From Clostridia bacterium (GTDB lineage Bacteria > Bacillota > Clostridia > Oscillospirales > CAG-272): a DNA stretch of 64,000 nucleotides. Every line of letters starts with the position of its first letter. Positions within the stretch are counted from its first letter, which is position 1. The stretch is taken from the NCBI GenBank assembly GCA_017411745.1, contig JAFQPM010000021.1, positions 71,460 to 135,459 of the forward strand, written 5' to 3'. Shown piece by piece: positions 1 to 64,000 of the stretch. Both the position numbers and the translations under genes were made by a program. Under the pieces are notes generated by a model. It was not told the origin of the DNA and made no database searches. It saw nothing but the letters and a program-made list of their open reading frames with translations.

Positions 1-1
1 A

Positions 2-667
2 AGCGATTTCAGACTTCCCTTTCTCAGCCGCGGCGACTCACTACAAATAAACACTGACACACTCAAGTATAAGACCGTCATAATCGATGCAGGTCACGGC
101 GGCGAGGACGGCGGCGCGTCAAGCGCGAAAGGACTTATTGAAAAGAACGTAAATCTTGAAATATCCAAGCTTCTCTGCGAAATGCTGCGCGAAAACGGTA
201 TCAACGTCGTTATGACCCGAGAGGACGACCGCCTGCTCTACGACCGAAACGTAGACTATCACGGCAGAAAGAAAAAGCTCGACCTTGCCGCCCGACTCAC
301 GATCGCCGATACGACCCCCGATGCCATATTCATAAGCATACATATGAATTCCTTCACTAACCCCAAATATTCGGGACTGCAGGTCTGGTATTCTCCCAAT
401 GACCCCGATTCGTCGACTCTCGCAGGTCTTATCCAAAGCAACAACAAAGCAACTCTCCAACCCGAAAACACAAGAAAGACCAAGGTCGCCACAAGCTCGA
501 TCTTCCTGCTTGAAAACGCCACCTGCCCTGCCGTCCTCGTTGAATGCGGCTTTCTATCCAACCCTGCCGAAGCCGCACTTTTCGAGACCGACGAATATAA
601 GCAAAAGGTCGCCTCTATGCTTTTCGACTCAATAACCGAGTTTTTAGAAAAATCCACCGACGTATAG
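2..667 (+). CDS. cwlD: N-acetylmuramoyl-L-alanine amidase, CwlD-like (5' end outside window)
   Basis: Frame is open from base 2 to TAG at 665-667. Translation contains IDAGHGGEDGGA, SIHMNS and VECGFLSN, the Amidase_3 signature blocks. Track ORF 182-667 is only the part after an internal Met. Confidence 0.7.
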   Translation, partial: SDFRLPFLSRGDSLQINTDTLKYKTVIIDAGHGGEDGGASSAKGLIEKNVNLEISKLLCEMLRENGINVVMTREDDRLLYDRNVDYHGRKKKLDLAARLTIADTTPDAIFISIHMNSFTNPKYSGLQVWYSPNDPDSSTLAGLIQSNNKATLQPENTRKTKVATSSIFLLENATCPAVLVECGFLSNPAEAALFETDEYKQKVASMLFDSITEFLEKSTDV

Positions 668-685
668 TGGCGTATAGTAATAATT

Positions 686-724
686 AAAAACCAAAGCCGC
701 CCAAAAGGGCGGCTTTGGCTTTTG
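686..724. terminator. Bidirectional intrinsic terminator between convergent genes
   Basis: Perfect 12-bp stem CCAAAGCCGCCC/GGGCGGCTTTGG (691-702 / 707-718) with AAAA loop, flanked by an A-run and a T-run. Confidence 0.8.
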
Positions 725-750
725 TATCTATAATAAAGAAAACACCTCAA

Positions 751-1968
751 TCACTTATCCAACAAATAATCGTACATATTCACCGCCAGCAGATTCCAGC
801 TTTGGAAGCCGAGATTATGCACGCCCTCGCAGGTGTCGGGATCGTAATACTCGTGCATCTTGCCGTATTTTTCTATATCCTTGCCGAACATTAAAACGGT
901 CTTCTCGGCAAGCTCGCGAGCCTCATTCTCATAGCCGTAATTTATAAGTCCGACAAACGTCATATAGTTTGCAATGCCCCAAATGGGTCCCGTCCAGCAC
1001 GACGGATTGCCCGATTTTATTACGCGGTACATTTTTTCCGCCTTGGACAGTGAACGTACACCGCCCGCAGAATAAAAGGTCCTTTCGTTCAGATAATTTT
1101 CCTTTACCATTCTCTCGGCTTGCTCGGGAGTTGCAATATTTGCCCACATCGCCATAAATCCCGACCATACGTCGATCTTCTGCAGTAAGAAGCTGTAATT
1201 TCTCGGGCAACCCTTGTGCATCTTCTCATCACTGTCTATCGGACGGAGATTGAGGTCTGCACTGTAGAAAAATCCATTTCTCTCGTCCCAAAGACCGTCG
1301 CGGATACATATCTTCAGATCCTCTGCCCTTTCGGCATACTTTGCCGCCACGTCCTCCAGACCCAAGAGTTGAGCGATCTCGGAAACTGCCCAAATCTCCT
1401 TATACATCAAGCAATTCAAATAAATCGTAGCCGAGCTTTTTTCGGGGCGGTAAAATACGCAGGGATCGTTGTCGATACCGATGGCAACGTCGTTAAGCCA
1501 AAAATACAATCCCGATTCGTGACGGCAATGATCATAGTAAAAATCCACAAACCTTGTCATGCATGAAAATTTGTCACGAAGCCACTCACAATCCCCGTTC
1601 TGCTCACATATAAAAAGTGCATGCTGTGCAAGGCAAGGCTTATGTACGTTCATATTGATCTTATCGTTGTATCCGGGACTTGCGCCGCCGGGCATTATTA
1701 AAATCGGGATTCTACCAATAGCATCTGTCTTATCTAAAAAGTTCAAAACACAGCCCTTTTCATATTCTCCGATGTCCTCGCTTGAAGCGACCGCACGTAA
1801 AGCAATATTAGTCGTCCAGCTGTCCCAATCCCACAAAGATTCGTATACACTTCCGGGAACGATGTACTTGTGCTGCATAACACCCGCAGGCTCACGGAAC
1901 ACCTTTTTATAGTTTTCCTTAACGTAGGACTTGATCAGCTCGCCGTACTTTTCAATCTGCTTATTCAT
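751..1968 (-). CDS. Six-hairpin glycoside hydrolase (GH63 / MGH1 / trehalase-like superfamily)
   Basis: 405 aa. WDWDSW block, FWLNDVAIGIDNDP and a C-terminal HEYYDP..G....GFQSWN block resemble (alpha/alpha)6 glycosidases. ATG 1968 is preceded by GGAG at 7 nt; the track start at 1980 has no RBS. Confidence 0.5.
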   Translation of the reverse strand: MNKQIEKYGELIKSYVKENYKKVFREPAGVMQHKYIVPGSVYESLWDWDSWTTNIALRAVASSEDIGEYEKGCVLNFLDKTDAIGRIPILIMPGGASPGYNDKINMNVHKPCLAQHALFICEQNGDCEWLRDKFSCMTRFVDFYYDHCRHESGLYFWLNDVAIGIDNDPCVFYRPEKSSATIYLNCLMYKEIWAVSEIAQLLGLEDVAAKYAERAEDLKICIRDGLWDERNGFFYSADLNLRPIDSDEKMHKGCPRNYSFLLQKIDVWSGFMAMWANIATPEQAERMVKENYLNERTFYSAGGVRSLSKAEKMYRVIKSGNPSCWTGPIWGIANYMTFVGLINYGYENEARELAEKTVLMFGKDIEKYGKMHEYYDPDTCEGVHNLGFQSWNLLAVNMYDYLLDK

Positions 1969-2002
1969 AAAAATCTCCATTTATACTATCATTTTTGCTA
2001 AT

Positions 2003-2677
2003 TTAACCTTCTATCGAAAACAAAGACCACGGATAATTTTCATCGGGAAAGCATTCACAAGCAATCACCTTTTTTGTGATCGGATGCGTAAACTCAACCC
2101 TATGCGACCAAAGCGCGCAGCTTGCCTTGTTGTCACGGCTGCCGTACTTCCCGTCCCCGACAAGCGGCATTTTTCGAGACGCAAACTGTACCCTTATCTG
2201 ATGAGTCCTACCTGTTATCAACTCGACCTCAACCAAAGACATTTTCTCACCATTCTCTCGCTCCACGGTCTCAAGCAAACGGTAATTCGCCACCGCCTCC
2301 TTGACTCCCTGCCTCTTTTTGTCGCAAACGTAGGACTTGTTCTTTTTCTTGTCGTGGTATAATAGATCACGCATCTCGCCCTCAGGCTCGACGGGCTCTC
2401 CGTGAACAACGGCAAGATAGGTCTTTTTATAGTCGCTCGACTGCACAAGTGCCGACAGCTTCCCCGTCATATCCTCCCTTTTGGAGTATATCATCGCGCC
2501 GCCCGTCGCCACGTCAAGACGGTGAACGAGACCAACGTAGCTATCCTCGCCTTTCTCGACTCTGTATCGCGACAGAAGCGTCAGCATATCGTCTTTTCCC
2601 GAGCTGCTCCTCTGCGACTCAAACCCCACGGGCTTCTCGCAAACGATCAGATATTTATCCTCGTAAAGTATTTTCAT
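2003..2677 (-). CDS. RluA-family pseudouridine synthase
   Basis: 224 aa with the catalytic HRLD motif (GLVHRLDVATGG) and TGRTHQIRVQFA. Confidence 0.9.
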   Translation of the reverse strand: MKILYEDKYLIVCEKPVGFESQRSSSGKDDMLTLLSRYRVEKGEDSYVGLVHRLDVATGGAMIYSKREDMTGKLSALVQSSDYKKTYLAVVHGEPVEPEGEMRDLLYHDKKKNKSYVCDKKRQGVKEAVANYRLLETVERENGEKMSLVEVELITGRTHQIRVQFASRKMPLVGDGKYGSRDNKASCALWSHRVEFTHPITKKVIACECFPDENYPWSLFSIEG

Positions 2678-2679
2678 TT

Positions 2680-3348
2680 TTAAATACGCTCTTCTATATC
2701 TTTAATTAACTCGTCATTATATTTAAAGTGTCGAGAAACATATCCGGGACCATGTGAGGTTGATTCTTTCCCACTGACCAATTTAGCTAAACGTGTCATG
2801 GACATAATCTCTCCATTATATTCAATGCTTTTATTGTCAATCACAGTACATTTTATATCCGGATTATCTACATTTATCAGAACCGCACCTACAGGAATAT
2901 TCCAAGAATCGAAAGTCCAATTTGCACATCTTACTTGTCTTTTAATTTCCATTTCCTCCGCAACGTTCTCTGCTAATTCTTCATCCCTGATACTCTCTGT
3001 ACTCAATTCCCATTTTTTAAGCCTTTCAGGACAATCATTTATTTCAGCCATTGCCTTAAAAACAGCATATGCATCTTCCGGAGAAATAGCAAAAAATTCG
3101 CGAACTCTCCTTTGCCCGTTATATTCGTCTATTGACCGCAGATTACGATTTAATATATCAATAATTGTATGTATCTTTTTATCCATCAAACGAGAGTTGA
3201 CTTCGTATGTAGCGTAGATACGGAAAGCAAACGGGGTACATTCCTTACTATTTAATTGCTTCACCCTTTCCTCAACATTGTCAGCATAACCAATTTTAAC
3301 CCAATCACGAAAAGACGGGTTTGTCAGTATATAAATGTAACCTTTCAT
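2680..3348 (-). CDS. GIY-YIG / T5orf172 (MUG113)-type domain protein with uncharacterised C-terminal module
   Basis: N-terminus MKGYIYILTNPSFRDWVKIGYADNVEERVKQLN is the T5orf172/GIY-YIG-like signature. ATG 3348 follows GGAGAAAG; the track GTG at 3360 overlaps the RBS. The stretch is visibly AT-rich relative to its neighbours. The stop lies 2 nt from the rluA-like start. Confidence 0.7.
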   Translation of the reverse strand: MKGYIYILTNPSFRDWVKIGYADNVEERVKQLNSKECTPFAFRIYATYEVNSRLMDKKIHTIIDILNRNLRSIDEYNGQRRVREFFAISPEDAYAVFKAMAEINDCPERLKKWELSTESIRDEELAENVAEEMEIKRQVRCANWTFDSWNIPVGAVLINVDNPDIKCTVIDNKSIEYNGEIMSMTRLAKLVSGKESTSHGPGYVSRHFKYNDELIKDIEERI

Positions 3349-3384
3349 TTCTTTCTCCACAAATACTAGTCTAATTACATTGAA

Positions 3385-3413
3385 ATTATATCACATTTTT
3401 CATCAATAATCAA
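3385..3413 (-). promoter_or_regulatory. Sigma-A type promoter of the GIY-YIG gene
   Basis: Minus strand reads TTGATT - 17 nt - (TGtga)TATAAT (-35 at 3413-3408, -10 at 3390-3385). Confidence 0.65.
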
Positions 3414-3432
3414 GTCGTTTTTTCTAATGTCT

Positions 3433-3465
3433 AAAATAAAAAAGCCCTTCGAATTTTTTCGAAAG
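3433..3465 (-). terminator. Intrinsic-terminator-like hairpin upstream of the GIY-YIG promoter
   Basis: Minus-strand RNA reads CUUUCGAA-aaaa-UUCGAAGG (8 bp, one G.U) followed by CUUUUUUAUUUU. Confidence 0.55.
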
Positions 3466-3685
3466 CAAGGCGATCTTCTCTAATGTCTACAAAAAACTAG
3501 ACCTCCAAAAATTTTTGGAGACAAGTCGTACCGGAAAAAGCAAGCGAAGTCGATGTTTGCTTTAGCAAACTCGAGTAAGCAAGCGCAAGCCTGCGTGTGC
3601 TTACTTACGTAAGTCGAGCCGCTTTTGAGGACAGCAAGCACCGCTTGCGTAGAGAGACGAAGCATACGGAAAAAGTCAAGGGGCG

Positions 3686-3724
3686 CAAAAATAGATAAGG
3701 GGTGCGTCTTCCGCACCCCTTATC
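3686..3724 (-). terminator. rpmA operon terminator
   Basis: 13-bp stem GATAAGGGGTGCG/CGCACCCCTTATC (3694-3724). On the minus strand it is followed by TATTTTTG, 15 nt after the rpmA stop. Confidence 0.8.
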
Positions 3725-3738
3725 TATCTCACAGAAGA

Positions 3739-4017
3739 TCAGTCAGCGTATACGCTAACCTGCTTTCTTCCGCCTGCCTTATGCTCAAACTTAACTCTAC
3801 CGTCGATAAGAGCAAAAAGAGTATCATCCTTACCGATACCAACGTTGTTACCGGGATGGATAGCTGTTCCTCTCTGTCTTACGAGGATGTTGCCGGCAAC
3901 AACTGCCTGACCGTCAGCTCTCTTAACGCCAAGGCGCTTGGATTCGCTATCACGGCCGTTCTTAGTAGAACCGACACCCTTCTTATGAGCAAAGAACTGT
4001 AAACTGAGTCTTACCAT
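3739..4017 (-). CDS. rpmA: 50S ribosomal protein L27 with N-terminal propeptide
   Basis: [24 protein letters not shown]... is canonical L27 with the Firmicute 9-residue extension that Prp removes. Confidence 0.97.
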
Positions 4018-4071
4018 AATATTATCCTCCTAAAAAATTTCTTTTGCACCGCAGTGCATTCCCACAAGGAA

Positions 4072-4437
4072 TCAATCGTCCTCGTAGGGTCTGTCCACAA
4101 CAGACACATCAAGATAGTCGTAATATTCCTCAAGCATATCCTCGATCTGCTTATAGTATGCGAGAAAGATTCCCGATACCGCATATCTTTTCAGCTCGTC
4201 CTCCTCGTATTCGGGAAGCGCGGCCTTGGATCTCACTTTGATATTAGTAGTTTCTTCATCGATCGTGAAATCAATGGAGGAAGCGTAAGCCACCTCAACG
4301 GTATTGATGATCAGCATCGTCATCGCAGACAACGCGGCACAAAGAACGTCATCGCCCTCTTCGCCGTAGCCCGTGTGACCCTGCTCCTCAAAGCCGTAGA
4401 AAACACCGCCTGTACGGAAAAATACTAACTTCGTCAT
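4072..4437 (-). CDS. prp: Ribosomal-processing cysteine protease Prp
   Basis: 121 aa located between rplU and rpmA. Contains the GHTGYGEEGDDVLCAALS His/Cys motif of the Prp (YsxB) family. Confidence 0.9.
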   Translation of the reverse strand: MTKLVFFRTGGVFYGFEEQGHTGYGEEGDDVLCAALSAMTMLIINTVEVAYASSIDFTIDEETTNIKVRSKAALPEYEEDELKRYAVSGIFLAYYKQIEDMLEEYYDYLDVSVVDRPYEDD

Positions 4438-4443
4438 AACAAA

Positions 4444-4755
4444 TTAACCAACGATAGATGTGATCTGGATCTTTGTGTAAGGCTGTCTGTGACCGATCTT
4501 CTTCTTCGAGTCCTTCTTCGCCTTATACTTAAGGACATAAATTTTCTTGCCCTTGCCGTTCTTTACAACGGTTGCCTTAACGCAAGCACCCTCAACGTAG
4601 GGAGCGCCAACCTTAAAGCCAGCATCGGTAGAAACTGCAACGACCTCGTTGATCGTGAGCTCTGCGCCTTCTTCGCAGTCAAGCTTCTCAACAAAGATAA
4701 TATCCTGCTCTGTTACTTTGTACTGCTTTCCGCCGGTTTCGATAATTGCAAACAC
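4444..4755 (-). CDS. rplU: 50S ribosomal protein L21
   Basis: [13 protein letters not shown]... is canonical L21. GTG at 4755 follows AGAGAGGTG with a 6-nt spacing; the track GTG at 4764 lies inside that RBS. Confidence 0.95.
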
Positions 4756-4869
4756 GAAAAGCACCTCTCTTTCATATAAGTCTCGCTATGATGGCGATGC
4801 TGCTTTGCTTTACAAAGCGTGTTTTTAAAAAACTGCATACTTAAAAAAGCCATTTTTATGCGGCATATT

Positions 4870-4898
4870 ATTATACCATTAACTTTTCACCTTGTCAA
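4870..4898 (-). promoter_or_regulatory. Consensus sigma-A promoter of the rplU-prp-rpmA operon
   Basis: Minus strand reads TTGACA (4898-4893) - 17 nt - TATAAT (4875-4870). This leaves a leader of about 105 nt. Confidence 0.8.
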
Positions 4899-5032
4899 GA
4901 GCTTTCTTGAATTTTTTTCGTCTTTTTTTACAATTTTTTCATCAAAATGGCTAAAACCTCTTTTTCTCTTGACACGACTAGCGTTTTCATTATATAATTA
5001 TATCAACGACCGACAAAAATCAAGGAAAAGCG

Positions 5033-6064
5033 ATGAAAAGATATAAGTTTGAAAAGAAATCGATCCACGTAAGCCGCGAGCTTATCGACAAAATGACGAA
5101 TGCCTGCCTATCAGTGCAAAAAATCACCCGTGCGGCAATATCCGAAAAAGCGGGCGTCAGCCTCGTGACCGCAGGCAAGTTTCTATCCGCGATGGACGAG
5201 TGCAAATTCACGTATAAGAAATGGCACTTTCCCGAGGGTAGCAGACCATCGTACTGCCATACCGTAAACGAAGCCCTTTCAGTTCTCGTCATAGACACGT
5301 CCTCGCCAAGCTTTTCGATGAGCATAATCCGAGGCAGATCAGAATGCAGATTTTACGAGCAGTACGATTTCGATACAAGTATCTCATTTGCCGACAACCT
5401 CAACCTCTTTCTCTCGCGAATAGGCGTAAATGCCGTCAAGCAGCCATTTGGCATCTCCGCCATCTGCATATTGATATCCGATGAAAAGCCGGCAAGAGAA
5501 CTGAATATCACAAACCTCTGCGCCGCTGCCGAGGACGATATCCCTATCCTTGAGAGCGCCACCGCACGATTTTTCAGCATCAAGCCCCTGATTATCATAA
5601 AATCATCGGAAGCGATCGCTTATGCACTCAAACACAAGGCCATCGACACCGAAACGAGCGACAAGCTCGCACACGTCTACGTTGGAAAAGGACTTTCACT
5701 CTCGGTCTATTCGGACTGTGAGCCGATCTGTACCTGCAATATAAAAAATCTGATCACAAGCGGCACCGATACACTCGCGGATCTGCACCGACAAATGCTA
5801 TCCGAGGACGATCTTGGCAAAATGCTGTACAAGGTCGTCAATTTTACCGACTGTGCCTTCTCGCCCGATAAATATATCATCGAATACGACACGGTGAAAT
5901 TCGGCAGCACCGCCCTTAGATACATCAAACGCGCATTCGCCGCCACAGGCAAGCCACTACCCGATATAAACTCGATTAATCACTCCGAAAGCCTCGCGGT
6001 CTTAGGCGCCGCAACCAAGGCTGCGGTAGAGCTCATAAAATTACATATTACTCAAGCCGAATAA
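5033..6064 (+). CDS. Hypothetical protein, ROK-like layout (N-terminal wHTH plus sugar-kinase/ASKHA-like body)
   Basis: 343 aa, RBS AAGGAAAAG. Residues 25-55 (SVQKITRAAISEKAGVSLVTAGKFL) look like a winged HTH, followed by LVIDTSSPSFSMSII reminiscent of ROK/ASKHA phosphate-1. No ROK zinc motif is seen. Confidence 0.35.
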   Translation: MKRYKFEKKSIHVSRELIDKMTNACLSVQKITRAAISEKAGVSLVTAGKFLSAMDECKFTYKKWHFPEGSRPSYCHTVNEALSVLVIDTSSPSFSMSIIRGRSECRFYEQYDFDTSISFADNLNLFLSRIGVNAVKQPFGISAICILISDEKPARELNITNLCAAAEDDIPILESATARFFSIKPLIIIKSSEAIAYALKHKAIDTETSDKLAHVYVGKGLSLSVYSDCEPICTCNIKNLITSGTDTLADLHRQMLSEDDLGKMLYKVVNFTDCAFSPDKYIIEYDTVKFGSTALRYIKRAFAATGKPLPDINSINHSESLAVLGAATKAAVELIKLHITQAE

Positions 6065-6067
6065 AAA

Positions 6068-6109
6068 ATATCGGAGGACAAAGCAAAATGCTTGTCCTCC
6101 GATATTTTC
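6068..6109 (+). terminator. Intrinsic terminator of the 5033-6064 gene
   Basis: 13-bp stem ATATCGGAGGACA/TGTCCTCCGATAT followed by TTTT. Confidence 0.8.
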
Positions 6110-6300
6110 TGCTCTATGAGCGATAAAGAATAAAGGGACCTCTGATAATTCAATGCACGACGAGCGACGATAAGATTTTTCGTCAGTATAAACAAAAAAT
6201 CGCGCGCATAGCTTGACCCTCTGCGAAGATTTTTTGTGACGAATGACGGAAAATATTTTGTCGATCGGGGTGTGGTGAATTGTTAGAGATCCCTTAAACC

Positions 6301-6648
6301 TTATCTTGCGAGATCTTCCTTAACCTTGGAAGCCTTGCCGACTCTACCACGGAGGTAGTACAGCTTCGCACGACGAACCTTACCCTTACGGATTACGTCT
6401 ACCGCAACAACGTTGGGAGAATGAAGGGGGAACGTCTTTTCAACGCCACAGCCGTAAGCGATACGTCTGACGGTGAAGGTAGAGGAAATGCCGCCCTCGT
6501 GCTTTGCGATAACGGTGCCCTCGTACATCTGAATTCTTTCTCTTGTACCCTCAACGATCTTGTTGTGAACGCGAACGGTATCACCAATGTTGAACTGGGG
6601 TACGTTTTCCTTGAGTTGCTCATTTGTAAAAGCCTTAATAAGATCCAT
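6301..6648 (-). CDS. rplS: 50S ribosomal protein L19
   Basis: 115 aa. [25 protein letters not shown] is canonical L19. Confidence 0.97.
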
Positions 6649-6733
6649 TTTAAAGCCCTCCTTAAAATCCGGATGTTCATGCGAGCAAAGCAGCGGACCA
6701 CCCTTGTTCTATGCGTTTTCACACGCGGAAATA

Positions 6734-6762
6734 ATTATATCACATTTGTTTCCCTATTGCAA
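6734..6762 (-). promoter_or_regulatory. Sigma-A promoter of rplS
   Basis: Minus strand reads TTGCAA (6762-6757) - 17 nt - (TGa)TATAAT (6739-6734). This leaves a leader of about 80 nt. Confidence 0.75.
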
Positions 6763-6814
6763 GAGAAAACAAAAAATAATTATGAATTTTTTGTAAATTC
6801 TGCGTTTTTAACGA

Positions 6815-8266
6815 TTACTCGTTACTGTTTCCCTTTTTTCCTCTCACCGACGAGAGCACCTGACGGCACGCAATATATACGTCGCGGCTGTTAAAGACCA
6901 CGCTTACAAGCAAAATTCCGATAGATACGTATAATCCAAGAGTCTGGCCGCTGTATCCGTACCAAGTCATAAACGCCGAAATACCGCCTATAAGTACGGT
7001 GTTGATAATCAGCTTGCCGTGGTACATCTTGAACGGCAGAAATTTCTTCATAGTCAGCGCACGAATGAGATAGACCAAGAAATAGCTTGCAAACGTAGCA
7101 ACCGAAGCGCCCATAGCACCCCAGCCAAGCATCCAATCGGGTATCAGAATAAGATTGAGTCCAATATTCACGACCGCCCCGATAAGCGAGGTCCAAAGCG
7201 ACATATAGGTCTTTTTGACTGTAAAATACACGCTTCCAAGGAAGGTATCAAGAGCCGTAAAGACGGTCGCCGCAGAAAGCACGGGAATAAATATCCACGC
7301 CACGTAATAGCTGTCCGCAAACAGAATTTTTGCAAATATCTGCGCGCCGACAGACAAAATTCCACCGCCCACGAACATCGCGGCAATATAATATTTGTAT
7401 ATCTGCGAGTAAAAGTCGGCGCACTTCTCTCTGTCCTCGGACTCCGAGACCGCCGAAAGCTTCCACGCGTCGTTGAAGATCGTCACCACGTAGGTCAGAA
7501 GCGTCGGTATCTTGTAAGCCGCAGTGTAAAGACCGTTTTCAGCATCGGAGCGCATGTAAGCCACCATATATCGATCCGAAACTCCGGTTATCCACCAGAA
7601 GATCGTAGACGGTACAAGCGGTAGGCAGAATCTGAGCAGATCCTTCATAACCGCGCCGTTTATCTTCTTGGGAATAAACGCACGGTAAAGCCTTGCCACG
7701 AAGAAAACGAAAACCGTTGACAAAAGGTCAGCTAAAACGATCGAGAGCACGTAGCCGTTGATGCCCATATCGAAGCCGACGAGGAAGATAATATTCAGAA
7801 CCACCGTCAGCGCCGTATTGAGCACTCCTTGTCCTGCAAAAAGCTTGGTCCTTCCGATAGCGCAAACGTATTGCGAGCAGACCGAATGAATATTCGATGC
7901 GATAACGTAGCAGATGATCAGCCAGATATAATCGTTAAAATATCCGGTCAGATTAAGCAACGGAGAGAGCGCAAGAAATCCAAGCGAGCCAAATACCATC
8001 AGCATAACGCCGTTGGTGAAAAACGATTCCTTGTCGACGTTCTCTGTCGCCGCGTTTCTGAAAATTCCCTCGCTGACGCCAAGACACGCAAGCGGAATGA
8101 TCAAATTACAAAGATTGGTGATCAGATCCGACGTGCTGTACTCCGCGCTGGAAAGATACGAGGTATAGAATGGGAGCATAAAAATGACGATAAGCTTGGA
8201 CACAAACTTACCAACGGTAAATATCAGCGTGTTTGACGCAAGACGAGCCAATCTTGTTTGCTTCAT
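6815..8266 (-). CDS. MOP-superfamily polysaccharide/oligosaccharide flippase (Wzx/MurJ-like)
   Basis: 483 aa, multi-pass hydrophobic, N-terminus LASNTLIFTVGKFVSKLIVFLMLPFYT-like. ATG 8266 follows AAGGAGGA; the track start at 8344 adds 26 unsupported residues. Confidence 0.7.
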   Translation of the reverse strand: MKQTRLARLASNTLIFTVGKFVSKLIVIFMLPFYTSYLSSAEYSTSDLITNLCNLIIPLACLGVSEGIFRNAATENVDKESFFTNGVMLMVFGSLGFLALSPLLNLTGYFNDYIWLIICYVIASNIHSVCSQYVCAIGRTKLFAGQGVLNTALTVVLNIIFLVGFDMGINGYVLSIVLADLLSTVFVFFVARLYRAFIPKKINGAVMKDLLRFCLPLVPSTIFWWITGVSDRYMVAYMRSDAENGLYTAAYKIPTLLTYVVTIFNDAWKLSAVSESEDREKCADFYSQIYKYYIAAMFVGGGILSVGAQIFAKILFADSYYVAWIFIPVLSAATVFTALDTFLGSVYFTVKKTYMSLWTSLIGAVVNIGLNLILIPDWMLGWGAMGASVATFASYFLVYLIRALTMKKFLPFKMYHGKLIINTVLIGGISAFMTWYGYSGQTLGLYVSIGILLVSVVFNSRDVYIACRQVLSSVRGKKGNSNE

Positions 8267-8442
8267 TTTTATCCTCCTTTTTTGCAATGTAAAGTCAAGC
8301 CTCTCGGCTATAAATATCAGCCTGTCGAGATTTTTCGAAAACAAGGCGCACCACAGCGTGCAAAACGCAGGCGTAGTTTTCCTACGTCAAGTTGCACGCG
8401 AGGAGCAACGCCGTATTCGGCAAATGTCGTCAGGCTGATTTT

Positions 8443-9174
8443 TTACAGTTCGTTATCGCAGTTATGGTAAACTTCCATTACGTCATCGTCTTCTTCAAGC
8501 TTTTCAATAAGAAGCCCCATAAACTTGATGTCGTCCTCGCTTGTAAGCTCAACGGTCGTGGAAGGAACCTTGCTCTTTTCAGCAGATGCGATCTCGTATC
8601 CCGCAGCCTTAAGAGCCTCGGAAATAGCGTAAACGTCCTCGGGAACAGTGTAGATCTCGAAAACGCCCTCCTCACCGGAGAAATCCTCTGCTCCCGCCTC
8701 AAGTGCGGTTTCCATAAGCTGATCCTCGTCGATCTCACCGTCCTCGTCGGTAATAACGATAACACCCTTCTCCTCGAACATGAAGCTTACGCATCCGGTC
8801 TGTCCCATATTTCCGTGATACTTGGAGAAATAAGAACGGATATTGCCCGCAGTTCTGTTTCTGTTGTCGGTAGTAGCCTCAACGATGACTGCAACACCTG
8901 CAGGTCCGTATCCCTCGTAAACGACCTCCTCGTAGTTTTCACCCGAGCCGCCGAGAGCCTTTTTGATAGTTCTCTCGATATTGTCGTTGGGAACGTTGTT
9001 AGACTTTGCCTTTGCAATAAGATCGCGAAGCTTCGCGTTAGAGTTGGGGTCTCCGCCGCCCTCTTTTACCGCAATGGTGATCTCCTTACCGATCTTTGTA
9101 AACACCTTCGCTCTCTGCGCGTCGGTCTTTTCCTTTTTGTGCTTGATGTTAGCCCATTTGCTATGTCCTGACAT
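8443..9174 (-). CDS. yebC: YebC/PmpR-family transcriptional regulator
   Basis: MSGHSKWANIKHKK..D..R.K.F.K. is the family-defining N-terminus. 243 aa. Confidence 0.95.
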   Translation of the reverse strand: MSGHSKWANIKHKKEKTDAQRAKVFTKIGKEITIAVKEGGGDPNSNAKLRDLIAKAKSNNVPNDNIERTIKKALGGSGENYEEVVYEGYGPAGVAVIVEATTDNRNRTAGNIRSYFSKYHGNMGQTGCVSFMFEEKGVIVITDEDGEIDEDQLMETALEAGAEDFSGEEGVFEIYTVPEDVYAISEALKAAGYEIASAEKSKVPSTTVELTSEDDIKFMGLLIEKLEEDDDVMEVYHNCDNEL

Positions 9175-9209
9175 AATATATTATTCCTTTCAATTATTAA
9201 CCGTAAAAA

Positions 9210-10946
9210 TTAAACCTTTTCAGTCTTTTTCAGACAGATAAGCGAGAACGCCGAGCCAAGAACCTGCTTGGTCGCCTCGGTCAGCAGAAGTCTCGTTCCT
9301 TTAACATCATCATTCTCAGCGTTAAGTATCGAGCACTCGTGATAGAACTTGTTAAATGCCACCGCAACGTCAAGAATAAATCTCGTGATGATAGAGGGCT
9401 CGTAATCGCGGATTGCCGCAAGCACCTTCTCCTCGTACTGACAAAGCATTTTAAGAAGCGCCGCTTCCGCGTCTGCGCTGATCACGATCTTGCCGCCATA
9501 GCTTCCATCGACCTTCTCAAGCACCGAGCAAGCGCGCGCGTAGGTGTACTGAACGTAAGGACCCGTGTTTCCGTCGAACGAAAGCGCATCCTCAAGATTG
9601 AAATTGATGTCCTTGATACGATTGTTGGTAAGATAATAGAAAACTATCGCACCCACACCGATCGCCTCTGCAACCTCATCCTTGCCCTCGAGATTCGGAT
9701 TCTTTTCTTCCATAATTCCCTTGACCTTCTCGATCGCCGCCTCAAAGAGATCCTTAAGCAACACAACGTTACCGGTTCTCGTTGCAAGCTTAGCGCCGTT
9801 AAGAGACACCGTACCGTAAGGAATATGAACGAGCTCATCATACCAGTCGTAGCCCATAAGCTCGACGACCTTAAACCATTGCTTAAAGTGAAGTATCTGC
9901 TGTGTGCTCGTTACGTAAATGCACTTGTCGAAATTATAATGCTCTTTTCTGTAAACCGCCGCCGCAATATCACGCGTAGGATAAAGAGTCGAGCCGTCGC
10001 GCTTGAGAATGAGGCACGGAGGCATTCCGTACTCCTCAAGATCAACGATCGAAGCGCCGTCATCGATCTTCATAAGACCGCTTGCCTTGAGCTTTTCGAC
10101 CTGTGCGGGCATCTTGTCGGTATAGAAGCTTTCGCCCTTGTAGCTATCGAATTCAATACCGAGCTGTCTGTATGTCTTCTGATATTCCTCAAGGCTTATC
10201 TCAACAAACCACTTCCAGAGCGCAATGTTGTCCTCGTCGCCGATCTCCATCTTGTGGAATTCCTCTCTTGCCTGATCAGCAAGATCCTCTCTTGCGGGAA
10301 TGCCGTTTTCCTCGTCGCCCTTGATCGTGTTGTTGATGCGAACGTAAAGCTCAACGAGCTTGTCAATACCGCCCTGCTCGATCTGCTCCTTGTCACCCCA
10401 AAGCTTATAAGCAACGATCAGCTTACCAAACTGCGTCCCCCAGTCACCGAGATAGTTGATGCCAATGCACTTATATCCGGCAAACTCGTGCAGCTTCTTG
10501 AGCGCGTGACCTATAACCGTAGTACCGAGATGTCCTATATGGAAGGGCTTTGCCACGTTGGGCGAGGAATAGTCGAGAACGACCGTCTTTCCCTCTCCAA
10601 GATATGTGGGAGCACCGTAATTTTCCTTCTTTTCAAGTATCTCTGGCAGGATCTTCTCGCCAAGATACGCATTATCTATTTTAATATTCAGATAGCCGTT
10701 TACAGCCTCTGCGGATGCAACCGCACCTCCCGAAAGACCGTCTGCAAGAGCAGCCGCAATCTGCACGGGCGAGCGACGAAGCGCCTTTGAAAGCTTAAAG
10801 CAAGGGAACGCAAGGTCTCCCATGCTCGCATCGGGAGGATATTCAAGCATCGAAGCAATATCCTCGACCGCGATCTCGGCGTCGGGATTGATACCCTTGA
10901 CTCCCACATATATTTTTTCGGCTATTTGTAATTTAATCTTTAACAT
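9210..10946 (-). CDS. argS: Arginine--tRNA ligase
   Basis: 578 aa. HIGH motif (PNVAKPFHIGHLGTTVIG) and ArgRS anticodon-binding C-terminus. Confidence 0.93.
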   Translation of the reverse strand: MLKIKLQIAEKIYVGVKGINPDAEIAVEDIASMLEYPPDASMGDLAFPCFKLSKALRRSPVQIAAALADGLSGGAVASAEAVNGYLNIKIDNAYLGEKILPEILEKKENYGAPTYLGEGKTVVLDYSSPNVAKPFHIGHLGTTVIGHALKKLHEFAGYKCIGINYLGDWGTQFGKLIVAYKLWGDKEQIEQGGIDKLVELYVRINNTIKGDEENGIPAREDLADQAREEFHKMEIGDEDNIALWKWFVEISLEEYQKTYRQLGIEFDSYKGESFYTDKMPAQVEKLKASGLMKIDDGASIVDLEEYGMPPCLILKRDGSTLYPTRDIAAAVYRKEHYNFDKCIYVTSTQQILHFKQWFKVVELMGYDWYDELVHIPYGTVSLNGAKLATRTGNVVLLKDLFEAAIEKVKGIMEEKNPNLEGKDEVAEAIGVGAIVFYYLTNNRIKDINFNLEDALSFDGNTGPYVQYTYARACSVLEKVDGSYGGKIVISADAEAALLKMLCQYEEKVLAAIRDYEPSIITRFILDVAVAFNKFYHECSILNAENDDVKGTRLLLTEATKQVLGSAFSLICLKKTEKV

Positions 10947-11045
10947 TTTACACTAACCTCTCTATTTTTACACAACTTTATAATTTTATCACATCCGCGC
11001 CGAAATTTCAATACAAAAATCAAATTTTTCGCCGTTTTTGCAAAT

Positions 11046-12719
11046 TTATTCGCTGATATTTTCGATCATATCCCTCGCCGCCTGTCTTTGCGCCTCGGTA
11101 ACGTTGATTCCGCCGAGGATCCTCGCCGCCTCTGCGACTCTCTCCTCGCCCTCGATCAGACGAACGCTCGTCTGCGCTCTGCCGTCGACCTCACGCTTGG
11201 AGATAAGATAATGATCGTCGGCAAGCGTTGCGATCTGTGCCGAGTGAGTCACACAAATGACTTGACAACCCTTTGCTATCTCGTGAAGCTTGATTCCGAT
11301 CTTTCTCGAGGTCTTACCCGAGATTCCCGTGTCTATCTCGTCGTAAATAGCGCATCCGACTCCGTCTTTCTCGTTAAGTACGCTCTTAAGCGAAAGCATT
11401 ATCCTCGCCATCTCACCGCCCGAGGCGATCTCCGACATAGGCATCATCGGCTCACCGGGATTGGTGGCAACCATAAACTCCGCCTTGTCACAGCCCGACG
11501 ATGTAAAATCATCGGTCGGAGAAAGCAAAATCTCAAGCTTGACCTTAGGCATATCGAGATATGCAAGTGTTTCCATAATTTTTTGCGAAGCATCGACTGC
11601 CGCAGCTCTTCTCTTTTCAGTCAAAGCCTTCGCGGCGGCTTTTGCCTCCACCCAGAGCTCCTTTATCTTCTTTTCGTACTCTGCCGCATGCTCGTCAGAC
11701 AAAACTATATCGTCAAGCCTCTCGACCGCGCGGTCACGAAATTCAAGTATCGACTTAATATCCCTGCCATACCGCCTCTTAAGGCCCGAAATCGCTTCAA
11801 GACGGCTCTCGATCTTGTCAAGACGTATATCAATATCCTCACCGTCGTCATCGCCGAATGCCGCAACCCTGTCCGCCATATCCGAGACCTCGTAGCTCAT
11901 ATCGAGTAGCTTCTCGGCTATCTCTGTCGCTTCGGGGATCACGTCCGATATCTTGGAAAGCGACTCGGATGCGCGGGACAAAAGATATGATGCCGAAGCA
12001 CCCTTCTCTCCGCCCGCAAGCGCGCGGTAGGAAAAATTCACATGCTTGTTTATCTTTTCAAGACTTCCAAGACGCTTCTTTTCGGCTTCAAGAGCCTCCT
12101 CCTCGCCGTCCTTCAGCTTCTTCGAGTCGATATCCTTGATCTGGTATTCAAGCATATCTCTCTCGCGAGCCTTCTGCTCCTCGTCAGTCGAAATATCGCG
12201 GAGCTTTTTGCGGTAGCAATCAAGTTCTCGGTAGATCTCAGTATATTTCTGTCGCTCGAACTCACACGAGCCGTATGAATCAAGCATATTCAAATAAGCC
12301 AACTTGTCAAAAAGCACTTTGCTGTCGTTCTGACCGTGAATAGATATAAGCAACCGCGCCGCTTCGCGCAGAGTCGATTTCGTCACCGCCCTGCCGTTGA
12401 TCCTCACGACCGACTTGCCGTCGGAGTTCAACTTGTGGCTCAGGGAAACCTCACCGTCTTCACATTCAACGCCAAGCTCTGCAAGCTTTGCGGCAACTCC
12501 GTCTCCAATGCCGTCAAATACGGCCTCGGACAGCGCGTATTGCTCACCCGCGCGGATAACGTCGCGCGAGACCTTTCCACCGCAGATCATATTGATACCG
12601 TCGATTATGACCGACTTTCCCGCGCCCGTCTCTCCCGTAAGCACGGTAAATCCGTCACGGAATTCAATGTCAGCATATTTAAGCACGGCAATATTCTCAA
12701 CGTGAAGAAATTTCAGCAT
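11046..12719 (-). CDS. recN: DNA repair protein RecN
   Basis: Walker A GETGAGKS, long coiled coil and a C-terminal SGGE signature. Sits downstream of argR as in Bacillus. ATG 12719 (MLKFLHVENI) fits family N-termini. Confidence 0.93.
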   Translation of the reverse strand: MLKFLHVENIAVLKYADIEFRDGFTVLTGETGAGKSVIIDGINMICGGKVSRDVIRAGEQYALSEAVFDGIGDGVAAKLAELGVECEDGEVSLSHKLNSDGKSVVRINGRAVTKSTLREAARLLISIHGQNDSKVLFDKLAYLNMLDSYGSCEFERQKYTEIYRELDCYRKKLRDISTDEEQKARERDMLEYQIKDIDSKKLKDGEEEALEAEKKRLGSLEKINKHVNFSYRALAGGEKGASASYLLSRASESLSKISDVIPEATEIAEKLLDMSYEVSDMADRVAAFGDDDGEDIDIRLDKIESRLEAISGLKRRYGRDIKSILEFRDRAVERLDDIVLSDEHAAEYEKKIKELWVEAKAAAKALTEKRRAAAVDASQKIMETLAYLDMPKVKLEILLSPTDDFTSSGCDKAEFMVATNPGEPMMPMSEIASGGEMARIMLSLKSVLNEKDGVGCAIYDEIDTGISGKTSRKIGIKLHEIAKGCQVICVTHSAQIATLADDHYLISKREVDGRAQTSVRLIEGEERVAEAARILGGINVTEAQRQAARDMIENISE

Positions 12720-12763
12720 TTGACCGCCCGTCCTTTCCTTAAAAATCAAAAATCAATAAAATA

Positions 12764-13225
12764 TCAACCGATAGCAAGAAGCTTTTTCATTCTCAACGCT
12801 ACGCTTGCCGCCGACTCGACGTCGGGGGTTACCACGATTATCGTGTCGTCACCCGCTACGCAACCGAGTATCGCGGAATCGGGAATTCGGTCAATGGCGA
12901 TAGCGACCGCCTGCGCCATTCCCGCCGTCGTCTTCAGTACGACTATATTCTGCGCGCAAGTGATAGAAAGCACCGTATCGGATACCGCGTGTGCCAAGGG
13001 GCCCGCATTTTTAGCACCCTTTCTCGAAACGTGAGCTACAACATATTTGTAGCTGCCGCCGGGCATAGCGACCTTAACGAGATCAAGCTCGCGAATATCA
13101 CGCGACACAGTCGCCTGAGTCACGATATATCCCTCTTCACCGAGGAATTCGATAAGCTCGTCCTGAGTCTCTATCTCGTATTTGTTTATAAGCTCAAGTA
13201 TTTTTTCCTGTCTTCCCTTTTTCAT
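12764..13225 (-). CDS. argR: Arginine repressor ArgR/AhrC
   Basis: 153 aa. The QDEL...L...G..VTQATVSRDI.EL wHTH and GDDT C-terminal motif are present. Confidence 0.93.
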   Translation of the reverse strand: MKKGRQEKILELINKYEIETQDELIEFLGEEGYIVTQATVSRDIRELDLVKVAMPGGSYKYVVAHVSRKGAKNAGPLAHAVSDTVLSITCAQNIVVLKTTAGMAQAVAIAIDRIPDSAILGCVAGDDTIIVVTPDVESAASVALRMKKLLAIG

Positions 13226-13247
13226 TTCAATTCACCAAACTCCCAAA

Positions 13248-14129
13248 TTAGTTATCATTCATTTTTTGACGAAGCTTTTCGTAAAAGCTTTCTTCTTTGA
13301 GTCGTATAAACGAGGTAGTCAGCGGCGACCGCGTGATACGTACCGCCTCGCCCAATACAAGCTCGTAGTTGACTCGACCGTCTACCGTTAAAAACAAGGT
13401 CTTCTCTCTGTGGCAAACGTTCTTTATCTCAAGGCACGCGCTGTCGGGAAAAACCAAAGGACGTGACAACAAAGAATGAGGACATATCGGCGTTACACAA
13501 AAGCAAGCAAGCCTTGGATCAACGATTGCACCGCCCGCCGCCAACGAATACGCCGTCGAGCCCGTAGGAGTAGAGATTATCATACCGTCGGCACGGTAAT
13601 TTGCGATCTTCGAGCTACCCTCGTAGAGCTCAAGATCAACGACTCGCGAAATAGTACCGTTTGAAAGCACCGCATCGTTGAGCGCGTATTCGTTTTTGCG
13701 AGTTTCGCCGTTAGCATTCAGAAGCTCGATATTGAGCATCGAGCGCTTCTCAAGCTTGTAATCTCCCGATACGATACGAGCGATCTCGTCGAGCTCACTC
13801 ATTTCAAGCTCCGCCATATATCCGAGGCGCCCAAGATTAAGTCCCATAACGGGCACACCAAACGGTGCGGCACGGCGGGCGGACTCAAGGATCGTGCCGT
13901 CTCCGCCAAGAACTATGACCGCATCTACGCTCTTATAGGATTCATCCACGGGAAGAAATGAAAAGCGCGCTCTTCCCCTCATCCTGATTATTTTGTCCTT
14001 GTTGTAGACAGGCGAGCAGACCTCACATCCGCATCCAACCAGCTTTTCAGCGACCGCTATGGCGGCGTTTGCCTTGTCGTAAATATTAAAATTCGTAACT
14101 ATCAGTACTTTTTTGATCTGTTTTTCCAT
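13248..14129 (-). CDS. nadK: NAD kinase
   Basis: GGDGT motif (VIVLGGDGTILE) and PTGSTAYSLAAGG. ATG 14129 follows AAGGA and lies 2 nt after the tlyA stop. Confidence 0.93.
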   Translation of the reverse strand: MEKQIKKVLIVTNFNIYDKANAAIAVAEKLVGCGCEVCSPVYNKDKIIRMRGRARFSFLPVDESYKSVDAVIVLGGDGTILESARRAAPFGVPVMGLNLGRLGYMAELEMSELDEIARIVSGDYKLEKRSMLNIELLNANGETRKNEYALNDAVLSNGTISRVVDLELYEGSSKIANYRADGMIISTPTGSTAYSLAAGGAIVDPRLACFCVTPICPHSLLSRPLVFPDSACLEIKNVCHREKTLFLTVDGRVNYELVLGEAVRITRSPLTTSFIRLKEESFYEKLRQKMNDN

Positions 14130-14131
14130 AA

Positions 14132-14908
14132 TCAATCCTTGCAAATCTGCTTGTAATTTATTGTCTCACGGTCTGCCGTGGGCACACCGCCCTTCTGGAA
14201 TAGAGCAAGATATTCGCGATTGCCGTCGCCGCCCTCGATAGAGGACCGTATAACTCCTCTTAGCGTAAATCCGCACAAGAGAGCCGACTCAACCACTCTT
14301 CGAACTGCGGCCTCACGATCGCTCGCCTTTTTGACGATACCGCCCTTTCCGAGAGCGCTCCTGCCCGACTCAAACTGCGGCTTTATAAGACTTACAAAGC
14401 ACGCTCCGTCACGCAAGACCGAAAAAACGGGCGCGTGTAGCAACGTCTGCGAAATAAACGAAACGTCCATTACCGCAAGGTCGAAAAGACCAAACTCCTC
14501 GGCATCAAGCCCGCGCGCGTTAAATCCCTCGACCGAGGTCACGCGTATATCCTCCAAAAGCTTTACGTGAAGCTGCCCTCTGCCCGAATCGACCGCGCAA
14601 ACGTGCGCCGCACCTCTCTGCAAAAGACAATCGGTAAATCCGCCCGTGGAGGCGCCGATGTCAATGCACCTCATTCCGCCGACGTCAAGTCCAAAGTGCT
14701 CAAGCGCACCATCAAGCTTCAGTCCGCCGCGACCAACGTATCTGTCCTGCTCAATTATCTCAACAATATGCTCCACGTCAGAAACATCAAGCGAAGCCTT
14801 TGAGACGATCTTGCCGTCAAGCATCACCTTTTTTTCATTGATGAGCCTCGCCGCCTTATTTCTGCTCTCGCAAAAGCCCTTTTCAACAAGATAAACGTCT
14901 ATTCTCAT
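14132..14908 (-). CDS. tlyA: TlyA-family rRNA (cytidine-2'-O)-methyltransferase
   Basis: N-terminal S4 domain (MRIDVYLVEKGF..SR.KA) followed by an FtsJ-like SAM fold (DIGASTGGFTDCLL). Confidence 0.9.
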   Translation of the reverse strand: MRIDVYLVEKGFCESRNKAARLINEKKVMLDGKIVSKASLDVSDVEHIVEIIEQDRYVGRGGLKLDGALEHFGLDVGGMRCIDIGASTGGFTDCLLQRGAAHVCAVDSGRGQLHVKLLEDIRVTSVEGFNARGLDAEEFGLFDLAVMDVSFISQTLLHAPVFSVLRDGACFVSLIKPQFESGRSALGKGGIVKKASDREAAVRRVVESALLCGFTLRGVIRSSIEGGDGNREYLALFQKGGVPTADRETINYKQICKD

Positions 14909-15384
14909 ACGATGTTAAAAAACGGCACGTACATAAGAGCAACGGGCACGAGAAATCCGAGAATAGCACCTACACCAACCTGAAGCGGCGTGTGTCCCAC
15001 AAGCTCTGCCAGCGCCTTATGGGTAAGATCGGGATCATTGTGAGCATCAGCAAATTCCTGGAATATCTTATTTAGCGCCTTGGCATGCTCACCTACCTGA
15101 CGTCTCATTCCCGTCGCATCACGCATAACTATCATCGCAAGTAGAGCGCTCAGCGCAAACTCCACGGAGCCAAATCCGCACTTTATAACGCAGGCGCTGA
15201 CCATCGCGCAGACCGCCGCAGTATGCGATGACGGCATTCCGCCCGTACCGAACAGAAACTCGACCGTAGTAAATTTTTTGAGCTTAAAAACTCCGGTAAA
15301 AAATTTCAGCACCTGAGCGATAAACCAAGCGGCAACCACACTCATAAGCCAGAAATTCGTTCCCAAATCTATCAAAAATTTCAT
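14905..15384 (-). CDS. Divergent PAP2-family membrane protein (DUF212-type)
   Basis: 159 aa, 4 TM segments, GGMPSSHTA motif. 4-nt overlap with tlyA. Confidence 0.8.
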   Translation of the reverse strand: MKFLIDLGTNFWLMSVVAAWFIAQVLKFFTGVFKLKKFTTVEFLFGTGGMPSSHTAAVCAMVSACVIKCGFGSVEFALSALLAMIVMRDATGMRRQVGEHAKALNKIFQEFADAHNDPDLTHKALAELVGHTPLQVGVGAILGFLVPVALMYVPFFNIV

Positions 15385-15403
15385 TATATTCTTTTCCTAA
15401 TTA

Positions 15404-16306
15404 TCAATTTTTCCTATCGCAAAGATAAAGTGCAAGATCAACCATTCTCTCGCTTCCCTCTATGCCGTCCACAAGAGCAATAGCCTCCTCTGTCAGCTTT
15501 TCTGCATAAGTCATAGCGCTCTCGGGAGTAAAGAACGACATAAACGTAGTCTTATTGTTATTCTTGTCCGATCCAACCTTCTTGCCAAGCATCTCACTTG
15601 TCGAGGTAACGTCAAGGATGTCGTCAACTATCTGAAAAACAAGACCGATATTTCTCGCGAAAAGCGTCAGCTTTTCGGTGACCTCGTCATTAGGCAGATA
15701 CCCTGCCGCAAGACATCCAAGCTGTACGGACGCGCATATCATTGCACCCGTCTTGCCCATGTGGAGCTCGACCAGCTCACCTTCGGTAAGAGTGTGGGTC
15801 TCTCCGTAAAGATCGGCAGCCTGACCCTTGACCATTCCAAAACTTCCCGCCGCGCCCGACAGTATCGCAACCGCCGTCGCCGCGCAGTCACCGCTGACGT
15901 AAGGGTTCATCGCGGAGACCGAAAAAGCATCGGTAAGCAGACCGTCACCCGCAAGTATGGCAGTTGCCTCCCCGTAGACCTTGTGGTTTGTGGGTTTTCC
16001 ACGGCGCATATCGTCATCGTCCATACACGGCAGATCGTCGTGAATGAGCGAGTATGCGTGCACCATCTCGACAGCGCAAGCAAACGGCAAAGCCGCCTCA
16101 ACTGCACCACCAAGCATCCTGCAAGTCTCGAGCACCAGCGTAGCCCTTATTCTCTTTCCACCCGAAAGCAGACTGTAGCGTATAGCGTCGTAAAGACTCG
16201 CCGCCGTGCCCTCCCCCTCGGGATATATCTTTTCAAGCTCGCGCTCCACCAAAGCCTTCGCCTCTGCGATAGTCCCTAACGCAAGCTCCTTATTGTATTC
16301 AATCAT
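15404..16306 (-). CDS. ispA: Farnesyl/geranylgeranyl diphosphate synthase
   Basis: FARM motif LIHDDLPCMDDDDMRRG and second Asp-rich motif FQIVDDILD. Confidence 0.92.
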   Translation of the reverse strand: MIEYNKELALGTIAEAKALVERELEKIYPEGEGTAASLYDAIRYSLLSGGKRIRATLVLETCRMLGGAVEAALPFACAVEMVHAYSLIHDDLPCMDDDDMRRGKPTNHKVYGEATAILAGDGLLTDAFSVSAMNPYVSGDCAATAVAILSGAAGSFGMVKGQAADLYGETHTLTEGELVELHMGKTGAMICASVQLGCLAAGYLPNDEVTEKLTLFARNIGLVFQIVDDILDVTSTSEMLGKKVGSDKNNNKTTFMSFFTPESAMTYAEKLTEEAIALVDGIEGSERMVDLALYLCDRKN

Positions 16307-16325
16307 AGTAATCTCCTAAAAAAGA

Positions 16326-16577
16326 TCAGTTTTCCTCTGAAAACGTGCCCTCGGGAACGTCAACGACCTCGATCTGACCGTCCGCCCCCTGCTGAAGTAT
16401 CTGTATTTTACGCTTGGCAGCCTCAAGCTCCTCGGCACAGCGCGAAGCAAGCTTCACACCCTCCTCATATAGCTTCAAGGACTTCTCAAGCGGCAGCTTT
16501 TCATTTTCAAGCTCGGCTACTATACCCTCAAGCCTTGCCATAGCCTCCTCAAGACTCATCTTCTTTTTCTCTGCCAT
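16326..16577 (-). CDS. xseB: Exodeoxyribonuclease VII small subunit
   Basis: MAEKKKMSLEEAMARLEGIV..LE is canonical XseB. ATG 16577 follows GAGGGG and lies after the xseA stop. Confidence 0.9.
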   Translation of the reverse strand: MAEKKKMSLEEAMARLEGIVAELENEKLPLEKSLKLYEEGVKLASRCAEELEAAKRKIQILQQGADGQIEVVDVPEGTFSEEN

Positions 16578-16588
16578 ATCCAAACCCC

Positions 16589-17800
16589 TCACTTTTCACT
16601 TATTTCGGTTATCCGTGCGCGCATTTTTCCGTCCGAAAGACTTATATCAACGACCTCACCAACCGCCGTGTCCGCAACCGACGAGATCACACTTCCGTCG
16701 CCACCCTGCACCATAGCGTAGCCGTGCGAAAGCACCGCCAAAGGATTAACTCCCTCAAGACGAGCACAAAGCATACGGAAATCGCCGTCAGCGCCGTCTA
16801 CCGCAGCTTTTGCAATCGAGTCCATTTTTTCTCGCAATCTCACAAGCCTCGATGCTTTTTCATCAAGCACGTGCACGGGCGAGTGTAGATCCGTGTTCTT
16901 TTTAAGTGTCTGAAGCCTGCCGTCAAGCACGTATATCTTGCGCTCAAGCAAAGCGTCTACCTTGTTTTTCATATACGCTATCCTCGAGCGTATCTCCTCG
17001 CTGTTCGGGAAAGCAATCTCAGCCGCCGCACTCGGTGTGGGTGCTCGAAGATCGGCAACGAAATCACAAATAGTAAAGTCCGTTTCATGCCCTACCGCCG
17101 ATATCACGGGAATCTTCGATGCAGCTATCGTCCTCGCAAGCTCCTCGTCATTAAATCCCCAAAGATCCTCTGCCGAGCCTCCTCCGCGCCCAATTATTAT
17201 AACGTCAACGGGATGTCGCTCGTTAAAAAACTTGATACCGCCAACAAGACTCCTCGGCGCCATCTCTCCTTGCACGTACGCGGGATATATGACAATCCTT
17301 GTCGAAGGACAACGCCTGCCCGACACGTTTATAATATCGTGAAGCGCCGCGCCCGAAGCCGAGGTGATAACACCAACGCTCCGTGCGAATGGAGGTATCG
17401 GCTTCTTCCTCGCAGGATCAAAAAGTCCCTCTGCGTCAAGCTTTCTTTTAAGCTGCTCAAAAGCGACCGCAAGCGCACCGACCCCGTCGGGCTGCATATC
17501 GTCAACGATTATCTGATAATCACCGCTGACCGTATACGTCGATATCTTTCCGTGCACGATGACCTTCATCGCGCTCTCGGGCTTGAATTTAAGCCTGTAA
17601 GCAGAGCCGCGGAACATCACCGCGCGGATCGACGAGCTCTCGTCCTTCAAGGTAAAATACATATGTCCCGAAGCGTAATTGCTCTTAAAATTTGAAATTT
17701 CGCCGCGCAGAAACACGTCTCGGAGCACGGGACTTGATTCCAGCGTCATTTTTATATATTCATTTATCTGCGATACGCTGAAGATCGAATCCTTTTTCAT
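16589..17800 (-). CDS. xseA: Exodeoxyribonuclease VII large subunit
   Basis: N-terminal OB fold (VFLRGEISNFK...SGHMYFTLKD) and catalytic core GRGGGSAEDLW. The start is ATG 17800 or GTG 17812. Confidence 0.92.
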   Translation of the reverse strand: MKKDSIFSVSQINEYIKMTLESSPVLRDVFLRGEISNFKSNYASGHMYFTLKDESSSIRAVMFRGSAYRLKFKPESAMKVIVHGKISTYTVSGDYQIIVDDMQPDGVGALAVAFEQLKRKLDAEGLFDPARKKPIPPFARSVGVITSASGAALHDIINVSGRRCPSTRIVIYPAYVQGEMAPRSLVGGIKFFNERHPVDVIIIGRGGGSAEDLWGFNDEELARTIAASKIPVISAVGHETDFTICDFVADLRAPTPSAAAEIAFPNSEEIRSRIAYMKNKVDALLERKIYVLDGRLQTLKKNTDLHSPVHVLDEKASRLVRLREKMDSIAKAAVDGADGDFRMLCARLEGVNPLAVLSHGYAMVQGGDGSVISSVADTAVGEVVDISLSDGKMRARITEISEK

Positions 17801-17815
17801 TTTACCCACCAATTT

Positions 17816-18793
17816 TTAACAGTTTAACGAATCAATATATTTTTTTCGGCAAAGAAGCGCAATTCCCGCGGCGTTGTCAGAGGAAAACTCTGGTGCCGAA
17901 AAATAAGTATTATCAACCGCCGCAAGTCGCGTGCCGATACGCTTGTTGCTCATCACGCCGCCCGCGTATATTATCGGAATGTTGCCGTACGCCTCGCGCA
18001 GATTTTCGGTCAACCTGAAGAGCGTATCAGCGACAAAATCAAAGCAAAACGCCGAAACCGTAGCCTTATCCCCCGTTTTCTCGTAAAGAGATTTCGAAAG
18101 ATTTTCAAGTCCCGAAAGATTGCACTCAAGACCGCGCACCGATATCCTCGTCTTCACAGTAGGAATATCTCTGTCCGCGAGAAGACTCTCCATCTCCCTT
18201 CCGCAAGGGAATCCGAGTCCCATCATCACACCCGCACGATCGATAGCCTGTCCCGCGTTTATGTCGACAGTACCGCCTACAAGCTCGACCGAAAAACCGT
18301 CTGCCTTCGGCGTAACGAGCAATATCTCGGTAGTTCCGCCCGAGACGTGAAACGCGGCAAAGCGCTCGCCGTTCTCGATAAGATCAAGCCTGCCCGCCGA
18401 ATAAAGCGCCGCCATAATGTGACCACTCTGATGCGAAAAAGCAAAGCTTTGGCAGCCAAGCGTTGCCGACACGGCAGAAGCAACCGCCGCGCCTGACAAA
18501 AAGCAAGGCATATAAGATCCCTCAATGTCGCGCGGAGTCTTGGAATATCCAACCGCCACTATCTCCCTATCGGGATAATTGCGGTCAAGAAACTCCCTAA
18601 CTCCGTCCATTATCACGGGCAGATTTTTTGTATGTGCGAAAAGTGCGTCACTCTGCCTCAGTCCTCGCTCGCCCTCGGCTACGGGAAGTAATTTTTTAAG
18701 ATTTAAAACCACGTCACCCTCAAGCGTGCAAAGCGCCGCTGAGGTCGTGTAGTTGCTCGTGTCGATCCCAAGGATCAGCTTTGACTCAAGCAT
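17816..18793 (-). CDS. Kae1/TsaD (peptidase M22) family protein, divergent paralog
   Basis: LGIDTSNYTTSAAL (ASKHA phosphate-1), HQSGH metal motif and a C-terminal GGVMSN block. 8-nt overlap with nusB. Confidence 0.65.
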   Translation of the reverse strand: MLESKLILGIDTSNYTTSAALCTLEGDVVLNLKKLLPVAEGERGLRQSDALFAHTKNLPVIMDGVREFLDRNYPDREIVAVGYSKTPRDIEGSYMPCFLSGAAVASAVSATLGCQSFAFSHQSGHIMAALYSAGRLDLIENGERFAAFHVSGGTTEILLVTPKADGFSVELVGGTVDINAGQAIDRAGVMMGLGFPCGREMESLLADRDIPTVKTRISVRGLECNLSGLENLSKSLYEKTGDKATVSAFCFDFVADTLFRLTENLREAYGNIPIIYAGGVMSNKRIGTRLAAVDNTYFSAPEFSSDNAAGIALLCRKKYIDSLNC

Positions 18794-19289
18794 TTTCGGC
18801 GCTATCGGACTCCTCAGAGGACTTTTCCGCAGAAGTCTGTATACCGTTTACCGCCTCGGCGATGACCGCCTCGGCGCCGTTTGCCTCAATATCCTTGAAC
18901 ACGCCCGAAAGTACGCCGTTAACGAACTGCTTCGCCTTGTCCTCACCGAACTTCAACGAAAGCGAAACCGCCTGACTGATCGAAACGTTCATCGGAATAT
19001 CCTCAACGAAAAGCATCTCGTAGACCGCGATTCTGATAACAGTCCTTGACACTCTTGACAGTCTGTCGGCTCTCCAGCCCTTCGCATATCTGCTGATCAC
19101 AGCGTCAAGCACGCTTGCCTTTGCGAGAATACCGAAAAAGCTCTCGCGCACGTACTTATCGTTGGGAATTTCTCTGTCCTCACAAGCAAGATCGTAAATA
19201 GCCGCAGGCTCCTTGCCGCCTTGAAACTCGGTCTCAAAAAGCAGACCGAAAAGTGTCTCTCTTGCTTCTTGTCTGGTAAGCTTTGCCAT
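18786..19289 (-). CDS. nusB: Transcription antitermination factor NusB (with acidic C-terminal tail)
   Basis: MAKLTRQEARETLFGLLFE..F is the NusB N-terminus. ATG 19289 follows AGGAG; the track start at 19358 has no support. Confidence 0.88.
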   Translation of the reverse strand: MAKLTRQEARETLFGLLFETEFQGGKEPAAIYDLACEDREIPNDKYVRESFFGILAKASVLDAVISRYAKGWRADRLSRVSRTVIRIAVYEMLFVEDIPMNVSISQAVSLSLKFGEDKAKQFVNGVLSGVFKDIEANGAEAVIAEAVNGIQTSAEKSSEESDSAENA

Positions 19290-19579
19290 ATATAAAAAAC
19301 TCCTGTCCGCCGCAAAAACGGCTTGATAAAAATTCATTTTCTTTCCGCCGATAAACACACTCTCTCGCGCACGCGCGGAAAATAATCCACCTTATATTAT
19401 ACACAAAAAGGGGGTAAATGTCAAGGCGAAAGAGCGATTAATATGCAAAAAACTGAAAATTTATTCACTCTCTCGGCCAAAAATACTCCAATATTGTAAA
19501 TAAATTATAAAACTGCTTGAAATACAAGTCAAATTATGATAAAATTAATATGTACAACTTTACGCAAGGAACGTTTATT

Positions 19580-20053
19580 ATGGACATAAAGAAATTTTTT
19601 AAAAACCTTCTCTTTTTCGGTTCGGTATATTATACCGTGATCACAACAGTGCTTATTCTGATCGCCTCGCTTCTCCCGGGCGACTCCGCGCCACTCATAG
19701 AAACGAAACGCTTTCTTCTCATACTCCTATTCTCGTTTATGATGGGGATCGGTAGTGCCCTTTTGCGTGCAAACGTAATGAATCGAACCGCGGCAAGCCT
19801 CACGCATGCCGCCTGCTACGTTCTCGGATTTTTACTTTTCGTTGCGCTCGGCGGAGCGAATTTTTCCACAACCGTCATATTCACGCTTGTGTTCGCGATA
19901 ATTTACGTCACAGTCACCCTCATAGCAAGAAAGCTCTTAAAAATAGGCGTCGATAACGAAAAAAAGCTTTCCCAAAGCACCTCAAGTCCCAAAGGAAAAC
20001 CCCAAAAGAGCAAAAAACAAAAATCCACCTACACCAATCAATTTTTAAAATAA
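19580..20053 (+). CDS. Small integral membrane protein, function unknown
   Basis: Four predicted hydrophobic helices and a basic C-terminal tail (KGKPQKSKKQK). ATG 19580 is preferred over the TTG at 19517. Confidence 0.5.
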   Translation: MDIKKFFKNLLFFGSVYYTVITTVLILIASLLPGDSAPLIETKRFLLILLFSFMMGIGSALLRANVMNRTAASLTHAACYVLGFLLFVALGGANFSTTVIFTLVFAIIYVTVTLIARKLLKIGVDNEKKLSQSTSSPKGKPQKSKKQKSTYTNQFLK

Positions 20054-20062
20054 GAGCGAAAA

Positions 20063-20845
20063 ATGTCGGAACAAAGATTTAATAAAACCGCGAAAGCTCT
20101 CGTCACGGCGATCATTATACTAACCGTCGCCTGCGCAGTTTCGCTCATAACTATGCTTTTTCGCGGAATAAGAAGTGATATTTTCAAAAAAAACGAAAAA
20201 GAAGCTCCCGTCACCATAAAGCTTGCAGAAACCTCAGACTACGGACAATACTACGTAGACAGTATAGTGTTTGTCGGTGACTCCACGATAGCAGGAATGA
20301 TAAACGCGGGAGTCCTCAAAAACGGTACCGAGACCGATCAGGTTTGGACGGGCGAGAATGGAGATCTGCCGCTTGATTATAATATCGACACGGCAACGGT
20401 TGTCTGCTCAAAGGACGGAAAGCTCCTAACGATAGCCTCCGCAATCGAAGAAAGAAGACCCGAGTATATCGTAATAACTTTGGGAATAAATAACGGCGTT
20501 CCTTATTGCACCGAGGAAAACTTCAAAGCATACTATCAGAAGCTCATCACCTCAATAAAGGACACTTCCCCGAACGCAAGAATAATTTTGCAATCTATCC
20601 TCCCGGTGTCTGAAAAGTACGCAAAAAGCACCTCGGGAGTGACCGCAAATAAGATAGACACCGCAAACCAATGGATCGCAGAGCTCGCCGAGCAAAACGG
20701 CGTAAGATATCTCGATACTGCATCTGCACTCAAAAACTCAAAAGGATATCTCGACACGAAATACGATTCGGGAAACGGCTTGCATCTCAACGCAAGCGGC
20801 TATAACGCCATGCTGACCTACATAAGAACCCACGGCTATAGATAA
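20063..20845 (+). CDS. Membrane-anchored SGNH/GDSL-family hydrolase
   Basis: N-terminal TM helix, then block I VFVGDSTIAG, block III GINNG and block V DSGNGLHLN (D..H). Confidence 0.8.
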   Translation: MSEQRFNKTAKALVTAIIILTVACAVSLITMLFRGIRSDIFKKNEKEAPVTIKLAETSDYGQYYVDSIVFVGDSTIAGMINAGVLKNGTETDQVWTGENGDLPLDYNIDTATVVCSKDGKLLTIASAIEERRPEYIVITLGINNGVPYCTEENFKAYYQKLITSIKDTSPNARIILQSILPVSEKYAKSTSGVTANKIDTANQWIAELAEQNGVRYLDTASALKNSKGYLDTKYDSGNGLHLNASGYNAMLTYIRTHGYR

Positions 20846-20851
20846 AAAAAC

Positions 20852-20881
20852 AGGGCTTTCACACAAATGTGTGAAAGCCCT
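20852..20881. terminator. Bidirectional terminator (SGNH gene / array paralog P1)
   Basis: 14-bp stem AGGGCTTTCACACA/TGTGTGAAAGCCCT, with A7 upstream and a T-rich run downstream. Confidence 0.85.
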
Positions 20882-20892
20882 TTAAATTTTTG

Positions 20893-22527
20893 TCAATCCT
20901 CTTTCTTACGGAAAGCAACCGCACCGACGACCGATACGACAGCAACGACCGTAGCAGCGCCAAAGCCTACGACCGATCCGCAACCGTTTTTAACAGCAGG
21001 CTCGGGAACAAGATCGTCAGCCGTGCTCTGCTCATCGTCTTTAGCGGTGGTCTGACCATCCTCAACCGACGAAGTAACCTCTGTCTGTTCCGCAGTAGTC
21101 TGCTCGCTGGTCGGCTCCGTCTCGGGAACATAGCCAAGTCCCTCAATGTAGCTCATAAAGTAAGCCTCAGCGTCCTCCTCGCTTGCAAAGAACGCAATAA
21201 AGCAAACGTCAAACGTGTTAGCACCGGGAGTTGTGATATCAACGTTCTGCGCATCAAAACGAACGCCGTTGATTCGACCCGTATAATCCGAAAGCTCCGA
21301 AACGTCAACCGTGAAGGATAAATAACTGTCCTCTCCGATGTAGTAAGAATCCCAGGATACTCCGCTATTGGATATCTGGCAGTTAGGTCCTGGAGAAACG
21401 TTATCTCCGGTCATAATATATACGTTTCCGGTCTCAAAAGCGCCGCAAAGTCCGTCAATCTTGTCTTCCTCACTGCAAGTACAAAGATTTCTCGTTACCA
21501 TCATTGCTACGGGAAAATCCTCGATCGCGTAAGACGTAGCGTTTTCAACCGTCCAAGTGCCCGTACCCGTCGAAGCATTGCCTGCGACGATCTTGATCGT
21601 GTAATCATCGTTGATAGAAACAGCCTCACCCGTAGTTGACGCGGGAGCAGACTTGATATTAGAATTATCAACGTCACCGTTCATAAATATAGCAGGCTGA
21701 CCGGGCGCTATGTCGGGATCTTCAACCAAGGGCGCAGTCACGTAATTGTATGACCAATCCTCAGGCTCAGCACTGTCATCACCCGCAGGAGTCGCGCAAT
21801 CCTCTGCACTTGTGCCGTACTTAAGAAGAGTGCAAGCCACCTTACCGTTAAGCTCGCTGTGCTGCAAAGCAAATCCCGCGTATGCAAGACTGTCATCTCC
21901 GCCCCACTTTTCGTTCATATACTTGATAACACTTGAAGGCGCGGCAACTCCGTTAATAGTATATGCAAAGGTAGAGTTTTCATCATCCCAAGAGATTTCG
22001 GCAATGAAAACAGTCCTCTCTTCGTCGCCGTAAGTGACGGTTTTCTTGGGGATCTGGTTAGTCTGAGGTTGCTGATCACAATCTCCGGCATACCAGAAAT
22101 TTATATTGTTACCCGTAGGACGAATGTGATTATAAACACCGTTTCCGTGCCCCTTCTCACCCGGGGTCATATGCATATTATCCCAGAAAATAAAGGTAAA
22201 CCATGAATCAAGCCCACCGCTAAAATTAAACTCGTCGATTCTTATCTCCATATAAACGCCGTCCTTGAGATCGACCTTATCCTTGGAAACAAAACGTGCC
22301 CAAGGGGTCTGACCCGCCCAGTTTGCTGCAGTCAGATGGAATCCATCGTCATCATAATTGTATCCCGCAACCGATTCATAATCACTCTTGGGCGCACTGC
22401 CGTCGTACTGGTCTGCTCTGCCAACAGCCACCCAATCACCCTCGACCGCAGCCGTTGGTATCGTCGCCACGATAAGCAATGAAACGATCATCGCAATAGC
22501 AAGAACCATAGAAATAAATTTTTTCAT
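20893..22527 (-). CDS. Secreted surface protein, array paralog P1 (signal peptide, two conserved modules, acidic stalk, GCGSVVGFG-TM-RKKED end)
   Basis: 544 aa. ATG 22527 (MKKFISMVLAIAMIV...) follows AAGGAGAA; the track ATG 22557 lies in the 5' UTR. See findings. Confidence 0.85.
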   Translation of the reverse strand: MKKFISMVLAIAMIVSLLIVATIPTAAVEGDWVAVGRADQYDGSAPKSDYESVAGYNYDDDGFHLTAANWAGQTPWARFVSKDKVDLKDGVYMEIRIDEFNFSGGLDSWFTFIFWDNMHMTPGEKGHGNGVYNHIRPTGNNINFWYAGDCDQQPQTNQIPKKTVTYGDEERTVFIAEISWDDENSTFAYTINGVAAPSSVIKYMNEKWGGDDSLAYAGFALQHSELNGKVACTLLKYGTSAEDCATPAGDDSAEPEDWSYNYVTAPLVEDPDIAPGQPAIFMNGDVDNSNIKSAPASTTGEAVSINDDYTIKIVAGNASTGTGTWTVENATSYAIEDFPVAMMVTRNLCTCSEEDKIDGLCGAFETGNVYIMTGDNVSPGPNCQISNSGVSWDSYYIGEDSYLSFTVDVSELSDYTGRINGVRFDAQNVDITTPGANTFDVCFIAFFASEEDAEAYFMSYIEGLGYVPETEPTSEQTTAEQTEVTSSVEDGQTTAKDDEQSTADDLVPEPAVKNGCGSVVGFGAATVVAVVSVVGAVAFRKKED

Positions 22528-22578
22528 ACCTTTTCTCCTTGATAAATATTTTTGCAAAACACGGGTTCTACTTTTTTA

Positions 22579-22607
22579 ATTTTATCACGAAATTGGGGCA
22601 AAGTAAA
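22579..22607 (-). promoter_or_regulatory. Promoter of P1
   Basis: Sense strand reads AATTTACT - 17 nt - (TGa)TAAAAT. Confidence 0.7.
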
Positions 22608-22664
22608 TTCTCATTATAAACAAATTGAACGTTTTATTTTTGTTAGTATTGACAAACAAAAAAA

Positions 22665-22696
22665 GGTGGCTGTCACACGTTTGTGTGACAGCCACC
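22665..22696 (-). terminator. Terminator of P2
   Basis: 14-bp stem GGTGGCTGTCACAC/GTGTGACAGCCACC, followed by T7 on the minus strand. Confidence 0.85.
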
Positions 22697-22750
22697 AAAA
22701 AGTCAGGAACGGATTATAAGTGAGATTTTGAATCCGTTATGTATCCTTAA

Positions 22751-24394
22751 TTAGTCTTCCTTTTTCTTGAAGGAAACGAAGCCTGCAACGGATGCAACGG
22801 CAACGATTGCGATAGCGCCAAAGCCAACTACGCTTCCGCAGCCGCCCTGTGCATCGTCATCAGAAGGAGCAGCGGTGGTTCCTGCGGGCTTATCGTCCTC
22901 AGGAGCAGCGGTGGTTACATCAGGAGCCTTGGTAGTTTCCTCGGTAGTCTCCTCGGTAGTCTCCTCGGTGGTCTCTTCGGTAGTATCGTCTGCATCGGGA
23001 TCTTCCCAACCAAGGCTGGTGAGGTAGTTCTCGAAGTAAGCGTTAGCATCATCCTCGGTTGCGAAGCATGCTATGAAGCAAATGTCGAAGGTGTTAGCAC
23101 CGGGAGTAGTTGTATCAATGTTCGTAAGGTCAAAACGAACGGCATTGATTCTGCCGGAGAACGCGGAAATCTCGGAAGCATCAAGCATCATGCAAAGATA
23201 TCCGTCGTCGCCGATGTAGTAGGAATCCCAAGATACCGATGCGGAAGCCATACAGCCTGCGTCAGCGGTAAGATGATCGCCGGTCATAAGATATACGTTA
23301 CTGGTCTCGTAAGCGCCGCAACGTCCATCGACCTTATCATCTTCGGTACAAGTGCAGAAGTTCTTGGTAACCATCATAATGATAGGAAGGTCTTCAACAG
23401 CATAAGACGTAGCGTTCTCAACTATCCATGATCCTGTAGCGGAGGAAGAGTTGCCGGCTACGATCTTAACAGTGCCGTCCTCATTGAAGGTAATGGTCTC
23501 ACCGGAAGCAGAACCGGGAAGAGCCTTGATGTTGGAGTCAAGACTACCGTTCATAAAGATACCGGGCTGACCTGCCTCAAAGGAAGGATTCTCAACAACG
23601 GGAGCAGTTACGTAATTGGTAGAATAGTCGACAGGATCAGCGTAATCATCACCTGCGGGAACGGTAGCGTCGTCAGCGCTGGTGCCAAACTTGGTCATCG
23701 TGCAGCTGATAGCCTCGTCCTTGCTGTTGTGCTGGAATGCAAATCCAACGTAAGCTTCGCTGTCATCGCCGCCCCACTTCTCATTCATGTAAGTGATAGC
23801 TGCTTCAGCTGCAGCTTTACCGTTGATGGTGTATGTGAAGGTGCTGTTTGCCTCATCCCAAGCAATAACAACGGTGAGGTTGTGCTTACCATCCTCATCG
23901 ATATCCTGGGGAATGTCTTCCCATGTCTTAGGATTCAACTGAGTAAAGCCACCTGTAAACCAATAAGTGGTGTTGTTGATACCGGGACGGATAAGGTTCT
24001 GAAGACCTGTGCCGTAGTTAGGGTCACCGGGGGTCATAACCTGCTGGTCCCAAAGCATAACGTTGAACCAAGAGTCAAGACCTGCACCGTAGTTGAACTC
24101 ATCGATTCTGATCTCCATGTAAACGCCTGCCTTAAGGTCGATCTTGTTCTTGGAAACGAATCTTGCCCAAGGGGTCTGACCTGCCCAGTTAGCAGCGGTT
24201 ACGTGGAAACCGTCAGTTGTGTACTCGTATCCTGCTACGGAATTGTACTCCTCTTCGCCGATCTCCTCATTTTCCTGCTTTGCCTGAGCAACAACGGTCC
24301 AATCACCGTCGATAGCTGCTGTAGGAAGGGTAGCAACTATAACGAGAGAGAGCATCATTGCGAGAGTAAGCAAGATAGAAAGAAACTTTTTCAT
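22751..24394 (-). CDS. Secreted surface protein, array paralog P2
   Basis: 547 aa. ATG 24394 (MKKFLSILLTLAMML...) follows AAGGAGAA. Same architecture as P1, with a (TTEE)n stalk. Confidence 0.85.
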   Translation of the reverse strand: MKKFLSILLTLAMMLSLVIVATLPTAAIDGDWTVVAQAKQENEEIGEEEYNSVAGYEYTTDGFHVTAANWAGQTPWARFVSKNKIDLKAGVYMEIRIDEFNYGAGLDSWFNVMLWDQQVMTPGDPNYGTGLQNLIRPGINNTTYWFTGGFTQLNPKTWEDIPQDIDEDGKHNLTVVIAWDEANSTFTYTINGKAAAEAAITYMNEKWGGDDSEAYVGFAFQHNSKDEAISCTMTKFGTSADDATVPAGDDYADPVDYSTNYVTAPVVENPSFEAGQPGIFMNGSLDSNIKALPGSASGETITFNEDGTVKIVAGNSSSATGSWIVENATSYAVEDLPIIMMVTKNFCTCTEDDKVDGRCGAYETSNVYLMTGDHLTADAGCMASASVSWDSYYIGDDGYLCMMLDASEISAFSGRINAVRFDLTNIDTTTPGANTFDICFIACFATEDDANAYFENYLTSLGWEDPDADDTTEETTEETTEETTEETTKAPDVTTAAPEDDKPAGTTAAPSDDDAQGGCGSVVGFGAIAIVAVASVAGFVSFKKKED

Positions 24395-24459
24395 CTTTTT
24401 TCTCCTTAAAAATAAATAATTTTGTGCAAAAGACAAATCTCCAATCTTTTGTTATATAT

Positions 24460-24488
24460 ATTTTAGCACGAAAAGCAAATAAAGTAAA
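24460..24488 (-). promoter_or_regulatory. Promoter of P2
   Basis: Sense strand reads AATTTACT - 17 nt - (TGc)TAAAAT. Confidence 0.7.
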
Positions 24489-24589
24489 TTCGCATTATTC
24501 ACAAATTCCCCAATTCATTTTTGTTAGTATTGACAAACACAAAATTGTATCATCATAGCAATATTACGCATATTCGGATCTTCTAAAAA

Positions 24590-24620
24590 GAGGCTGTCGC
24601 GCAAGCACGCGACAGCCTCT
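24590..24620 (-). terminator. Terminator of P3
   Basis: 13-bp stem GAGGCTGTCGCGC/GCGCGACAGCCTC-type hairpin, followed by T5 on the minus strand. Confidence 0.75.
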
Positions 24621-24671
24621 TGGATTTCGGATCAGATTATTTTACGCCTCCGACCCATTATTGGTTTTTTA

Positions 24672-26492
24672 TCAGTCTTTCTTCTTTTTGAAAGAAACAA
24701 ATCCTGCAACAGCAACAACCGTAACGATCGCAACCGTACCGAGTCCGACTACACTTCCGCATCCGCCCAAGAGTGAATTAAGGATCTCGTCCTCAATATC
24801 GTTCAAATCATCATTGTCTGAATCGATTTTGGAATCGTCTTCAGCAGAAGTATGCTCGGGAGTATCCGTAGTCTCGGACATCTCAGCAGTTTCAATACCC
24901 GTAGACTCTGCAATTTCGGTCGTCTCGGGAGCTTCGGTAGTGTCAACAAATGTAGTATCAGGGGGCTCCGTAGTATCAAAGATCTCTGTAGTCTCCATAA
25001 CCGTTGTTTCAACAACATCTGTAGTTTCTTCTATAACAGTGGTCTCGGATGTAGTGGTGGTCACTTCATCAGGGGTTTCAGTAGATTCTTCTTCCCTGTC
25101 ATCATAACCAAGATCATTTATGTAGTTCATAAAATACGCATTTGCATCGTCGTACGTTGCAAAAAACGCTACGTAGCAAATATCGAAGGTACTAGCACCA
25201 GGTCTGAACATATCAATCTGAGAAACGTCAAAGCGAACGGCATTGATCCTTCCCGTAAATGAAGGAATTTCAGATACGTCTACGGTAAACTCAAGGTAAC
25301 TGTCTTCACCTATGTAATAAGAATCCCAACTTACCGACGTAGAAAGCATACAGCTTGCATCAGGCACCAATTTGTTCCCGACCATAATGTACGCATGAGC
25401 GTACTCGAAAGCTCCGCAAAGGCCATCATACTTGTCCTCCTCTATACACGTGCATAGGTTTCTCGTAACCACCGTCATTATGGGGAAATCCTCAATGGCG
25501 TAAGAGGTGGCGTTCTCAACGATCCAATTTCCCGTAGCGGAGTAAGAGTTGAAAGCTGTGATCTCGACTGTGTCGTCATCGTTGATAGATATAACTTCTC
25601 CGGTAGCCGATTTGGGATAATTTTTAATGTGAGAGTCAAGATTACCGTTCATAAAGATGGCTGGCTGCCCTGCTTCGACCTGAGAACCTTCAACTATAGG
25701 AGCGTTTACGTAGTTGAGAGAGTAATCAATAGGATCAGCGTAATCGTCACCTGCGGGAGTAACGGCATCATCAGCACTTGTGCCAAACTTGGTAAGTGTG
25801 CAGCTTATATCCTCGCCCTTGCTGTTGTGCTGGAAGCAAAAGCCAACGTATGCCTCGCTGTCATTGCCGCCCCATTTCTCGTTCATATAAGCAATAGCAC
25901 CCTCTGCAGCAGAAACACCGTTAATGGTGTATACGAAGGTGCTGTTGACCTCGTCCCAAGAAATAACAACGGTAAGGTTGTGCTTTCCATTCTCATCGAT
26001 ATCCTGAGGAACATCTTCTCTGTCATACGAAGGAACCTGATTAAAAGGTCCTGTAAACCAATGAGTAACGTTGCCAATACCGGGGCGGATAAGGTTCTGG
26101 ACACCTTCTCCGTAATGAGTATTTCCGGGAGTCATGACCTGCTGATCCCAAAGCATAACGTTGAACCAAGAGTCAAGACTTGCGTCGTAGTTGAACTCAT
26201 CGATTCTGATCTCCATATAAACGCCTTCCTTAAGGTCGACCTTGTTTCTGGAAACGAATCTTGCCCAAGGTGTCTGACCCGCCCAGTTGGCAGAGATCAA
26301 ACGAAAGCCATCCATGCAATACTCATATCCAGCTACAGATTTGTACTCATCCTCTGGGATTTCCCCAAATTCTTGATCTGCCTGAGCAACAACAACCCAA
26401 TCGCCATCAATAGCAGCTGTAGGAATAGCAGCAACTATAATGAGAGAAATCATCAAAGCAAGCACAAGCAACAAACAAATAAGTTTTTTCAT
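24672..26492 (-). CDS. Secreted surface protein, array paralog P3 (longest stalk)
   Basis: 606 aa, RBS GGAGG, MKKLICLLLVLALMISL... Same architecture, with a stalk of about 125 aa rich in acidic and Thr residues. Confidence 0.85.
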   Translation of the reverse strand: MKKLICLLLVLALMISLIIVAAIPTAAIDGDWVVVAQADQEFGEIPEDEYKSVAGYEYCMDGFRLISANWAGQTPWARFVSRNKVDLKEGVYMEIRIDEFNYDASLDSWFNVMLWDQQVMTPGNTHYGEGVQNLIRPGIGNVTHWFTGPFNQVPSYDREDVPQDIDENGKHNLTVVISWDEVNSTFVYTINGVSAAEGAIAYMNEKWGGNDSEAYVGFCFQHNSKGEDISCTLTKFGTSADDAVTPAGDDYADPIDYSLNYVNAPIVEGSQVEAGQPAIFMNGNLDSHIKNYPKSATGEVISINDDDTVEITAFNSYSATGNWIVENATSYAIEDFPIMTVVTRNLCTCIEEDKYDGLCGAFEYAHAYIMVGNKLVPDASCMLSTSVSWDSYYIGEDSYLEFTVDVSEIPSFTGRINAVRFDVSQIDMFRPGASTFDICYVAFFATYDDANAYFMNYINDLGYDDREEESTETPDEVTTTTSETTVIEETTDVVETTVMETTEIFDTTEPPDTTFVDTTEAPETTEIAESTGIETAEMSETTDTPEHTSAEDDSKIDSDNDDLNDIEDEILNSLLGGCGSVVGLGTVAIVTVVAVAGFVSFKKKKD

Positions 26493-26546
26493 AATATTCC
26501 TCCTTCGTCAATATGTCATTCGATAAAAATCATTCCCTTACACTTA

Positions 26547-26575
26547 ATTTTAACACGAAACACAAGAAAAGTAAA
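26547..26575 (-). promoter_or_regulatory. Promoter of P3
   Basis: Sense strand reads AATTTACT - 17 nt - (TGt)TAAAAT. Confidence 0.7.
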
Positions 26576-26672
26576 TTAACAACATATACAAATCCCCCAT
26601 TTCATTTTTGTTGGTATTGCCCTGTAAAAAAATATCATAAACCTCAATCAAGCATATACACTTTTTAAAAAA

Positions 26673-26700
26673 AGGCTGCCACACGTCTGTGTGACAGCCT
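26673..26700 (-). terminator. Terminator of P4
   Basis: 12-bp stem (one G.U in the minus-strand RNA) AGGCTGTCACAC/GTGTGGCAGCCT, followed by T7 on the minus strand. Confidence 0.8.
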
Positions 26701-26752
26701 CTTGTCTTTCGGATCAGATTATTTTACGCCTCCGACCCATTATTGCTTTTTA

Positions 26753-28390
26753 TCAGTCTTCCTTTTTCTTGAAGAAGACAAATCCCGCAACGGCAGCAAC
26801 CGCAACGACCGCAGCCGTACCGAATCCGACTACGCTTCCGCAACCGCCTGCCTTATCATCGTCAGTAGAAGGAGCAGAAGTTCCTGTGGGCTTCTCGTCC
26901 TCGGGCGCAGCAGTAGTTCCTGCGGGAGCCTCAGTAGTTTCTGCGGGAGCTTCGGTAGTTTCCTCGGTGGGTTCCTCCGTGGTTTCTTCGGTAGTGTCAT
27001 CGGGATTCTCTACACCAATGTAATCATAAACGTAAGCCTCGGCCTCTTCCATATTTCTGAAGAATGCCATAAAGCACATGTCAAGAGTGTTTCTTCCGGG
27101 TTCATTGTAGAACATACCATAAAAATCCGCGCGCATACCGTGAATTCTTCCCTCTGCATCCCACAAATCCTCAGAGGACATATCGCAGAAGAAATACAGA
27201 TACGAATTACCTTCCTCGTCCAAGATAGGCTCGTAGCATACCTCAAGACGTGTTTTGTGATTGTCATCCGCGCTGGAGAACTCACCCGTCATAATGTAAG
27301 CCCAAACCTCCTCGCAAGCGAAGCAGATGACCTCGCCGTCCTCTTCCTCGCACGAGCAGTAGTTTCTTGTAAGCACAAGTGCTATTGGGAAGTCCTGAAT
27401 ATCGTACGAAACGTCATTCGCAACCGAGTAGTTCGCATTGATGATCGTCTTGTCAGCAAGATATGTAACCGACCAGTCGTCATCGTTACGGGTCCTGTAA
27501 GGATTGCCGCTGATACCCGTGTTGGTCTTCGCATCTGAAAATTCTCTGCTTCCGTTAAGCAACACTCCGGGCATGCCGGGCTCAACTGTGTCGGGAGATG
27601 CTATTTCAGCGATCTCGGTGTAGTAGTTAACGGGATCTTGTCTGTCATCACCCGTAGGAGTGGTTGCAGTTTCCTTGCTTGTACCGAACTTAAGGACAGT
27701 CATTTCCGCGGTGCCGCCCTTTTTACCCGCCATAAAGTTAAAACCAACGAATGCCTCCATATCAACGAAGGTCTCATTCATATATTTGATGACCGATTCG
27801 GGAGCCTTCCAGCCGTTGATATCAGCCGCAAACGTAGTACCGTCCCAAGTAACCGTAAGCTCAAGCAGAAGCTTGCCGTTTTCATCCATAGGAGAGGTTC
27901 CTTTGACAGTAGACTGTGCGCCTGCATCAAATCCGCCCGTGTGCCACCAAAGCGTATGGATAGTTCCGTCGGCATTGGTTCTTATAAGAGTTTGAACACC
28001 GAATCCGTACTTGTCAACGTCGTTACTTCCGGGCAGAACCATTTCCTGACTCCAAAGGTTCATATTAAACCATTTGTCGCCCGCATCCCAAGTAAATTCA
28101 TCAATACGAACGAGCATATAAACGCCCTGCTTAACGTCATATTGAGTCTTTGTCTGTATTCCGCCCTGAACACCAAAATCTTTCCAGTCAGCAGGAATCA
28201 CTCTAAGTCCCTCGTTGGTATATTCGTAACCGATAACGCTAGTGTAATCGCCCTCAAAATCGTCACGATATTCTCCCGCAGAAGAATAAGCCATCCAGTC
28301 GCCCTCAACCGCAGCCGCAGGAATACCAATGACCGCTGCAAGCGAGAAGATCATTGCTAAGCTCAAAAGTCCCGAAATAAATTTTTTCAT
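26753..28390 (-). CDS. Secreted surface protein, array paralog P4 (subfamily 2)
   Basis: 545 aa, RBS AAGGAGAG, MKKFISGLLSLAMIFSL... Same signal peptide, C-terminus and module order; the mature part is closest to P5. Confidence 0.85.
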   Translation of the reverse strand: MKKFISGLLSLAMIFSLAAVIGIPAAAVEGDWMAYSSAGEYRDDFEGDYTSVIGYEYTNEGLRVIPADWKDFGVQGGIQTKTQYDVKQGVYMLVRIDEFTWDAGDKWFNMNLWSQEMVLPGSNDVDKYGFGVQTLIRTNADGTIHTLWWHTGGFDAGAQSTVKGTSPMDENGKLLLELTVTWDGTTFAADINGWKAPESVIKYMNETFVDMEAFVGFNFMAGKKGGTAEMTVLKFGTSKETATTPTGDDRQDPVNYYTEIAEIASPDTVEPGMPGVLLNGSREFSDAKTNTGISGNPYRTRNDDDWSVTYLADKTIINANYSVANDVSYDIQDFPIALVLTRNYCSCEEEDGEVICFACEEVWAYIMTGEFSSADDNHKTRLEVCYEPILDEEGNSYLYFFCDMSSEDLWDAEGRIHGMRADFYGMFYNEPGRNTLDMCFMAFFRNMEEAEAYVYDYIGVENPDDTTEETTEEPTEETTEAPAETTEAPAGTTAAPEDEKPTGTSAPSTDDDKAGGCGSVVGFGTAAVVAVAAVAGFVFFKKKED

Positions 28391-28435
28391 AACAAGCTCT
28401 CCTTGACATTTTTTAGGGAGTTATCCCTTTAGATA

Positions 28436-28465
28436 ATTTTATCATAAAATATTTGTCATTGTAAA
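28436..28465 (-). promoter_or_regulatory. Promoter of P4
   Basis: Sense strand reads AATTTACA - 18 nt - (TGa)TAAAAT. Confidence 0.65.
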
Positions 28466-28532
28466 TTCGCATTCTTTACAAAAAATAACTATTTATTTGT
28501 AACTATTGCCCAATAAAACACTTTCAATAGAA

Positions 28533-28563
28533 AAGGCAGTCGTGCATAAAGCACGACTGCCTT
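28533..28563 (-). terminator. Terminator of P5
   Basis: 13-bp stem AAGGCAGTCGTGC/GCACGACTGCCTT. The U-tract is weak (UUCUAUUG). Confidence 0.6.
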
Positions 28564-28588
28564 TGTTAATGTTCACCCGTTAAAGCGG

Positions 28589-30217
28589 TCAATCTTCTTT
28601 TTTCTTTTTAAACGTAACGAATGCAACCGCACCTATAGTCGTAACCATAGCAACTGCACCAAATCCAACTACGCTTCCGCATCCACTATTTTCATCATCG
28701 TTTGCGGTATTGTCGTCGGAATCAGCACCGGTAGTCTTCTCGGGAGCTTTGGTAGTTTCCGTAGTAGCGTCTGTGGTCTCCCCAGGCGCCTCGGTGGTCG
28801 CTTCCTCGGTGGTGCTTTCAGTCTCAGCGGGCTTTTCTACGCCCAGATAATCGTAAACGTATCCCTCTGCATCCTCCATATCTCTGAAGAAACCGACGAA
28901 GCAAACGTCAAACTGGTTAAGTCCGGGGGTCGCATAATCAATTCCGTTAAAGTCCATACGAACAGCATTCACTCTTCCCTCTGCATCCCAAGGAGCGAAA
29001 TCATCACTCATATCCGTATAGAAGTACAGATAAGAATCACCGTCGATCTCAATGGGCTCCCAGCATACGTAAAGAGGCGTACAATGATCTCCGTCGGGGC
29101 TGTTAAATTCTCCGGTAACAAGGTACATCGTGACCTCCTCGCACGCAATGCAACTTCCGTCCTCCTCTCCGCAGGTGCAGAGATTTCTGACGAGCATCAT
29201 AACTGCGGGGAAATCATCTATGGAGTAAGATACTTCATTTTTAGGCTTATAAACTACGCTGACAGACGAGCTGCTTGCAATATAGGTAACCGAATTATCT
29301 TCGTTGAGAATAGAGTTACCCGTCGAGCTCTTGCCTGCGGTGGTATAGGAATCCGAAGCGTCCTTGCTTCCGTTGATAAGGATCGCGGGCTTGCCATCCT
29401 CTACGGTAGAAGGATCTGCAATTTCTGCGACCTCGAGAGAGTAGTTGACAGGAGCCTCTTTGTCGTCACCCGAAGGAGTCAGAGCAGTCTCCTTTGTAGT
29501 ACCGTACTTGAGAACGGTAAAGCTTGCATCTCCAAGGGTCTTGGTGTGGAAGAACGCCATACCGAGATGTGCCTCCATATCAACGAAGGTCTCGTTCATA
29601 TAGTCAATAACTTTCTGGGGGGCAGCGATTCCGTTAATGGTAAGAGCAAACGAATTGTTCTCGTAAGTAACCACGAGTTCAAAGAGCGCTCTGCCCTCCT
29701 CGTCGTACATATCTACCCCTTGGAACGCAGAAGATACCTGAACCTGAGTGAATCCCTCAATATACCATTCAAGCTGAATAAACTTTCCGTCGTTGCCGGG
29801 TCTCATAATAGTCTGAACACCGTATCCATCTCTTTCAGCGTCACTGCTTGCAAGCTCTACCATCGGCTCGCTCCAGAGATTAAGATTGAGCCACTTATCA
29901 GGCGCGTCGTAAGAAAACTCGTCAACGCGGATAAGCATGTAAACGCCTTCCTTGAGATCGTATGTGCTCTTGGTCTGAAGACCTCCTCTGGGGCTCTGAC
30001 CTGCATAGAACTCGGGAGAAATGGTATGGAATCCCTCGTTCGTGTATTCATAGCCCATAACGCTTACGTATTCGTCATCCTCATAGTCGTCGCGGTACTG
30101 CTCCTTGCGGGCATATACCATCCAGTCACCCTCGACCGCAGATGCGGGGAGAGAGACGATAATGAGGGTCGAAACGATCATAGCAACTGCCAACAGTAAC
30201 GATAAAAACCTTTTCAT
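28589..30217 (-). CDS. Secreted surface protein, array paralog P5 (subfamily 2)
   Basis: 542 aa, RBS AGGAGG, MKRFLSLLLAVAMIVSTL... Same architecture. Confidence 0.85.
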   Translation of the reverse strand: MKRFLSLLLAVAMIVSTLIIVSLPASAVEGDWMVYARKEQYRDDYEDDEYVSVMGYEYTNEGFHTISPEFYAGQSPRGGLQTKSTYDLKEGVYMLIRVDEFSYDAPDKWLNLNLWSEPMVELASSDAERDGYGVQTIMRPGNDGKFIQLEWYIEGFTQVQVSSAFQGVDMYDEEGRALFELVVTYENNSFALTINGIAAPQKVIDYMNETFVDMEAHLGMAFFHTKTLGDASFTVLKYGTTKETALTPSGDDKEAPVNYSLEVAEIADPSTVEDGKPAILINGSKDASDSYTTAGKSSTGNSILNEDNSVTYIASSSSVSVVYKPKNEVSYSIDDFPAVMMLVRNLCTCGEEDGSCIACEEVTMYLVTGEFNSPDGDHCTPLYVCWEPIEIDGDSYLYFYTDMSDDFAPWDAEGRVNAVRMDFNGIDYATPGLNQFDVCFVGFFRDMEDAEGYVYDYLGVEKPAETESTTEEATTEAPGETTDATTETTKAPEKTTGADSDDNTANDDENSGCGSVVGFGAVAMVTTIGAVAFVTFKKKKED

Positions 30218-30265
30218 AGTTAGAACCTCCTAAAAAGCTGTCAGACGATCATCGTCCTACCTTTC

Positions 30266-30294
30266 ATTTTACCACCAAAGCCATTTTTTGTAAA
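30266..30294 (-). promoter_or_regulatory. Promoter of P5
   Basis: Sense strand reads AATTTACA - 17 nt - (TGg)TAAAAT. Confidence 0.65.
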
Positions 30295-30387
30295 TTGACA
30301 TTTTAAATCAAAAAGCCCCGCGTTTTTTGTGGATAGTAAACAATAGTTTCGGCAGCCGAGCGACACGACCGAACGGCGACGAATCGA

Positions 30388-31356
30388 TCAACCGTTTTCA
30401 AAAAATTTTCCCTGCCAAAGATCCGCGGAAAACATCTTTTTATCAATATTATTTATAACTATCGTCTTTTTTCGACTCCACTCGGGAGCTAAGAGCTCGC
30501 TCTGCATACCGTCGCCCGTCAGTCTGCCCACCACAGTCTCGGGAGGAAGAAGTGTCAGCGCCTCAGCGACTATATCAACGTATTCCTCCATTTCAAGCGG
30601 CTCGTATCCGCCCTCAAGATATATCTCGCCAAGCCTCGTTCCCCTGATGACGTGAAGCAAATGAAATTTCACCTGATCGGGCACCAGCCTCGCAACCTCT
30701 TTGACTGACTCAAGCATCATCTCCCTATTCTCCTCGGGCAACCCGAAGATCAGATGTACGCATATCTGTATCTTGTCCGATGCTTTCCTCAATTTCGCGT
30801 ATCCCTCGAGAAAATCCGCAAACGTATGCCCTCTGTTAATAGCAAAAGCGACCGAATCGTGAACCGTCTGCAATCCAAGCTCAACGGTCAATACTGTCCT
30901 CTCTGCCAAGGACGCAAGATACTCCACCACGTCATCCTCAAGACAATCGGCACGCGTGGCGATGTTCACTCCAACGACGCCCTCCTTGCCCGCGACCGCC
31001 TCGACCTTTTCTCTTATTACCTCAAGCGGCGCATAGGTGTTGGTGTGCGCCTGAAAATACGGAATATATTTGTCGGTCTTCCACTTGGACGACAGCTGAG
31101 CCTTAACTATCTCAAACTGCTCCTCAACGGGCAAGACTGCGTCAGCCGCAAAATCCCCACTTCCCCTCGGCGAGCAATAAATGCATCCTCCGACCGAGCA
31201 TTTTCCGTCGATATTCGGGCAGGTAAAGCCCGCGTCAAGCGGTATCTTCATACACTTTCCGCCAAACGTCTGTCTTAGATAATAGTCGTAGGTGTAATAT
31301 CGCTTGTTGCTGTCACTGTTCGGATACGGATTTATATCCTTTTGTTTTATCTTCAT
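30388..31356 (-). CDS. TIGR01212-family radical SAM protein (YtqA/YhcC-like)
   Basis: CPNIDGKCSVGGCIYCS cluster motif typical of this housekeeping family. ATG 31356 follows AAGGAG. Confidence 0.85.
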   Translation of the reverse strand: MKIKQKDINPYPNSDSNKRYYTYDYYLRQTFGGKCMKIPLDAGFTCPNIDGKCSVGGCIYCSPRGSGDFAADAVLPVEEQFEIVKAQLSSKWKTDKYIPYFQAHTNTYAPLEVIREKVEAVAGKEGVVGVNIATRADCLEDDVVEYLASLAERTVLTVELGLQTVHDSVAFAINRGHTFADFLEGYAKLRKASDKIQICVHLIFGLPEENREMMLESVKEVARLVPDQVKFHLLHVIRGTRLGEIYLEGGYEPLEMEEYVDIVAEALTLLPPETVVGRLTGDGMQSELLAPEWSRKKTIVINNIDKKMFSADLWQGKFFENG

Positions 31357-31437
31357 TGATACTCCTTGATCCTTAAAATTCAAGGGACGGTAATCTAAAT
31401 TGCCGCCCCTCGTACTATCAGGATTATTCTAACAAAT

Positions 31438-32715
31438 TCAATTATTCAAAAGCTTTTCGGCAGCCGCAAGCTTAACGCATACGGTCAAAACACCCATAGC
31501 TTTGTCGAGCTCCTCGATAGTCGGATACGTGGGCGCGATACGGATATTGCTGTCGTCGGGATCGTATCCGTAAGGATAGGTCGCGCCAACGGTCGTCAGC
31601 GTCAGTCCGGCATCCTTTGCAAGCTGATACGAGCGCTTCGCACATCCCTTTTCAACGAACAGACTGATAAAATATCCGCCGTTGGGATCGGTCCATTTCG
31701 CGATGCCGCGCGGAGCGAGCTCACGCGAAAGATGCTCCTTGACGAGCGCAAACTTGGGCGCGATTATAGCCGCGTGCTTTTTCATATGAGCCTTCACGTT
31801 CTCCGCAGTTTTGAAGAACTTAACATGACGGAGCTGATTGAGTTTGTCGAAATTAATGGTCTGCGCCATCATTATCTTCTTGATCTGCTTAAGATTATTC
31901 TCGCTCGCCGCCATAAGCGCAACGCCCGCGCCGGGATAGGTTATCTTGGACGTCGAATAGAAGCAAAGAACTCTGTCGGGATTGCCCGCGTTGCAACACT
32001 CCTCGATAATGTCGAGAAGCCCGTCACCCTCGTCGTAAAGATCGTGGATAGCGTACGCATTATCCCACATAATTCTGAAATCGTGTGCCGCTGTCTTCAT
32101 AGAAGCAAGACGGCGAACGGTGTCGTCGGAATAAGTGATTCCATCGGGATTGGAATACTTGGGATTACACCAGATTCCCTTCACCGCAGGATCCTTAACG
32201 AGCTCCTCGACCGCGTCCATATCGGGACCCGTAGGAGTCATATTCACGTTGACCATCTCGATGCCAAGCGACTGCGTCACCATAAAGTGACGGTCGTATC
32301 CGGGCACGGGACAGATAAATTTGACCTTTTCCTCCTTGCACCAAGGGCGCTCACTTCCGCAAACGCCGTAAAGCATCGCGCGGCTGAGAGTATCGTACAT
32401 AAAGGTCAAGGACGAGCTTCCTCCAAGCAGAATATTCTCCGAAGGAATAGTCAAAAGCTCAGAAAAGAGCCTTTGCGCCTCGGGTACGCCCTCAAAAAGA
32501 CCGTAATTGCGGCAATCAAAGCCTGCCTCGGTCTTGCAGTCGTCAGCCCCGTGCAAGATGTCAAGGATGCCGTCGGACAGATCAAGCTGTGCCGTGCAGG
32601 GCTTTCCTCTCGATATATCGAGCTTAAGTCCGCTTGCTTTTATTTTTTCATATTCGTTTTTCAAGCTCTCGTACTCTGCAAGGAGAGCTTCACGTGACAT
32701 TTCGCAATATTTCAT
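31438..32715 (-). CDS. PLP-dependent aminotransferase (class I/II fold)
   Basis: 425 aa. [14 protein letters not shown] holds the Schiff-base Lys context. ATG 32715 follows GGAG at 9 nt; the track TTG is one codon upstream. Confidence 0.75.
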
Positions 32716-32818
32716 CAAAAATTACTCCGTTTTTTCATTTAATACACAACGAAACACATTATACCATATATTCAAGAAAAAAGCAAGATATATTTTCAAA
32801 TTTTGCAAAATTTTTTAT

Positions 32819-35242
32819 TTATTCTTCGTTTTTCCAAAATCTTCGGGCAATTTCTGCAAGAGAGGACGGATTTCCTGCAAATTTCATTCCCTTCCACGCC
32901 TCTGGGAGGATGGCTCTGTACTTCGGCTCGGCATACCTGTCGTCGATCAGCACGGCAATGCCTCGGTCGGTCTCGGTACGTATAACTCTGCCCACCGCCT
33001 GAAGCACCGAGTTCATTCCGGGATAGGTGTAAGCGTAGTCGTAGCCCGCACCGCATTTTTCATCGTAATAGTCGCGGATTATGTTGTTTTCGTCTGAAAT
33101 TCCGGGCAATCCGACTCCCACGACTATCGACCCGATAAGTCGCCTGCCGGGCAGGTCAATTCCCTCGGAGAACGAGCCGCCAAGCACGCAAAAGCCCACT
33201 CTGAGCCGTCCGTCATCCTTGAAATCGGAAAGATACGCCTCTTTTTCGGCAGGAGTCATATTTTTCTTCTGCAAAAGCGTCGTCACCTTCGGATATTTGG
33301 CGTGAAAGATCTTGTGGACCTCGTCCATAAAGCTGTACGACGGGAAAAAGACCATATAATTTCCAACCTTTGCGGACACAGTCGCCGCAATGCAAGCAGA
33401 GATCTTCTTGTACGACTTTTCCCTGTCCTCGTACCGTGTGCTTATCTTGTCGACCGCCGCCACGCAAAGATTTTCGCGTGGGAACGGAGACTCAAACTCG
33501 ACCGAGACCGCACGCTCCCCTCCGCCGAGTACGTCGGCGAAATATTCCGTAGGAGTAAGCGTCGCCGAGAAAAGCACCGAAGCCACGGCTCTCTCGAGAG
33601 CGATCGACAGATTGTGCGATGGATCAAGACAGTACAGAAGCACCGAGGTCTTTCCCGCCCCCGTGTTAATAAACGTGAGATAATGACCGTCAAACATCTC
33701 ACACGCCTTTTTGAACTCAAAGACCTTAAAGCCAATATCCTCCGCGGCAAAGTAAGCGGGGTGATCGTAATTATATTTCATCCACGCGTCACATTTTTCG
33801 GAAAAAGCAGAAAGAGACCGAGCAAAATTTTCGGGAAGCTGACGCGCAACGTAGTAACCCACCGCGTTGCCGTCGACGTCGTAGCTCATATCGTTCTTAC
33901 AAAGCCGTTCGAGATCCTCAAACGCGCGAAGCAAGGATAAGCACGCCTCGGTCAGCTTGGAATTCTCCCCCGCCAGTTCAATGAGCGCTTCAAAATCCTC
34001 CGTACCCAAGCGAGAAGAAAACATATCTCTCGCGCGGTCGGGCAGATTGTGCGCCTCGTCCACGAGGAAAATATATCTTCCGCGCTCACCGCCGTCGTCA
34101 AAATATCTCTTGAGATAAACGGTGGGCGAGAAAACGTAGTTGTAGTCGCAAATAATAACGTCGCAAAGCTCCGAAAGATCAAGGGAAAATTCGTAAGGAC
34201 AGATCCCTCTCTCGATAGCAAACGCCTTGATAGCCGCGCTGTCAAATTCACTGCCCGACGAGAGCATCTCCTCGAGCGCCGCGCTCGATCTGTCGTAATA
34301 TCCTTTCGCGTAAGGACAAAGCTCGGGATTGCAATTCGACGACAAGCGCCCCGCGCGAAGCTTCGCCGCGTGATTGGCGCACATGACCTCGCGGGAGGAA
34401 AGCACGCACCCCTTGATCCTCGCGCCGCCCTCGTTAAGCTTGCCGACCGCCGAGAAAGCCTCACGGCGAATGCTTGCCTTCGCAGTCAGATAAAATATTC
34501 TGTCCGCAAGCCCCTCGCCCATCCGCCTGACCGATGGATAAAGCGTCGAGATCGTCTTTCCTATGCCCGTCGGAGCCTGACAGAAAAGTCGGTTTCCCTG
34601 CTTTATGTCGCGGTAACACTCCTTTATCATCTCGGCTTGACTGTCACGGAGCGATCCGTACGGAAACCGCGCACTCGCCGCCGCAAGCATTCTCTCTCTT
34701 GCCCTCTCTCTTAAAAAACGCGCGCGCCAAAGGACAGCGGTCAAAAGCTTCGTGTAAAACGCACGCAATTCATCGACCGTCACGTATTTTTCGTTGTATT
34801 CTATCTCGCCGTCGTCAACGTTGTAGTAAATTATCCTCGCGTTGACTCCGTCAAGCTCCTTCGTCTTGCAGAGAAAGTAAGCGTAGCAGTAAAGCTGCGC
34901 CGTGTGCAAACGGTCTACCACCTTGCTCGCAAATTGCTGCTCTCCCACGGTCTTTATCTCGTCGACCGTGTAGTTTCCGTTATGACATATTATTCCGTCG
35001 GCGCGGCCCTTGACATAAAAGTAGACCTCGTCAAGCTTGCTGGTGTTGCGCAGATCGACCTCGCTGTGATACAAAGCGCCAAAGGAAGTCTGAAGCTTCT
35101 GATGGATCCTCGTGCCCTCAGAGGCACGCTCGCGACGGCTCGAAGCAGGGCGACGGCAATCGATATCTCCGCGCAAAAGCGCCATTTCGCATAGCTCCCG
35201 TACCGACATCTCTATATGATCTCTTTCATTATCGTATCTCAT
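32819..35242 (-). CDS. XPD/DinG-family Fe-S helicase fused to an N-terminal PD-(D/E)XK nuclease domain
   Basis: Residues about 1-100 carry GRADG...x13...VDEIK (D...ExK). Then Walker A CQAPTGIGKT, DEAH box (VDEAHNL), a Cys-rich insert (C..9..C....C...C) between motifs I and II, and a helicase C-terminal domain. RBS GGAGGG. Confidence 0.8.
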   Translation of the reverse strand: MRYDNERDHIEMSVRELCEMALLRGDIDCRRPASSRRERASEGTRIHQKLQTSFGALYHSEVDLRNTSKLDEVYFYVKGRADGIICHNGNYTVDEIKTVGEQQFASKVVDRLHTAQLYCYAYFLCKTKELDGVNARIIYYNVDDGEIEYNEKYVTVDELRAFYTKLLTAVLWRARFLRERARERMLAAASARFPYGSLRDSQAEMIKECYRDIKQGNRLFCQAPTGIGKTISTLYPSVRRMGEGLADRIFYLTAKASIRREAFSAVGKLNEGGARIKGCVLSSREVMCANHAAKLRAGRLSSNCNPELCPYAKGYYDRSSAALEEMLSSGSEFDSAAIKAFAIERGICPYEFSLDLSELCDVIICDYNYVFSPTVYLKRYFDDGGERGRYIFLVDEAHNLPDRARDMFSSRLGTEDFEALIELAGENSKLTEACLSLLRAFEDLERLCKNDMSYDVDGNAVGYYVARQLPENFARSLSAFSEKCDAWMKYNYDHPAYFAAEDIGFKVFEFKKACEMFDGHYLTFINTGAGKTSVLLYCLDPSHNLSIALERAVASVLFSATLTPTEYFADVLGGGERAVSVEFESPFPRENLCVAAVDKISTRYEDREKSYKKISACIAATVSAKVGNYMVFFPSYSFMDEVHKIFHAKYPKVTTLLQKKNMTPAEKEAYLSDFKDDGRLRVGFCVLGGSFSEGIDLPGRRLIGSIVVGVGLPGISDENNIIRDYYDEKCGAGYDYAYTYPGMNSVLQAVGRVIRTETDRGIAVLIDDRYAEPKYRAILPEAWKGMKFAGNPSSLAEIARRFWKNEE

Positions 35243-35285
35243 CGTCGCCCTCCTTTCCTTGTGCTATACGTATCATAATAATGCA

Positions 35286-35315
35286 ATTATATCACATATT
35301 ACGCGCCCTTGTCAA
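35286..35315 (-). promoter_or_regulatory. Promoter of the helicase gene
   Basis: Minus strand reads TTGACA - 18 nt - (TGtga)TATAAT. Confidence 0.65.
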
Positions 35316-35441
35316 TCACCTCACCCCCAAAAATCCCCTCAATAGCCTTCTCCAGTGGGAGAATTGCAGACAAGCTGCGGCAGCCGAAGGCTGACGGATG
35401 AGGATGCACCACTAAAACAAATAATATCTCTATAATACACC

Positions 35442-35468
35442 AAAAGCGCGAGGTCACCCTCGCGCTTT
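35442..35468 (-). terminator. Terminator of LRR lipoprotein A
   Basis: Stem GCGCGAGG/CCTCGCGC extended by A-T pairs, with T-runs on both sides. An identical hairpin recurs at 37691-37718. Confidence 0.8.
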
Positions 35469-35478
35469 GGTTTGAATT

Positions 35479-37398
35479 TTATTCTTCGGGAACATAGTTG
35501 TAAATTATTGTTGCGTTAGTAAGATCAGCATTGTAATCATAAATGCTTATCTCCGCCCACTGCTCCTCCGTGCCGGAGAAGTATACGCTCTCAAGGCTTG
35601 TGCATCCATAGAAAGCAAAATTGCCAATACGTGTAACGCTATCAGGGATTGTTATACTCGTCAGACAACTACAATCATAGAATGCATAATCTACTATGCT
35701 TGTTACACCGTTGGGGATCGTTATACTTGTCAAACTGCTGTCATAGAACGCATTAGAACCAATGCCAACCGTATTTTCGCGCAAAACCGCCTGTGTGGTA
35801 TCACAATCAACTATCCATTTATCCACGTAGGATATTCCGTTTTCTACCTGAATCACTCCGGTACAACCGTAGAACGCAGAATCGCCTATGCTGGTTACAC
35901 TGGCAGGAATAGTTATGCTCGTCAGACCACTACACCCGTAAAAAGCATAAGAACTAATGCCCATAGTGTTTTCTCGTAAAATCGCCTGCGTGATAGAGGT
36001 ATCGCAATCGATTATCCATTTATCTACGTAGGATATTCCATTTTCCATTTGAATGACACCCGTGCAGCCACTGAATGCATAATCGCCTATGTATGTAACA
36101 CTATCTGGGATTGTTACGCTTGTCAACCCGCTACATCTCTGGAATGCACCATTACCAATACTAGTGACACTATCGGGGATCATTATGTTCGAAAGACCGG
36201 AGCATCCTGAGAACGAACCCTCACCAATGCTGGTGACACTGGAGGGTATTGTTATACTCGTCAAACTACTACAACGTCCGAACACGTAAGAATCAATTTT
36301 ATTAACACCATTAGGGATAGCTATGCTAGTCAGATTGTAACAATCATAGAATGCACGTCTACCAATATTAGTTACATTATCGGGAATAGTTATGCTAGTA
36401 AGACCGCTACACCCATAAAACGCATAAGAACTAATGCCCACCGTATTTTCGCGTAAAATTGCCTGAGTAATAGTGATATCGCAATCAACTATCCATTTAC
36501 CTACGTAAGATATTCCATTTTCTATTTGAATCACACTCGTGCAACCGTAAAATGCATCCTCACCAATGCTTGTAACACCATCGGGTATAGTTATGCTATC
36601 CAACCTGCTGCAATTATAGAACGCATATCTGCCAATGCTGGTGACACTATCAGACATCGTTATGCTCATAAGGTTGGAACATCCCGAGAATGCACTATCA
36701 CCAATGCTAGTAACACTGTCAGGTATTGTTATATTCGTAAGGTTGGAACAACAGTAAAACACATTCTCGCCAATGTAGGTTACGCTATCGGGAATAATTA
36801 TACTCGTCAGATTACTACAATTGTAGAACGCACGGTCGTCAACACTTGTAACGATGTATCCACCAGGGGATATAGACGGAATGACGATATCGGTATCAGT
36901 ACAAGTTCCTATTCCACTAACATAGCAAGTACTGCCGTCACTGTTAGTGGTAAATTCTAAACCTTCGCTTACAACTATCTCTTCATCCGTGGTCGCCTCG
37001 GAAGCTTCTGTAGTCTCAGAAGCCACCGTAGTCTCGGATGTTACCGTTGTCTCGGGAGCCTCGGTTGTTTCAGGCGATACAGATGTCTCGGGAATGTCTG
37101 TCGTCTCGGGTGCTACCGTTGTCTCGGGAGTTACTGTCGTTTCCTCACCCTTGGTCGTTTCTTCCGCCTCGGTCGTTTCCTCTGCCTTGGTCGTTTCCTC
37201 TGCCTTGGTCGTTTCCTCTGCCTTGGTCGTTTCCTCTGCCTTGGTCGTTTCCTCTGCCTTGGTCGTTTCCTCTATTTTAGTCGTTTCTTCGGCAGTCGTG
37301 GTCTCTTCCCCGCCGTTCGAACCACCGTCACACGCCGCCAAAGTCAGCAAACAAAGCGCCAAAACCAATAAAACCACCAATAACGATGCTTTTTTCAT
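35479..37398 (-). CDS. BspA-type leucine-rich-repeat (LRR_5) surface lipoprotein A
   Basis: 639 aa from ATG 37398 (RBS GGAGGAAGG). Lipobox LLTLAA-C, then an (EETTKA)n stalk, then many NLTSITIPDSVTSIG..AF..C repeats. Track ORF start 37515 runs through the promoter. Confidence 0.88.
   Translation of the reverse strand: MKKASLLVVLLVLALCLLTLAACDGGSNGGEETTTAEETTKIEETTKAEETTKAEETTKAEETTKAEETTKAEETTEAEETTKGEETTVTPETTVAPETTDIPETSVSPETTEAPETTVTSETTVASETTEASEATTDEEIVVSEGLEFTTNSDGSTCYVSGIGTCTDTDIVIPSISPGGYIVTSVDDRAFYNCSNLTSIIIPDSVTYIGENVFYCCSNLTNITIPDSVTSIGDSAFSGCSNLMSITMSDSVTSIGRYAFYNCSRLDSITIPDGVTSIGEDAFYGCTSVIQIENGISYVGKWIVDCDITITQAILRENTVGISSYAFYGCSGLTSITIPDNVTNIGRRAFYDCYNLTSIAIPNGVNKIDSYVFGRCSSLTSITIPSSVTSIGEGSFSGCSGLSNIMIPDSVTSIGNGAFQRCSGLTSVTIPDSVTYIGDYAFSGCTGVIQMENGISYVDKWIIDCDTSITQAILRENTMGISSYAFYGCSGLTSITIPASVTSIGDSAFYGCTGVIQVENGISYVDKWIVDCDTTQAVLRENTVGIGSNAFYDSSLTSITIPNGVTSIVDYAFYDCSCLTSITIPDSVTRIGNFAFYGCTSLESVYFSGTEEQWAEISIYDYNADLTNATIIYNYVPEE
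37153..37278 (-). repeat. 18-bp in-frame tandem repeat (EETTKA) in the LRR-A stalk
   Basis: Five perfect copies of GGTCGTTTCCTCTGCCTT at 37171-37260, flanked by one degenerate copy on each side. Confidence 0.95.
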
Positions 37399-37433
37399 TT
37401 GTCCTTCCTCCTGAAAAAAATAGAAAACAAAAA

Positions 37434-37455
37434 GTGCGCAGCCGAAACCGCGCAC
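37434..37455 (-). terminator. Terminator-like hairpin inside the 5' leader of LRR-A
   Basis: Sense RNA reads GUGCGCGG-uuucgg-CUGCGCAC followed by UUUUUGUUUUCUAUUUUUUU. It lies between the promoter (-10 at 37487-37492) and the RBS. Confidence 0.6.
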
Positions 37456-37486
37456 CAAGACACGAGCTCCAACTTTATCTCGTTTA

Positions 37487-37515
37487 ATTATATCATCACT
37501 ATCAATATTTGTCAA
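37487..37515 (-). promoter_or_regulatory. Consensus promoter of LRR-A
   Basis: Minus strand reads TTGACA (37515-37510) - 17 nt - (TGa)TATAAT (37492-37487). Confidence 0.8.
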
Positions 37516-37566
37516 TATTCAAAAAGACATCTCCTCCACCCCACAAAATTACCATAAATTTAGGGG

Positions 37567-37595
37567 TTACAATTTTCCGCGATCCGTATTATAAT
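37567..37595 (+). promoter_or_regulatory. Orphan duplicate of the mecA promoter
   Basis: Plus strand reads TTACAA - 17 nt - TATAAT, identical to 39499-39527. No full gene follows. Confidence 0.55.
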
Positions 37596-37690
37596 TTATA
37601 GTAAGAAGATACCCCGAAAGTATTTGTGCCGCCGCGTGCGGCGGATGAAGATGCACCATTAAAACAAACAACCTGTCTACAAAACACACC

Positions 37691-37718
37691 AAAAGCGCGA
37701 GGTCACCCTCGCGCTTTT
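37691..37718. terminator. Terminator of LRR lipoprotein B (bidirectional shape)
   Basis: AAAAGCGCGAGG-tcac-CCTCGCGCTTTT. Confidence 0.8.
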
Positions 37719-37733
37719 GATCTTAAAATATAA

Positions 37734-39326
37734 TCATTCCTCAGGAACGTAGTTGTAAACTATCGTAGCGTTTGTAAGATAAGGATTGTCCCAACCAATA
37801 ATTATCTCCGCCCATTCTTCCTCGCTTCCCATGTAATAAACAGTCGTTAGACTACTGCAATCATTGAACGCATAATGGCCTATGCCCATGATGCTATCAG
37901 GGATAATTATACTCGTCAGACTACTGCAACCGCTGAACGCATAATTAAAAATATTCGTAAGCTGGCTGTTTTCGCCGCAAGCAACGCTCGTCAGACTACT
38001 GCAACCGTCGAACACATAATCGGCAATGATCTTTACGCTATCAGGGATTGTTATACTCGTTAGACTGTAGCACTCATAGAATGCCTTATTGCCAATGCTT
38101 ATAAGCTGGCTGTTTTCGCCAAAAACTACGCTCGTCAGACTGCTGCAACCATCGAACGCAAAATCGGCAATGGTCCTTACGCTATCGGGGATAGCTATAC
38201 TCGTCAGACTGCTGCAACCATCGAACGCAAAATAGCCAATGCTCGTGACGCTATCAGGGATAGTTATACTCGTCAGATTATCGCAATTCGCGAACGCCGC
38301 CTGACCAATGCTCATGACGCCATTGGGTATAGTTATACTAGTCAGACGGTCACATCTCCTGAATGCACCGCCGCCAATGCCGACCGTATCTTCGCGTATA
38401 ACTGCCTGTGTGATATCGGTGTCACAATCAATTATCCATTTATCTACGTAAGATATCCCGTTTTCTATTTGAATCACATCTATGCAACCATTAAACGCAT
38501 CCGGACCAATGCTCGTGACACTGTCGGGAATCGTTATACTCGTAAGACCACTGCAACCAATGAACGCATAATTGCCAATGCTCGCAAGTTGGCTGTTTTC
38601 ACCGAAAATAACGCTTGTCAAAGCACTGCATTCCTCGAACGCAGAATCACCAATGCTTTTAAGTTGGCTGTTTTCGCCGAAAATAACACTCGTCAAAGCA
38701 CTGCATTCCTTGAACACATAATCACCAATGCTTTTAAGTTGGCTGTTTTCGCCGAAAATAACACTCGTCAAAGCACTGCATTCCTCGAACGCACGGTCGC
38801 CTACACTCGTAACGCCATCGGGGATAGTTATGCTCGTCAGATTGCTGCAATCCTCGAATGCGCGATCGTATATACCCGTAACGCGATACCATATACCGTC
38901 ATTATCGCAGAAAACGTCGGGAATGATAAGCTGCTCGCCCATTTCACCCGTATAACCGATTTTCGTTCTGTTGCGTGAATTAACAGTAAAATCAATAGGT
39001 TTTATTACCTCATTATAGGAATCTCCACATTCGAAGCAGGTATACACCGCAAGTCCATTCTTGGTTGCGGTGGGTTCAGTTACTGCAGATTTGTAGTTAT
39101 GTCCGAGTGCATCAATATTCTGTGTTTCCTTTTCACCGCAAGCACAAGTGCGCTCCTGCTCACCCATCTCGGTGCAGGTCGCTTCCCTTATTATAGCCCA
39201 TTCACCGAATGAACAAATATGTTCTTTGGTGGTTTCCCCACCGTTCGAACCGCTATCACACGCCGCCAAAGTCAGCAAACAAAGCGCCAAAACCAATAAA
39301 ACCACCAATAACGATGCTTTTTTCAT
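37734..39326 (-). CDS. BspA-type leucine-rich-repeat (LRR_5) surface lipoprotein B
   Basis: 530 aa from ATG 39326. The signal peptide and lipobox are identical to LRR-A. A Cys-rich module is followed by LRR_5 repeats. The C-terminal 30 aa are near-identical to LRR-A (NATI[IV]YNYVPEE). Confidence 0.88.
   Translation of the reverse strand: MKKASLLVVLLVLALCLLTLAACDSGSNGGETTKEHICSFGEWAIIREATCTEMGEQERTCACGEKETQNIDALGHNYKSAVTEPTATKNGLAVYTCFECGDSYNEVIKPIDFTVNSRNRTKIGYTGEMGEQLIIPDVFCDNDGIWYRVTGIYDRAFEDCSNLTSITIPDGVTSVGDRAFEECSALTSVIFGENSQLKSIGDYVFKECSALTSVIFGENSQLKSIGDSAFEECSALTSVIFGENSQLASIGNYAFIGCSGLTSITIPDSVTSIGPDAFNGCIDVIQIENGISYVDKWIIDCDTDITQAVIREDTVGIGGGAFRRCDRLTSITIPNGVMSIGQAAFANCDNLTSITIPDSVTSIGYFAFDGCSSLTSIAIPDSVRTIADFAFDGCSSLTSVVFGENSQLISIGNKAFYECYSLTSITIPDSVKIIADYVFDGCSSLTSVACGENSQLTNIFNYAFSGCSSLTSIIIPDSIMGIGHYAFNDCSSLTTVYYMGSEEEWAEIIIGWDNPYLTNATIVYNYVPEE
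38576..38800 (-). repeat. Three near-identical 75-bp (25-aa) tandem LRR units
   Basis: Period of 75 bp from CAATGCT... at 38576, 38651 and 38726. Encodes SALTSVIFGENSQL[KA]SIG[DN][YS][AV]F[KEI][EG]C. Confidence 0.9.
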
Positions 39327-39365
39327 TTGTCCTTCCTCCTGAAAATGAAAAATAGGAAACAAAAA

Positions 39366-39387
39366 GTGCGCAGCCGAAACCGCGCAC
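39366..39387 (-). terminator. Terminator-like hairpin inside the 5' leader of LRR-B
   Basis: Same sequence as 37434-37455, followed by a U-rich tract before the RBS. Confidence 0.6.
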
Positions 39388-39418
39388 CAAGACACGAGCT
39401 TCAACTTTATCTCGTTTA

Positions 39419-39447
39419 ATTATATCATCACTATCAATATTTGTCAA
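39419..39447 (-). promoter_or_regulatory. Consensus promoter of LRR-B
   Basis: TTGACA - 17 nt - (TGa)TATAAT, identical to the LRR-A promoter. Confidence 0.8.
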
Positions 39448-39498
39448 TATTCAAAAAGACATCTCCTCCACCCCTCAAAATTACCATAAATTTAGGGG

Positions 39499-39527
39499 TT
39501 ACAATTTTCCGCGATCCGTATTATAAT
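39499..39527 (+). promoter_or_regulatory. mecA promoter
   Basis: TTACAA - 17 nt - TATAAT, about 65 nt upstream of the mecA start and divergent from the LRR-B promoter. Confidence 0.65.
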
Positions 39528-39591
39528 TATAATAAGAAGACACCCCGAAAGGATTTGTGCCGCCGCGCGCGGCGGAATGGAGATCATACAT

Positions 39592-40302
39592 ATGGAATTA
39601 ATACTTATAAGCAACACCAAGCTGAAAATAATGCTCGACGAAAGCGATATGAGAAAATACCACATAGGCAACGAGAGTGACTGTGCCGACTCGGGCACGC
39701 GAAAAGCCATTCGTTCCCTGCTCGAACGAGCGAGAGACCAGATCGGATTTAACACCGAGGGCGAGGAGATCTTCGTCCAGCTCTACACCTCGAAGCGCGG
39801 CGGCTGCGAGCTGTTCGTAACAAAAAGCCAGATCAGCGAAGCCCTCACACCGATGGAAGAACGTCTCAAAAGCCCCGTCGCGTCAAAGGAGTCTGCCGAT
39901 CAGCAAAGAAGAAAAGCTCCGCGCCTCCCCGAAAAAAGACACCCCGAGCTCCCCCCAAGTGAAATATCCGAAAAAGCAACCGAAGAAAAAGCGCTCATCA
40001 AAGAGCACAAATGCTCGCGCATCGCCTTTTCATTCGTTTCCCCAGAGGATCTTTTTGCGGTCTGTAAAATATTGCACCGTTCTAATATACGTCCTAAAAG
40101 CCGCGCCTTTGCCGACGACGAGGGCAATTATTATCTTTTACTGCTCGACGCAGGTATGTCGGCATACTCACGCTTTGACAGACTGACCTTCATCCTTGAA
40201 TACGGCAAGCGAGAAAACCCCGATTGCCTTTCAAGCTACATAAACGAGCACGGCAAGATCATCTGTGACGAAAACGCCATCGAAACGCTCTGCAATTATT
40301 GA
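39592..40302 (+). CDS. mecA: Adaptor protein MecA
   Basis: The N-terminal domain (MELILISNTKLKIML...FVQLYTSKRGGCELFVTK), acidic/basic linker and C-terminal domain ending LEYGK......INEHGK.I....AIE.L parallel Bacillus MecA. ATG 39592 follows GGAG at 9 nt; the track ATG 39577 supplies that GGAG. Confidence 0.75.
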   Translation: MELILISNTKLKIMLDESDMRKYHIGNESDCADSGTRKAIRSLLERARDQIGFNTEGEEIFVQLYTSKRGGCELFVTKSQISEALTPMEERLKSPVASKESADQQRRKAPRLPEKRHPELPPSEISEKATEEKALIKEHKCSRIAFSFVSPEDLFAVCKILHRSNIRPKSRAFADDEGNYYLLLLDAGMSAYSRFDRLTFILEYGKRENPDCLSSYINEHGKIICDENAIETLCNY

Positions 40303-40351
40303 AAATAAAACCGAAATTCCTCACAAAAAGCAAAAATATCGCTCTCGACCC

Positions 40352-40380
40352 TTGAAATCGGGGGCGATATTTGATATAAT
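40352..40380 (+). promoter_or_regulatory. Promoter of the uracil-DNA glycosylase / AEC transporter pair
   Basis: TTGAAA - 17 nt - (TGa)TATAAT. Confidence 0.65.
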
Positions 40381-40443
40381 AGTAGCAAGTATATAGATCT
40401 GCGACAAAGTATACATAAAACTCAAAAAGGACGGTAAAGATAT

Positions 40444-40992
40444 ATGGGATGGGATGACCTCAAAAAGAAATGCTCCGAATGTGAAAAATGTGCCCTGCAC
40501 CAAACGAGAACCAACTGCGTTTTCGGTACGGGTAACGAAAATGCGACCCTTATGTTCATAGGCGAAGCCCCCGGCGAGCAGGAGGACCTTTCGGGTGTTC
40601 CCTTCGTCGGTCGCGCAGGACAGCTGCTCGATAAATTTCTCTGTGCAGTCGATATCAAGCGCGAGGACGTCTACATAGCCAATATCCTCAAATGCCGACC
40701 GCCCAAGAACCGCGATCCTCTCCCCGAGGAAGAGGATGCCTGCATAGACTACCTTCGCGAGCAGGTCGCGCTGATCAATCCGAAGGTCATCGTCTGTTTG
40801 GGCAGAATATCCGCGATGCGACTCATCAAGCCCGACTTCAAGATCACCAAGGAGCACGGCATCTGGTTCAAAAAGGGCAACTATCTTATGACCGCAGTAT
40901 ATCACCCCGCGGCGCTTCTGCGCGATCCTCGCAAAAAAGAGGATATGCTCGAGGATATGAAGAGGATAAAGGAAAAACTGTCGGAGGAATAA
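40444..40992 (+). CDS. Family 4 uracil-DNA glycosylase
   Basis: [24 protein letters not shown] (motif A), N-terminal Cys residues for the Fe-S cluster, and [11 protein letters not shown] (motif B). Confidence 0.9.
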
Positions 40993-41001
40993 CGCAACCC
41001 T

Positions 41002-41958
41002 ATGGATTTCACCGCACTGAATATCGTCATTTTAACCTTATTTATCATTTTGGCGATAGGTTTTTTATGCCGTAAAACAGGAATAATAGATGACCACGCA
41101 TCCAAGAAAATGTCCAAGCTGATCTTGGCGATTGGTCAGCCCGCAATGCTCATATATTCGCTCTCAAGCGCCGAATATTCCGAAGAAAACGTCAAAATGG
41201 CAGGAGCAATGATAGTCATCGGCTTCATTTTCCACGCAATACTTGCGCTGATCGCCTTTCTCATCGCCCTCCCATTCAAAAAGCTCCCCGACGACCGCAA
41301 GGTCACCGAATTCGCCCTGATATTTGCCAACTGCGCGTTTATCGGGTTCCCGATTTTTGAAGCTCTGATCCCCGGAAAAGGACTCTTTATGGCGTCCTTC
41401 CTCGTCGTCAGCTTCAATATCCTGCTCTGGACCCTCGGACTTGGCATTTTCGCCCGAGGAAGAACCGACGTTAAAATAACCGTCAAAAAGGTCCTTGTAA
41501 ATTTCGGCACGATCCCCTGCCTTATCGGATTTATTCTGTTCCTGCTCAAAAACCCAGCGATATCATTTGAAATGCCCGAGTTTTTCACAAAAGCGGCGCA
41601 ATATCTTATGAATCTCTGCACCCCGATCTCCCTGCTCATCACGGGATCGCTGATCGCGGTCCAGAGCCCGAAAAAAATATTCGGCACCTGGCAGCTCTAT
41701 TATTTCAATATAATAAAGCTCGTGGCTCTGCCGCTTCTCGTCTGCGTGATCACCAAGCTTATAAATCTGCCCCAGCCCTACGCAATTTTTCTGACCGCGG
41801 CGGCTGCGCTTCCGTCAGCATCTGCAACCACAATGATGGCAGAGACCTACGACGTCTCTCCGGGATACGCCTCGCTGACCGTCGGCACGTCGTCATTACT
41901 TTCGATTCTCACGATCCCCCTCACTTTAACGATAGCACAATATATATTTAGCTTATAA
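41002..41958 (+). CDS. AEC (auxin efflux carrier) family transporter
   Basis: 318 aa with about 10 TM segments. Two-lobed membrane transport layout typical of the Mem_trans family. Confidence 0.75.
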   Translation: MDFTALNIVILTLFIILAIGFLCRKTGIIDDHASKKMSKLILAIGQPAMLIYSLSSAEYSEENVKMAGAMIVIGFIFHAILALIAFLIALPFKKLPDDRKVTEFALIFANCAFIGFPIFEALIPGKGLFMASFLVVSFNILLWTLGLGIFARGRTDVKITVKKVLVNFGTIPCLIGFILFLLKNPAISFEMPEFFTKAAQYLMNLCTPISLLITGSLIAVQSPKKIFGTWQLYYFNIIKLVALPLLVCVITKLINLPQPYAIFLTAAAALPSASATTMMAETYDVSPGYASLTVGTSSLLSILTIPLTLTIAQYIFSL

Positions 41959-41967
41959 AGACCAAAA

Positions 41968-41988
41968 GCGAACGGCTTGCCCGTTCGC
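41968..41988. terminator. Bidirectional terminator (AEC gene / divIC)
   Basis: GCGAACGG-cttgc-CCGTTCGC flanked by AAAA and TTTTATTTATT. Confidence 0.8.
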
Positions 41989-41990
41989 TT

Positions 41991-42362
41991 TTATTTATTG
42001 TAATCCGTATAGTATATGATCTCGTCAGGCATGTGAAGCCCAAGCTTTTCTCTCGCCACACGAATTATATAATCGTAATCCACAGGGCAATCGATAAGAT
42101 ACTGAAGCTCCTCGATCTCAAGCTCAAGCGCCTCTTTTTCCTTTTGCAACGCCTCTTTTTCACGCTGCAGCTCGTCGTACTTCATCAAGCCCGTAACGAA
42201 CAAGCCTATCGAAGATATGATCAATACCGAAAGAAGCAATCTGAGTAAAACCTTAGATGAGGGAGATGAGAGCCCCTTTTTTACCGCACGTTCAAGATTT
42301 TTTTCCGAAATATCCGAAGCTGATCCTTCCGTCTCTTTTATATCCGTTCTTTCCGTCGACAT
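41991..42362 (-). CDS. divIC: Septum formation initiator DivIC/FtsB family
   Basis: One TM helix followed by a leucine-zipper coiled coil (LQREKEALQKEKEALELEIEELQ). Position after yabQ matches Bacillus. ATG 42362 follows GGAGGAAAGGAAG. Confidence 0.75.
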   Translation of the reverse strand: MSTERTDIKETEGSASDISEKNLERAVKKGLSSPSSKVLLRLLLSVLIISSIGLFVTGLMKYDELQREKEALQKEKEALELEIEELQYLIDCPVDYDYIIRVAREKLGLHMPDEIIYYTDYNK

Positions 42363-42927
42363 AAACGAACTCTTCCTTTCCTCCCCCGTCCAAAGCAGCA
42401 GCTTCGTCGGGCTCAATTTTGTCGCGCTTTTTCCTTTGCGCTCTCCTATCCTTTATTTTACCAATAAATTTGCCGATTGTCAAGTGAAATAAGAAAATTA
42501 AACCTCTCCCCACCCAAACCAATGGCTTTGCCAATATCCTCGCCGCACGCCGCACGGCTCTTTTAATAAAACTGACCACCGCTTCGCTGACCTTAAGTAC
42601 CAATCTGCCTATTGAGAAATAATAAAGCAGCCCCCCGACAGCCAAGCCAAAATAAGTCAACCCGCGAAAAACTCCGCCGCCTACTCCGTACATCAAAAGT
42701 ATCGACGTGACCCCGACGACGATCCAAAACAAAATATCAGTCAAAAATGTCACAATGTACGCCAATACTCTCACCGCCACCGACCTTTTTACGATCGGGC
42801 GAGCATATCTGACCCCGAAAAACATTTTAAACGCCCTGATAAAATCATAAAGAACTCCAAGAGCCACTCCCGCAAGGAAAGACTTTATCAGGAGCGCGAG
42901 CAAAACCTCCTGCGAAAGATCGATCAT
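42292..42927 (-). CDS. yabQ: Spore cortex biosynthesis protein YabQ (extended basic C-terminus)
   Basis: N-terminus ...FLAGVALGVLYDFIRAF and a multi-TM YabQ-like core. Follows yabP with a 4-nt overlap. Confidence 0.7.
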   Translation of the reverse strand: MIDLSQEVLLALLIKSFLAGVALGVLYDFIRAFKMFFGVRYARPIVKRSVAVRVLAYIVTFLTDILFWIVVGVTSILLMYGVGGGVFRGLTYFGLAVGGLLYYFSIGRLVLKVSEAVVSFIKRAVRRAARILAKPLVWVGRGLIFLFHLTIGKFIGKIKDRRAQRKKRDKIEPDEAAALDGGGKEEFVYVDGKNGYKRDGRISFGYFGKKS

Positions 42928-43202
42928 TTCTTCTTACTGAAAAGACCCCTCTTGACCTGAGGAGAATTATCAAAATAATAGACCCCGTTGATCTTGCCGT
43001 CAATACTCACCTTTCCGTCAGCTACGTTGAGTACAGTCACGTGCAAGCCCTCTCCCTCAACAGCCATGCTTCCGCATGAAGTCTCCATAACCACCCCGCC
43101 CTCGTCAAAATTGACTACGTCAAGCACGCCGCTGACGTCAATACCATTCCTTGAATTTGACGAAAAAGCGTGGGCTTTATTCTCTACGATCTTATCGGAC
43201 AT
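42924..43202 (-). CDS. yabP: Sporulation protein YabP
   Basis: 92 aa. GV..V..FDE..V...T..G.M.V.GE.LH is YabP-like. ATG 43202 follows GGAGG. Confidence 0.8.
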   Translation of the reverse strand: MSDKIVENKAHAFSSNSRNGIDVSGVLDVVNFDEGGVVMETSCGSMAVEGEGLHVTVLNVADGKVSIDGKINGVYYFDNSPQVKRGLFSKKK

Positions 43203-43253
43203 AAAAAAACCTCCGCACATATTTTGTACAAATATATGCGGAAGCTTCTCCGA

Positions 43254-43496
43254 TTATTCAATTACCTCATAAAGCGAAGCGGCGTCTGCCTTAGCCGTAA
43301 ACTCCTTTACGTCAAGAACTCTGACCTTGAGAGTGCGCTGACCGAAGCTGACCTCGATAACGTCGCCCTGCTTAACGTCGTAAGACGCCTTGGCAGGTCT
43401 GCCGTTGACCGTCACGTGCTCGGCATCGCAAGCGTCGTTGGCAACCGTCCTTCTCTTTATAATTCTTGAAACCTTCAGATATTTATCAAGACGCAT
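43254..43496 (-). CDS. S4-domain RNA-binding protein (YabO/Hsp15-like)
   Basis: MRLDKYLKVSRIIKRRTVANDAC....V.VNG...K.S..V..GD. Confidence 0.85.
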   Translation of the reverse strand: MRLDKYLKVSRIIKRRTVANDACDAEHVTVNGRPAKASYDVKQGDVIEVSFGQRTLKVRVLDVKEFTAKADAASLYEVIE

Positions 43497-43771
43497 TAGC
43501 CGTTAACTTTGTCCTTAAGGGTGCTGCCTGCGCTGAATGCAACGTACTTGGAAGCGGGGATCTGAACCTCTTCGCCGGTCTTGGGATTTCTACCGGTTCT
43601 AGCTGCACGGGACTTAACCTCAAATCCGCCGAAACCGGTGATCTTGATGTCGCCGCCTGCTGCGAGAGTCTCAGCGATAACTTCGAGAACAGCGTTAACC
43701 GCCTCTGCTGCGTCCTTCTTCGTCATGCCTGCCTTCTGAGCAACTGCATCTGTGAGCTGTAATTTGTTCAT
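43496..43771 (-). CDS. hup: DNA-binding protein HU
   Basis: MNK.QL....A...G.TKKDA..AV......I...L..G....I.GFG.FEV..RAAR.GRNP.TGE is canonical HU. Confidence 0.95.
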   Translation of the reverse strand: MNKLQLTDAVAQKAGMTKKDAAEAVNAVLEVIAETLAAGGDIKITGFGGFEVKSRAARTGRNPKTGEEVQIPASKYVAFSAGSTLKDKVNG

Positions 43772-43869
43772 AATGTAAACCTCTTTCTTTTTATTTATTT
43801 TTGTCGTTGGAAGCAGAGCATAGGCAATTTTACCATTTGAAACGGCATTCCAACCACTTTGTTTAGTTA

Positions 43870-43898
43870 ATTATACCATACTTTAAAATTTTTTGCAA
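43870..43898 (-). promoter_or_regulatory. Promoter of hup
   Basis: TTGCAA - 17 nt - TATAAT on the minus strand. Confidence 0.7.
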
Positions 43899-43950
43899 GA
43901 GCTTTTTTCAAAAAAATCAGTATTTTTTATCAAAAAAGCCTTATCCCGCC

Positions 43951-44769
43951 TCAATTTTCGTGTTTTATCTCATCCCAGACGGCATCAAGCTCGCTCATAG
44001 TCAGATTTTCAACGCTTTCGCCTCGAGAGTTTACAATTTTTTCCACTTTTTCGAAACGATCTATAAACTTATTTGTCGCACGCACCAAAGCCTCCTCGGA
44101 GTCGGTATGTGCTTTTCTGGCAAGGCTTGTAACGGTCAGCAAGAGGTCTCCTATCTCCTCGTCGATCTCTGACTGATCACCGCTTTCCATAGCGGCTTTA
44201 ACCTCATCGATTTCCTCGTAAAGCTTGGCGATCACCTCGTCTGCAGTGCCGAAATCAAAGAACGACGCCTTCTTGCCAACCTTTTGCGCACGCATCAGCG
44301 CGGGAAGCATAGGAGGAATCGCGCGGAGCTTGTCGGTAAGCGTATCTCTGTGCTTTTCCTCGGTCTTGATCTTATCCCAATTTGAAAGGACCTCGTCGCT
44401 GTTACTGACCTGAACCTCCCCGAAAACGTGAGGATGGCGGTGGATAAGCTTTGCGCAAATATCGTTCGCGACGTCATAAACGTCAAAGCTACCCTGCTCT
44501 GCCTCTATCTGCGCGTGAAAAGCAACCTGTAAAAGCACGTCTCCAAGCTCCTCGCGCAAAAGCACGGGATCATCGGTGTCAATTGCCTCAATCACCTCGT
44601 AGGTCTCCTCAATAAAATCTTTTCTCACACTCTTGTGAGTCTGCTCCATATCCCAAGGACATCCCCCGGGCGCGCGAAGCAGCTGCACCACCGTAACAAG
44701 ATCGTCAAAGCCGTATCTTTCCTGATTGACCAAACGCTCCACGTTTTGCTGTCTTTCTTCCTGTGTCAT
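43951..44769 (-). CDS. mazG: MazG nucleoside triphosphate pyrophosphohydrolase (tandem MazG domains)
   Basis: CPWD..QTH.S......EE.YE..EAI and EELGD.LLQV motifs, repeated in the C-terminal half (EEIGDLLL). Confidence 0.92.
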   Translation of the reverse strand: MTQEERQQNVERLVNQERYGFDDLVTVVQLLRAPGGCPWDMEQTHKSVRKDFIEETYEVIEAIDTDDPVLLREELGDVLLQVAFHAQIEAEQGSFDVYDVANDICAKLIHRHPHVFGEVQVSNSDEVLSNWDKIKTEEKHRDTLTDKLRAIPPMLPALMRAQKVGKKASFFDFGTADEVIAKLYEEIDEVKAAMESGDQSEIDEEIGDLLLTVTSLARKAHTDSEEALVRATNKFIDRFEKVEKIVNSRGESVENLTMSELDAVWDEIKHEN

Positions 44770-44791
44770 TTTGTTTTCCTCTTTTATATAA

Positions 44792-46384
44792 TTATTTATT
44801 TTTACCCGAACTCAACCTATTTAATATCGGCATATCAGATATTTCCTCTTTTTTTACCACTTTGAATATAAAGATCAGCGGCAGATATAATATAGCCGCG
44901 ATCGCAATACAAGCAAGCGTCAAAACAGCGCCTTCTCCCATACGCATAGCCAAAGCATTGTACGCTACCCTCGCGAGTATGACCGCAACGGCAGATGCCA
45001 TAAACGGCATCAAAAATACCGTGCTCACCGATGGAGTCCTCGGCATTACCCTTGAAATGCAGTAAAAATTCACCGCATTTATAATGAGATCGCAAAAAAA
45101 CGTGCTTATCGGCGCGCCGAGAATACCGATCTCGGAATTTCCTATCAAAAAATACGCCAACACTATCTTAACCAAAGATCCCACCGCCATAGAAATTATC
45201 GGGATATAAGCCCTCGAATATGCCTGCAATATTGCGTTGCTGACCGTGATCAGACAAGCCGACGTGACCGAAAGCCCAAGAACGACAAGAAGCGGATATG
45301 CCTCACTTATCGCCTCGCTCTCTCCCACAAAAACTAGCTCCAATACAGGCTTTGCAAATAGCGACAGACCAACGGCGATCGGCATAGATACCACGCTCGT
45401 CAGCTTCAGAGCGTCAGAGACCACCCGTTCCTGCTCCTCAGCGTCATTCATAGCCACCGCCCTCGATAAAGACGGTATCAGTGGCATCGCAACCGACGCG
45501 ATCAGCGCGGGCGCAAGACTGAAAAGCGGAAGCGCAAGCGTGGTGTAGTTTCCGTAAGCCGAAAACGCGACCTCACTTTCGTATCCAAGATCCTGCAACC
45601 GCCGCAGTATCATAGTCATATCAATGACCTTTGTCAAGCTGATCACCGCCGCAGAAAGCGTCACCGGGATCGCAGTTCTCATCAATCGCCAAGCGATCCC
45701 TCGGTCGTTTTTCTCACCCAAGGAGCAGGTCACTTTTTCGCCCGAAGATCTCTTGCTCAGCATCAGATACAAAGCTGAAACCGCAGTTCCGAGCGTCAGC
45801 CCGAGAACCGCAAATGCCGCAACCACGTCGATCGAATACCCGAGACGTAGAGCAACAAACGCAAAGATCAACCCCAATATCAGCTTTCCCAAGGACTCTA
45901 TTACCTGTGATACAGCAGTAGGAAGCATTTTACCGTGCCCCTGAAAAAATCCTCGATAAGCGCTTGATAAACAAATGAGAAACACCGTCGGAGCGATGGC
46001 AAAAATGCAAAAAACAGTCTTGTCACTTCCAAGAAATTCGGAAAACGGATGTGCAAAGCCTATCATAATGGCACTGCCCACAACTCCGAGCAACAAGAAA
46101 ATCCTAATAGCCACACGAAATATCTTCTCTGCCCCGCCCTTTTCAGAGGATATCATTACCGACATCGCAACGGGCAGACCCGTGGTCGCAATAATACAAA
46201 ACAGAGTGTATATCTCGTAAGCTGAATTGAAATATCCCATGCCTTCGCTACCCAATAGCTTGAGCATGGGAATTTTATATATAAGTCCGATTATTTTTAC
46301 GATGACGGCAGACAGTGAGAGCACTAAAACCCCCGACATAAACCCGTTATCCCTGATTCCTTTATCCGAGCGTTTATCCGTCAC
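44792..46384 (-). CDS. SpoVB/YabM-type MOP flippase
   Basis: 530 aa, 14 TM segments, GSEGMGYFNSAYEIY motif. Sits upstream of mazG like Bacillus yabM. GTG 46384 follows GAGGTG. Confidence 0.75.
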   Translation of the reverse strand: MTDKRSDKGIRDNGFMSGVLVLSLSAVIVKIIGLIYKIPMLKLLGSEGMGYFNSAYEIYTLFCIIATTGLPVAMSVMISSEKGGAEKIFRVAIRIFLLLGVVGSAIMIGFAHPFSEFLGSDKTVFCIFAIAPTVFLICLSSAYRGFFQGHGKMLPTAVSQVIESLGKLILGLIFAFVALRLGYSIDVVAAFAVLGLTLGTAVSALYLMLSKRSSGEKVTCSLGEKNDRGIAWRLMRTAIPVTLSAAVISLTKVIDMTMILRRLQDLGYESEVAFSAYGNYTTLALPLFSLAPALIASVAMPLIPSLSRAVAMNDAEEQERVVSDALKLTSVVSMPIAVGLSLFAKPVLELVFVGESEAISEAYPLLVVLGLSVTSACLITVSNAILQAYSRAYIPIISMAVGSLVKIVLAYFLIGNSEIGILGAPISTFFCDLIINAVNFYCISRVMPRTPSVSTVFLMPFMASAVAVILARVAYNALAMRMGEGAVLTLACIAIAAILYLPLIFIFKVVKKEEISDMPILNRLSSGKNK

Positions 46385-46397
46385 CGTAGCACCTCAC

Positions 46398-47684
46398 TCA
46401 ATCGAAATAGTGAGAAATAACTCTCCGAGCCTCGCTCTTGAGCTTCTCCTCGTCAATCGTAGTGTATGCGTGATCTTCGTAAAGTATGTTACCGTCACAA
46501 ACGGTCATAAGTATGTTTTCTTCAGTCATAGCGTAGCAGACCGCCGACTCAAAGCTGTATGCGGGGATATTATTCATCGCGCTCATGTCAACGAGCAAGA
46601 GATCTGCCTTCATACCCACCTTTATCTCACCGCAATCCTCTCTGCCCTGAGCGATAGCACCGTTTCTTGTGGCTACCTTTATCATTTCTTGCGCACAGGT
46701 CACAGATGGATCAAGATCGTTGCCCTTGTGTATCAGTGCTGCAAATTGCAGCTCACGAAGAACGCTCAGGCGGTTATTTGATGCCGCACCGTCGGTACCG
46801 AGAGTGACGTTAACTCCCGCATCCATCATCTTCTTAAAGGGCATTATTCCGCTGCCAAGCTTAAGATTGCTGACGGGGTTGTGAGCTACGCTGACTCCCT
46901 TGCGAGCCATAAGCGCAATATCCTCGTCGGTGACCCAAACGCAATGCGCCGCAGTCAGAGGCACGTCAAGACAGCCCGCGCGGTCAAAGAACTCTGCAGG
47001 CGTGATTCCGTGGCGCTCTATACAAGCGTCGTGCTCGGAGGCAGTCTCCGATAGGTGTATCTGCAAGCCGGTCTTTCTTTCCTTTGCAAGCTCGGCAAGG
47101 TATCGGCAGCATTTTTCCACGTTGGTATACTCCGCGTGGAGCGACATATTGATCTTTATTCTTCCGTCAGCCCTTCCGTGCCAGCGGTCGAAGACCTCAA
47201 TACCCTCGTTTATACGAGAGTCGTTGATAACGTCTATATCGGGGTCAAACGACACGATCGAGCGCGACAGATTGGCCTTTATTCCGCTCTCCTCAACCGC
47301 TTTCGCCGTCTCGTCAAGGAAAAAGTACATATCCGAGAACGAGACCACACCGTTTCTTATCATCTCCGCGATAGCGACCATAGAGCCGTAATAAACGCTC
47401 TCGCCCGTCAATCTGTCCTCTGCGGGAAAGATCCTCTCGTTGAGCCATCTCTGCAAGGGCAGATCGTCGCCGTACCCTCTGAAAAGGGTCATCGCACTGT
47501 GACAGTGAGTGTTATAGAATGCGGGAATAACGAGATTTCCGTTACCCTCTATCACTCTGTCGGCGCGCTCCTCGGGCAAAGCCGTGCCAACGTATGCGAT
47601 TCTCCCATCCTTTACGAGAATATTCACCGAAGACTCAAATCCGTAGCCCTCGGTAAGATTAACGTTTTTTAAAAGTATGCTCAT
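46398..47684 (-). CDS. mtaD: 5-methylthioadenosine/S-adenosylhomocysteine deaminase-type amidohydrolase
   Basis: HCHSAMTLFRGYGDDLPLQ.WL, HLSET and GTDGAASNN metal-ligand blocks. Confidence 0.85.
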   Translation of the reverse strand: MSILLKNVNLTEGYGFESSVNILVKDGRIAYVGTALPEERADRVIEGNGNLVIPAFYNTHCHSAMTLFRGYGDDLPLQRWLNERIFPAEDRLTGESVYYGSMVAIAEMIRNGVVSFSDMYFFLDETAKAVEESGIKANLSRSIVSFDPDIDVINDSRINEGIEVFDRWHGRADGRIKINMSLHAEYTNVEKCCRYLAELAKERKTGLQIHLSETASEHDACIERHGITPAEFFDRAGCLDVPLTAAHCVWVTDEDIALMARKGVSVAHNPVSNLKLGSGIMPFKKMMDAGVNVTLGTDGAASNNRLSVLRELQFAALIHKGNDLDPSVTCAQEMIKVATRNGAIAQGREDCGEIKVGMKADLLLVDMSAMNNIPAYSFESAVCYAMTEENILMTVCDGNILYEDHAYTTIDEEKLKSEARRVISHYFD

Positions 47685-47703
47685 ATTTCAACGTCCTTAT
47701 TTT

Positions 47704-48615
47704 TCAAACAAATTCACGGTACAACGAGCTCGGCGAAATAACGAAGCTCTCTATACCAACTATATCCTCTATCAGATTCAAGATATCCACGCACCTCGCG
47801 TAATACTTGTCGCTCCTGTCCACACCTGCAAGTATACGGCGCAGATAAGGCGCAAGCACGTTCATCTCGTAAGCAAGAGTGGTGTCTATCTTAACGTCGC
47901 ATCTGTCCATATACGGAAAAATGTTCGTCTCCTCGTTCCTTCTCACGCTTTCCCAAAGACCGAGCGTAAATTCGGGCGAAGCTCCGCGGAAATTACTGTC
48001 GCGAACGAGTCTGCGGCAAAGCCTTATAAAATCGGGATCGAATACGACGCCGCCTATCTCGATCGGGCTCTCGGGTCTGACTCCGAGGACTGCGCCTCCG
48101 TGAGCCTCAATGACCGACAAGACCGACGGATAGAGCACCTGAATGCCCTCAAAAAGCAGAATATCGTCGCCGTCAAGCTCAACGTCCACCCAACTGCCCC
48201 TGTCGCCGCTGACAAAATCAAAGATAGGCTTTTTAGCCCTACCCTTCGCGAAAAGCTCGTCAACAAATCTGCCGAGCAGCTCGGTATCAAGAGTATCGGG
48301 AGAATCGAAATCCAACTTTTCGGGATCCGCGCCCACAAGACTGCTGCGCGAAAACTGATCCTTGAAAAAGTCGTCAAGCGAGACCGTTACTACTCTTTTT
48401 TGCTCGTCACCGAGATAAGCCAACAGCTTGTTTGCCGCAGTGGTCTTTCCCGAGCAGGTAGGACCTGTCAATCCGAGCACCCTCGCGTTGTTTTTCTCGC
48501 AAAGAGTTTTGACCGACTCCGCAAGCAAAGCTTCAAAATCCTTGTCGCATTCGGTGATGAATTTTTCATCTATTTTTGCAAATCCTTGCTTGTTAATACG
48601 TTTTTCAGTTGCCAT
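47704..48615 (-). CDS. Uridine kinase/PRK-family P-loop nucleoside kinase with C-terminal extension
   Basis: Walker A GLTGPTCSGKTT and a uridine-kinase-like core (FEGIQVLY). The roughly 100-aa C-terminal part is unassigned. Confidence 0.55.
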   Translation of the reverse strand: MATEKRINKQGFAKIDEKFITECDKDFEALLAESVKTLCEKNNARVLGLTGPTCSGKTTAANKLLAYLGDEQKRVVTVSLDDFFKDQFSRSSLVGADPEKLDFDSPDTLDTELLGRFVDELFAKGRAKKPIFDFVSGDRGSWVDVELDGDDILLFEGIQVLYPSVLSVIEAHGGAVLGVRPESPIEIGGVVFDPDFIRLCRRLVRDSNFRGASPEFTLGLWESVRRNEETNIFPYMDRCDVKIDTTLAYEMNVLAPYLRRILAGVDRSDKYYARCVDILNLIEDIVGIESFVISPSSLYREFV

Positions 48616-48696
48616 ATATCCTCCACAACACTAAAAATAAACATTGGAAACACGGCCGCGCAGATCGATCAACAACAGAGATGGAAGCATAGCCAT

Positions 48697-50196
48697 TTAT
48701 ACAAGACCGTGCTTGATATAAAATTCACGCGCGGCGTTAAGCTTTTCCTCTGTCTTATCCTCCGCAAGATATTCGTAAGGGTATTTCTGATTGAAAAATC
48801 TCTCGATCGTACGCTTATTATCTCCCGAAGGAGCAATATCAACGAACTTCGAAACAGCACCCGCACCTGCGGCGAATATTGAGTGAAGCTCCTCCATCAT
48901 ATAAATATTGTAAAGGCCCTTTTTACCGTCAAGGCAAAATCCCACGTTTTCGTAGTTTCCGACCGTATTCTTTTGACGGTACATATAATAGGGCTGATAT
49001 CCCTCATGCTGCGCCTTTATCTGCGAATAATCAACGCATTTTCCAACGTCACCTCCGCGCACCGAGTATATGTGACTGAAATTCTTGAGCGCATCACTCG
49101 CCTTTTTCACGCTGAAGGTGTGCACGGTAATATTTTCGGGACGGAGCGAAACGATCTTATCGTAAGAAGCGGAAAAGCTTGCGAATTTATCTCCGGGGAG
49201 TCCCGTGATAACGTCGGTGTTTATGTTTGCGATTCCCGAATTACGAGCAATATCGTAAGCCCTCAAAAAATCGTCTGCCGTATGGGAGCGACCGATTATA
49301 CGCAAAACGTCGTCGTTGAGCGTCTGGGGATTAACGCTGATACGGTTGATACCGTGCGCCATAGCCACACGCATCTTGCCCTCGGTGATGGTATCGGGTC
49401 TTCCCGCCTCCAAGGTATATTCTTCCACGGTCGAAACGTCGATATTCGCCTCTACCACAGATAAGAGCCACGCAAGCTGAGCTTCGTCAAGTATCGTAGG
49501 AGTACCTCCACCTATGTATATCGTCTTGACAGTAAGACCAAGCTCCTTGATAGTATCAAAGGTCCTGTTTATCTCCTTGCCAAGTGCAACGAGATAATCG
49601 GGTATCGTCGAAAGCAGCTTTTTAGAAGTATATGAGACGAACGAGCAATATGCACATCTCGTCGGGCAAAAAGGTATAGATATATATACGCTGCAAGCCT
49701 TTGGCTCTACCTTTTGGACCAATTCAGCCTCGTTAAGAGCGACCTCGGTGGCAAGCGCCGCCTTTTTGGGAATAACGAAATAATCGTTTACCAAGGCCTT
49801 CTTGACTCTCGTCTTTGACATTCCGCTTGCAAAAAGCTCGGTCGCGACCTTAGAGGGACGAACGCCGACAAGCATTCCCCAGGACGGTCTGTATCCTATG
49901 ACCTCACTGCATACCGATAACACCGCGTCACCCACAGCGATCTTTTTGAGTCTGTCATACGTAATATCTTCGCGAATAGGATATACCTTTTCACAATTCG
50001 CAAATTTTTCTTCAAGCGTCAATTCAGCGCACACCTTGACTCCCGCGTCGGTCTCCTCAAGAGAAAGCGTCAGCTCGGGCGACGCGACCTCGGGATCCGT
50101 CGGCACCTTGTCAGAAAATTTCTCCCCTGGGAAAAATATCATACAAAGAGTCTGAACGTAATACGCGTTTATATTTCCGCTTATGTTTAGTTTCAT
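48697..50196 (-). CDS. hemZ: HemZ-type radical SAM coproporphyrinogen dehydrogenase-like protein
   Basis: 499 aa. CPTRCAYCSF cluster motif preceded by a roughly 170-aa N-terminal domain, as in HemZ. Confidence 0.65.
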   Translation of the reverse strand: MKLNISGNINAYYVQTLCMIFFPGEKFSDKVPTDPEVASPELTLSLEETDAGVKVCAELTLEEKFANCEKVYPIREDITYDRLKKIAVGDAVLSVCSEVIGYRPSWGMLVGVRPSKVATELFASGMSKTRVKKALVNDYFVIPKKAALATEVALNEAELVQKVEPKACSVYISIPFCPTRCAYCSFVSYTSKKLLSTIPDYLVALGKEINRTFDTIKELGLTVKTIYIGGGTPTILDEAQLAWLLSVVEANIDVSTVEEYTLEAGRPDTITEGKMRVAMAHGINRISVNPQTLNDDVLRIIGRSHTADDFLRAYDIARNSGIANINTDVITGLPGDKFASFSASYDKIVSLRPENITVHTFSVKKASDALKNFSHIYSVRGGDVGKCVDYSQIKAQHEGYQPYYMYRQKNTVGNYENVGFCLDGKKGLYNIYMMEELHSIFAAGAGAVSKFVDIAPSGDNKRTIERFFNQKYPYEYLAEDKTEEKLNAAREFYIKHGLV

Positions 50197-50261
50197 TTTC
50201 CTATTGTCCTTCCTGATCCGTGTATTTTAATTATCACACGCTGGTGAAAGATCTGTATCTC

Positions 50262-50723
50262 TCACGCCTTTTTCTTTTTGAGGACCTCGCTGTCCATAAC
50301 TATGGTAACGGGTCCGTTATTGACGAGACTTACTTCCATATGAGCGCCGAAGACTCCGCAGCCAACGTGACGGAGCTCGGCAGCCATAAGTCCCTTAAAA
50401 TATTCGTAAAGTCTGTTCGCCTCGGCAGGCGACGCCGATTCAAGATAATCGGGACGGTTGCCGTGCTTGTAGTTCGCCATCAAAGTAAATTGAGATATAA
50501 CGAGCGCCTCACCGTCGATATTTTTGACCGAAAGATTCATCTTATCGTTTTCATCGCTGAATATTCTCAAATTACATATCTTGGTCGCGAGCAGCCTTGC
50601 GTCCTCCTCGGTATCACCGTTGGCAACACCCAAAAGTATCATCAAACCCTCCGCGCACTCTCCGACGATCTGACCGTCAACACTGACGCTCGCACGCTTT
50701 ACTCTTTGCAATACCGCCTTCAT
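50262..50723 (-). CDS. dtd: D-aminoacyl-tRNA deacylase
   Basis: MKAVLQRV..ASV.V.G...G.I..G...LLGV and SQFTL are canonical Dtd. Confidence 0.95.
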   Translation of the reverse strand: MKAVLQRVKRASVSVDGQIVGECAEGLMILLGVANGDTEEDARLLATKICNLRIFSDENDKMNLSVKNIDGEALVISQFTLMANYKHGNRPDYLESASPAEANRLYEYFKGLMAAELRHVGCGVFGAHMEVSLVNNGPVTIVMDSEVLKKKKA

Positions 50724-50769
50724 TATCCGTAATATCCTTTATCAAAAACTTTTATTTGCGGACGAGCGA

Positions 50770-53004
50770 TCACGAAAATCCGCGCGCCACGCTCTCAACT
50801 CCGTTCAGCGAACGCAGTCTTGAAACTATCGAATCGTAATGCTCTATATTTTTGCAGCTAATCTTCAAGGTGATTATACATCTGCCGTTATTTCGCTTCT
50901 GCGAATTGACTTGAAGAATAGACACCTTCATATCGGCAAGAGCGACTGCAATATCGGCAAGCATACCCACTCTGTCCTCAGTAAATAGCTGAAGCAAAGC
51001 CTCGTAAACGCTTCTTGATGAGCCGCCATTGTCCTGCTCCTCCCAATAAGCCGTCTTCCAACGGTCCTTATTCTCCTCATTCTTCATGCCCTCGATAACG
51101 TTGGGACAATCCTTTTTGTGTATCGAGATACCGTAGCCCTTGGTAACGAATCCGATGACCTCATCGCCTGGCAAAGGATTACAACATTTCGCAAACTTGA
51201 CCTGGCAGCCCGCCTCCCCGTCAACGACTATACCACCGTTCGACTTGAGATGCTTCGGCTTTTGGCTCTTCTGGACCATCGTTTCTTCGGTAACGACGGC
51301 AGGCTCAACGTTCATCACAGTTAGCTTGGAGATCTCCTCCTTGAGCTTATTAGAAAGCTTGTTGAGAGCAACACCACCGTAACCGACGGCATTATAAAGG
51401 TCGTCAGCGCTCGTGAATCCGATTTTTTGTGCCACCACGGCAACCATATCATTCTTTTGCTGATCGCTGAGCTTAACGTTGTATTTTTTAAACTCTCCGT
51501 CCAGGATAGAGCGACCGAGCACTATATTCTCGGGTCTTGACTCCTTCTTGAACCACTGCCTGATCTTTGACCTTGCCTCGCTGGTTTTGACGATATTGAG
51601 CCAATCTCGGCTCGGGCCCTTGGTGCTCGACGACGTCAGCACCTCAACGATCTCGCCGTTCTGCACAGTTCGATCGATAGGAACGATCATGCCGTTGATC
51701 TTGGCGCCGATCATCTTATTTCCAACCGCAGAGTGTATCGCGTAAGCGAAGTCTATTACCGTAGCGCCCTGCGGTAAAGGGATTATATCACCCTTGGGCG
51801 TGAACGCAAAAACCTCGTCGTGCAGGATATCAGTCTTGATCGCATCCATAAACTCATCGGGATCGCGAGTACCGTCCTCGGTCTCAATAAGACGCGATAT
51901 CCATTCAAGCTTCTTGTCCAACTCCTGCTTAGAAGATGCACCGGACTTGTACTTCCAATGCGCCGCAATACCGTATTCCGCGATATGATGCATCTCCTTG
52001 GTTCTTATCTGAACCTCGAAGGGTATGCCCTCTCGTCCGATGACCGTGGTGTGCAAGGATCGATACATATTGGGCTTGGGCGTCGAGATATAATCCTTAA
52101 AGCGTCCGGGAAGCGAGTTGAACATCTCGTGAATGATACCGAGCGTAGCGTAGCACTCAAGCTCCGTGTCAACTATGACACGTAACGCGTAAAAGTCATA
52201 TATCTCGTCAAAGCTCTTGTTCTGGTTGTACATCTTCTTGTAGACGCTGTAAACCGTTTTTATTCTTCCCTCAAGATAGAAATTGATACCGTTCTCATTG
52301 AGCTTGTCTGAAATAACGGCTCTGATATGCTCGATCAGATTAAGGCTTTTTCCGTATTTGCCCTCTATATCATTTCTGACCTCGTTGTATCCGATAGGAT
52401 CGAGATGCTGAAGACTGAGATTTTCAAGCTCCTGCTTTATCTTCTGCATACCGAGTCGGTGAGCGAGAGGAGCGTATACGTGCATCGTTTCAAGCGCGGT
52501 AAGCCTTCTCTTGTTCTCTTTTTTCGCATCAAGAGTCCTCATATTGTGAAGTCTGTCGCAAAGCTTGATAAAAATGACCCTGACATCCTTCGACATAGCG
52601 AGCAACATTCTTCTTAAATTCTCGATGTGCTGTTCTTCCTTATCCTCTATCTCAAAATAAACAAGCTTTGTAAGACCGTCAACAAGCAGAGCCACCTCAG
52701 GTCCGAAAAGCTTTTGTATTTCCTTAAGATCAGTCTTGTCGGAGCAGTCCTCGACCGTATCGTGAAGCAGAGCCGCGCATATCGAGTCGGTGTCAAGCTC
52801 GAGGCTTGCAACTATCTCCGCGACCGCCAGAGGATGCGAGATATACGGCTCACCGCTTGCGCGGAACTGTCCGACGTGAAGCATTGCCGCATACTCGTAT
52901 GCTCTTTGAATTTTTTCAAGGTCGTAATTCTTTCCCGTGACCCTGAGCAGATCTATCAGCTTTTTAGCTGTAAAATCGTTAGTTTGTACCGTGTTATTGT
53001 CCAT
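50770..53004 (-). CDS. relA: Bifunctional (p)ppGpp synthetase/hydrolase (long RSH)
   Basis: HD domain (HPLAVA...LHDTVED), synthetase domain (YRSLHTTV), TGS and ACT domains. 744 aa. Confidence 0.95.
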   Translation of the reverse strand: MDNNTVQTNDFTAKKLIDLLRVTGKNYDLEKIQRAYEYAAMLHVGQFRASGEPYISHPLAVAEIVASLELDTDSICAALLHDTVEDCSDKTDLKEIQKLFGPEVALLVDGLTKLVYFEIEDKEEQHIENLRRMLLAMSKDVRVIFIKLCDRLHNMRTLDAKKENKRRLTALETMHVYAPLAHRLGMQKIKQELENLSLQHLDPIGYNEVRNDIEGKYGKSLNLIEHIRAVISDKLNENGINFYLEGRIKTVYSVYKKMYNQNKSFDEIYDFYALRVIVDTELECYATLGIIHEMFNSLPGRFKDYISTPKPNMYRSLHTTVIGREGIPFEVQIRTKEMHHIAEYGIAAHWKYKSGASSKQELDKKLEWISRLIETEDGTRDPDEFMDAIKTDILHDEVFAFTPKGDIIPLPQGATVIDFAYAIHSAVGNKMIGAKINGMIVPIDRTVQNGEIVEVLTSSSTKGPSRDWLNIVKTSEARSKIRQWFKKESRPENIVLGRSILDGEFKKYNVKLSDQQKNDMVAVVAQKIGFTSADDLYNAVGYGGVALNKLSNKLKEEISKLTVMNVEPAVVTEETMVQKSQKPKHLKSNGGIVVDGEAGCQVKFAKCCNPLPGDEVIGFVTKGYGISIHKKDCPNVIEGMKNEENKDRWKTAYWEEQDNGGSSRSVYEALLQLFTEDRVGMLADIAVALADMKVSILQVNSQKRNNGRCIITLKISCKNIEHYDSIVSRLRSLNGVESVARGFS

Positions 53005-53066
53005 AAAGATCCCGTGCCTCCCCCACTATTGCAGAAGAGTCCTATAATAAATTTTTTACTTTTACC

Positions 53067-55268
53067 TTAAGCTCCACATTGATTGCAAAGTCGCTTATAG
53101 GTCTCGGATGTTTCAATATTGGTTTTTGCGGCATTTTTATACACCTCGACCGAAACGATCTCGCCGGATTCCTCAGAAACGCCGCAAACGTTTATATCTC
53201 CGAGGATGGAGATCGCAAACCGAAGCTTAGGATAGCTTACGTTGACGCGCAAATGCTCGAAAAGCTGTGAGCGAAGCATTCTGTAAGTAAATGAGGTGTG
53301 TCCACTCATGTTTTCTCGTCTGAAAAAGCGATAAAGCTCGGCTATATCGGCTCTTGAAGGTAAAACGTCCTCATCACATGAAAATTCCGCGCCGTCAAGT
53401 ATCTCGTGATATCTGGTGCGTTCGTGATCGTATTCGATCTCGCACTCATCAGAAAGTCTGATGTCCTGAATGACGAGCTGTACCGTAGATACTCCCCTGA
53501 ATTCGTTTATATTCATCTGACAGAGCAGATCGACCTTCTCCCCGGGGTAAAAATCCACCGAGGATGCAGGCATACCAAAGTAGACCGCTTGGAAATTACG
53601 ATTACCCGAACCCAAAAGCAACTTCGAGTGCTTCCCTGCACCCATTGATATTACCTTGTTAACGGTAAGCCCTTTAACCAGGAACACGGGAGTCGGATTT
53701 GCGACTCCAAAAGGCTCCAATACCGCAAGCTCGTTAGCCAGGGAAAGCTCAATATCATCGCTATGTATCTCGCAATCGACCTCATACTTAATGCAGGAAA
53801 GATCCTCGGTCAAATGCTCTCTTGCATATTCGTTGATCCTTTTTCTGAACTCGTCAATATTGCATCTCATAACAGAAAGTCCCGCCGCCAGCTCGTGACC
53901 GCCGAAGCGAACGAGAAGGTCACGGCAGTAATCGAGTGCGCCGACAAGATTCATTCCCTTTATAGATCGACCCGATCCCTTGCCAACGTCATCAAGACTG
54001 CTGTATCCGCGCGTTGCGCCGTCAAACGAAATGAGTATAGATGGAAGACCGTATTTTTCGGTAATTCGCGAAGAAACGATACCAATTATTCCCTGCTGCC
54101 AGGTATCGTCGTCAAGCACTATGACGCGATCGTTTTCAAAATCGTGCTTCTCCTCAATAGTCTTATATGCGGCCTCCGCAATAGCGTTCTCCTCTTTTTG
54201 TCTTTGGAGATTGATCTGACAAAGCTCGTAAGCTTTTTCGGCAGCCTTGTCCTGATCATCCTCAAGTAAAAGCTCGACCGCCTTTTGTGCAGAGCTGATC
54301 CTTCCAGCCGCATTTATTCTCGGAGCCAGCGCAAATCCGATAAATCCGGCGCTCATTTTCTTCTTTTTCGTCTTTTCAGGCTCTCCAACCGCAGGTCTGG
54401 TAGCACCCGAAGGCGCACTTGCCGCCTCAATAAGCGCCGAAAGACCGATCCTCTCGGTCTCCGAAAGAGACGCAAGACCTCTCTTAACTATTATTCTGTT
54501 TTCATCGATCAAAGGCATAACGTCGGCAACCGTACCGATAGCCGCGAGATCGGAATATTCCTCAAATACGTGCTCAATACAAGACGTTTTATCCTCATCG
54601 GCATGGCGACTGATCTCGCAAGCACATATCAGCTTGAAGACTACACCAACACCCGCCAGCTCCTTGAAGGGATATTCGCAATCGGGTCTGTGAGGGTTGA
54701 CTACCGCACAGGCAACGGGTAGCTCCGCGTGACATTCGTGGTGATCTGTTATGACCATTTCGATACCAAGCTCGCGAGCGTAATCCGCCTCCGCGTTCGC
54801 CGTAATACCTGTGTCGACCGTTATGATAAGCTGTGTTCCCGATTTTTTCAGATTTTCAAGGGACATGATCGAAAGACCGTATCCCTCCTTGCTTCTCGAG
54901 GGAATATAATAATCAATATCCGCACCCAAGGACTTCAGATAGAGATATATCAAAGTAACCGACGTAACACCGTCCACGTCATAATCTCCGTAGACCGTTA
55001 TCTTCTCTCCTCTTGCAAGCGCCTCGTTTATACGGCACACGGCCTTGTCCATATCCTTCATAAGATAGGGATCGTGAGCCCTTTCAATAGACGGAGCTAA
55101 AAAGCTCTCTACCGACAAGGCGGTCCTGTATCCTCTGTTGTATATAAGCTTCGCCGCCACCTCGGATATACCGTTTTCCGCCGCAATAGCACCGATCGCG
55201 CTATCAACGTCACTATTTCCCGGCGTATACCTCAGCGACCAGACCTTCTTCTTTTCACTTAAATTCAT
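53067..55268 (-). CDS. recJ: Single-stranded-DNA-specific exonuclease RecJ
   Basis: DHH motifs (VYGDYDVDGVTS, TVDTG, ITDHH), DHHA1 (GGHELAAG) and a C-terminal OB-like extension. 733 aa. Confidence 0.93.
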   Translation of the reverse strand: MNLSEKKKVWSLRYTPGNSDVDSAIGAIAAENGISEVAAKLIYNRGYRTALSVESFLAPSIERAHDPYLMKDMDKAVCRINEALARGEKITVYGDYDVDGVTSVTLIYLYLKSLGADIDYYIPSRSKEGYGLSIMSLENLKKSGTQLIITVDTGITANAEADYARELGIEMVITDHHECHAELPVACAVVNPHRPDCEYPFKELAGVGVVFKLICACEISRHADEDKTSCIEHVFEEYSDLAAIGTVADVMPLIDENRIIVKRGLASLSETERIGLSALIEAASAPSGATRPAVGEPEKTKKKKMSAGFIGFALAPRINAAGRISSAQKAVELLLEDDQDKAAEKAYELCQINLQRQKEENAIAEAAYKTIEEKHDFENDRVIVLDDDTWQQGIIGIVSSRITEKYGLPSILISFDGATRGYSSLDDVGKGSGRSIKGMNLVGALDYCRDLLVRFGGHELAAGLSVMRCNIDEFRKRINEYAREHLTEDLSCIKYEVDCEIHSDDIELSLANELAVLEPFGVANPTPVFLVKGLTVNKVISMGAGKHSKLLLGSGNRNFQAVYFGMPASSVDFYPGEKVDLLCQMNINEFRGVSTVQLVIQDIRLSDECEIEYDHERTRYHEILDGAEFSCDEDVLPSRADIAELYRFFRRENMSGHTSFTYRMLRSQLFEHLRVNVSYPKLRFAISILGDINVCGVSEESGEIVSVEVYKNAAKTNIETSETYKRLCNQCGA

Positions 55269-55382
55269 TTCAACTCCAAAACTCTATATAACCAAAAATT
55301 ATTTACAAAATCATGGCAGATTGCCGAAAACAAGACGTTTCGGCAATCTGAAATCAAAAACTCATGTTTTTATCAAACCCGT

Positions 55383-57002
55383 TTAATCAAACGGCTTGAA
55401 TCTTGAGGCAATAGCCATCGCCACCTTAACGCCGTCAACTGCGGCGCTCGTAATTCCACCGGCATATCCTGCACCCTCTCCGCAAGGATAAATGCTCCTT
55501 TTGCCGATAGCCCTCATATCCTCTCCGCGTAAGATCCTCAGCGGAGACGAGGTCCTCGTTTCCGCGCCTGATAAAAGCGCGGGATCCGAGGCAAATCCTT
55601 TTATTTTTTTGTCAAAAGAGGCAAGACCGTAACGCAACGAGTCACAAACGAAGGACGGTAAGACGTCCTCCATCGATGCGACTTTAAAATTGTTGCCTCC
55701 CATATAGGTCGGAAATACTGAACTTGGTTCACTTCCCGATCTTTTATTCATAAAATCTCCAACGGTCTGTACGGGCACGGCGTATCCGCCCCCACCGGCC
55801 GCAAAAGCACGGCGCTCTATCGATCTTTGGAATTCGATCGCTCCGAGAGCAAGACTTCCGTCTACCGCCTCGTAATCCTCGACTCTCACCGAAACCGCGA
55901 CTGCGGAGTTTGAATTTTCACCGTCACGGGCAAAATGGCTCATTCCGTTAACGACTACTCCACCCTCCTCGCTTGCCGCCGCGACCACCTCGCCGCCGGG
56001 ACACATACAGAAGGTATATACTCCTCGCTCACCACGGGTGTCGGAAAGCGCGTATTCAGCCGCGCCGAGCGCCGCCTCTCCCGCAAAACGACCGTACAAG
56101 GCTTCCTCAATAAAGCTTCTCTTGTGCTCTATTCGCACTCCAACCGATATCGGCTTCGGAACAATATCAAACTGACTCTCAACGAGCGTACGGTAGGTAT
56201 CTCTCGCACTGTGACCGAGTGCAAGCACGACAGCCGAAGCAAGAAAATCGCCCTTGCTCGTCGAAGTTTCAACAAGCCCGTCGCTTCTCTCGCGAATATT
56301 CGTAAGCTTGCAACGGTATATGACCTCTCCGCCAAGTTTTTCAATATGAGCCAAAATGTTGTCGACCACAGTTCTTAAAACGTCCGTACCGACGTGTGGC
56401 TTCGCCTTTACCGTTATTTCCTTCGGCGCTCCGAATTTTACCAGCGTTTCAAGAACGTAAGCACATTTTGGATCGTTGATCCTCGTAAGCAGCTTGCCGT
56501 CGGAAAAGGTTCCCGCACCGCCCGCACCGAACTGAATATTAGACTCGGTGTCAAGAATATGTTCCGCATAAAACCTTTCAAGCGCCGCAACTCTGTCGCC
56601 AACCGAATCTCCGCGATCAATAATTATCGGCTTATATCCGTTTTCGGCAAGTATCAGCGCACAAAACATACCCGCAGGCCCCATTCCAACCACAAGTGGT
56701 CTTGCGCTCATCATCTCGTTTCCGATCTTGACATCAAGCTCCTCGGTCGTCACAGCCCTTGCACCAAGCTTGGCTATGCGATCACATTCCTTTTCTGAGA
56801 GATGATCAAAGCTGACAAGAACCGAATAGATCAATTTTATATCGTCCTTGTGCCTTGCGTCAACAGACTTTTTGCAGATTGCCAACCTGCATTCATTATG
56901 CGATATCCCTATTCCCCTCAGTTTTCTCTCCACCGCGCGCAATGCATCGGAGGGATCGGCTGAAAACGGCAAGGATACTCCGTCAAATATATATTTGCTC
57001 AT
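55383..57002 (-). CDS. FAD-dependent oxidoreductase (COG2509-type)
   Basis: Rossmann motif VVGMGPAGMFCAL and a C-terminal GEGAGYAGGI block. Confidence 0.7.
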   Translation of the reverse strand: MSKYIFDGVSLPFSADPSDALRAVERKLRGIGISHNECRLAICKKSVDARHKDDIKLIYSVLVSFDHLSEKECDRIAKLGARAVTTEELDVKIGNEMMSARPLVVGMGPAGMFCALILAENGYKPIIIDRGDSVGDRVAALERFYAEHILDTESNIQFGAGGAGTFSDGKLLTRINDPKCAYVLETLVKFGAPKEITVKAKPHVGTDVLRTVVDNILAHIEKLGGEVIYRCKLTNIRERSDGLVETSTSKGDFLASAVVLALGHSARDTYRTLVESQFDIVPKPISVGVRIEHKRSFIEEALYGRFAGEAALGAAEYALSDTRGERGVYTFCMCPGGEVVAAASEEGGVVVNGMSHFARDGENSNSAVAVSVRVEDYEAVDGSLALGAIEFQRSIERRAFAAGGGGYAVPVQTVGDFMNKRSGSEPSSVFPTYMGGNNFKVASMEDVLPSFVCDSLRYGLASFDKKIKGFASDPALLSGAETRTSSPLRILRGEDMRAIGKRSIYPCGEGAGYAGGITSAAVDGVKVAMAIASRFKPFD

Positions 57003-58024
57003 TATTTCGACGCATCAGCGGTTGAATTGATCTGAATGTATACCGAGACGGAGCTTCCGCCAAAGGTAATACCCTCATCAAGATCCTCATCCGTTAAAAC
57101 CTTCTCTACCGTCTGACCTATCATCACTCCATCAAGTTCTATAGTATACTCCTCGATCTCGGCAAGAACCGCGGGATCTCCGTAAAGAGTAACGGTTTCG
57201 GTGCTCATCGTAGCGAACCACTCACCGCTTTCAAGTCCCGCAACCTTTACAGATAACGGCACGGTTTTCTTACCGGTAACAAGAACGTCCACTGAAATAT
57301 CCTCGGCAGCATAGTTGATCAGATTCGTGGGATAAGACACCAGATCTCCGTTTCGGTCGCAGAATATCAAAGCACAGTTAGAAAAGCTTTTGCCCATCTG
57401 TATATCGCCCTCTATGCAATATTTGGCAGACTCTACCATATCGATCAGCTGTTTGGGACCTGTTATCTCAACGGCATCTACCGATTTAACAACGCTGTAA
57501 TATCCTTCCGTTTCGGGAAGCATTATCGCGTTGCCGTAAAAGGTATCAAAAGGAACAGTTTTCGTGAAAACAACGTCAGAATAAAACGTTACGTTGGAGG
57601 AATCCATCGAAACAACGCTTAAATTCGCTCCCGCGGGAAGCTGAACTGAAATTGGCAATATATGCTTTCCGCTATCCGATATGTCACTGACGTTCACCGT
57701 CGCACTGTAATCGGAAGCAAGATGCTTTCTGAGCTCTCGGTTAGAGCCCTTTACGGTGATAGTAACGGTTCCCTTGTCCATACCGTATATCATCATGCCT
57801 TCGTTTGCGTCCAGAATATCCGCGCCGACTACGTTGATATTAAGAGTTATCGTCTCGGTCTTATCAACAACGTTGACGTTCACCATATATATCCAGATCA
57901 GGAGAGCTATAAGAAAGCAAATTACTCTGGCTCCGAGATCAATGTTTTTCTTCTTGGATCGCTCAACGACTATCGATCCGTCTTTTTTCTCGCCCGCGTC
58001 GTTCATAAAGCTGAATTTTTTCAT
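57002..58024 (-). CDS. cdaR: YbbR-domain protein CdaR (regulator of CdaA)
   Basis: N-terminal TM helix followed by repeated YbbR-like beta domains. Lies directly downstream of cdaA with a 4-nt overlap. Confidence 0.8.
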   Translation of the reverse strand: MKKFSFMNDAGEKKDGSIVVERSKKKNIDLGARVICFLIALLIWIYMVNVNVVDKTETITLNINVVGADILDANEGMMIYGMDKGTVTITVKGSNRELRKHLASDYSATVNVSDISDSGKHILPISVQLPAGANLSVVSMDSSNVTFYSDVVFTKTVPFDTFYGNAIMLPETEGYYSVVKSVDAVEITGPKQLIDMVESAKYCIEGDIQMGKSFSNCALIFCDRNGDLVSYPTNLINYAAEDISVDVLVTGKKTVPLSVKVAGLESGEWFATMSTETVTLYGDPAVLAEIEEYTIELDGVMIGQTVEKVLTDEDLDEGITFGGSSVSVYIQINSTADASK

Positions 58025-58980
58025 TCCTTACGCTCACCTCCATTTTCTTTATTATCGGGATCAGTGCCGTTTTCACCTGCGGGGGAGTTCTTTCCCGTAG
58101 TACTCTCGGCAACCGTGCGTCCCGTGAGCAGCTTGAAAAGATCGTCCTTGAGATCTCCCGACTTATGCACGCTTTCCTTTTCGTAATGGCGCTTAAGGAG
58201 CTTGTTGTTCGCGACCGATATGGTTCCCGTTTCCTCGGAAACGACGACCACGATAGCGTCGCTGACCTCGCTTATCTTGAGCGCAGCGCGGTGACGGGTG
58301 CCAAGGCCCTCAACCATCGGACCGTTCTCAGCAATAGTCTTCGATTTGCTCGATGCACATACTATTCTTCCGTCTCTGATGATGACTGCACCGTCGTGAA
58401 GCGGAGATTTATTAACGAAGATATTACAAAGCAACTCGTGCGACACTACGGCATCAATAGGAGTGCCCTCGGACATCTGATTTCTCAAGGTCCCCTGTCT
58501 TTCGATAACGATCAACGCGCCCTCTCCCTTACCCGAGAGATCAAAAGCCGCCTTACATATCTCGTTTACGTCGTGAAGTATCTTCTCATCATCGGTAATA
58601 TGACGGTTTCTGAATCTTTTTATATTGTCGGACGTAGTCGCACCGAATTCCTCGAGAACGTCACGAAGTTCGGGCTGAAACAGCACGCAAAGCGCAATAA
58701 TACCGACTGCATAGAAATTCTTCAGTATCGAATTTATCGCCACCATATTGAAAATATCGCTTATAATGTACAGTACGATCAGTAAGCCCAGACCGATAAC
58801 GGCTCTTCCCGCATGTCTGTCCCTTATGAACTTGTAGACGATATAGATCAGACCCGAAAGCAGCAATATATCCACTACGTCCACGAACGTTATCTGCGAT
58901 ACTGAAAACCATACGTAGTCCTTAAAAAGCTGGACGAGATTATCCCATAGTGATATCGAAAGTTTTATGTTTTGAAGCAT
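58021..58980 (-). CDS. cdaA: Diadenylate cyclase CdaA
   Basis: Three N-terminal TM helices and a DAC domain (PLHDGAVIIRDGRI, GTRHRAAL, VVVVSEETGTISVA). ATG 58980 follows GAAAGGA; the track TTG 59001 lacks an RBS. Confidence 0.92.
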   Translation of the reverse strand: MLQNIKLSISLWDNLVQLFKDYVWFSVSQITFVDVVDILLLSGLIYIVYKFIRDRHAGRAVIGLGLLIVLYIISDIFNMVAINSILKNFYAVGIIALCVLFQPELRDVLEEFGATTSDNIKRFRNRHITDDEKILHDVNEICKAAFDLSGKGEGALIVIERQGTLRNQMSEGTPIDAVVSHELLCNIFVNKSPLHDGAVIIRDGRIVCASSKSKTIAENGPMVEGLGTRHRAALKISEVSDAIVVVVSEETGTISVANNKLLKRHYEKESVHKSGDLKDDLFKLLTGRTVAESTTGKNSPAGENGTDPDNKENGGERKE

Positions 58981-59068
58981 CTTTTCGATCCTTTCTGTCA
59001 AATTACGTCAACGGCGGAGCTTTATGTCAGCCCCCAAACGTTTTTCACGTCGTTATTTACTGGTCTTG

Positions 59069-60535
59069 TTATTTACTGGTCTTGTTGGAATTAGCGCCTG
59101 CCTTGAGCATATCGTTCTTTATGCTCCAGAGTTTTTCCGAAAGATCCACGTAGTAGTTATGCGGATTGGTAAAGCGCCTTACCTCTTCCCACATTCCCTC
59201 TATCTCTTTTGCGTGATACTCTCTGATCGCTTGCAGCGTGGGGAGCTCGTACACCTGCTTTCCGTCCTTAAAAATTGGAACGAGTAGTTCTGTGGCGGTA
59301 AAATTCTCTATCCTCTTGCGCTTCCACGTGTGCTCGGGATCAAAAACCTCAATAGGCTTAGAATCGTCGATAACCTCGTCGTAAAGACAGATGAGGTCGA
59401 CCTCCGCCTTGCCCGTATCTCTGCCGCGCAATCTGTATATCTTTTTAAAATGCGGAGTGGTGATCTTGCCAACGTTTTCGCTGATCTTGATCTTCGGTCT
59501 TATATTTCCATCCTCGTCCTCGACCGCACAAAGCTTATACACTGCGCCGAAAACGGGGTGGCTCTTTGCGGTGATAAGACGCTCACCAACGCCAAAGCCG
59601 TCGATCTCCGCACCCTGTCTTATAAGCTCGCGGATTATATATTCGTCAAGCGAATTCGATACGATGATACGGCATTCAGTCCAGCCCGCGTCGTCAAGCA
59701 TCTTGCGGCATTTCTTGGAAAGATAAGTGATATCTCCCGAGTCGATACGAATACCGCACTTCGTGATGCCCAGAGGCTTAAGAACCTCGTTAAATACCTT
59801 TATAGCATTAGGAATTCCCGATTCGATCACGTTATAAGTATCTACGAGAAGTGTCGCGTTATTCGGATATATCTCGCAATAGGTCTTAAATGCCTCGTAT
59901 TCGGTATCAAACATCTGTACCCAGGAGTGTGCCATAGTTCCCGTTGCGGGAACACCAAACACCTCGTCGGTAATGGTACAAGCCGTGGCACCGCAACCGC
60001 CTATGTAAGCCGCGCGTGCACCGAGTATAGCCGCATCTGCGCCCTGCGCTCTTCGAGAGCCAAACTCGCTTACGAGCCTTCCCTTTGCCGCGCGAGTAAT
60101 GCGCGCCGCTTTCGTCGCGATCAACGACTCGTGGTTGATGATCATAAGAATGTAGGTCTCAATGAACTGCGCCTCGATCGCCTTGGCTCTGACAGTCATC
60201 AAGGGCTCGCCTGGGAAAACGACGGTTCCCTCGGGGATCGCCCATATATCTCCCGTGAACTTGAACGTGCGGAGATATTCGAGAAATTCCTCGTCAAAGC
60301 AGTTCTTTGAACGGAGATATTCGATATCGTCCTTGTCAAAGTGAAGGTCGTTGATATATTCGACTATCTGCTCAAGACCCGCAACTACGGCAAAGCCGCC
60401 GCCGTCGGGATTGTCACGGTAAAAGACATCAAAATAAACGGTCTTATCCTTGATACCGCATTTAAAATATCCGTTGCTCATAGTCAGTTCATAAAAATCG
60501 CAAAGCATCGTAAGGTTTCTGCTTATATTCTTCAT
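59069..60535 (-). CDS. pncB: Nicotinate phosphoribosyltransferase
   Basis: 488 aa. LTMLCDFYELTM N-terminus, SEFGSRRAQG and GTMAHSWV blocks. Confidence 0.92.
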   Translation of the reverse strand: MKNISRNLTMLCDFYELTMSNGYFKCGIKDKTVYFDVFYRDNPDGGGFAVVAGLEQIVEYINDLHFDKDDIEYLRSKNCFDEEFLEYLRTFKFTGDIWAIPEGTVVFPGEPLMTVRAKAIEAQFIETYILMIINHESLIATKAARITRAAKGRLVSEFGSRRAQGADAAILGARAAYIGGCGATACTITDEVFGVPATGTMAHSWVQMFDTEYEAFKTYCEIYPNNATLLVDTYNVIESGIPNAIKVFNEVLKPLGITKCGIRIDSGDITYLSKKCRKMLDDAGWTECRIIVSNSLDEYIIRELIRQGAEIDGFGVGERLITAKSHPVFGAVYKLCAVEDEDGNIRPKIKISENVGKITTPHFKKIYRLRGRDTGKAEVDLICLYDEVIDDSKPIEVFDPEHTWKRKRIENFTATELLVPIFKDGKQVYELPTLQAIREYHAKEIEGMWEEVRRFTNPHNYYVDLSEKLWSIKNDMLKAGANSNKTSK

Positions 60536-60656
60536 ATCCGTTAAAATCCTTTCCGTTGTTTGAATTCAAATAGTTCTCGTTTGATCAACGATCCGCAATC
60601 AGTCTGCCTTCTGCTTATTTTGGCCCTAATACTCCAATTTTAATATAGTATATATT

Positions 60657-60686
60657 ATTATAACAGAAAAACACCGGGGAAGTCAA
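60657..60686 (-). promoter_or_regulatory. Promoter of pncB
   Basis: TTGACT (60686-60681) - 18 nt - TATAAT (60662-60657). This leaves a leader of about 115-120 nt. Confidence 0.65.
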
Positions 60687-60756
60687 GGGTTTTTCCAAAT
60701 TATATAAGGCTTTTTTTGTATTTTAGGGAACATTTTTGTAATTGTTTACAAAAAAG

Positions 60757-60786
60757 AAAAAAACGGTCAAAATTTGACCGTTTTTT
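60757..60786. terminator. Bidirectional terminator downstream of the 60835-61611 membrane protein gene
   Basis: A7-CGGTCAAAATTTGACCG-T6. Confidence 0.8.
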
Positions 60787-60834
60787 GTTCTTTCTGCGGT
60801 GCGCAGCCATATTCGTCTCCGTTTCGAGCATTCA

Positions 60835-61611
60835 TCAGGAAATATCCCTTTGATCGCAAGGGATATCAAGCTTATCTGCGCAGACGTTTAACGTAACATA
60901 CATAACAAAATAGCATATCACGGCAAGCACTATCTCAGCCAGATAAGCGACTATCATAAGCAGCGGATCGAGGATCTTTTCGATCGTGAGAATATCGTTG
61001 ATCGCTTGCGTCATAAGGCTTATAAGCAGTATAACGATCGAGCACGCGAGGACGGATCGAAGCAAGCAATTCTCTTTATCGTAGAGCTTTTTGAAGGGGA
61101 AAATCTCGGGAATAAGATGAGTTTTGCCGACTTTTTGGCAGAATTCGACCGCTTTCCAATGACGTGAAATAAGTGAGCAAACGATTGCCAAAACGAGTGC
61201 AAGCTGCAAAAGCTCAAGGATCGAGTAGTACATTACATACAAAATATCGACGGGCCAAGACTTTGGAATACTGCCATTAGTTATCCAGTCGACGATCGTA
61301 TTCAGTGAATATTTATGCAATGTTGCTCCTATAAATATTCCTACCCCTCCCTTGAAGCTCGAGAGTGTGAATCGGTATATTCCATAGATCATGACCGCAT
61401 ACGCTGCCGCAACAGCGACCAATTCAAGCAGTCGTCTGAGATAGAACAAAACGTCGACCAGCACGGATCCATCATACATGATATCGTTTATCACGCCAAT
61501 ATAAATCGGGGATACTACGAGTCCGTTAAGCGTGTATAACGTCGCAAGTGTGATCGCGCTGAAAAGATACAGTTTTTTTCTTAATGCTTTTTTATTATCG
61601 TATAATTTCAT
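60835..61611 (-). CDS. Integral membrane protein, function unknown
   Basis: 258 aa with about 6 hydrophobic helices. ATG 61611 follows GAGG; the track TTG at 61626 is unsupported. Confidence 0.5.
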   Translation of the reverse strand: MKLYDNKKALRKKLYLFSAITLATLYTLNGLVVSPIYIGVINDIMYDGSVLVDVLFYLRRLLELVAVAAAYAVMIYGIYRFTLSSFKGGVGIFIGATLHKYSLNTIVDWITNGSIPKSWPVDILYVMYYSILELLQLALVLAIVCSLISRHWKAVEFCQKVGKTHLIPEIFPFKKLYDKENCLLRSVLACSIVILLISLMTQAINDILTIEKILDPLLMIVAYLAEIVLAVICYFVMYVTLNVCADKLDIPCDQRDIS

Positions 61612-61721
61612 CAAAAACCTCGTCAAAAACGCAGATCTTCAGCGATCTGCATTTTTGCATATTTTGTGTATATCGTTGTGAATATTCATTTTTGCTTATT
61701 GTGGATTTAACCTATCGATAT

Positions 61722-62906
61722 TCAAGCCTTTCGGCAGACCTCTGCCAAAAATTCTTCTATTCGCGAAAGCGCCTCTTTGATGTGGTCGGTCGAGTAGCAG
61801 TACGACACTCTGACGAAGCCTTCCCCACTCTTTCCGAACGCACTTCCGGGCACGACGGCGACCTTCTTGGAGCGAAGCAGCTCCTCGCAAAATTCCTCGC
61901 TCGTCATCCCCGTGCACTTTATCGACGGGAAACAATAGAACGCGCCCTTGGGCTCGAAGCAATCCATTCCAATTTTATTAAAGCCGTTGACCACGAGTCT
62001 GCGGCGCATATCGTACTCGGCTACCATAGTTGCAACGTCGTCATCTCCGTTGCGGAGTGCTTCGACCGCCGCGTACTGCGAGGTCGTGGGCGCGGACATA
62101 ATGGCAAACTGATGTATCTTGGTCATCTGCGCGATTATAGGTGCGGGAGCGCAGGCGTAGCCCATTCTCCAGCCCGTCATCGAATAGCTCTTTGAAAAGC
62201 CGTTTATAAGCACGGTCCTCTCTCTCATACCTTCAACAGAAGCAATAGAAACGTGGCGCTTGCCGCCGTATGTCAGCTCGGAATATATCTCATCGGAGAG
62301 CACGCAGATGTTGGTATCACGCAACACGTCTGCGATCGCCTCGATATCCTCCTTTTCCATAACTGCACCCGTAGGATTGCAGGGGAAAGGAAATACGAGG
62401 AGCTTGGTCTTATCGGTTATTGCATTGCGAAGCTCGTCTGCGGTAAGACGAAATTCGTTCTCTGCCTTAAGCTCGACAATAACGGGAGTACCTCCCGCAA
62501 GCTTGACTATCGGCTCATAGCACACGAAGCTCGGTTGAGGGATAATAACCTCATCACCCAGGGCAACAAGCGCACGGATAGCTCCGTCGATGCCCTCGCT
62601 TCCACCGACCGTAACGAGAACCTCGTTATCTGCATTGTAGCTGACATCGTAACGGCGCTCGATATACTTACAGATCTCTCGTCTGAGCTCGATAAGACCC
62701 GCATTCGATGTATATCTCGTTTTACTGTTTTCGAGAGACTTTATTCCCTCTCGTCTGATATGCCAGGGCGTTGGAAAATCGGGCTCACCAACTCCAAGAG
62801 AAATGACACCCTCCATGCCTGCGGCTATATCGAAAAATTTTCTTATACCCGACGGCTTTATATCGTTGACGACCGTGGGATTAAGTATACGATCGTAATC
62901 TATCAT
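61722..62906 (-). CDS. Class I PLP aminotransferase (AspC/AlaT-like)
   Basis: GEPDFPTP, NPTG and SKSYSMTGWRMGY (Schiff-base Lys) blocks. Confidence 0.88.
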   Translation of the reverse strand: MIDYDRILNPTVVNDIKPSGIRKFFDIAAGMEGVISLGVGEPDFPTPWHIRREGIKSLENSKTRYTSNAGLIELRREICKYIERRYDVSYNADNEVLVTVGGSEGIDGAIRALVALGDEVIIPQPSFVCYEPIVKLAGGTPVIVELKAENEFRLTADELRNAITDKTKLLVFPFPCNPTGAVMEKEDIEAIADVLRDTNICVLSDEIYSELTYGGKRHVSIASVEGMRERTVLINGFSKSYSMTGWRMGYACAPAPIIAQMTKIHQFAIMSAPTTSQYAAVEALRNGDDDVATMVAEYDMRRRLVVNGFNKIGMDCFEPKGAFYCFPSIKCTGMTSEEFCEELLRSKKVAVVPGSAFGKSGEGFVRVSYCYSTDHIKEALSRIEEFLAEVCRKA

Positions 62907-63385
62907 AAGGAATAAGCCCCTCTGTCGTCCTGCTCTCCGTCTACGAGCTCTACGTCAAGCTCCTTGTAGCGACGAAGGACGAAATGTGTTGCCGTGGATG
63001 TCACCTCGCGCATAGTTGCAAGCTCCTTTGCTACGAATCTTGCTACCTCCTGAAAGGTCTTGCCCTTTACGATAACGCACAGGTCGTACGAGCCCGACAT
63101 AAGATAGACGGACTCGACCTCTTTATATTTCATTATGGTCTCGGCGATCTTCTCAAAGCCGAATCTGTCCTGAGGAATGACTTTCAACTCGATGAGCGCA
63201 GAAACCGATGCGTTATCAAGCTTTTCCCAGTCAATAACCGCCTTATAGCCTCTTATAAGTCCTGCTGCCTCGAGCTCCTTGATCTCGTCCGCAACTTCCT
63301 TGGCCGAAAGCCCCGTCATAGTAGCGATATCCTCTATTGAGCAACGCGCGTTGTCAGCAAGTATTTTAAGAACCTTTGTATTCAT
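62903..63385 (-). CDS. Lrp/AsnC-family transcriptional regulator
   Basis: HTH_AsnC N-terminus (ARCSIEDIATMTGLSAKEVADEIKELE) and a RAM/AsnC C-terminal domain. 4-nt overlap with the aminotransferase. Confidence 0.88.
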   Translation of the reverse strand: MNTKVLKILADNARCSIEDIATMTGLSAKEVADEIKELEAAGLIRGYKAVIDWEKLDNASVSALIELKVIPQDRFGFEKIAETIMKYKEVESVYLMSGSYDLCVIVKGKTFQEVARFVAKELATMREVTSTATHFVLRRYKELDVELVDGEQDDRGAYSL

Positions 63386-63510
63386 CTTTTTTCTCCGTTT
63401 GGTTTTAAATAAATTTCAGGGGCGCAAACAAAGCTGCCTGCACCCCTCAAAATTCGGTCAGACCCATTGCAAGTCAAAAGATTGCCGATGGGGCACCAAC
63501 TTAATATCTA

Positions 63511-63918
63511 TCAAAGATATTTCTTTACGATATCGCTTGCTTCCTCCGTGGGAATAGAGGACGTGATAACTACGTTTACGCCGATCTTGCTTGTGAGCTC
63601 GTCAACTTCCTTAAGGAATGCCTCGAAGCCTACGATGTCGTTGTTCGCGATCTTGAGTGCGGAATCTATAAAGAGATCGGTAACGTCGTGGTTGCTTGCA
63701 AGAATACCCGCAACAAATCCATACAGAGCCTCTGCGTCGAATACGAGATACTCGTTAGTGTTGATAAGACGTACGGTGTGGCTGATATCGAAGCGGAGAC
63801 CTACTCCCTTTTCGATACAAACAACGGTTCCCGCTGTCTTTGCTGCTGCCTCATTTACCATGGAAATGAGAGTCTTTGTCTTGCCTGTTCCCTTAACGCC
63901 GATGATAAGTTTAACCAT
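63511..63918 (-). CDS. Minimal P-loop NTPase, function unknown
   Basis: 135 aa. Walker A GVKGTGKT at residues 7-14 and a candidate Walker B VTDLFIDS. Confidence 0.5.
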   Translation of the reverse strand: MVKLIIGVKGTGKTKTLISMVNEAAAKTAGTVVCIEKGVGLRFDISHTVRLINTNEYLVFDAEALYGFVAGILASNHDVTDLFIDSALKIANNDIVGFEAFLKEVDELTSKIGVNVVITSSIPTEEASDIVKKYL

Positions 63919-64000
63919 AAATGGCTCCTTCCTGCCGCCTATGCGGAAAATGTATTTTTAAGATTCATATAAAACTTTGAATATCTTGGGTATATTATAG

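Follow-up and report, generated by a model that had tools for sequence, protein, structure and literature searches.

The MYXO-CTERM signal and its myxosortase MrtX have been described in Myxococcota (Haft 2023, bioRxiv 10.1101/2023.06.07.544157; Guo, Haft & Wall 2025, PMC11980579). The signal is cleaved in a Cys-dependent manner by MrtX, a CPBP protease, and an 'Lgt-like acyl-transferase' has been predicted, not identified (PMC11980579). The C-terminal tail analysed here, shared by five proteins of an uncultured gut Clostridia bacterium and hereafter called the Cys-tail, resembles MYXO-CTERM in its tripartite design, its position at the extreme C-terminus and its invariant Cys in a G-C-G context. 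Both occur on numerous unrelated cargo proteins within a genome, and in both a CPBP/Rce1-like intramembrane protease is the known or candidate processing enzyme. The two-step scheme proposed for MYXO-CTERM, lipidation of the Cys followed by cleavage distal to it, is also the one that we propose. However, the Cys-tails score only 11–14 bits with the tails of the MXAN_2561/6652 family models, with no HMM match, and contain one Cys whereas MYXO-CTERM frequently shows GCGC. Their end is Lys-rich and finishes with Glu-Asp instead of an Arg cluster, and the Clostridial CPBP is paired with an Lgt homologue, whereas the lipid transferase of MYXO-CTERM is still to be identified. Since the Clostridial host is a monoderm, unlike that of MYXO-CTERM, no outer membrane or T2SS step is expected.

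Other systems share part of this design. Synerg-CTERM/MrtS (Synergistota, TIGR04564, NF040589) also has a CPBP partner and a Ser/Gly-rich motif with one invariant Cys right next to the helix, but its Cys ends the motif, whereas conserved residues come after the Cys in the Cys-tail, and it belongs to a different phylum and is tied to T2SS. In the two-gene JDVT-CTERM/MrtJ cassette of Proteobacteria (NF033192), the tagged protein adjoins its CPBP protease as at Cys-tail loci; in contrast, the Cys-tail helix lacks Asp-Pro, the Clostridial cassette has the Lgt homologue as a third member, and many Cys-tail cargo genes, including the five studied here, lie away from the enzymes. Like our proposal, the lipoprotein pathway (lipobox, Lgt, LspA) relies on an enzyme of the Lgt family and on a Cys, flanked by small residues, where a cleavable helix meets the outer leaflet. 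The C-[GA]-S-[VT] motif is a lipobox backwards: starting on the membrane side and ending at the Cys, [VT](+3)-S(+2)-[GA](+1)-C mirrors [LVI][ASTVI][GAS]C (PMC12462473). The Cys-tail helix is nevertheless C-terminal, with a topology inverted relative to the lipoprotein signal, its partner protease is a CPBP protein and not signal peptidase II, and its Lgt homologue, unlike the Lgt of that pathway, fails the curated equivalog cut-offs. In CaaX processing (prenyltransferase and Rce1/MmRce1; eukaryotic and archaeal), a separate enzyme lipidates a Cys of the C-terminal region and a CPBP protease then cuts just after it, as proposed here. CaaX is, however, a four-residue cytosolic end, whereas the Cys-tail is exported and bears a helix, and the CaaX lipid is a prenyl group, added by a transferase unrelated to Lgt. 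Finally, the LPXTG and NPXTG sortase signals (TIGR01167, NF033846) have in common with the Cys-tail the Gram-positive host type, the tripartite design and a cargo of stalked surface adhesins and lectins. The Cys-tail contains neither motif and scores below both thresholds, and whereas the sortase product is linked to the wall by one-step transpeptidation, no sortase was seen near Cys-tail cargo.

The array of lectin-like genes and its C-terminal tails

The window, i.e. the whole stretch of 64,000 nucleotides that was analysed (GCA_017411745.1, contig JAFQPM010000021.1), contains five tandem neighbouring genes on the minus strand encoding lectin-like surface proteins, with ORF coordinates matching gene calls: P1 (20893..22527; 544 aa, also in a separate gene call), P2 (22751..24394; 547 aa), P3 (24672..26492; 606 aa), P4 (26753..28390; 545 aa) and P5 (28589..30217; 542 aa). 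P1 comprises, in this order, a signal peptide, an L-type-lectin-like beta-sandwich, a second beta-sandwich, an acidic Thr/Glu/Pro stalk and the Cys-tail, the fold being taken from its paralog P2; P2 and P3 share this architecture, with a longer stalk in P3. The AF2 model of P2 has a mean pLDDT of 82, falling below 50 in the stalk and tail (residues 469–547), and its fold matches include L-type lectin adhesins, surface adhesins of other Gram-positives. Such adhesins are LPXTG-anchored. P4 and P5 form a second subfamily, which an earlier note on this DNA had judged only distantly like the first. The two are instead clearly homologous. Whole-protein identity to P1 in a five-way alignment is only 58% for P2, 57% for P3, 40% for P4 and 38% for P5. 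The same promoter-like element (TTTACT-17-TAAAAT with TG; consensus match only) is found on the minus strand 5′ of P1 (22579..22607), P2 (24460-24488), P3 (26547-26575), P4 (28436-28465) and P5 (30266-30294). A bidirectional terminator-like hairpin lies between P1 and a convergent GDSL hydrolase gene (20852..20881), and a similar one 3′ of P2 (22665-22696), both again by consensus match only.

All five proteins end with GCGSVVG[FL]G, a hydrophobic helix and KKK[KE]D. Translation of the minus-strand coordinates, with a codon check, reproduces the peptides reported before: GCGSVVGFGAATVVAVVSVVGAVAFRKKED for P1 (20896..20985), GCGSVVGFGAIAIVAVASVAGFVSFKKKED for P2 (22754..22843), GCGSVVGLGTVAIVTVVAVAGFVSFKKKKD for P3 (24675..24764), GCGSVVGFGTAAVVAVAAVAGFVFFKKKED for P4 (26756..26845) and GCGSVVGFGAVAMVTTIGAVAFVTFKKKKED for P5 (28592..28684). 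The codon usage given in the earlier note is likewise correct: Ser is TCG, AGC or AGT, Val-Val is GTC GTA, GTA GTT or GTA GTC, and G[FL]G is GGC TTT GGC, GGA CTC GGT, GGA TTC GGT or GGA TTT GGT. Each paralog pair differs synonymously at 2–6 of the 9 motif codons (synonymous changes only). Because of these differences, and because gene pairs share 50–72% nucleotide identity over the whole gene, we concur that the motif has been kept by purifying selection on the peptide and not by recent gene conversion. The five-way alignment shows G-C-G-S-V-V-G-x-G to be invariant across P1–P5, but the claim of invariance does not extend to the 156 distinct tails collected, where the truly invariant core is reduced to G(-1) (155/156), C (156/156) and G(+5) (154/156). 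The distance from the Cys to the basic cluster is 21–23 residues in distinct tails, and the helix displays a conserved G/A pattern (G+5, G+7, A+8, A+10, A+13).

This pattern could equally serve packing. The tail might be a plain, unprocessed type I anchor, whose G-C and Gly/Ala helix face would mediate helix packing or an interchain disulfide, for oligomerisation or for docking to a partner membrane protein; the GxxxG-like spacing (G+1 to G+5, G+5/G+7/A+8) and the strong conservation inside the helix agree with such a role. A plain anchor, however, leaves unexplained why an invariant G-C stands exactly at the helix start of unrelated proteins, and we consider it unlikely.

Spread of the tail and comparison with catalogued signals

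A profile of 33 tail positions, searched exhaustively against 1.84 billion proteins (E≤1e-3), matched 223 representative protein clusters. Among the best 150 of these 223 clusters, the match ended at most 4 residues from the C-terminus in 150/150, an absence of internal copies for which a plain anchor gives no reason. Full-length carrier proteins fall into at least 12 groups with no BLAST relationship to one another, so that the tail is not confined to one family. Carriers are of lectin-like, discoidin, LamG, LRR, Big_3 and nuclease types, and their Pfam domains include F5_F8_type_C, Laminin_G_3, PPC, LRR_5, Big_3 and Endonuclease_1. When the DNA of 185,579 species genomes was scanned with motif patterns, genuine copies were located only in gut MAGs of Clostridia, Eubacteriales and Oscillospiraceae, with several copies per genome on separate contigs. 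In the same scans, no exact-motif match from outside Clostridia shared its reading frame with a hydrophobic stretch, a basic cluster and a stop.

The tail falls short of the cut-off of every NCBIfam and Pfam model. The window tails score 13.3–15.3 bits against LPXTG_anchor (cut-off 15.9) and 11–16 bits against Rumino_NPXTG (cut-off 23.5). Variant, Pro-containing tails adjoining the enzyme pair described below score 16.3–19.4 bits on Synerg-CTERM TIGR04564 (cut-off 22.5), a model to which the window tails give no match. LPXTG, NPXTG and Synerg-CTERM were rejected as the identity of the tail, all scores being below cut-off. With no clean match to a known CTERM model, the novelty suggested earlier stands: the widespread Cys-tail is probably a C-terminal sorting tag, unnamed and uncatalogued before.

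A divergent sortase signal, in which a sortase variant would read G-C-G-S instead of LPXTG/NPXTG and link the protein to peptidoglycan, appears very improbable. The tripartite layout is identical, LPXTG_anchor comes near its cut-off, Rumino_NPXTG matches weakly, and the L-type lectin fold is that of surface adhesins of other Gram-positives. Nevertheless, both HMM alignments cover the helix and basic part only (profile positions 7–34) and miss the motif, which contains neither Pro nor Thr, and no sortase was found among the recurrent neighbours of cargo genes, which are Lgt-like and CPBP genes. The confinement of these sub-threshold matches to the helix and basic tail would also suit a plain anchor.

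An Lgt homologue and a CPBP protease as candidate enzymes

Our scan agrees with the earlier note that the window contains no sortase, exosortase, rhomboid or CPBP-type protease gene, a point in favour of a plain anchor; a search for the Lgt-like/CPBP pair in the window and in the 10 kb that follow its right end gave no match. In many relatives, this pair of membrane enzymes lies immediately downstream of tail-bearing genes. ORF clustering at 87 cargo loci revealed four distant MAGs in which the cargo gene is followed by the Lgt homologue and then by the CPBP gene; CPBP identity among these MAGs is 32–38%. The Lgt homologue matches PF01790 (E 1e-26 to 1e-35) and the CPBP/Rce1-like protease PF02517 (E 1e-14 to 1e-20). 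Sub-threshold NCBIfam matches of the latter are mostly to sorting proteases (MrtJ, Mrt_core, MrtS, MrtP, MrtC, MrtA), MrtJ being among the best with 23–36 bits (cut-off 75).

The CPBP subfamily is encoded at 313 genome loci, and the best 80 of these 313 all come from the tail-bearing clade. In 77 of these best 80, an Lgt-like gene lies directly upstream of the CPBP gene, although protease identity across them is 35–44%, which argues for a functional couple. A Cys-tail gene is located directly upstream of the pair at 23/73 loci by a strict test and at about 32/73 once GCKS-type tails are added, an arrangement that a plain anchor does not explain. Such a tail occurs in 12 of the 1214 other ORFs at these loci, all 12 being true tails nearby. 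An HMM trained solely on the tails of P1–P5 recovered the cargo tails beside the pair: it matched 25 of 2367 ORFs in pair loci (E<0.01; best 45.7 bits), and in 25/25 the match lay no more than 14 residues from the C-terminal end.

At over half of its loci, the pair is preceded not by cargo but by FtsK, PyrI-like or other genes; it could be a housekeeping pair. Genomes from the best 80 of the 313 CPBP loci overlap 53 named motif-bearing MAGs in 19 of 80 cases; assuming that no motif genome lacks the pair, about 13.5 would be expected from 80 of 313 loci. One of the 19, JAZSGD, carries the pair together with a four-gene array orthologous to that of the window. Because signal and pair are both confined to one clade, their co-occurrence in genomes is confounded by phylogeny, and the neighbourhood evidence for the link is stronger. 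From these relatives, we infer that the window's own genome carries the pair.

Aligned with E. coli Lgt (5AZB), the Lgt homologue keeps two Arg of the conserved segments, which we take to be R143 and R239 (E. coli numbering), and in it Cys or Ala takes the place of N146, E151 and H103, three further conserved residues. The motif GRxGCxxxGCCxG stands where Lgt has GRxGNFxNxExxG. The canonical GRxGNFxNxE motif was not encountered in the 2.3 Mb scanned, and the homologue could be the genome's sole Lgt. It would then be an ordinary lipoprotein enzyme sharing an operon with the CPBP protease, and the latter or another intramembrane protease (e.g. rhomboid) could shed the lectins by cleavage without lipid. 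Such shedding fits the Gly/Ala-rich helix start, typical of intramembrane-protease substrates, and the frequent location of the pair away from cargo. It accords poorly, however, with the conserved Lgt-like/CPBP adjacency and with a homologue below every NCBIfam Lgt equivalog cut-off, it offers no role for a Cys that never varies or for the mirrored lipobox, and no rhomboid was seen near cargo genes; we hold it to be doubtful.

A model for anchoring of surface lectins

The modular spread of the tail, the lack of a matching model and the enzyme neighbours support the initial proposal of a new, processed tripartite signal for sorting or lipid anchoring. The 30-aa tail is probably a Cys-class C-terminal sorting signal, restricted to gut Clostridia, that is lipidated by the Lgt homologue and then cleaved by the CPBP protease. 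Each lectin-like protein would be exported by Sec via its N-terminal signal peptide, and its tail helix would retain it in the membrane, with the KKK(E)D end in the cytoplasm and G-C at the outer leaflet. The Lgt-family transferase, encoded beside the CPBP protease elsewhere in the genome, would lipidate the Cys thiol, and the Rce1/myxosortase-like CPBP protease would cut within the membrane just C-terminal to the Cys, removing the helix. The mature protein would thus be anchored by a C-terminal lipid, while the acidic Thr/Glu/Pro stalk would carry the lectin domains through the wall. On the best reading, the tail would bring the number of Cys-type, CPBP-processed C-terminal sorting signals to five and would be the first of them in monoderm Firmicutes.

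Five lectin-like genes and their common tail

The five array genes, delimited by ORF translation and gene calls, lie in tandem on the minus strand at 20893-22527 (P1), 22751-24394 (P2), 24672-26492 (P3), 26753-28390 (P4) and 28589-30217 (P5), and encode proteins of 542-606 aa. Each protein is composed of a signal peptide, a globular part of ~440 residues, a stalk and a C-terminal tail. The signal peptides end in A-x-A and are of the signal peptidase I type, an N-terminal lipobox being absent, and the stalks (40-120 residues) are acidic Thr/Glu/Pro sequences. No Pfam or NCBIfam family was recognised in the globular parts. The AlphaFold2 model of P2, built with 32 homologues (mean pLDDT 82; stalk and tail below 50), displays two beta-sandwich domains, the first of which matches L-type (legume-like) lectins in Foldseek (M. 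jannaschii lectin 7ELV, Emp46/47, ERGIC-53) as well as lectin domains from surface adhesins of Gram-positive bacteria (YwfG, Aap, SasG, Pls, SraP). Because Foldseek places this domain with L-type lectins, the array is, by its predicted fold, a family of stalked lectin-like surface proteins. The second beta-sandwich harbours a Cys triad, N-x-C-T/S-C-x-E-E-D ... C, invariant across the 32 homologues and located at residues ~345-360 of P2 (22754-24394, minus strand) and at the equivalent positions of P1-P5; the triad may form a disulfide or bind a metal.

All five proteins show the layout described in the earlier note, with a short signature motif, a hydrophobic helix and a basic cluster at the extreme C-terminus, and translation returned the tail peptides where that note had placed them. 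The sequence G-C-G-S-V-V-G-x-G is invariant in the P1-P5 alignment, P1 being 58, 57, 40 and 38% identical overall to the other four proteins. The codon usage reported for the motif was also correct in every case. Between any two paralogs, 2-6 of the 9 motif codons show synonymous differences, F/L being the sole amino-acid change, and nucleotide identity across the whole genes is 50-72%. Since the motif codons differ synonymously at this level of gene identity, the tail peptide is kept by purifying selection; recent gene conversion as the cause of tail identity is excluded by the synonymous drift.

A promoter-like element, TTTAC[AT]-17/18-TAAAAT, precedes each of the five genes and terminator-like hairpins are found 3' of P1 and P2, in both cases as consensus matches only. 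Antisense ORFs of 226-371 aa overlie cargo genes at 23729-24409, 25629-26579, 27638-28360 and 29084-30199 (all plus strand); their homologues cluster across loci only owing to the homologous sense genes, and they are most likely not real genes. The genes at 19517-20053 and 20063-20845 (plus strand), for a GDSL/SGNH hydrolase with a membrane anchor and a DUF3021-like 4-TM protein, run convergent to the array, a position that they hold in 13-14 related loci. Cargo paralogs of a distant relative (L088, L089) lie beside a 691-aa GDSL hydrolase, a DUF386 gene and a SASA sialate O-acetylesterase-like gene. This neighbourhood hints at a shared role in the handling of O-acetylated glycans. Two BspA-type leucine-rich-repeat proteins that have a hydrophobic segment at the N-terminus but lack the Cys-tail are encoded at 35479-37515 and 37734-39404 (minus strand), and relatives contain the lectin-like module fused to BspA-type LRRs with the tail present (P0011, 929 aa; L107).

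Distribution of the tail and comparison with catalogued signals

The full-length lectin-like family is small (35 matches), and variation in its tails is confined to the pattern GC[GAKSF][SGA]..G. An exhaustive search of 1.84 billion representatives with a 33-position profile built from nine tails gave 223 matching clusters at E<=1e-3. The match lies at most 4 residues from the C-terminus in all of the 150 best of these 223 clusters, whose proteins range from 44 to 1774 aa. Once deprived of their last 70 residues, 95 full-length carriers separated into 12 groups that show no BLAST similarity to one another, the largest being the lectin-like family with 71 members, and the Pfam domains found among carriers are F5_F8_type_C, Laminin_G_3, PPC, BspA-type LRR (LRR_5), Big_3 and Endonuclease_1. 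The tail is a module common to otherwise unrelated proteins, which settles the question, raised in the earlier note, of whether unrelated families carry the motif. Word-indexed searches with tail profiles yielded nothing but short fragments from metagenomes.

We gathered 156 distinct tails with a profile that contains the Cys and a regular expression that requires it, which biases the count of Cys (156/156 at position 0). Numbered from this Cys, position -1 is G in 155 of the 156 tails, +1 is G in 123 and A in 23, +2 is S in 134, +3 is V in 110 and T in 22, +4 is V or I in 144, and +5 is G in 154. A Gly/Ala-rich helix follows, with 21-23 residues from the Cys to the basic cluster, and the tail ends in KKKED, KKKD or RKKED, an end rich in Lys, not in Arg, and closed by an acidic residue.

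We scanned one genome from each of 185,579 species for two degenerate DNA patterns. The exact-motif pattern gave 82 stretches, ~33 of which run in frame into a hydrophobic stretch, a basic cluster and a stop. Nearly all of these come from gut MAGs with the title Clostridia, Eubacteriales or Oscillospiraceae, the exceptions being one labelled Bacteroidales, which is probably a binning error, and one 'uncultured bacterium'. The looser pattern added ~60 further cases, in the same clade only. Several MAGs carry at least four or five tail copies, on different contigs. Matches in Acidobacteriaceae and Nitrospira were set aside, being an unrelated conserved C-terminus or out of frame; Acidobacteriaceae loci matching the loose pattern (L097, L098, L114, L115, L119, L122, L157, L160, L174) encode the protein end ...KRCASAVGEGAMAVTFVHRYL, which is the C-terminus of an unrelated soluble protein and not a sorting tail. 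A chance origin of the motif was dismissed on the strictly C-terminal profile matches and the confinement of in-frame DNA matches to Clostridia. The genome loci nearest to the window come from Clostridia and Oscillospiraceae MAGs of ruminant guts, the window contains the sporulation gene YabQ, and its sequence stems from an ENA metagenome assembly; the host is an uncultured, sporulating gut Clostridium.

Whole proteins and isolated tails were scanned against NCBIfam release 20 (E<=10). No NCBIfam or Pfam model scored above its cut-off with whole cargo proteins or with tails alone, and the comparison of the five C-termini with sorting-signal HMMs proposed in the earlier note gave sub-threshold matches only. 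LPXTG_anchor (TIGR01167; 13.3-15.3 bits, cut-off 15.9) aligns at profile positions 11-34 only and Rumino_NPXTG (NF033846; 11-16.2 bits, cut-off 23.5) at positions 7-30, in each case the helix and basic end; the LPXTG motif is absent from the window tails and NPXTG from the tails scanned. A sortase variant acting on the tail would account for this similarity, which is one of helix and tail part only, and we consider it very improbable. PEP_CTERM reached 10.2 bits with one tail (cut-off 16), and the MXAN_2561 and MXAN_6652 family models 11-14 bits in the model tail region only (MXAN_2561, 11-13 against a cut-off of 150). MYXO-CTERM (TIGR03901) gave no match at E<=10, nor did Firmicu-CTERM, GlyGly-CTERM, JDVT-CTERM, CGP-CTERM and PGF-CTERM, the presence of each of these five in the library being assumed. 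Synerg-CTERM (TIGR04564, cut-off 22.5) did not match the window tails; variant tails scored 8.8-19.4 bits, and it was the best match of ten tails of greater divergence taken from related genomes (16.3-19.4 bits). Tails with Pro inside the helix, such as GCKSAVGFGVLAFIIPTAMVLKKKKH, score 16-19 bits with this model and are found on cargo whose gene immediately precedes the Lgt-like gene described below (L179, L188, L206, L211, L214, L216, L230, L248). Because they come near the Synerg-CTERM score, these Pro-helix tails suggest a graded relationship between Clostridial and Synergistota signals.

In the NCBI annotation the cargo is called 'hypothetical protein' and the enzymes of the pair go under generic names, and our literature search returned no description of such a sorting system in Firmicutes. 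The Cys-containing signals in the survey of Haft (2023; 10.1101/2023.06.07.544157) are MYXO-, JDVT-, Synerg- and CGP-CTERM, none of them in Firmicutes; all four belong to diderm bacteria or archaea, and each is tied to CPBP proteases. The Clostridial tail fails the curated models of all four, plus LPXTG and NPXTG, and would be the first, uncatalogued, Cys-type signal in monoderm Firmicutes. It shares with the described signals the tripartite layout, the invariant Cys, unrelated cargo, several copies per genome and, in its relatives, a cognate CPBP subfamily (PF02517) neighbouring tagged genes; by this analogy it seems, in function, to bring the Cys-type, CPBP-processed class to five signals. 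In contrast to the Arg-rich end of that class, its own is Lys-rich and acidic, probably a functional equivalent. It differs further in the monoderm envelope of its host, in the conservation of residues after the Cys and in the pairing of the protease with an Lgt homologue. MYXO-CTERM is found in Myxococcota and serves T2SS-dependent surface display, whereas the host here is a sporulating Clostridium.

An Lgt homologue and a CPBP protease beside tail-bearing genes

The earlier note had seen no processing protease in the window, and Pfam analysis of the neighbours and of all multi-TM ORFs agrees: the window contains no sortase, rhomboid, CPBP or Lgt gene. A 263-aa ORF with at least 4 hydrophobic segments (60835-61626, minus strand) has no Pfam match and no CPBP motifs; it adjoins an aminotransferase gene in other assemblies too, and its counterpart in L260 and L261 is a 258-aa gene, again with no Pfam match. 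Neighbour clustering of loci syntenic with the window gave only housekeeping synteny (aminotransferase, radical SAM, GDSL hydrolase, 4-TM protein, NusB), and no enzyme was found around the distant paralogs P0026 and P0025.

ORF clustering over 87 cargo-bearing loci revealed the order cargo, 250-260 aa protein, 256-262 aa protein, found in four distant MAGs (L111, L135, L156, L168). The first of the two proteins is an Lgt homologue (PF01790, 93-121 bits, cut-off 24.9, E 1e-26 to 1e-35) that lies below the NCBIfam equivalog cut-offs (TIGR00544, 57-89 against 118.9; NF000778, 71-131 against 334). It always has GRxGCxxxGCCxG where classical Lgt has GRxGNFxNxExxG. Residues R143, R239, N146, E151 and H103 are important in E. 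coli Lgt. In the alignment with this enzyme, two conserved Arg, which we take to be R143 and R239, are kept, and three other conserved sites, presumably N146, E151 and H103, are replaced. The second protein is CPBP/Rce1-like (PF02517, 53-72 bits, cut-off 22.4, E 1e-14 to 1e-20), with the EExxxR, FxxxH and HxxxN/D motifs all invariant. Its weak NCBIfam matches include MrtJ (23-36 bits, cut-off 75), Mrt_core (NF040914, 21-28.5, cut-off 100), MrtS, MrtP, MrtC and MrtA. As PF02517 and the motifs fit and every Mrt score is below cut-off, the protease appears, from sequence comparison, to be akin to the myxosortase families and outside every described subfamily.

Used as a query against genomes, the protease alignment retrieved 313 loci, of which the best 80 all belong to the same clade; in 77 of these 80 the Lgt homologue is directly upstream of the CPBP gene. 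By a strict test, the gene immediately preceding the pair ends in a Cys-tail in 23 of the 73 assessable loci, and in ~32 when GCKS-type tails are included; such a tail occurs in just 12 of 1214 other ORFs, all 12 being true tail-bearing genes nearby. Candidates for the co-occurring membrane protease or transferase that the earlier note had proposed to look for are found here as a pair adjoining cargo, in other MAGs. An HMM of the five window tails matched 25 of 2367 ORFs of the CPBP loci (E<0.01, best 45.7 bits), all 25 at or within 14 residues of the C-terminus, and a broader tail HMM matched 42 ORFs in 32 CPBP loci, the next match having an E of 1.5. Loci L197, L200, L208, L228, L242 and L253 have tail genes flanking the pair on both sides or very large cargo of 1168-1658 aa, forming small 'sorting islands'.

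The pair lies away from cargo in over half of the loci, and the lectin-like family of the window adjoins it in 0 of the best 80 of the 313 CPBP loci. No match to the pair enzymes was obtained by tblastn against the window, and the pair was not found in the 10 kb beyond its right end, where UvrAB, PBP and PGI are present. The 80 protease genomes include 19 of the 53 named MAGs that bear the motif, where ~13.5 would be expected if every motif genome had the pair, because the best 80 of the 313 loci were counted; such genome co-occurrence is confounded by shared ancestry. One of the 19, JAZSGD, carries a four-gene array orthologous to that of the window (L071, P0008) and, on another contig, the pair downstream of FtsK (L245). 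The pair is known from related genomes, and the window's own genome presumably carries it as well. No further gene universally accompanying the pair was found around the CPBP loci. The canonical Lgt motif is absent from the 2.3 Mb of loci searched, a sample too small to judge a second Lgt.

These data show a tripartite, Cys-containing C-terminal element that is under strong selection, modular, restricted to one clade and physically linked to a conserved Lgt-like and CPBP pair. A plain membrane anchor, with a helix-packing motif or a disulfide, would account for the Gly/Ala face of the helix but leaves unexplained both the invariant G-C on unrelated proteins and the linkage to the two enzyme genes; we regard it as unlikely.

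Proposed processing and its implications

Read from the helix to the Cys, the motif is [VT]-S-[GA]-C, the mirror of the lipobox [LVI][ASTVI][GAS]C, and this would be the expected view for an Lgt-type enzyme on an inverted substrate. MrtX cleaves MYXO-CTERM in a Cys-dependent manner, and the authors of that work predict an 'Lgt-like acyl-transferase', an enzyme that they did not identify, and note the inverted topology (PMC11980579). CaaX processing follows the same lipidate-then-cleave scheme. From these precedents, the mirror-lipobox motif and the two Arg kept in the Lgt homologue, we infer that the tail would retain the exported protein in the membrane, that the Lgt homologue would attach a lipid to the tail Cys, and that the CPBP protease would cleave just after it, giving a stalked lectin anchored by a C-terminal lipid. 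That the Lgt homologue is the missing lipid transferase of the Cys-type signals, placing diacylglycerol on the mirror-lipobox Cys before the CPBP protease removes the helix, is a tentative proposal to which we give slightly less than an even chance. Cleavage without lipidation, i.e. shedding of the cargo, is in our judgement improbable, and would leave both the conserved coupling of Lgt homologue and CPBP protease and the mirror lipobox unexplained.

The neighbourhood of the cassette (cargo, Lgt homologue, CPBP protease) provides a specific candidate for the Cys-lipidating enzyme, which is still missing for MYXO-CTERM (PMC11980579), and its compactness makes the question of who lipidates directly testable by heterologous expression. 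If correct, lipidation and cleavage by this pair would amount to a C-terminal route of lipoprotein formation in Gram-positive bacteria and open the lipidation step of the MYXO-CTERM family to genetics for the first time. The hosts, Clostridia that abound in the gut of ruminants, horses, chickens and humans, are uncultured. Many tail carriers have lectin or carbohydrate-binding folds and probably play a role in glycan or host attachment, and an HMM of the tail would reassign hundreds of 'hypothetical' proteins as surface-displayed.

Follow-up and report, generated by a model that had tools for sequence, protein, structure and literature searches.

The five consecutive paralogous genes (P1-P5) found on the minus strand of the window (the whole 64-kb stretch of DNA analyzed here) probably, on balance, encode non-catalytic surface binding proteins, most likely glycan-binding adhesins of the lectin type or substrate-capture proteins. 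Each protein is arranged in the order of a signal peptide, a module of ~230 aa, a module of ~205 aa, an acidic Thr/Glu/Pro stalk of 46-111 residues, and a tail composed of G-C-G-S, a transmembrane helix, and KKK[ED]. In the mechanism that we propose, the host, an uncultured herbivore-gut Clostridia bacterium (Eubacteriales/Oscillospiraceae-like) of ruminants, would export each protein via Sec, with the signal peptide presumably cleaved after [TA]-[AS]-A, directly before [VI][ED]GDW. Attachment would be by the C-terminus, with its Gly-Cys signature, its single transmembrane helix, and a Lys-rich cluster on the cytoplasmic side. The stalk, disordered in the structural model, would carry through the wall a head of two modules, first an L-type-lectin/ConA-like beta-sandwich and then a CBM-like beta-jelly-roll.

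The array had been described in an initial annotation of this DNA as five minus-strand ORFs sharing one architecture and falling into two subfamilies, P1-P3 and P4-P5, and all of this was borne out, with each ORF located at the coordinates claimed and the paralogs (542-606 aa) being 36-62% identical to one another (table 1). The conserved sequence patterns proposed along with it were largely accurate, since 11 of the 13 that we checked (10 of those proposed and one tail pattern that we added) match in the claimed genes; ING...A......YMNE and F....[ED][DE]A..Y carried one surplus dot each, and with one dot fewer they match all five proteins. In an ENA ruminant metagenome contig encoding an identical P3 protein, separate gene calls returned the same five lengths, which rules out an assembly artefact as the origin of the array; identical copies of P3 are present on six metagenome contigs. 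The nearby genes in the window are housekeeping genes rather than a polysaccharide-utilization locus, which counts against the glycan-binding reading; two BspA-LRR genes lie 5 kb from the array.

Table 1. Coordinates of the array genes and their associated features (window positions unless residues are stated)
Feature	Position	Strand	Length	Description
P1	20893..22527	(-)	544 aa	ORF
P2	22751..24394	(-)	547 aa	Subfamily A; 58% identical to P1, about 61% to P3
P3	24672..26492	(-)	606 aa	Subfamily A; 57% identical to P1; 111-aa stalk
P4	26753..28390	(-)	545 aa	Subfamily B; 40% identical to P1
P5	28589..30217	(-)	542 aa	Subfamily B; 51% identical to P4, 38% to P1
P1 signal peptide	residues 1-27			
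P1 first module	residues about 30-255			ConA/L-lectin-like (predicted)
P1 second module	residues about 262-465			CBM-like jelly-roll (predicted)
P1 stalk	residues about 466-514			Acidic
P1 GC tail	residues 515-544			
P1 GC tail coding	20896..20985	(-)		GCGSVVGFG + TM + FRKKED
P2 GC tail coding	22754..22843	(-)		
P3 GC tail coding	24675..24764	(-)		
P4 GC tail coding	26756..26845	(-)		
P5 GC tail coding	28592..28684	(-)		
P1 promoter	22579..22609	(-)		AATTTACT-N14-TGATAAAAT, -35 plus extended -10; kept at orthologous loci
P2 promoter	24460..24490	(-)		P1 motif; kept at orthologous loci
P3 promoter	26547..26577	(-)		P1-type motif
P4 promoter	28436..28467	(-)		P1-type motif; kept at orthologous loci
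P5 promoter	30266..30296	(-)		P1-type motif; kept at orthologous loci
P1 terminator hairpin	20852..20881	(-)		13-bp stem then GTTTTTTTAT
P2 terminator hairpin	22665..22696	(-)		14-bp stem + T7 run
P3 terminator hairpin	24588..24621	(-)		15-bp stem; last two pairs use first two Ts of TTTTT
P4 terminator hairpin	26670..26703	(-)		15-bp stem; last pairs use first Ts of T7 run
P5 terminator hairpin	28532..28564	(-)		14-bp stem; last three pairs use first three Ts of TTTTCTATT
18-nt box, P1	22636..22653	(-)		GTCAATACTAACAAAAAT; upstream of P1 -35
18-nt box, P2	24517..24534	(-)		
18-nt box, P3	26604..26621	(-)		2 mismatches

As the initial annotation had held, neither module corresponds to a named sequence family: the globular modules of the five proteins produced no match in Pfam or NCBIfam, none of 55 family members matched anything in Pfam, and searches with PDB sequence profiles returned no match to either module. 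In the full-length AF2 model of P1 (pLDDT 83, pTM 0.76), a pair of beta-sandwich modules is accompanied by a disordered stalk. Residues 1-470 are well ordered, the means of 10-residue blocks ranging over 66-98 with a single block under 75, and pLDDT falls below 50 in the stalk and tail (472-544). Foldseek searches with this kind of model supported, at the fold level, the earlier guess of a lectin/ConA-like first module, which matched L-type lectin domains (the M. jannaschii legume-lectin domain, Emp46p/47p, and ERGIC-53) as well as the lectin modules that SraP, YwfG, and Pls/Aap/SasG, all adhesins of Gram-positive bacteria, contain (E-values of 1e-6 to 1e-4, target TM about 0.55). The second module, modeled with a pLDDT of 92, found its best structural match in CBM86, a xylan-binding module from Roseburia intestinalis (E 1e-4, target TM 0.67), followed in order by Endo-A (an endo-beta-N-acetylglucosaminidase), a mannanase entry that includes its CBM, the arabinosyltransferase EmbB, and CBM27. 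SPRY domains, Eph receptor ligand-binding domains, and the SGBP-B entry 7KWB were also among the fold matches, and the similarity is moderate for both modules (Foldseek E 1e-4 to 1e-6, TM 0.45-0.67, sequence identity about 10-13%). As judged from confident AlphaFold models, the first module is an L-type-lectin/ConA-like fold and the second a CBM-type beta-jelly-roll; the latter had been overlooked in the initial annotation.

The family comprises a few hundred clusters at 50% identity, all without a name, and its named members belong to herbivore-gut Clostridia MAGs, where arrays of 2-5 genes are the usual layout. Elsewhere its members are fused to LRR_5 (BspA-LRR), MucBP, VWA, Big_2/Big_4, cohesin, and dockerin domains, which is consistent with the adhesin-like role suggested earlier, and no catalytic domain was detected among the fusions examined. 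Directly downstream of a family member at locus L020 lies a gene for a protein with the same stalk and tail but bearing three CBM_4_9 domains. In the distant clade, a GH78-like gene is present in nine loci and stands directly upstream of the family gene in all seven with a listed gene order, and CBM32 and DUF4838 neighbors are also found in distant loci. What had been noted as a common C-terminus proved to be a modular Gly-Cys, transmembrane, and Lys-rich tail common to unrelated proteins, being also present on a GH3 enzyme, a Big_2 protein, and the triple CBM4_9 protein. The Gly-Cys pair is invariant in the aligned tails; across the 55-member alignment the Cys never varies, and conservation of the Gly before it is 90% or higher. 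No catalogued sorting signal matches this tail, and no NCBIfam CTERM model reached its cut-off. The tail, with its invariant Gly-Cys and tripartite design lacking a catalogued counterpart, is the most novel point of this analysis; it may possibly constitute a new cysteine-type C-terminal sorting signal, and could be processed.

The window contains exactly five copies of the promoter motif AATTTAC[AT]-N14/15-TGnTAAAAT, always on the minus strand, with each copy ending 51-65 nt upstream of the start codon of one array gene. Across the related loci (L001-L013, L034, and L035), 32 of the 35 family genes have it at an upstream distance of 42-69 nt, and the same search matched only 2 of 24 genes in the distant loci L015-L033. 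Every P1-P5 stop codon is followed by a GC-rich hairpin of 13-15 bp and then a T-rich tract, the P1 terminator being bidirectional and also closing the convergent SGNH gene. These observations agree with the earlier proposal of a promoter and a hairpin terminator for each gene, now with promoters conserved gene by gene across species, and each gene would form its own transcription unit under a promoter type common to all five. An additional 18-nt box was matched three times against 0.07 expected and is kept upstream of the P1 and P2 orthologs in L001-L005; it is possibly an operator or UP element of subfamily A, and, given this extra upstream box, the units could be regulated separately.

The initial annotation had also likened the layout to that of variable surface families. 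To the reading that the array is such a family, switching antigenically, alternatively expressed, and rapidly diversifying, the tandem paralogs with a promoter each lend some support, along with an array copy number of four versus five among relatives, a fused double-length gene at L003, and mosaic 3' ends, the last having been overlooked at that time. P3 is a lineage-variable extra copy whose body is P2-like and whose tail-coding end and terminator are P4-like: P3 and P4 are 82% identical in their tail-coding DNA and 81% in their 3'UTR, including the region of the P4 terminator, versus 36% identity over the whole protein. This mosaic supports unequal crossover; the conserved 3' ends, which encode stalk and tail, may recombine unequally and thereby expand and contract the array, and P3 would be one such product. 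However, four array positions have positional orthologs in at least four other species-level MAGs, 70-94% identical between species, and the globular modules are under strong purifying selection (dN/dS 0.03-0.29) with none relaxed. In addition, neither inverted repeats of at least 25 nt nor homopolymer/SSR tracts at promoters or 5' ends were detected, the only repeats of the latter type being codon repeats in the stalks, and identical runs shared by paralog bodies reach no more than 34 nt. The switching scenario is thus quite improbable, and P1-P5 are best read as stable, diverged binding proteins, neither hypervariable nor phase-variable, which would make up a fixed repertoire. The paralogs are of old origin, and every one of them is conserved between species, so they probably differ in their ligands. 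We also consider it improbable that they have a structural role in the envelope, for example as an S-layer-like coat or as fibrils spanning the wall, with heads that pack together without external ligands. Multiple paralogs with promoters that appear strong by sequence would suit such a role, as would the Thr-rich stalk and C-terminal anchor resembling the C-terminus of haloarchaeal S-layer glycoproteins (weak compositional TIGR04216 matches), but this archaeal similarity covers only the low-complexity stalk and transmembrane segment (18.8 bits against a cut-off of 400), and SLH, CWB2, and other S-layer domains were not found.

ConA-like and jelly-roll folds serve protein-protein binding too, and P1-P5 might act as protein-binding adhesins (in cell-cell co-aggregation, on host or microbial surface proteins, or as cohesin-like scaffold partners) rather than lectins, an alternative that we regard as rather unlikely. 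It draws on the protein-binding SPRY and Eph receptor domains among the fold matches, on fusion partners that are mainly protein-interaction modules (BspA-type LRR, VWA, and cohesin/dockerin), and on the two neighboring BspA-LRR genes. Against it, carbohydrate binders head the list of matches for each module, the same stalk/tail scaffold also bears genuine CBM4_9 and GH3 domains, and the distant loci have the GH78-like, CBM32, and DUF4838 neighbors. It is highly improbable that one module is a divergent surface polysaccharide enzyme, for example a glycanase of GH16, which also exhibits a ConA-like fold: beta-agarase A, a capybara-gut GH16_3, and the Bacteroides ovatus MLG GH16 were among the matches of the first module, yet they rank below the lectins, no GH family of Pfam was matched, neither module has a glutamate that is invariant or conserved at 90% or more across the 55 members, and the sequence of the conserved strand is R-[IV]-D-[ED]-F, without the catalytic E-x-D-x-x-E of GH16.

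Regarding known systems, an earlier-described Gly-Cys C-terminal tail likewise has a short signature in which Gly stands before an invariant Cys, with a single transmembrane helix directly after it and a basic cluster at the very C-terminus, and is borne in several copies per genome by proteins of otherwise unrelated domains. Its cluster is Arg-rich, whereas here it is Lys-rich and usually ends in Glu/Asp, and the Clostridia hosts are absent from the paper describing that tail; neither the window nor the regions flanking the first 35 related loci (L001-L035) yielded a CPBP protease. The sortase signals LPXTG (TIGR01167) and its Ruminococcus variant NPXTG (NF033846) are alike in position, transmembrane helix, and Lys/Arg end, and four of the five tails scored 13.8-15.7 bits against these models (cut-off 15.9) with only the transmembrane and basic part covered. 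The [LN]PXTG pentapeptide is, however, absent from all five proteins and from all 69 tails examined, which have G-C-[GA]-[SG] at the membrane boundary instead.

For the proposed glycan-binding head, there is a close resemblance in layout to the L-type-lectin-tipped Gram-positive surface adhesins SraP (S. aureus), YwfG (Lactococcus lactis), and those with the Aap/SasG/Pls A-domain lectins, likewise Sec-exported monoderm surface proteins, as presumed here, in which a distal ConA-like/L-type lectin beta-sandwich precedes further beta modules, a spacer region, and an anchor at the C-terminus (first module, Foldseek E 1e-5 to 1e-4). The L-type lectin domain of YwfG, a Lactococcus cell-surface protein, binds alpha-1,2-mannose (PMC9815576). 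P1-P5 differ in having no sequence relationship to these lectins (no lectin Pfam match in 55 members), an anchor other than LPXTG, a CBM-like second module rather than a cadherin-, MucBP-, or G5-type one, and conserved tandem arrays of diverged paralogs. The beta-jelly-roll is shared with CBM27-type CBMs and with CBM86, the N-terminal xylan-binding module of R. intestinalis Xyn10A (PDB 6SGF), which also originates from gut Clostridia. Identity to CBM86 is, however, about 10%, the PDB profile search with the second module finds nothing, 6SGF included, and CBM86 spans 131 aa versus about 205 aa here, where the module has a helix at its C-terminus and an additional Cys-rich loop and is never seen on a catalytic domain. 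Finally, the SusE/F-like SGBPs of Bacteroidota offer a parallel for non-catalytic, membrane-tethered, multi-beta-sandwich glycan capture, provided that P1-P5 do bind glycans, and their paralogs have different specificities, as may those of this array. SGBPs are outer-membrane proteins, lipidated at the N-terminus and encoded within the SusC/D PULs of diderms, whereas P1-P5 belong to Clostridia, lie outside any recognizable utilization locus in the window, and are anchored at the C-terminus.

The five consecutive minus-strand ORFs described in the initial annotation were recovered with identical boundaries, and their alignment upheld the proposed division into subfamily A (P1–P3) and subfamily B (P4 and P5), with identities to P1 of 58, 57, 40, and 38% for P2, P3, P4, and P5, respectively, and 112 invariant columns in the five-way protein alignment. 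Among 13 sequence patterns checked, including one tail pattern added here, 11 matched as claimed; the other two carried one surplus dot each and, once corrected, matched all five proteins. An identical P3 protein was found on six contigs from independent ruminant-gut metagenome assemblies, and on the longest of the P3-bearing contigs shown (49 kb) the gene caller returned the same five genes with the same neighbors. Because an independent assembly contains the identical P3 in this same arrangement, the array is not an assembly artefact. Long open frames also lie on the plus strand opposite the array (28550-30196, 25629-26579, 23729-24409, and others), reaching 549 codons opposite P5. We rejected these antisense ORFs as genes, since such frames are general in this genome, in which TTA, CTA, and TCA codons are avoided (2–23 per 1000 in all genes checked), an avoidance that accounts for the long frames over P1–P5.

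Coordinates of the array and of related features (window positions unless preceded by a locus handle; L003, L020, L038–L041, L045, and L048 are loci compared with the window)
Feature	Position	Strand	Description
P1	20893-22527	minus	ORF, 544 aa
P2	22751-24394	minus	ORF, 547 aa
P3	24672-26492	minus	ORF, 606 aa
P4	26753-28390	minus	ORF, 545 aa
P5	28589-30217	minus	ORF, 542 aa
18-nt box GTCAATACTAACAAAAAT	22636-22653, 24517-24534, 26604-26621	minus	upstream of P1, P2, P3
Second small conserved hairpin (GGGTCGGA...TCCGA)	24629-24656 (P3), 26711-26738 (P4)	minus	between stop codon and terminator
Stalk-coding tandem repeats, 12-21 nt	22927-22984, 26898-27003, 28789-28817		encode (T/E/P)n
Mosaic 3' ends	24581-24767 vs 26663-26848; 22747-22947 vs 26749-26949		segments compared for DNA identity
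TIGR01212-like radical SAM gene	30388-31383	minus	directly upstream of the array
Two adjacent BspA-type LRR_5 surface-protein genes	35479-37515, 37734-39404	minus	5 kb from the array, without the Gly-Cys tail
Double-head gene	L003:4549-7710		1049 aa, P3 position of a related MAG; two complete heads in frame, one stalk and tail
GH3 glycosidase with GCGSVVGFG tail	L045:164-4132		1323 aa, He_PIG and Fn3-like domains
Big_2 protein with GCGSVVGFG tail	L039:2687-4111		475 aa, found in L038-L041
Uncharacterized protein with GCGSVVGFG tail	L048:2033-3172		from the metagenome tail scan
3xCBM_4_9 protein with GCSS tail variant	L020:3257-5233		adjoins a family member

Conserved elements at both ends of every gene support the earlier view that each is probably transcribed as an independent unit. 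A motif comprising a -35 box and an extended -10 element (AATTTAC[AT]-N14/15-TGnTAAAAT) is present in five copies across the 64-kb window, all of them on the minus strand and each ending 51–65 nt upstream of the start codon of one of P1–P5, and each of the five stop codons is followed by a 13–15-bp GC-rich hairpin and then a T-rich tract. The same promoter motif was located 42–69 nt upstream of 32 of the 35 family genes in the related loci L001–L013, L034, and L035, with synonymous divergence among the species compared ranging from about 0.2 to above 1; this conservation provides good comparative evidence for a promoter belonging to each gene. In the distant loci L015–L033, only 2 of 24 genes had a match. 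The GTCAATACTAACAAAAAT box, placed ~27 nt upstream of the -35 element and restricted to subfamily A, has three matches across the window where 0.07 would be expected, and it also precedes the P1 and P2 orthologs in related MAGs; it may act as an operator or UP element for this subfamily alone. P2 is followed by a small hairpin different from the GGGTCGGA hairpin of P3 and P4. Neither Rfam nor tRNA scanning of the window gave matches.

The interpretation initially attached to this layout survived in part: the independent units and an adhesin-like protein with a lectin-like first module were retained, and the notion of a variable surface family was not. Four other species-level MAGs preserve the gene order P5-P4-P2-P1, with positional orthologs 62–94% identical, and dN/dS between orthologs is 0.08–0.28 over whole genes and 0.03–0.29 over the globular modules, with the stalks (46–111 aa among P1–P5) under weaker constraint than the heads (0.07–0.46). 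Between paralogs, dS is saturated (>1). A search for switching machinery revealed no inverted repeats of at least 25 nt, and no slippery or tandem-repeat tracts were present at promoters or 5' ends, the only tandem repeats being those of the stalk codons and a few short ones of two to three copies; slippery tracts, too, were confined to the stalk codons. The low dN/dS, the positional orthology, and the lack of invertible or simple-sequence-repeat machinery all argue against variation by switching, and the array is a long-established repertoire that has been maintained, neither switching nor decaying.

Recent gene conversion between the paralog bodies was likewise rejected, the longest identical run being 34 nt. 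The 3' ends exhibit a mosaic: P3 and P4, 36% identical as proteins, share 82% identity over 99 nt of tail-coding sequence and 81% in the 3'UTR, and P2 and P4 share 77% identity in their stalk-coding DNA, while the proteins of these mosaic pairs are only 36–40% identical. Judged from the sequences, this pattern points to either unequal crossover or gene conversion, limited to the 3' ends. P3 has no ortholog in the four MAGs mentioned and is closest to P2 (~61%); placed between P4 and P2, it combines a P2-like body with a P4-like 3' end, and we infer that it is the product expected from unequal crossover between the tail-coding segments of these two neighbors. Since the P3 mosaic fits such a crossover, the conserved tail would double as a recombination substrate altering copy number. 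The double-head gene of L003 likewise arose by recombination within the array.

Sequence searches bore out the initial impression that neither head module belongs to a named family. Pfam returned no matches for P1–P5 at E ≤ 1 and nothing beyond low-complexity stalk matches for 55 aligned family members, and NCBIfam gave only noise or low-complexity stalk matches for P1–P5. A profile search of PDB sequences with the full-length alignment found nothing meaningful, and a profile of 39 C-modules produced zero matches at E ≤ 10 against all PDB sequences. No lectin family HMM (Lectin_legB, Lectin_leg-like, or Bact_lectin) matched the 55 members at E ≤ 0.1, and no Pfam CBM model matched P1–P5 or the 55 members.

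In structural modeling, all module similarities were at the level of fold only (~10–13% identity, E-values of 1e-6 to 1e-4, target TM of 0.45–0.67). The AlphaFold2 model of P1, built from the 55-sequence alignment (pLDDT 83, pTM 0.76), is well ordered over residues 1–470 (10-residue block means of 66–98, all but one at least 75) and comprises two beta-sandwich modules (~30–255 and ~262–465) followed by a disordered stalk. In agreement with the lectin-like character first proposed, the N-module is predicted to adopt a two-sheet ConA-like beta-sandwich matching the L-type lectin fold. Its top Foldseek matches (7elv, 2a6z/2a71, 3lcp, 4m00, and 7yl4; probability 0.98–1.00, E-values of 1.6e-6 to 1e-4) had target TM values of 0.42–0.57 for single-domain lectin entries and lower for multi-domain entries. 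Besides an archaeal legume-lectin domain, Emp46p/47p, and ERGIC-53, the matches included lectin modules of the Gram-positive adhesins SraP, YwfG, and Pls/Aap/SasG, of which YwfG is a surface protein that binds mannose (PMC9815576). The GH16 enzymes also have the ConA-like fold, and a hydrolase was thus considered; they ranked below the lectins, and this identity was rejected on account of the missing E-x-D-x(x)-E catalytic strand. The conserved strand of the N-module is instead G-V-Y-M-x-x-R-[IV]-D-[ED]-F, and no glutamate in either globular module is invariant or reaches 90% conservation. For the Ca2+/Mn2+ site and the Asp/Asn/Gly/aromatic sugar-binding constellation of L-type lectins, the comparison covered sequence conservation, by which R96, D98, D107, W109, N192, and G193 of the N-module are invariant or nearly invariant.

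Modeled alone, the C-module forms a beta-jelly-roll (pLDDT 92), whose best fold match is CBM86 (6sgf), the xylan-binding module of Roseburia intestinalis (E-value of 1.1e-4, TM of 0.44 for the query and 0.67 for the target), followed by Endo-A, a mannanase entry with its CBM, EmbB, and CBM27, with Eph-receptor ligand-binding domains thereafter. A loop of this module carries a C-x-C-x(7-9)-C cluster with a fourth Cys nearby (P1 residues 349–361, window ~21445-21483, with equivalents elsewhere), observed in most members and missing in the most divergent ones (homologs P0047–P0056); in an extracellular protein of an anaerobe, it could form a metal site or disulfides. Counting orthogroup-specific against universally conserved columns gave no localized specificity-determining signal, because the criterion was too strict. 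The family is new at the sequence level and built from known folds.

An exhaustive profile search recovered 226 clusters (50% identity) at E ≤ 1e-30 and 361 at E ≤ 1e-10, and a word-indexed search found 59 clusters at 90% identity, none of them bearing a functional name. Within the species-representative genome set, the family is present only in uncultured Clostridia, Eubacteriales, and Oscillospiraceae MAGs, with sheep, goat, roe deer, and water deer gut as the hosts wherever record names state one. Tandem arrays of two to five family genes are the rule. Architectures vary: some proteins carry an N-module alone on this stalk and tail; others are type-II-anchored BspA-LRR proteins with an N-module at the C-terminal end; elsewhere a full head is joined to BspA-LRR or to a pre-peptidase-like domain, and a 2860-aa protein combines one with MucBP, VWA, Big_2, cohesin, and dockerin domains. 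These variants, together with the double head, indicate that the modules are autonomous. No catalytic domain was detected in any family member examined.

The array is flanked on one side by a convergent SGNH/GDSL hydrolase gene and nusB/tsaD/xseA, and on the other by the radical SAM gene, an aspartate aminotransferase gene, and a DinG-type helicase gene. Of 35 loci (the window being one of them), 21, distant ones included, contain the radical SAM gene alongside the family, and a GH78-like gene occurs in nine distant-clade loci, in several of them between the radical SAM and family genes. This association may reflect either a conserved position or a functional link, with conserved placement on the chromosome looking likelier than a functional operon. 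The BspA-type LRR found in the two surface-protein genes near the array is also fused to family modules in other genomes (homologs P0010, P0054–59, and P0188).

The tails of P1–P5 consist of G-C-G-S-V-V-G-[FL]-G, ~20 hydrophobic residues, and [FR]-K/R-K-K-[KE]-D. This order, in which the Cys signature precedes the hydrophobic stretch and [KR]2-5 closes the extreme C-terminus, was general, and the Gly-Cys pair was invariant in alignments of 39 and 37 tails drawn from 69 distinct tails in 36 loci; across the 55-member alignment the Cys never varies, and the Gly before it shows at least 90% conservation. An [LN]PXTG pentapeptide before the TM segment was absent from all tails examined, and the LPXTG and Ruminococcus-NPXTG anchor models gave sub-threshold matches to the TM and basic part only, beginning after the motif positions. 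None of the curated NCBIfam CTERM models (TIGR03901 and similar) reached its cut-off on the tails, the tail part of MXAN_2561_fam, a MYXO-CTERM protein, scoring 13.6–17.4 bits against a cut-off of 150. Scanning metagenomes with the GCGSVVGFG tail, we found it on GH3, Big_2, and uncharacterized proteins, and a variant occurs on a CBM_4_9 protein. On these non-family carriers the family HMM matched only the stalk and tail, or nothing, and no NCBIfam CTERM model reached cut-off. The tail is thus a tripartite element with an invariant Cys, borne by otherwise unrelated proteins. Against a collection of 5.8 billion proteins, the tail profile retrieved only fragments of 31–79 aa.

A scan for the CPBP/Rce1-like protease motif over all ORFs of the window and of L001–L035 detected none, and Pfam identified no CPBP domain among five predicted multi-TM proteins of the window; the DUF3021-like membrane protein at 19517-20053 was covered by a separate scan. 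The sole unassigned polytopic membrane protein of the window is a 263-aa product with ~5 predicted TM segments and no Pfam match (60835-61626, minus strand).

Clostridia of the herbivore gut are largely uncultured, and apart from cellulosomes and sortase-anchored proteins, little is known of their attachment to fiber or mucus. Taken together, the data incline us, by a small margin, to regard P1–P5 as a fixed set of two-module proteins that are displayed on the surface, probably bind glycans, and have diverged in specificity. With hundreds of clusters, arrays mostly of two to five copies, and strong purifying selection, the family offers candidate substrate- or host-recognition proteins, and if binding holds, two domains unnamed in databases would become new CBM or lectin families. 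Rather doubtful is a broader reading, which couples two such founding carbohydrate-binding families with an uncatalogued Cys-type sorting signal of gut Clostridia and its cognate enzyme. The tail would then be a counterpart of MYXO-, JDVT-, Synerg-, and CGP-CTERM outside the lineages in which those were described; a putative intramembrane protease or transferase would recognize the tail, attach a lipid or wall polymer to its Cys, and cleave off the helix; and the signal would display a glycan-active surface set of lectin-like family members, GH3 enzymes, and CBM4_9 and Big_2 proteins. If true, a Clostridial Cys-type tail on glycoside hydrolases and binding proteins would suggest a second, sortase-independent anchoring route in gut Firmicutes.

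To date, descriptions of Cys-type tripartite sorting signals come from Myxococcota, Proteobacteria, Synergistetes, and Thermococcales. Such signals are processed by CPBP/Rce1-like myxosortases, in work that makes no mention of Firmicutes (bioRxiv 10.1101/2023.06.07.544157; PMC11980579). That the tail is a new member of this class is a tentative proposal, which we consider less likely than not; its helix may act as a plain membrane anchor or may undergo processing. The tail resembles the MYXO-CTERM class in its Cys signature, TM helix, basic cluster, and occurrence on carriers without other homology, whereas its basic cluster is Lys-rich rather than Arg-rich and is usually followed by Glu or Asp.
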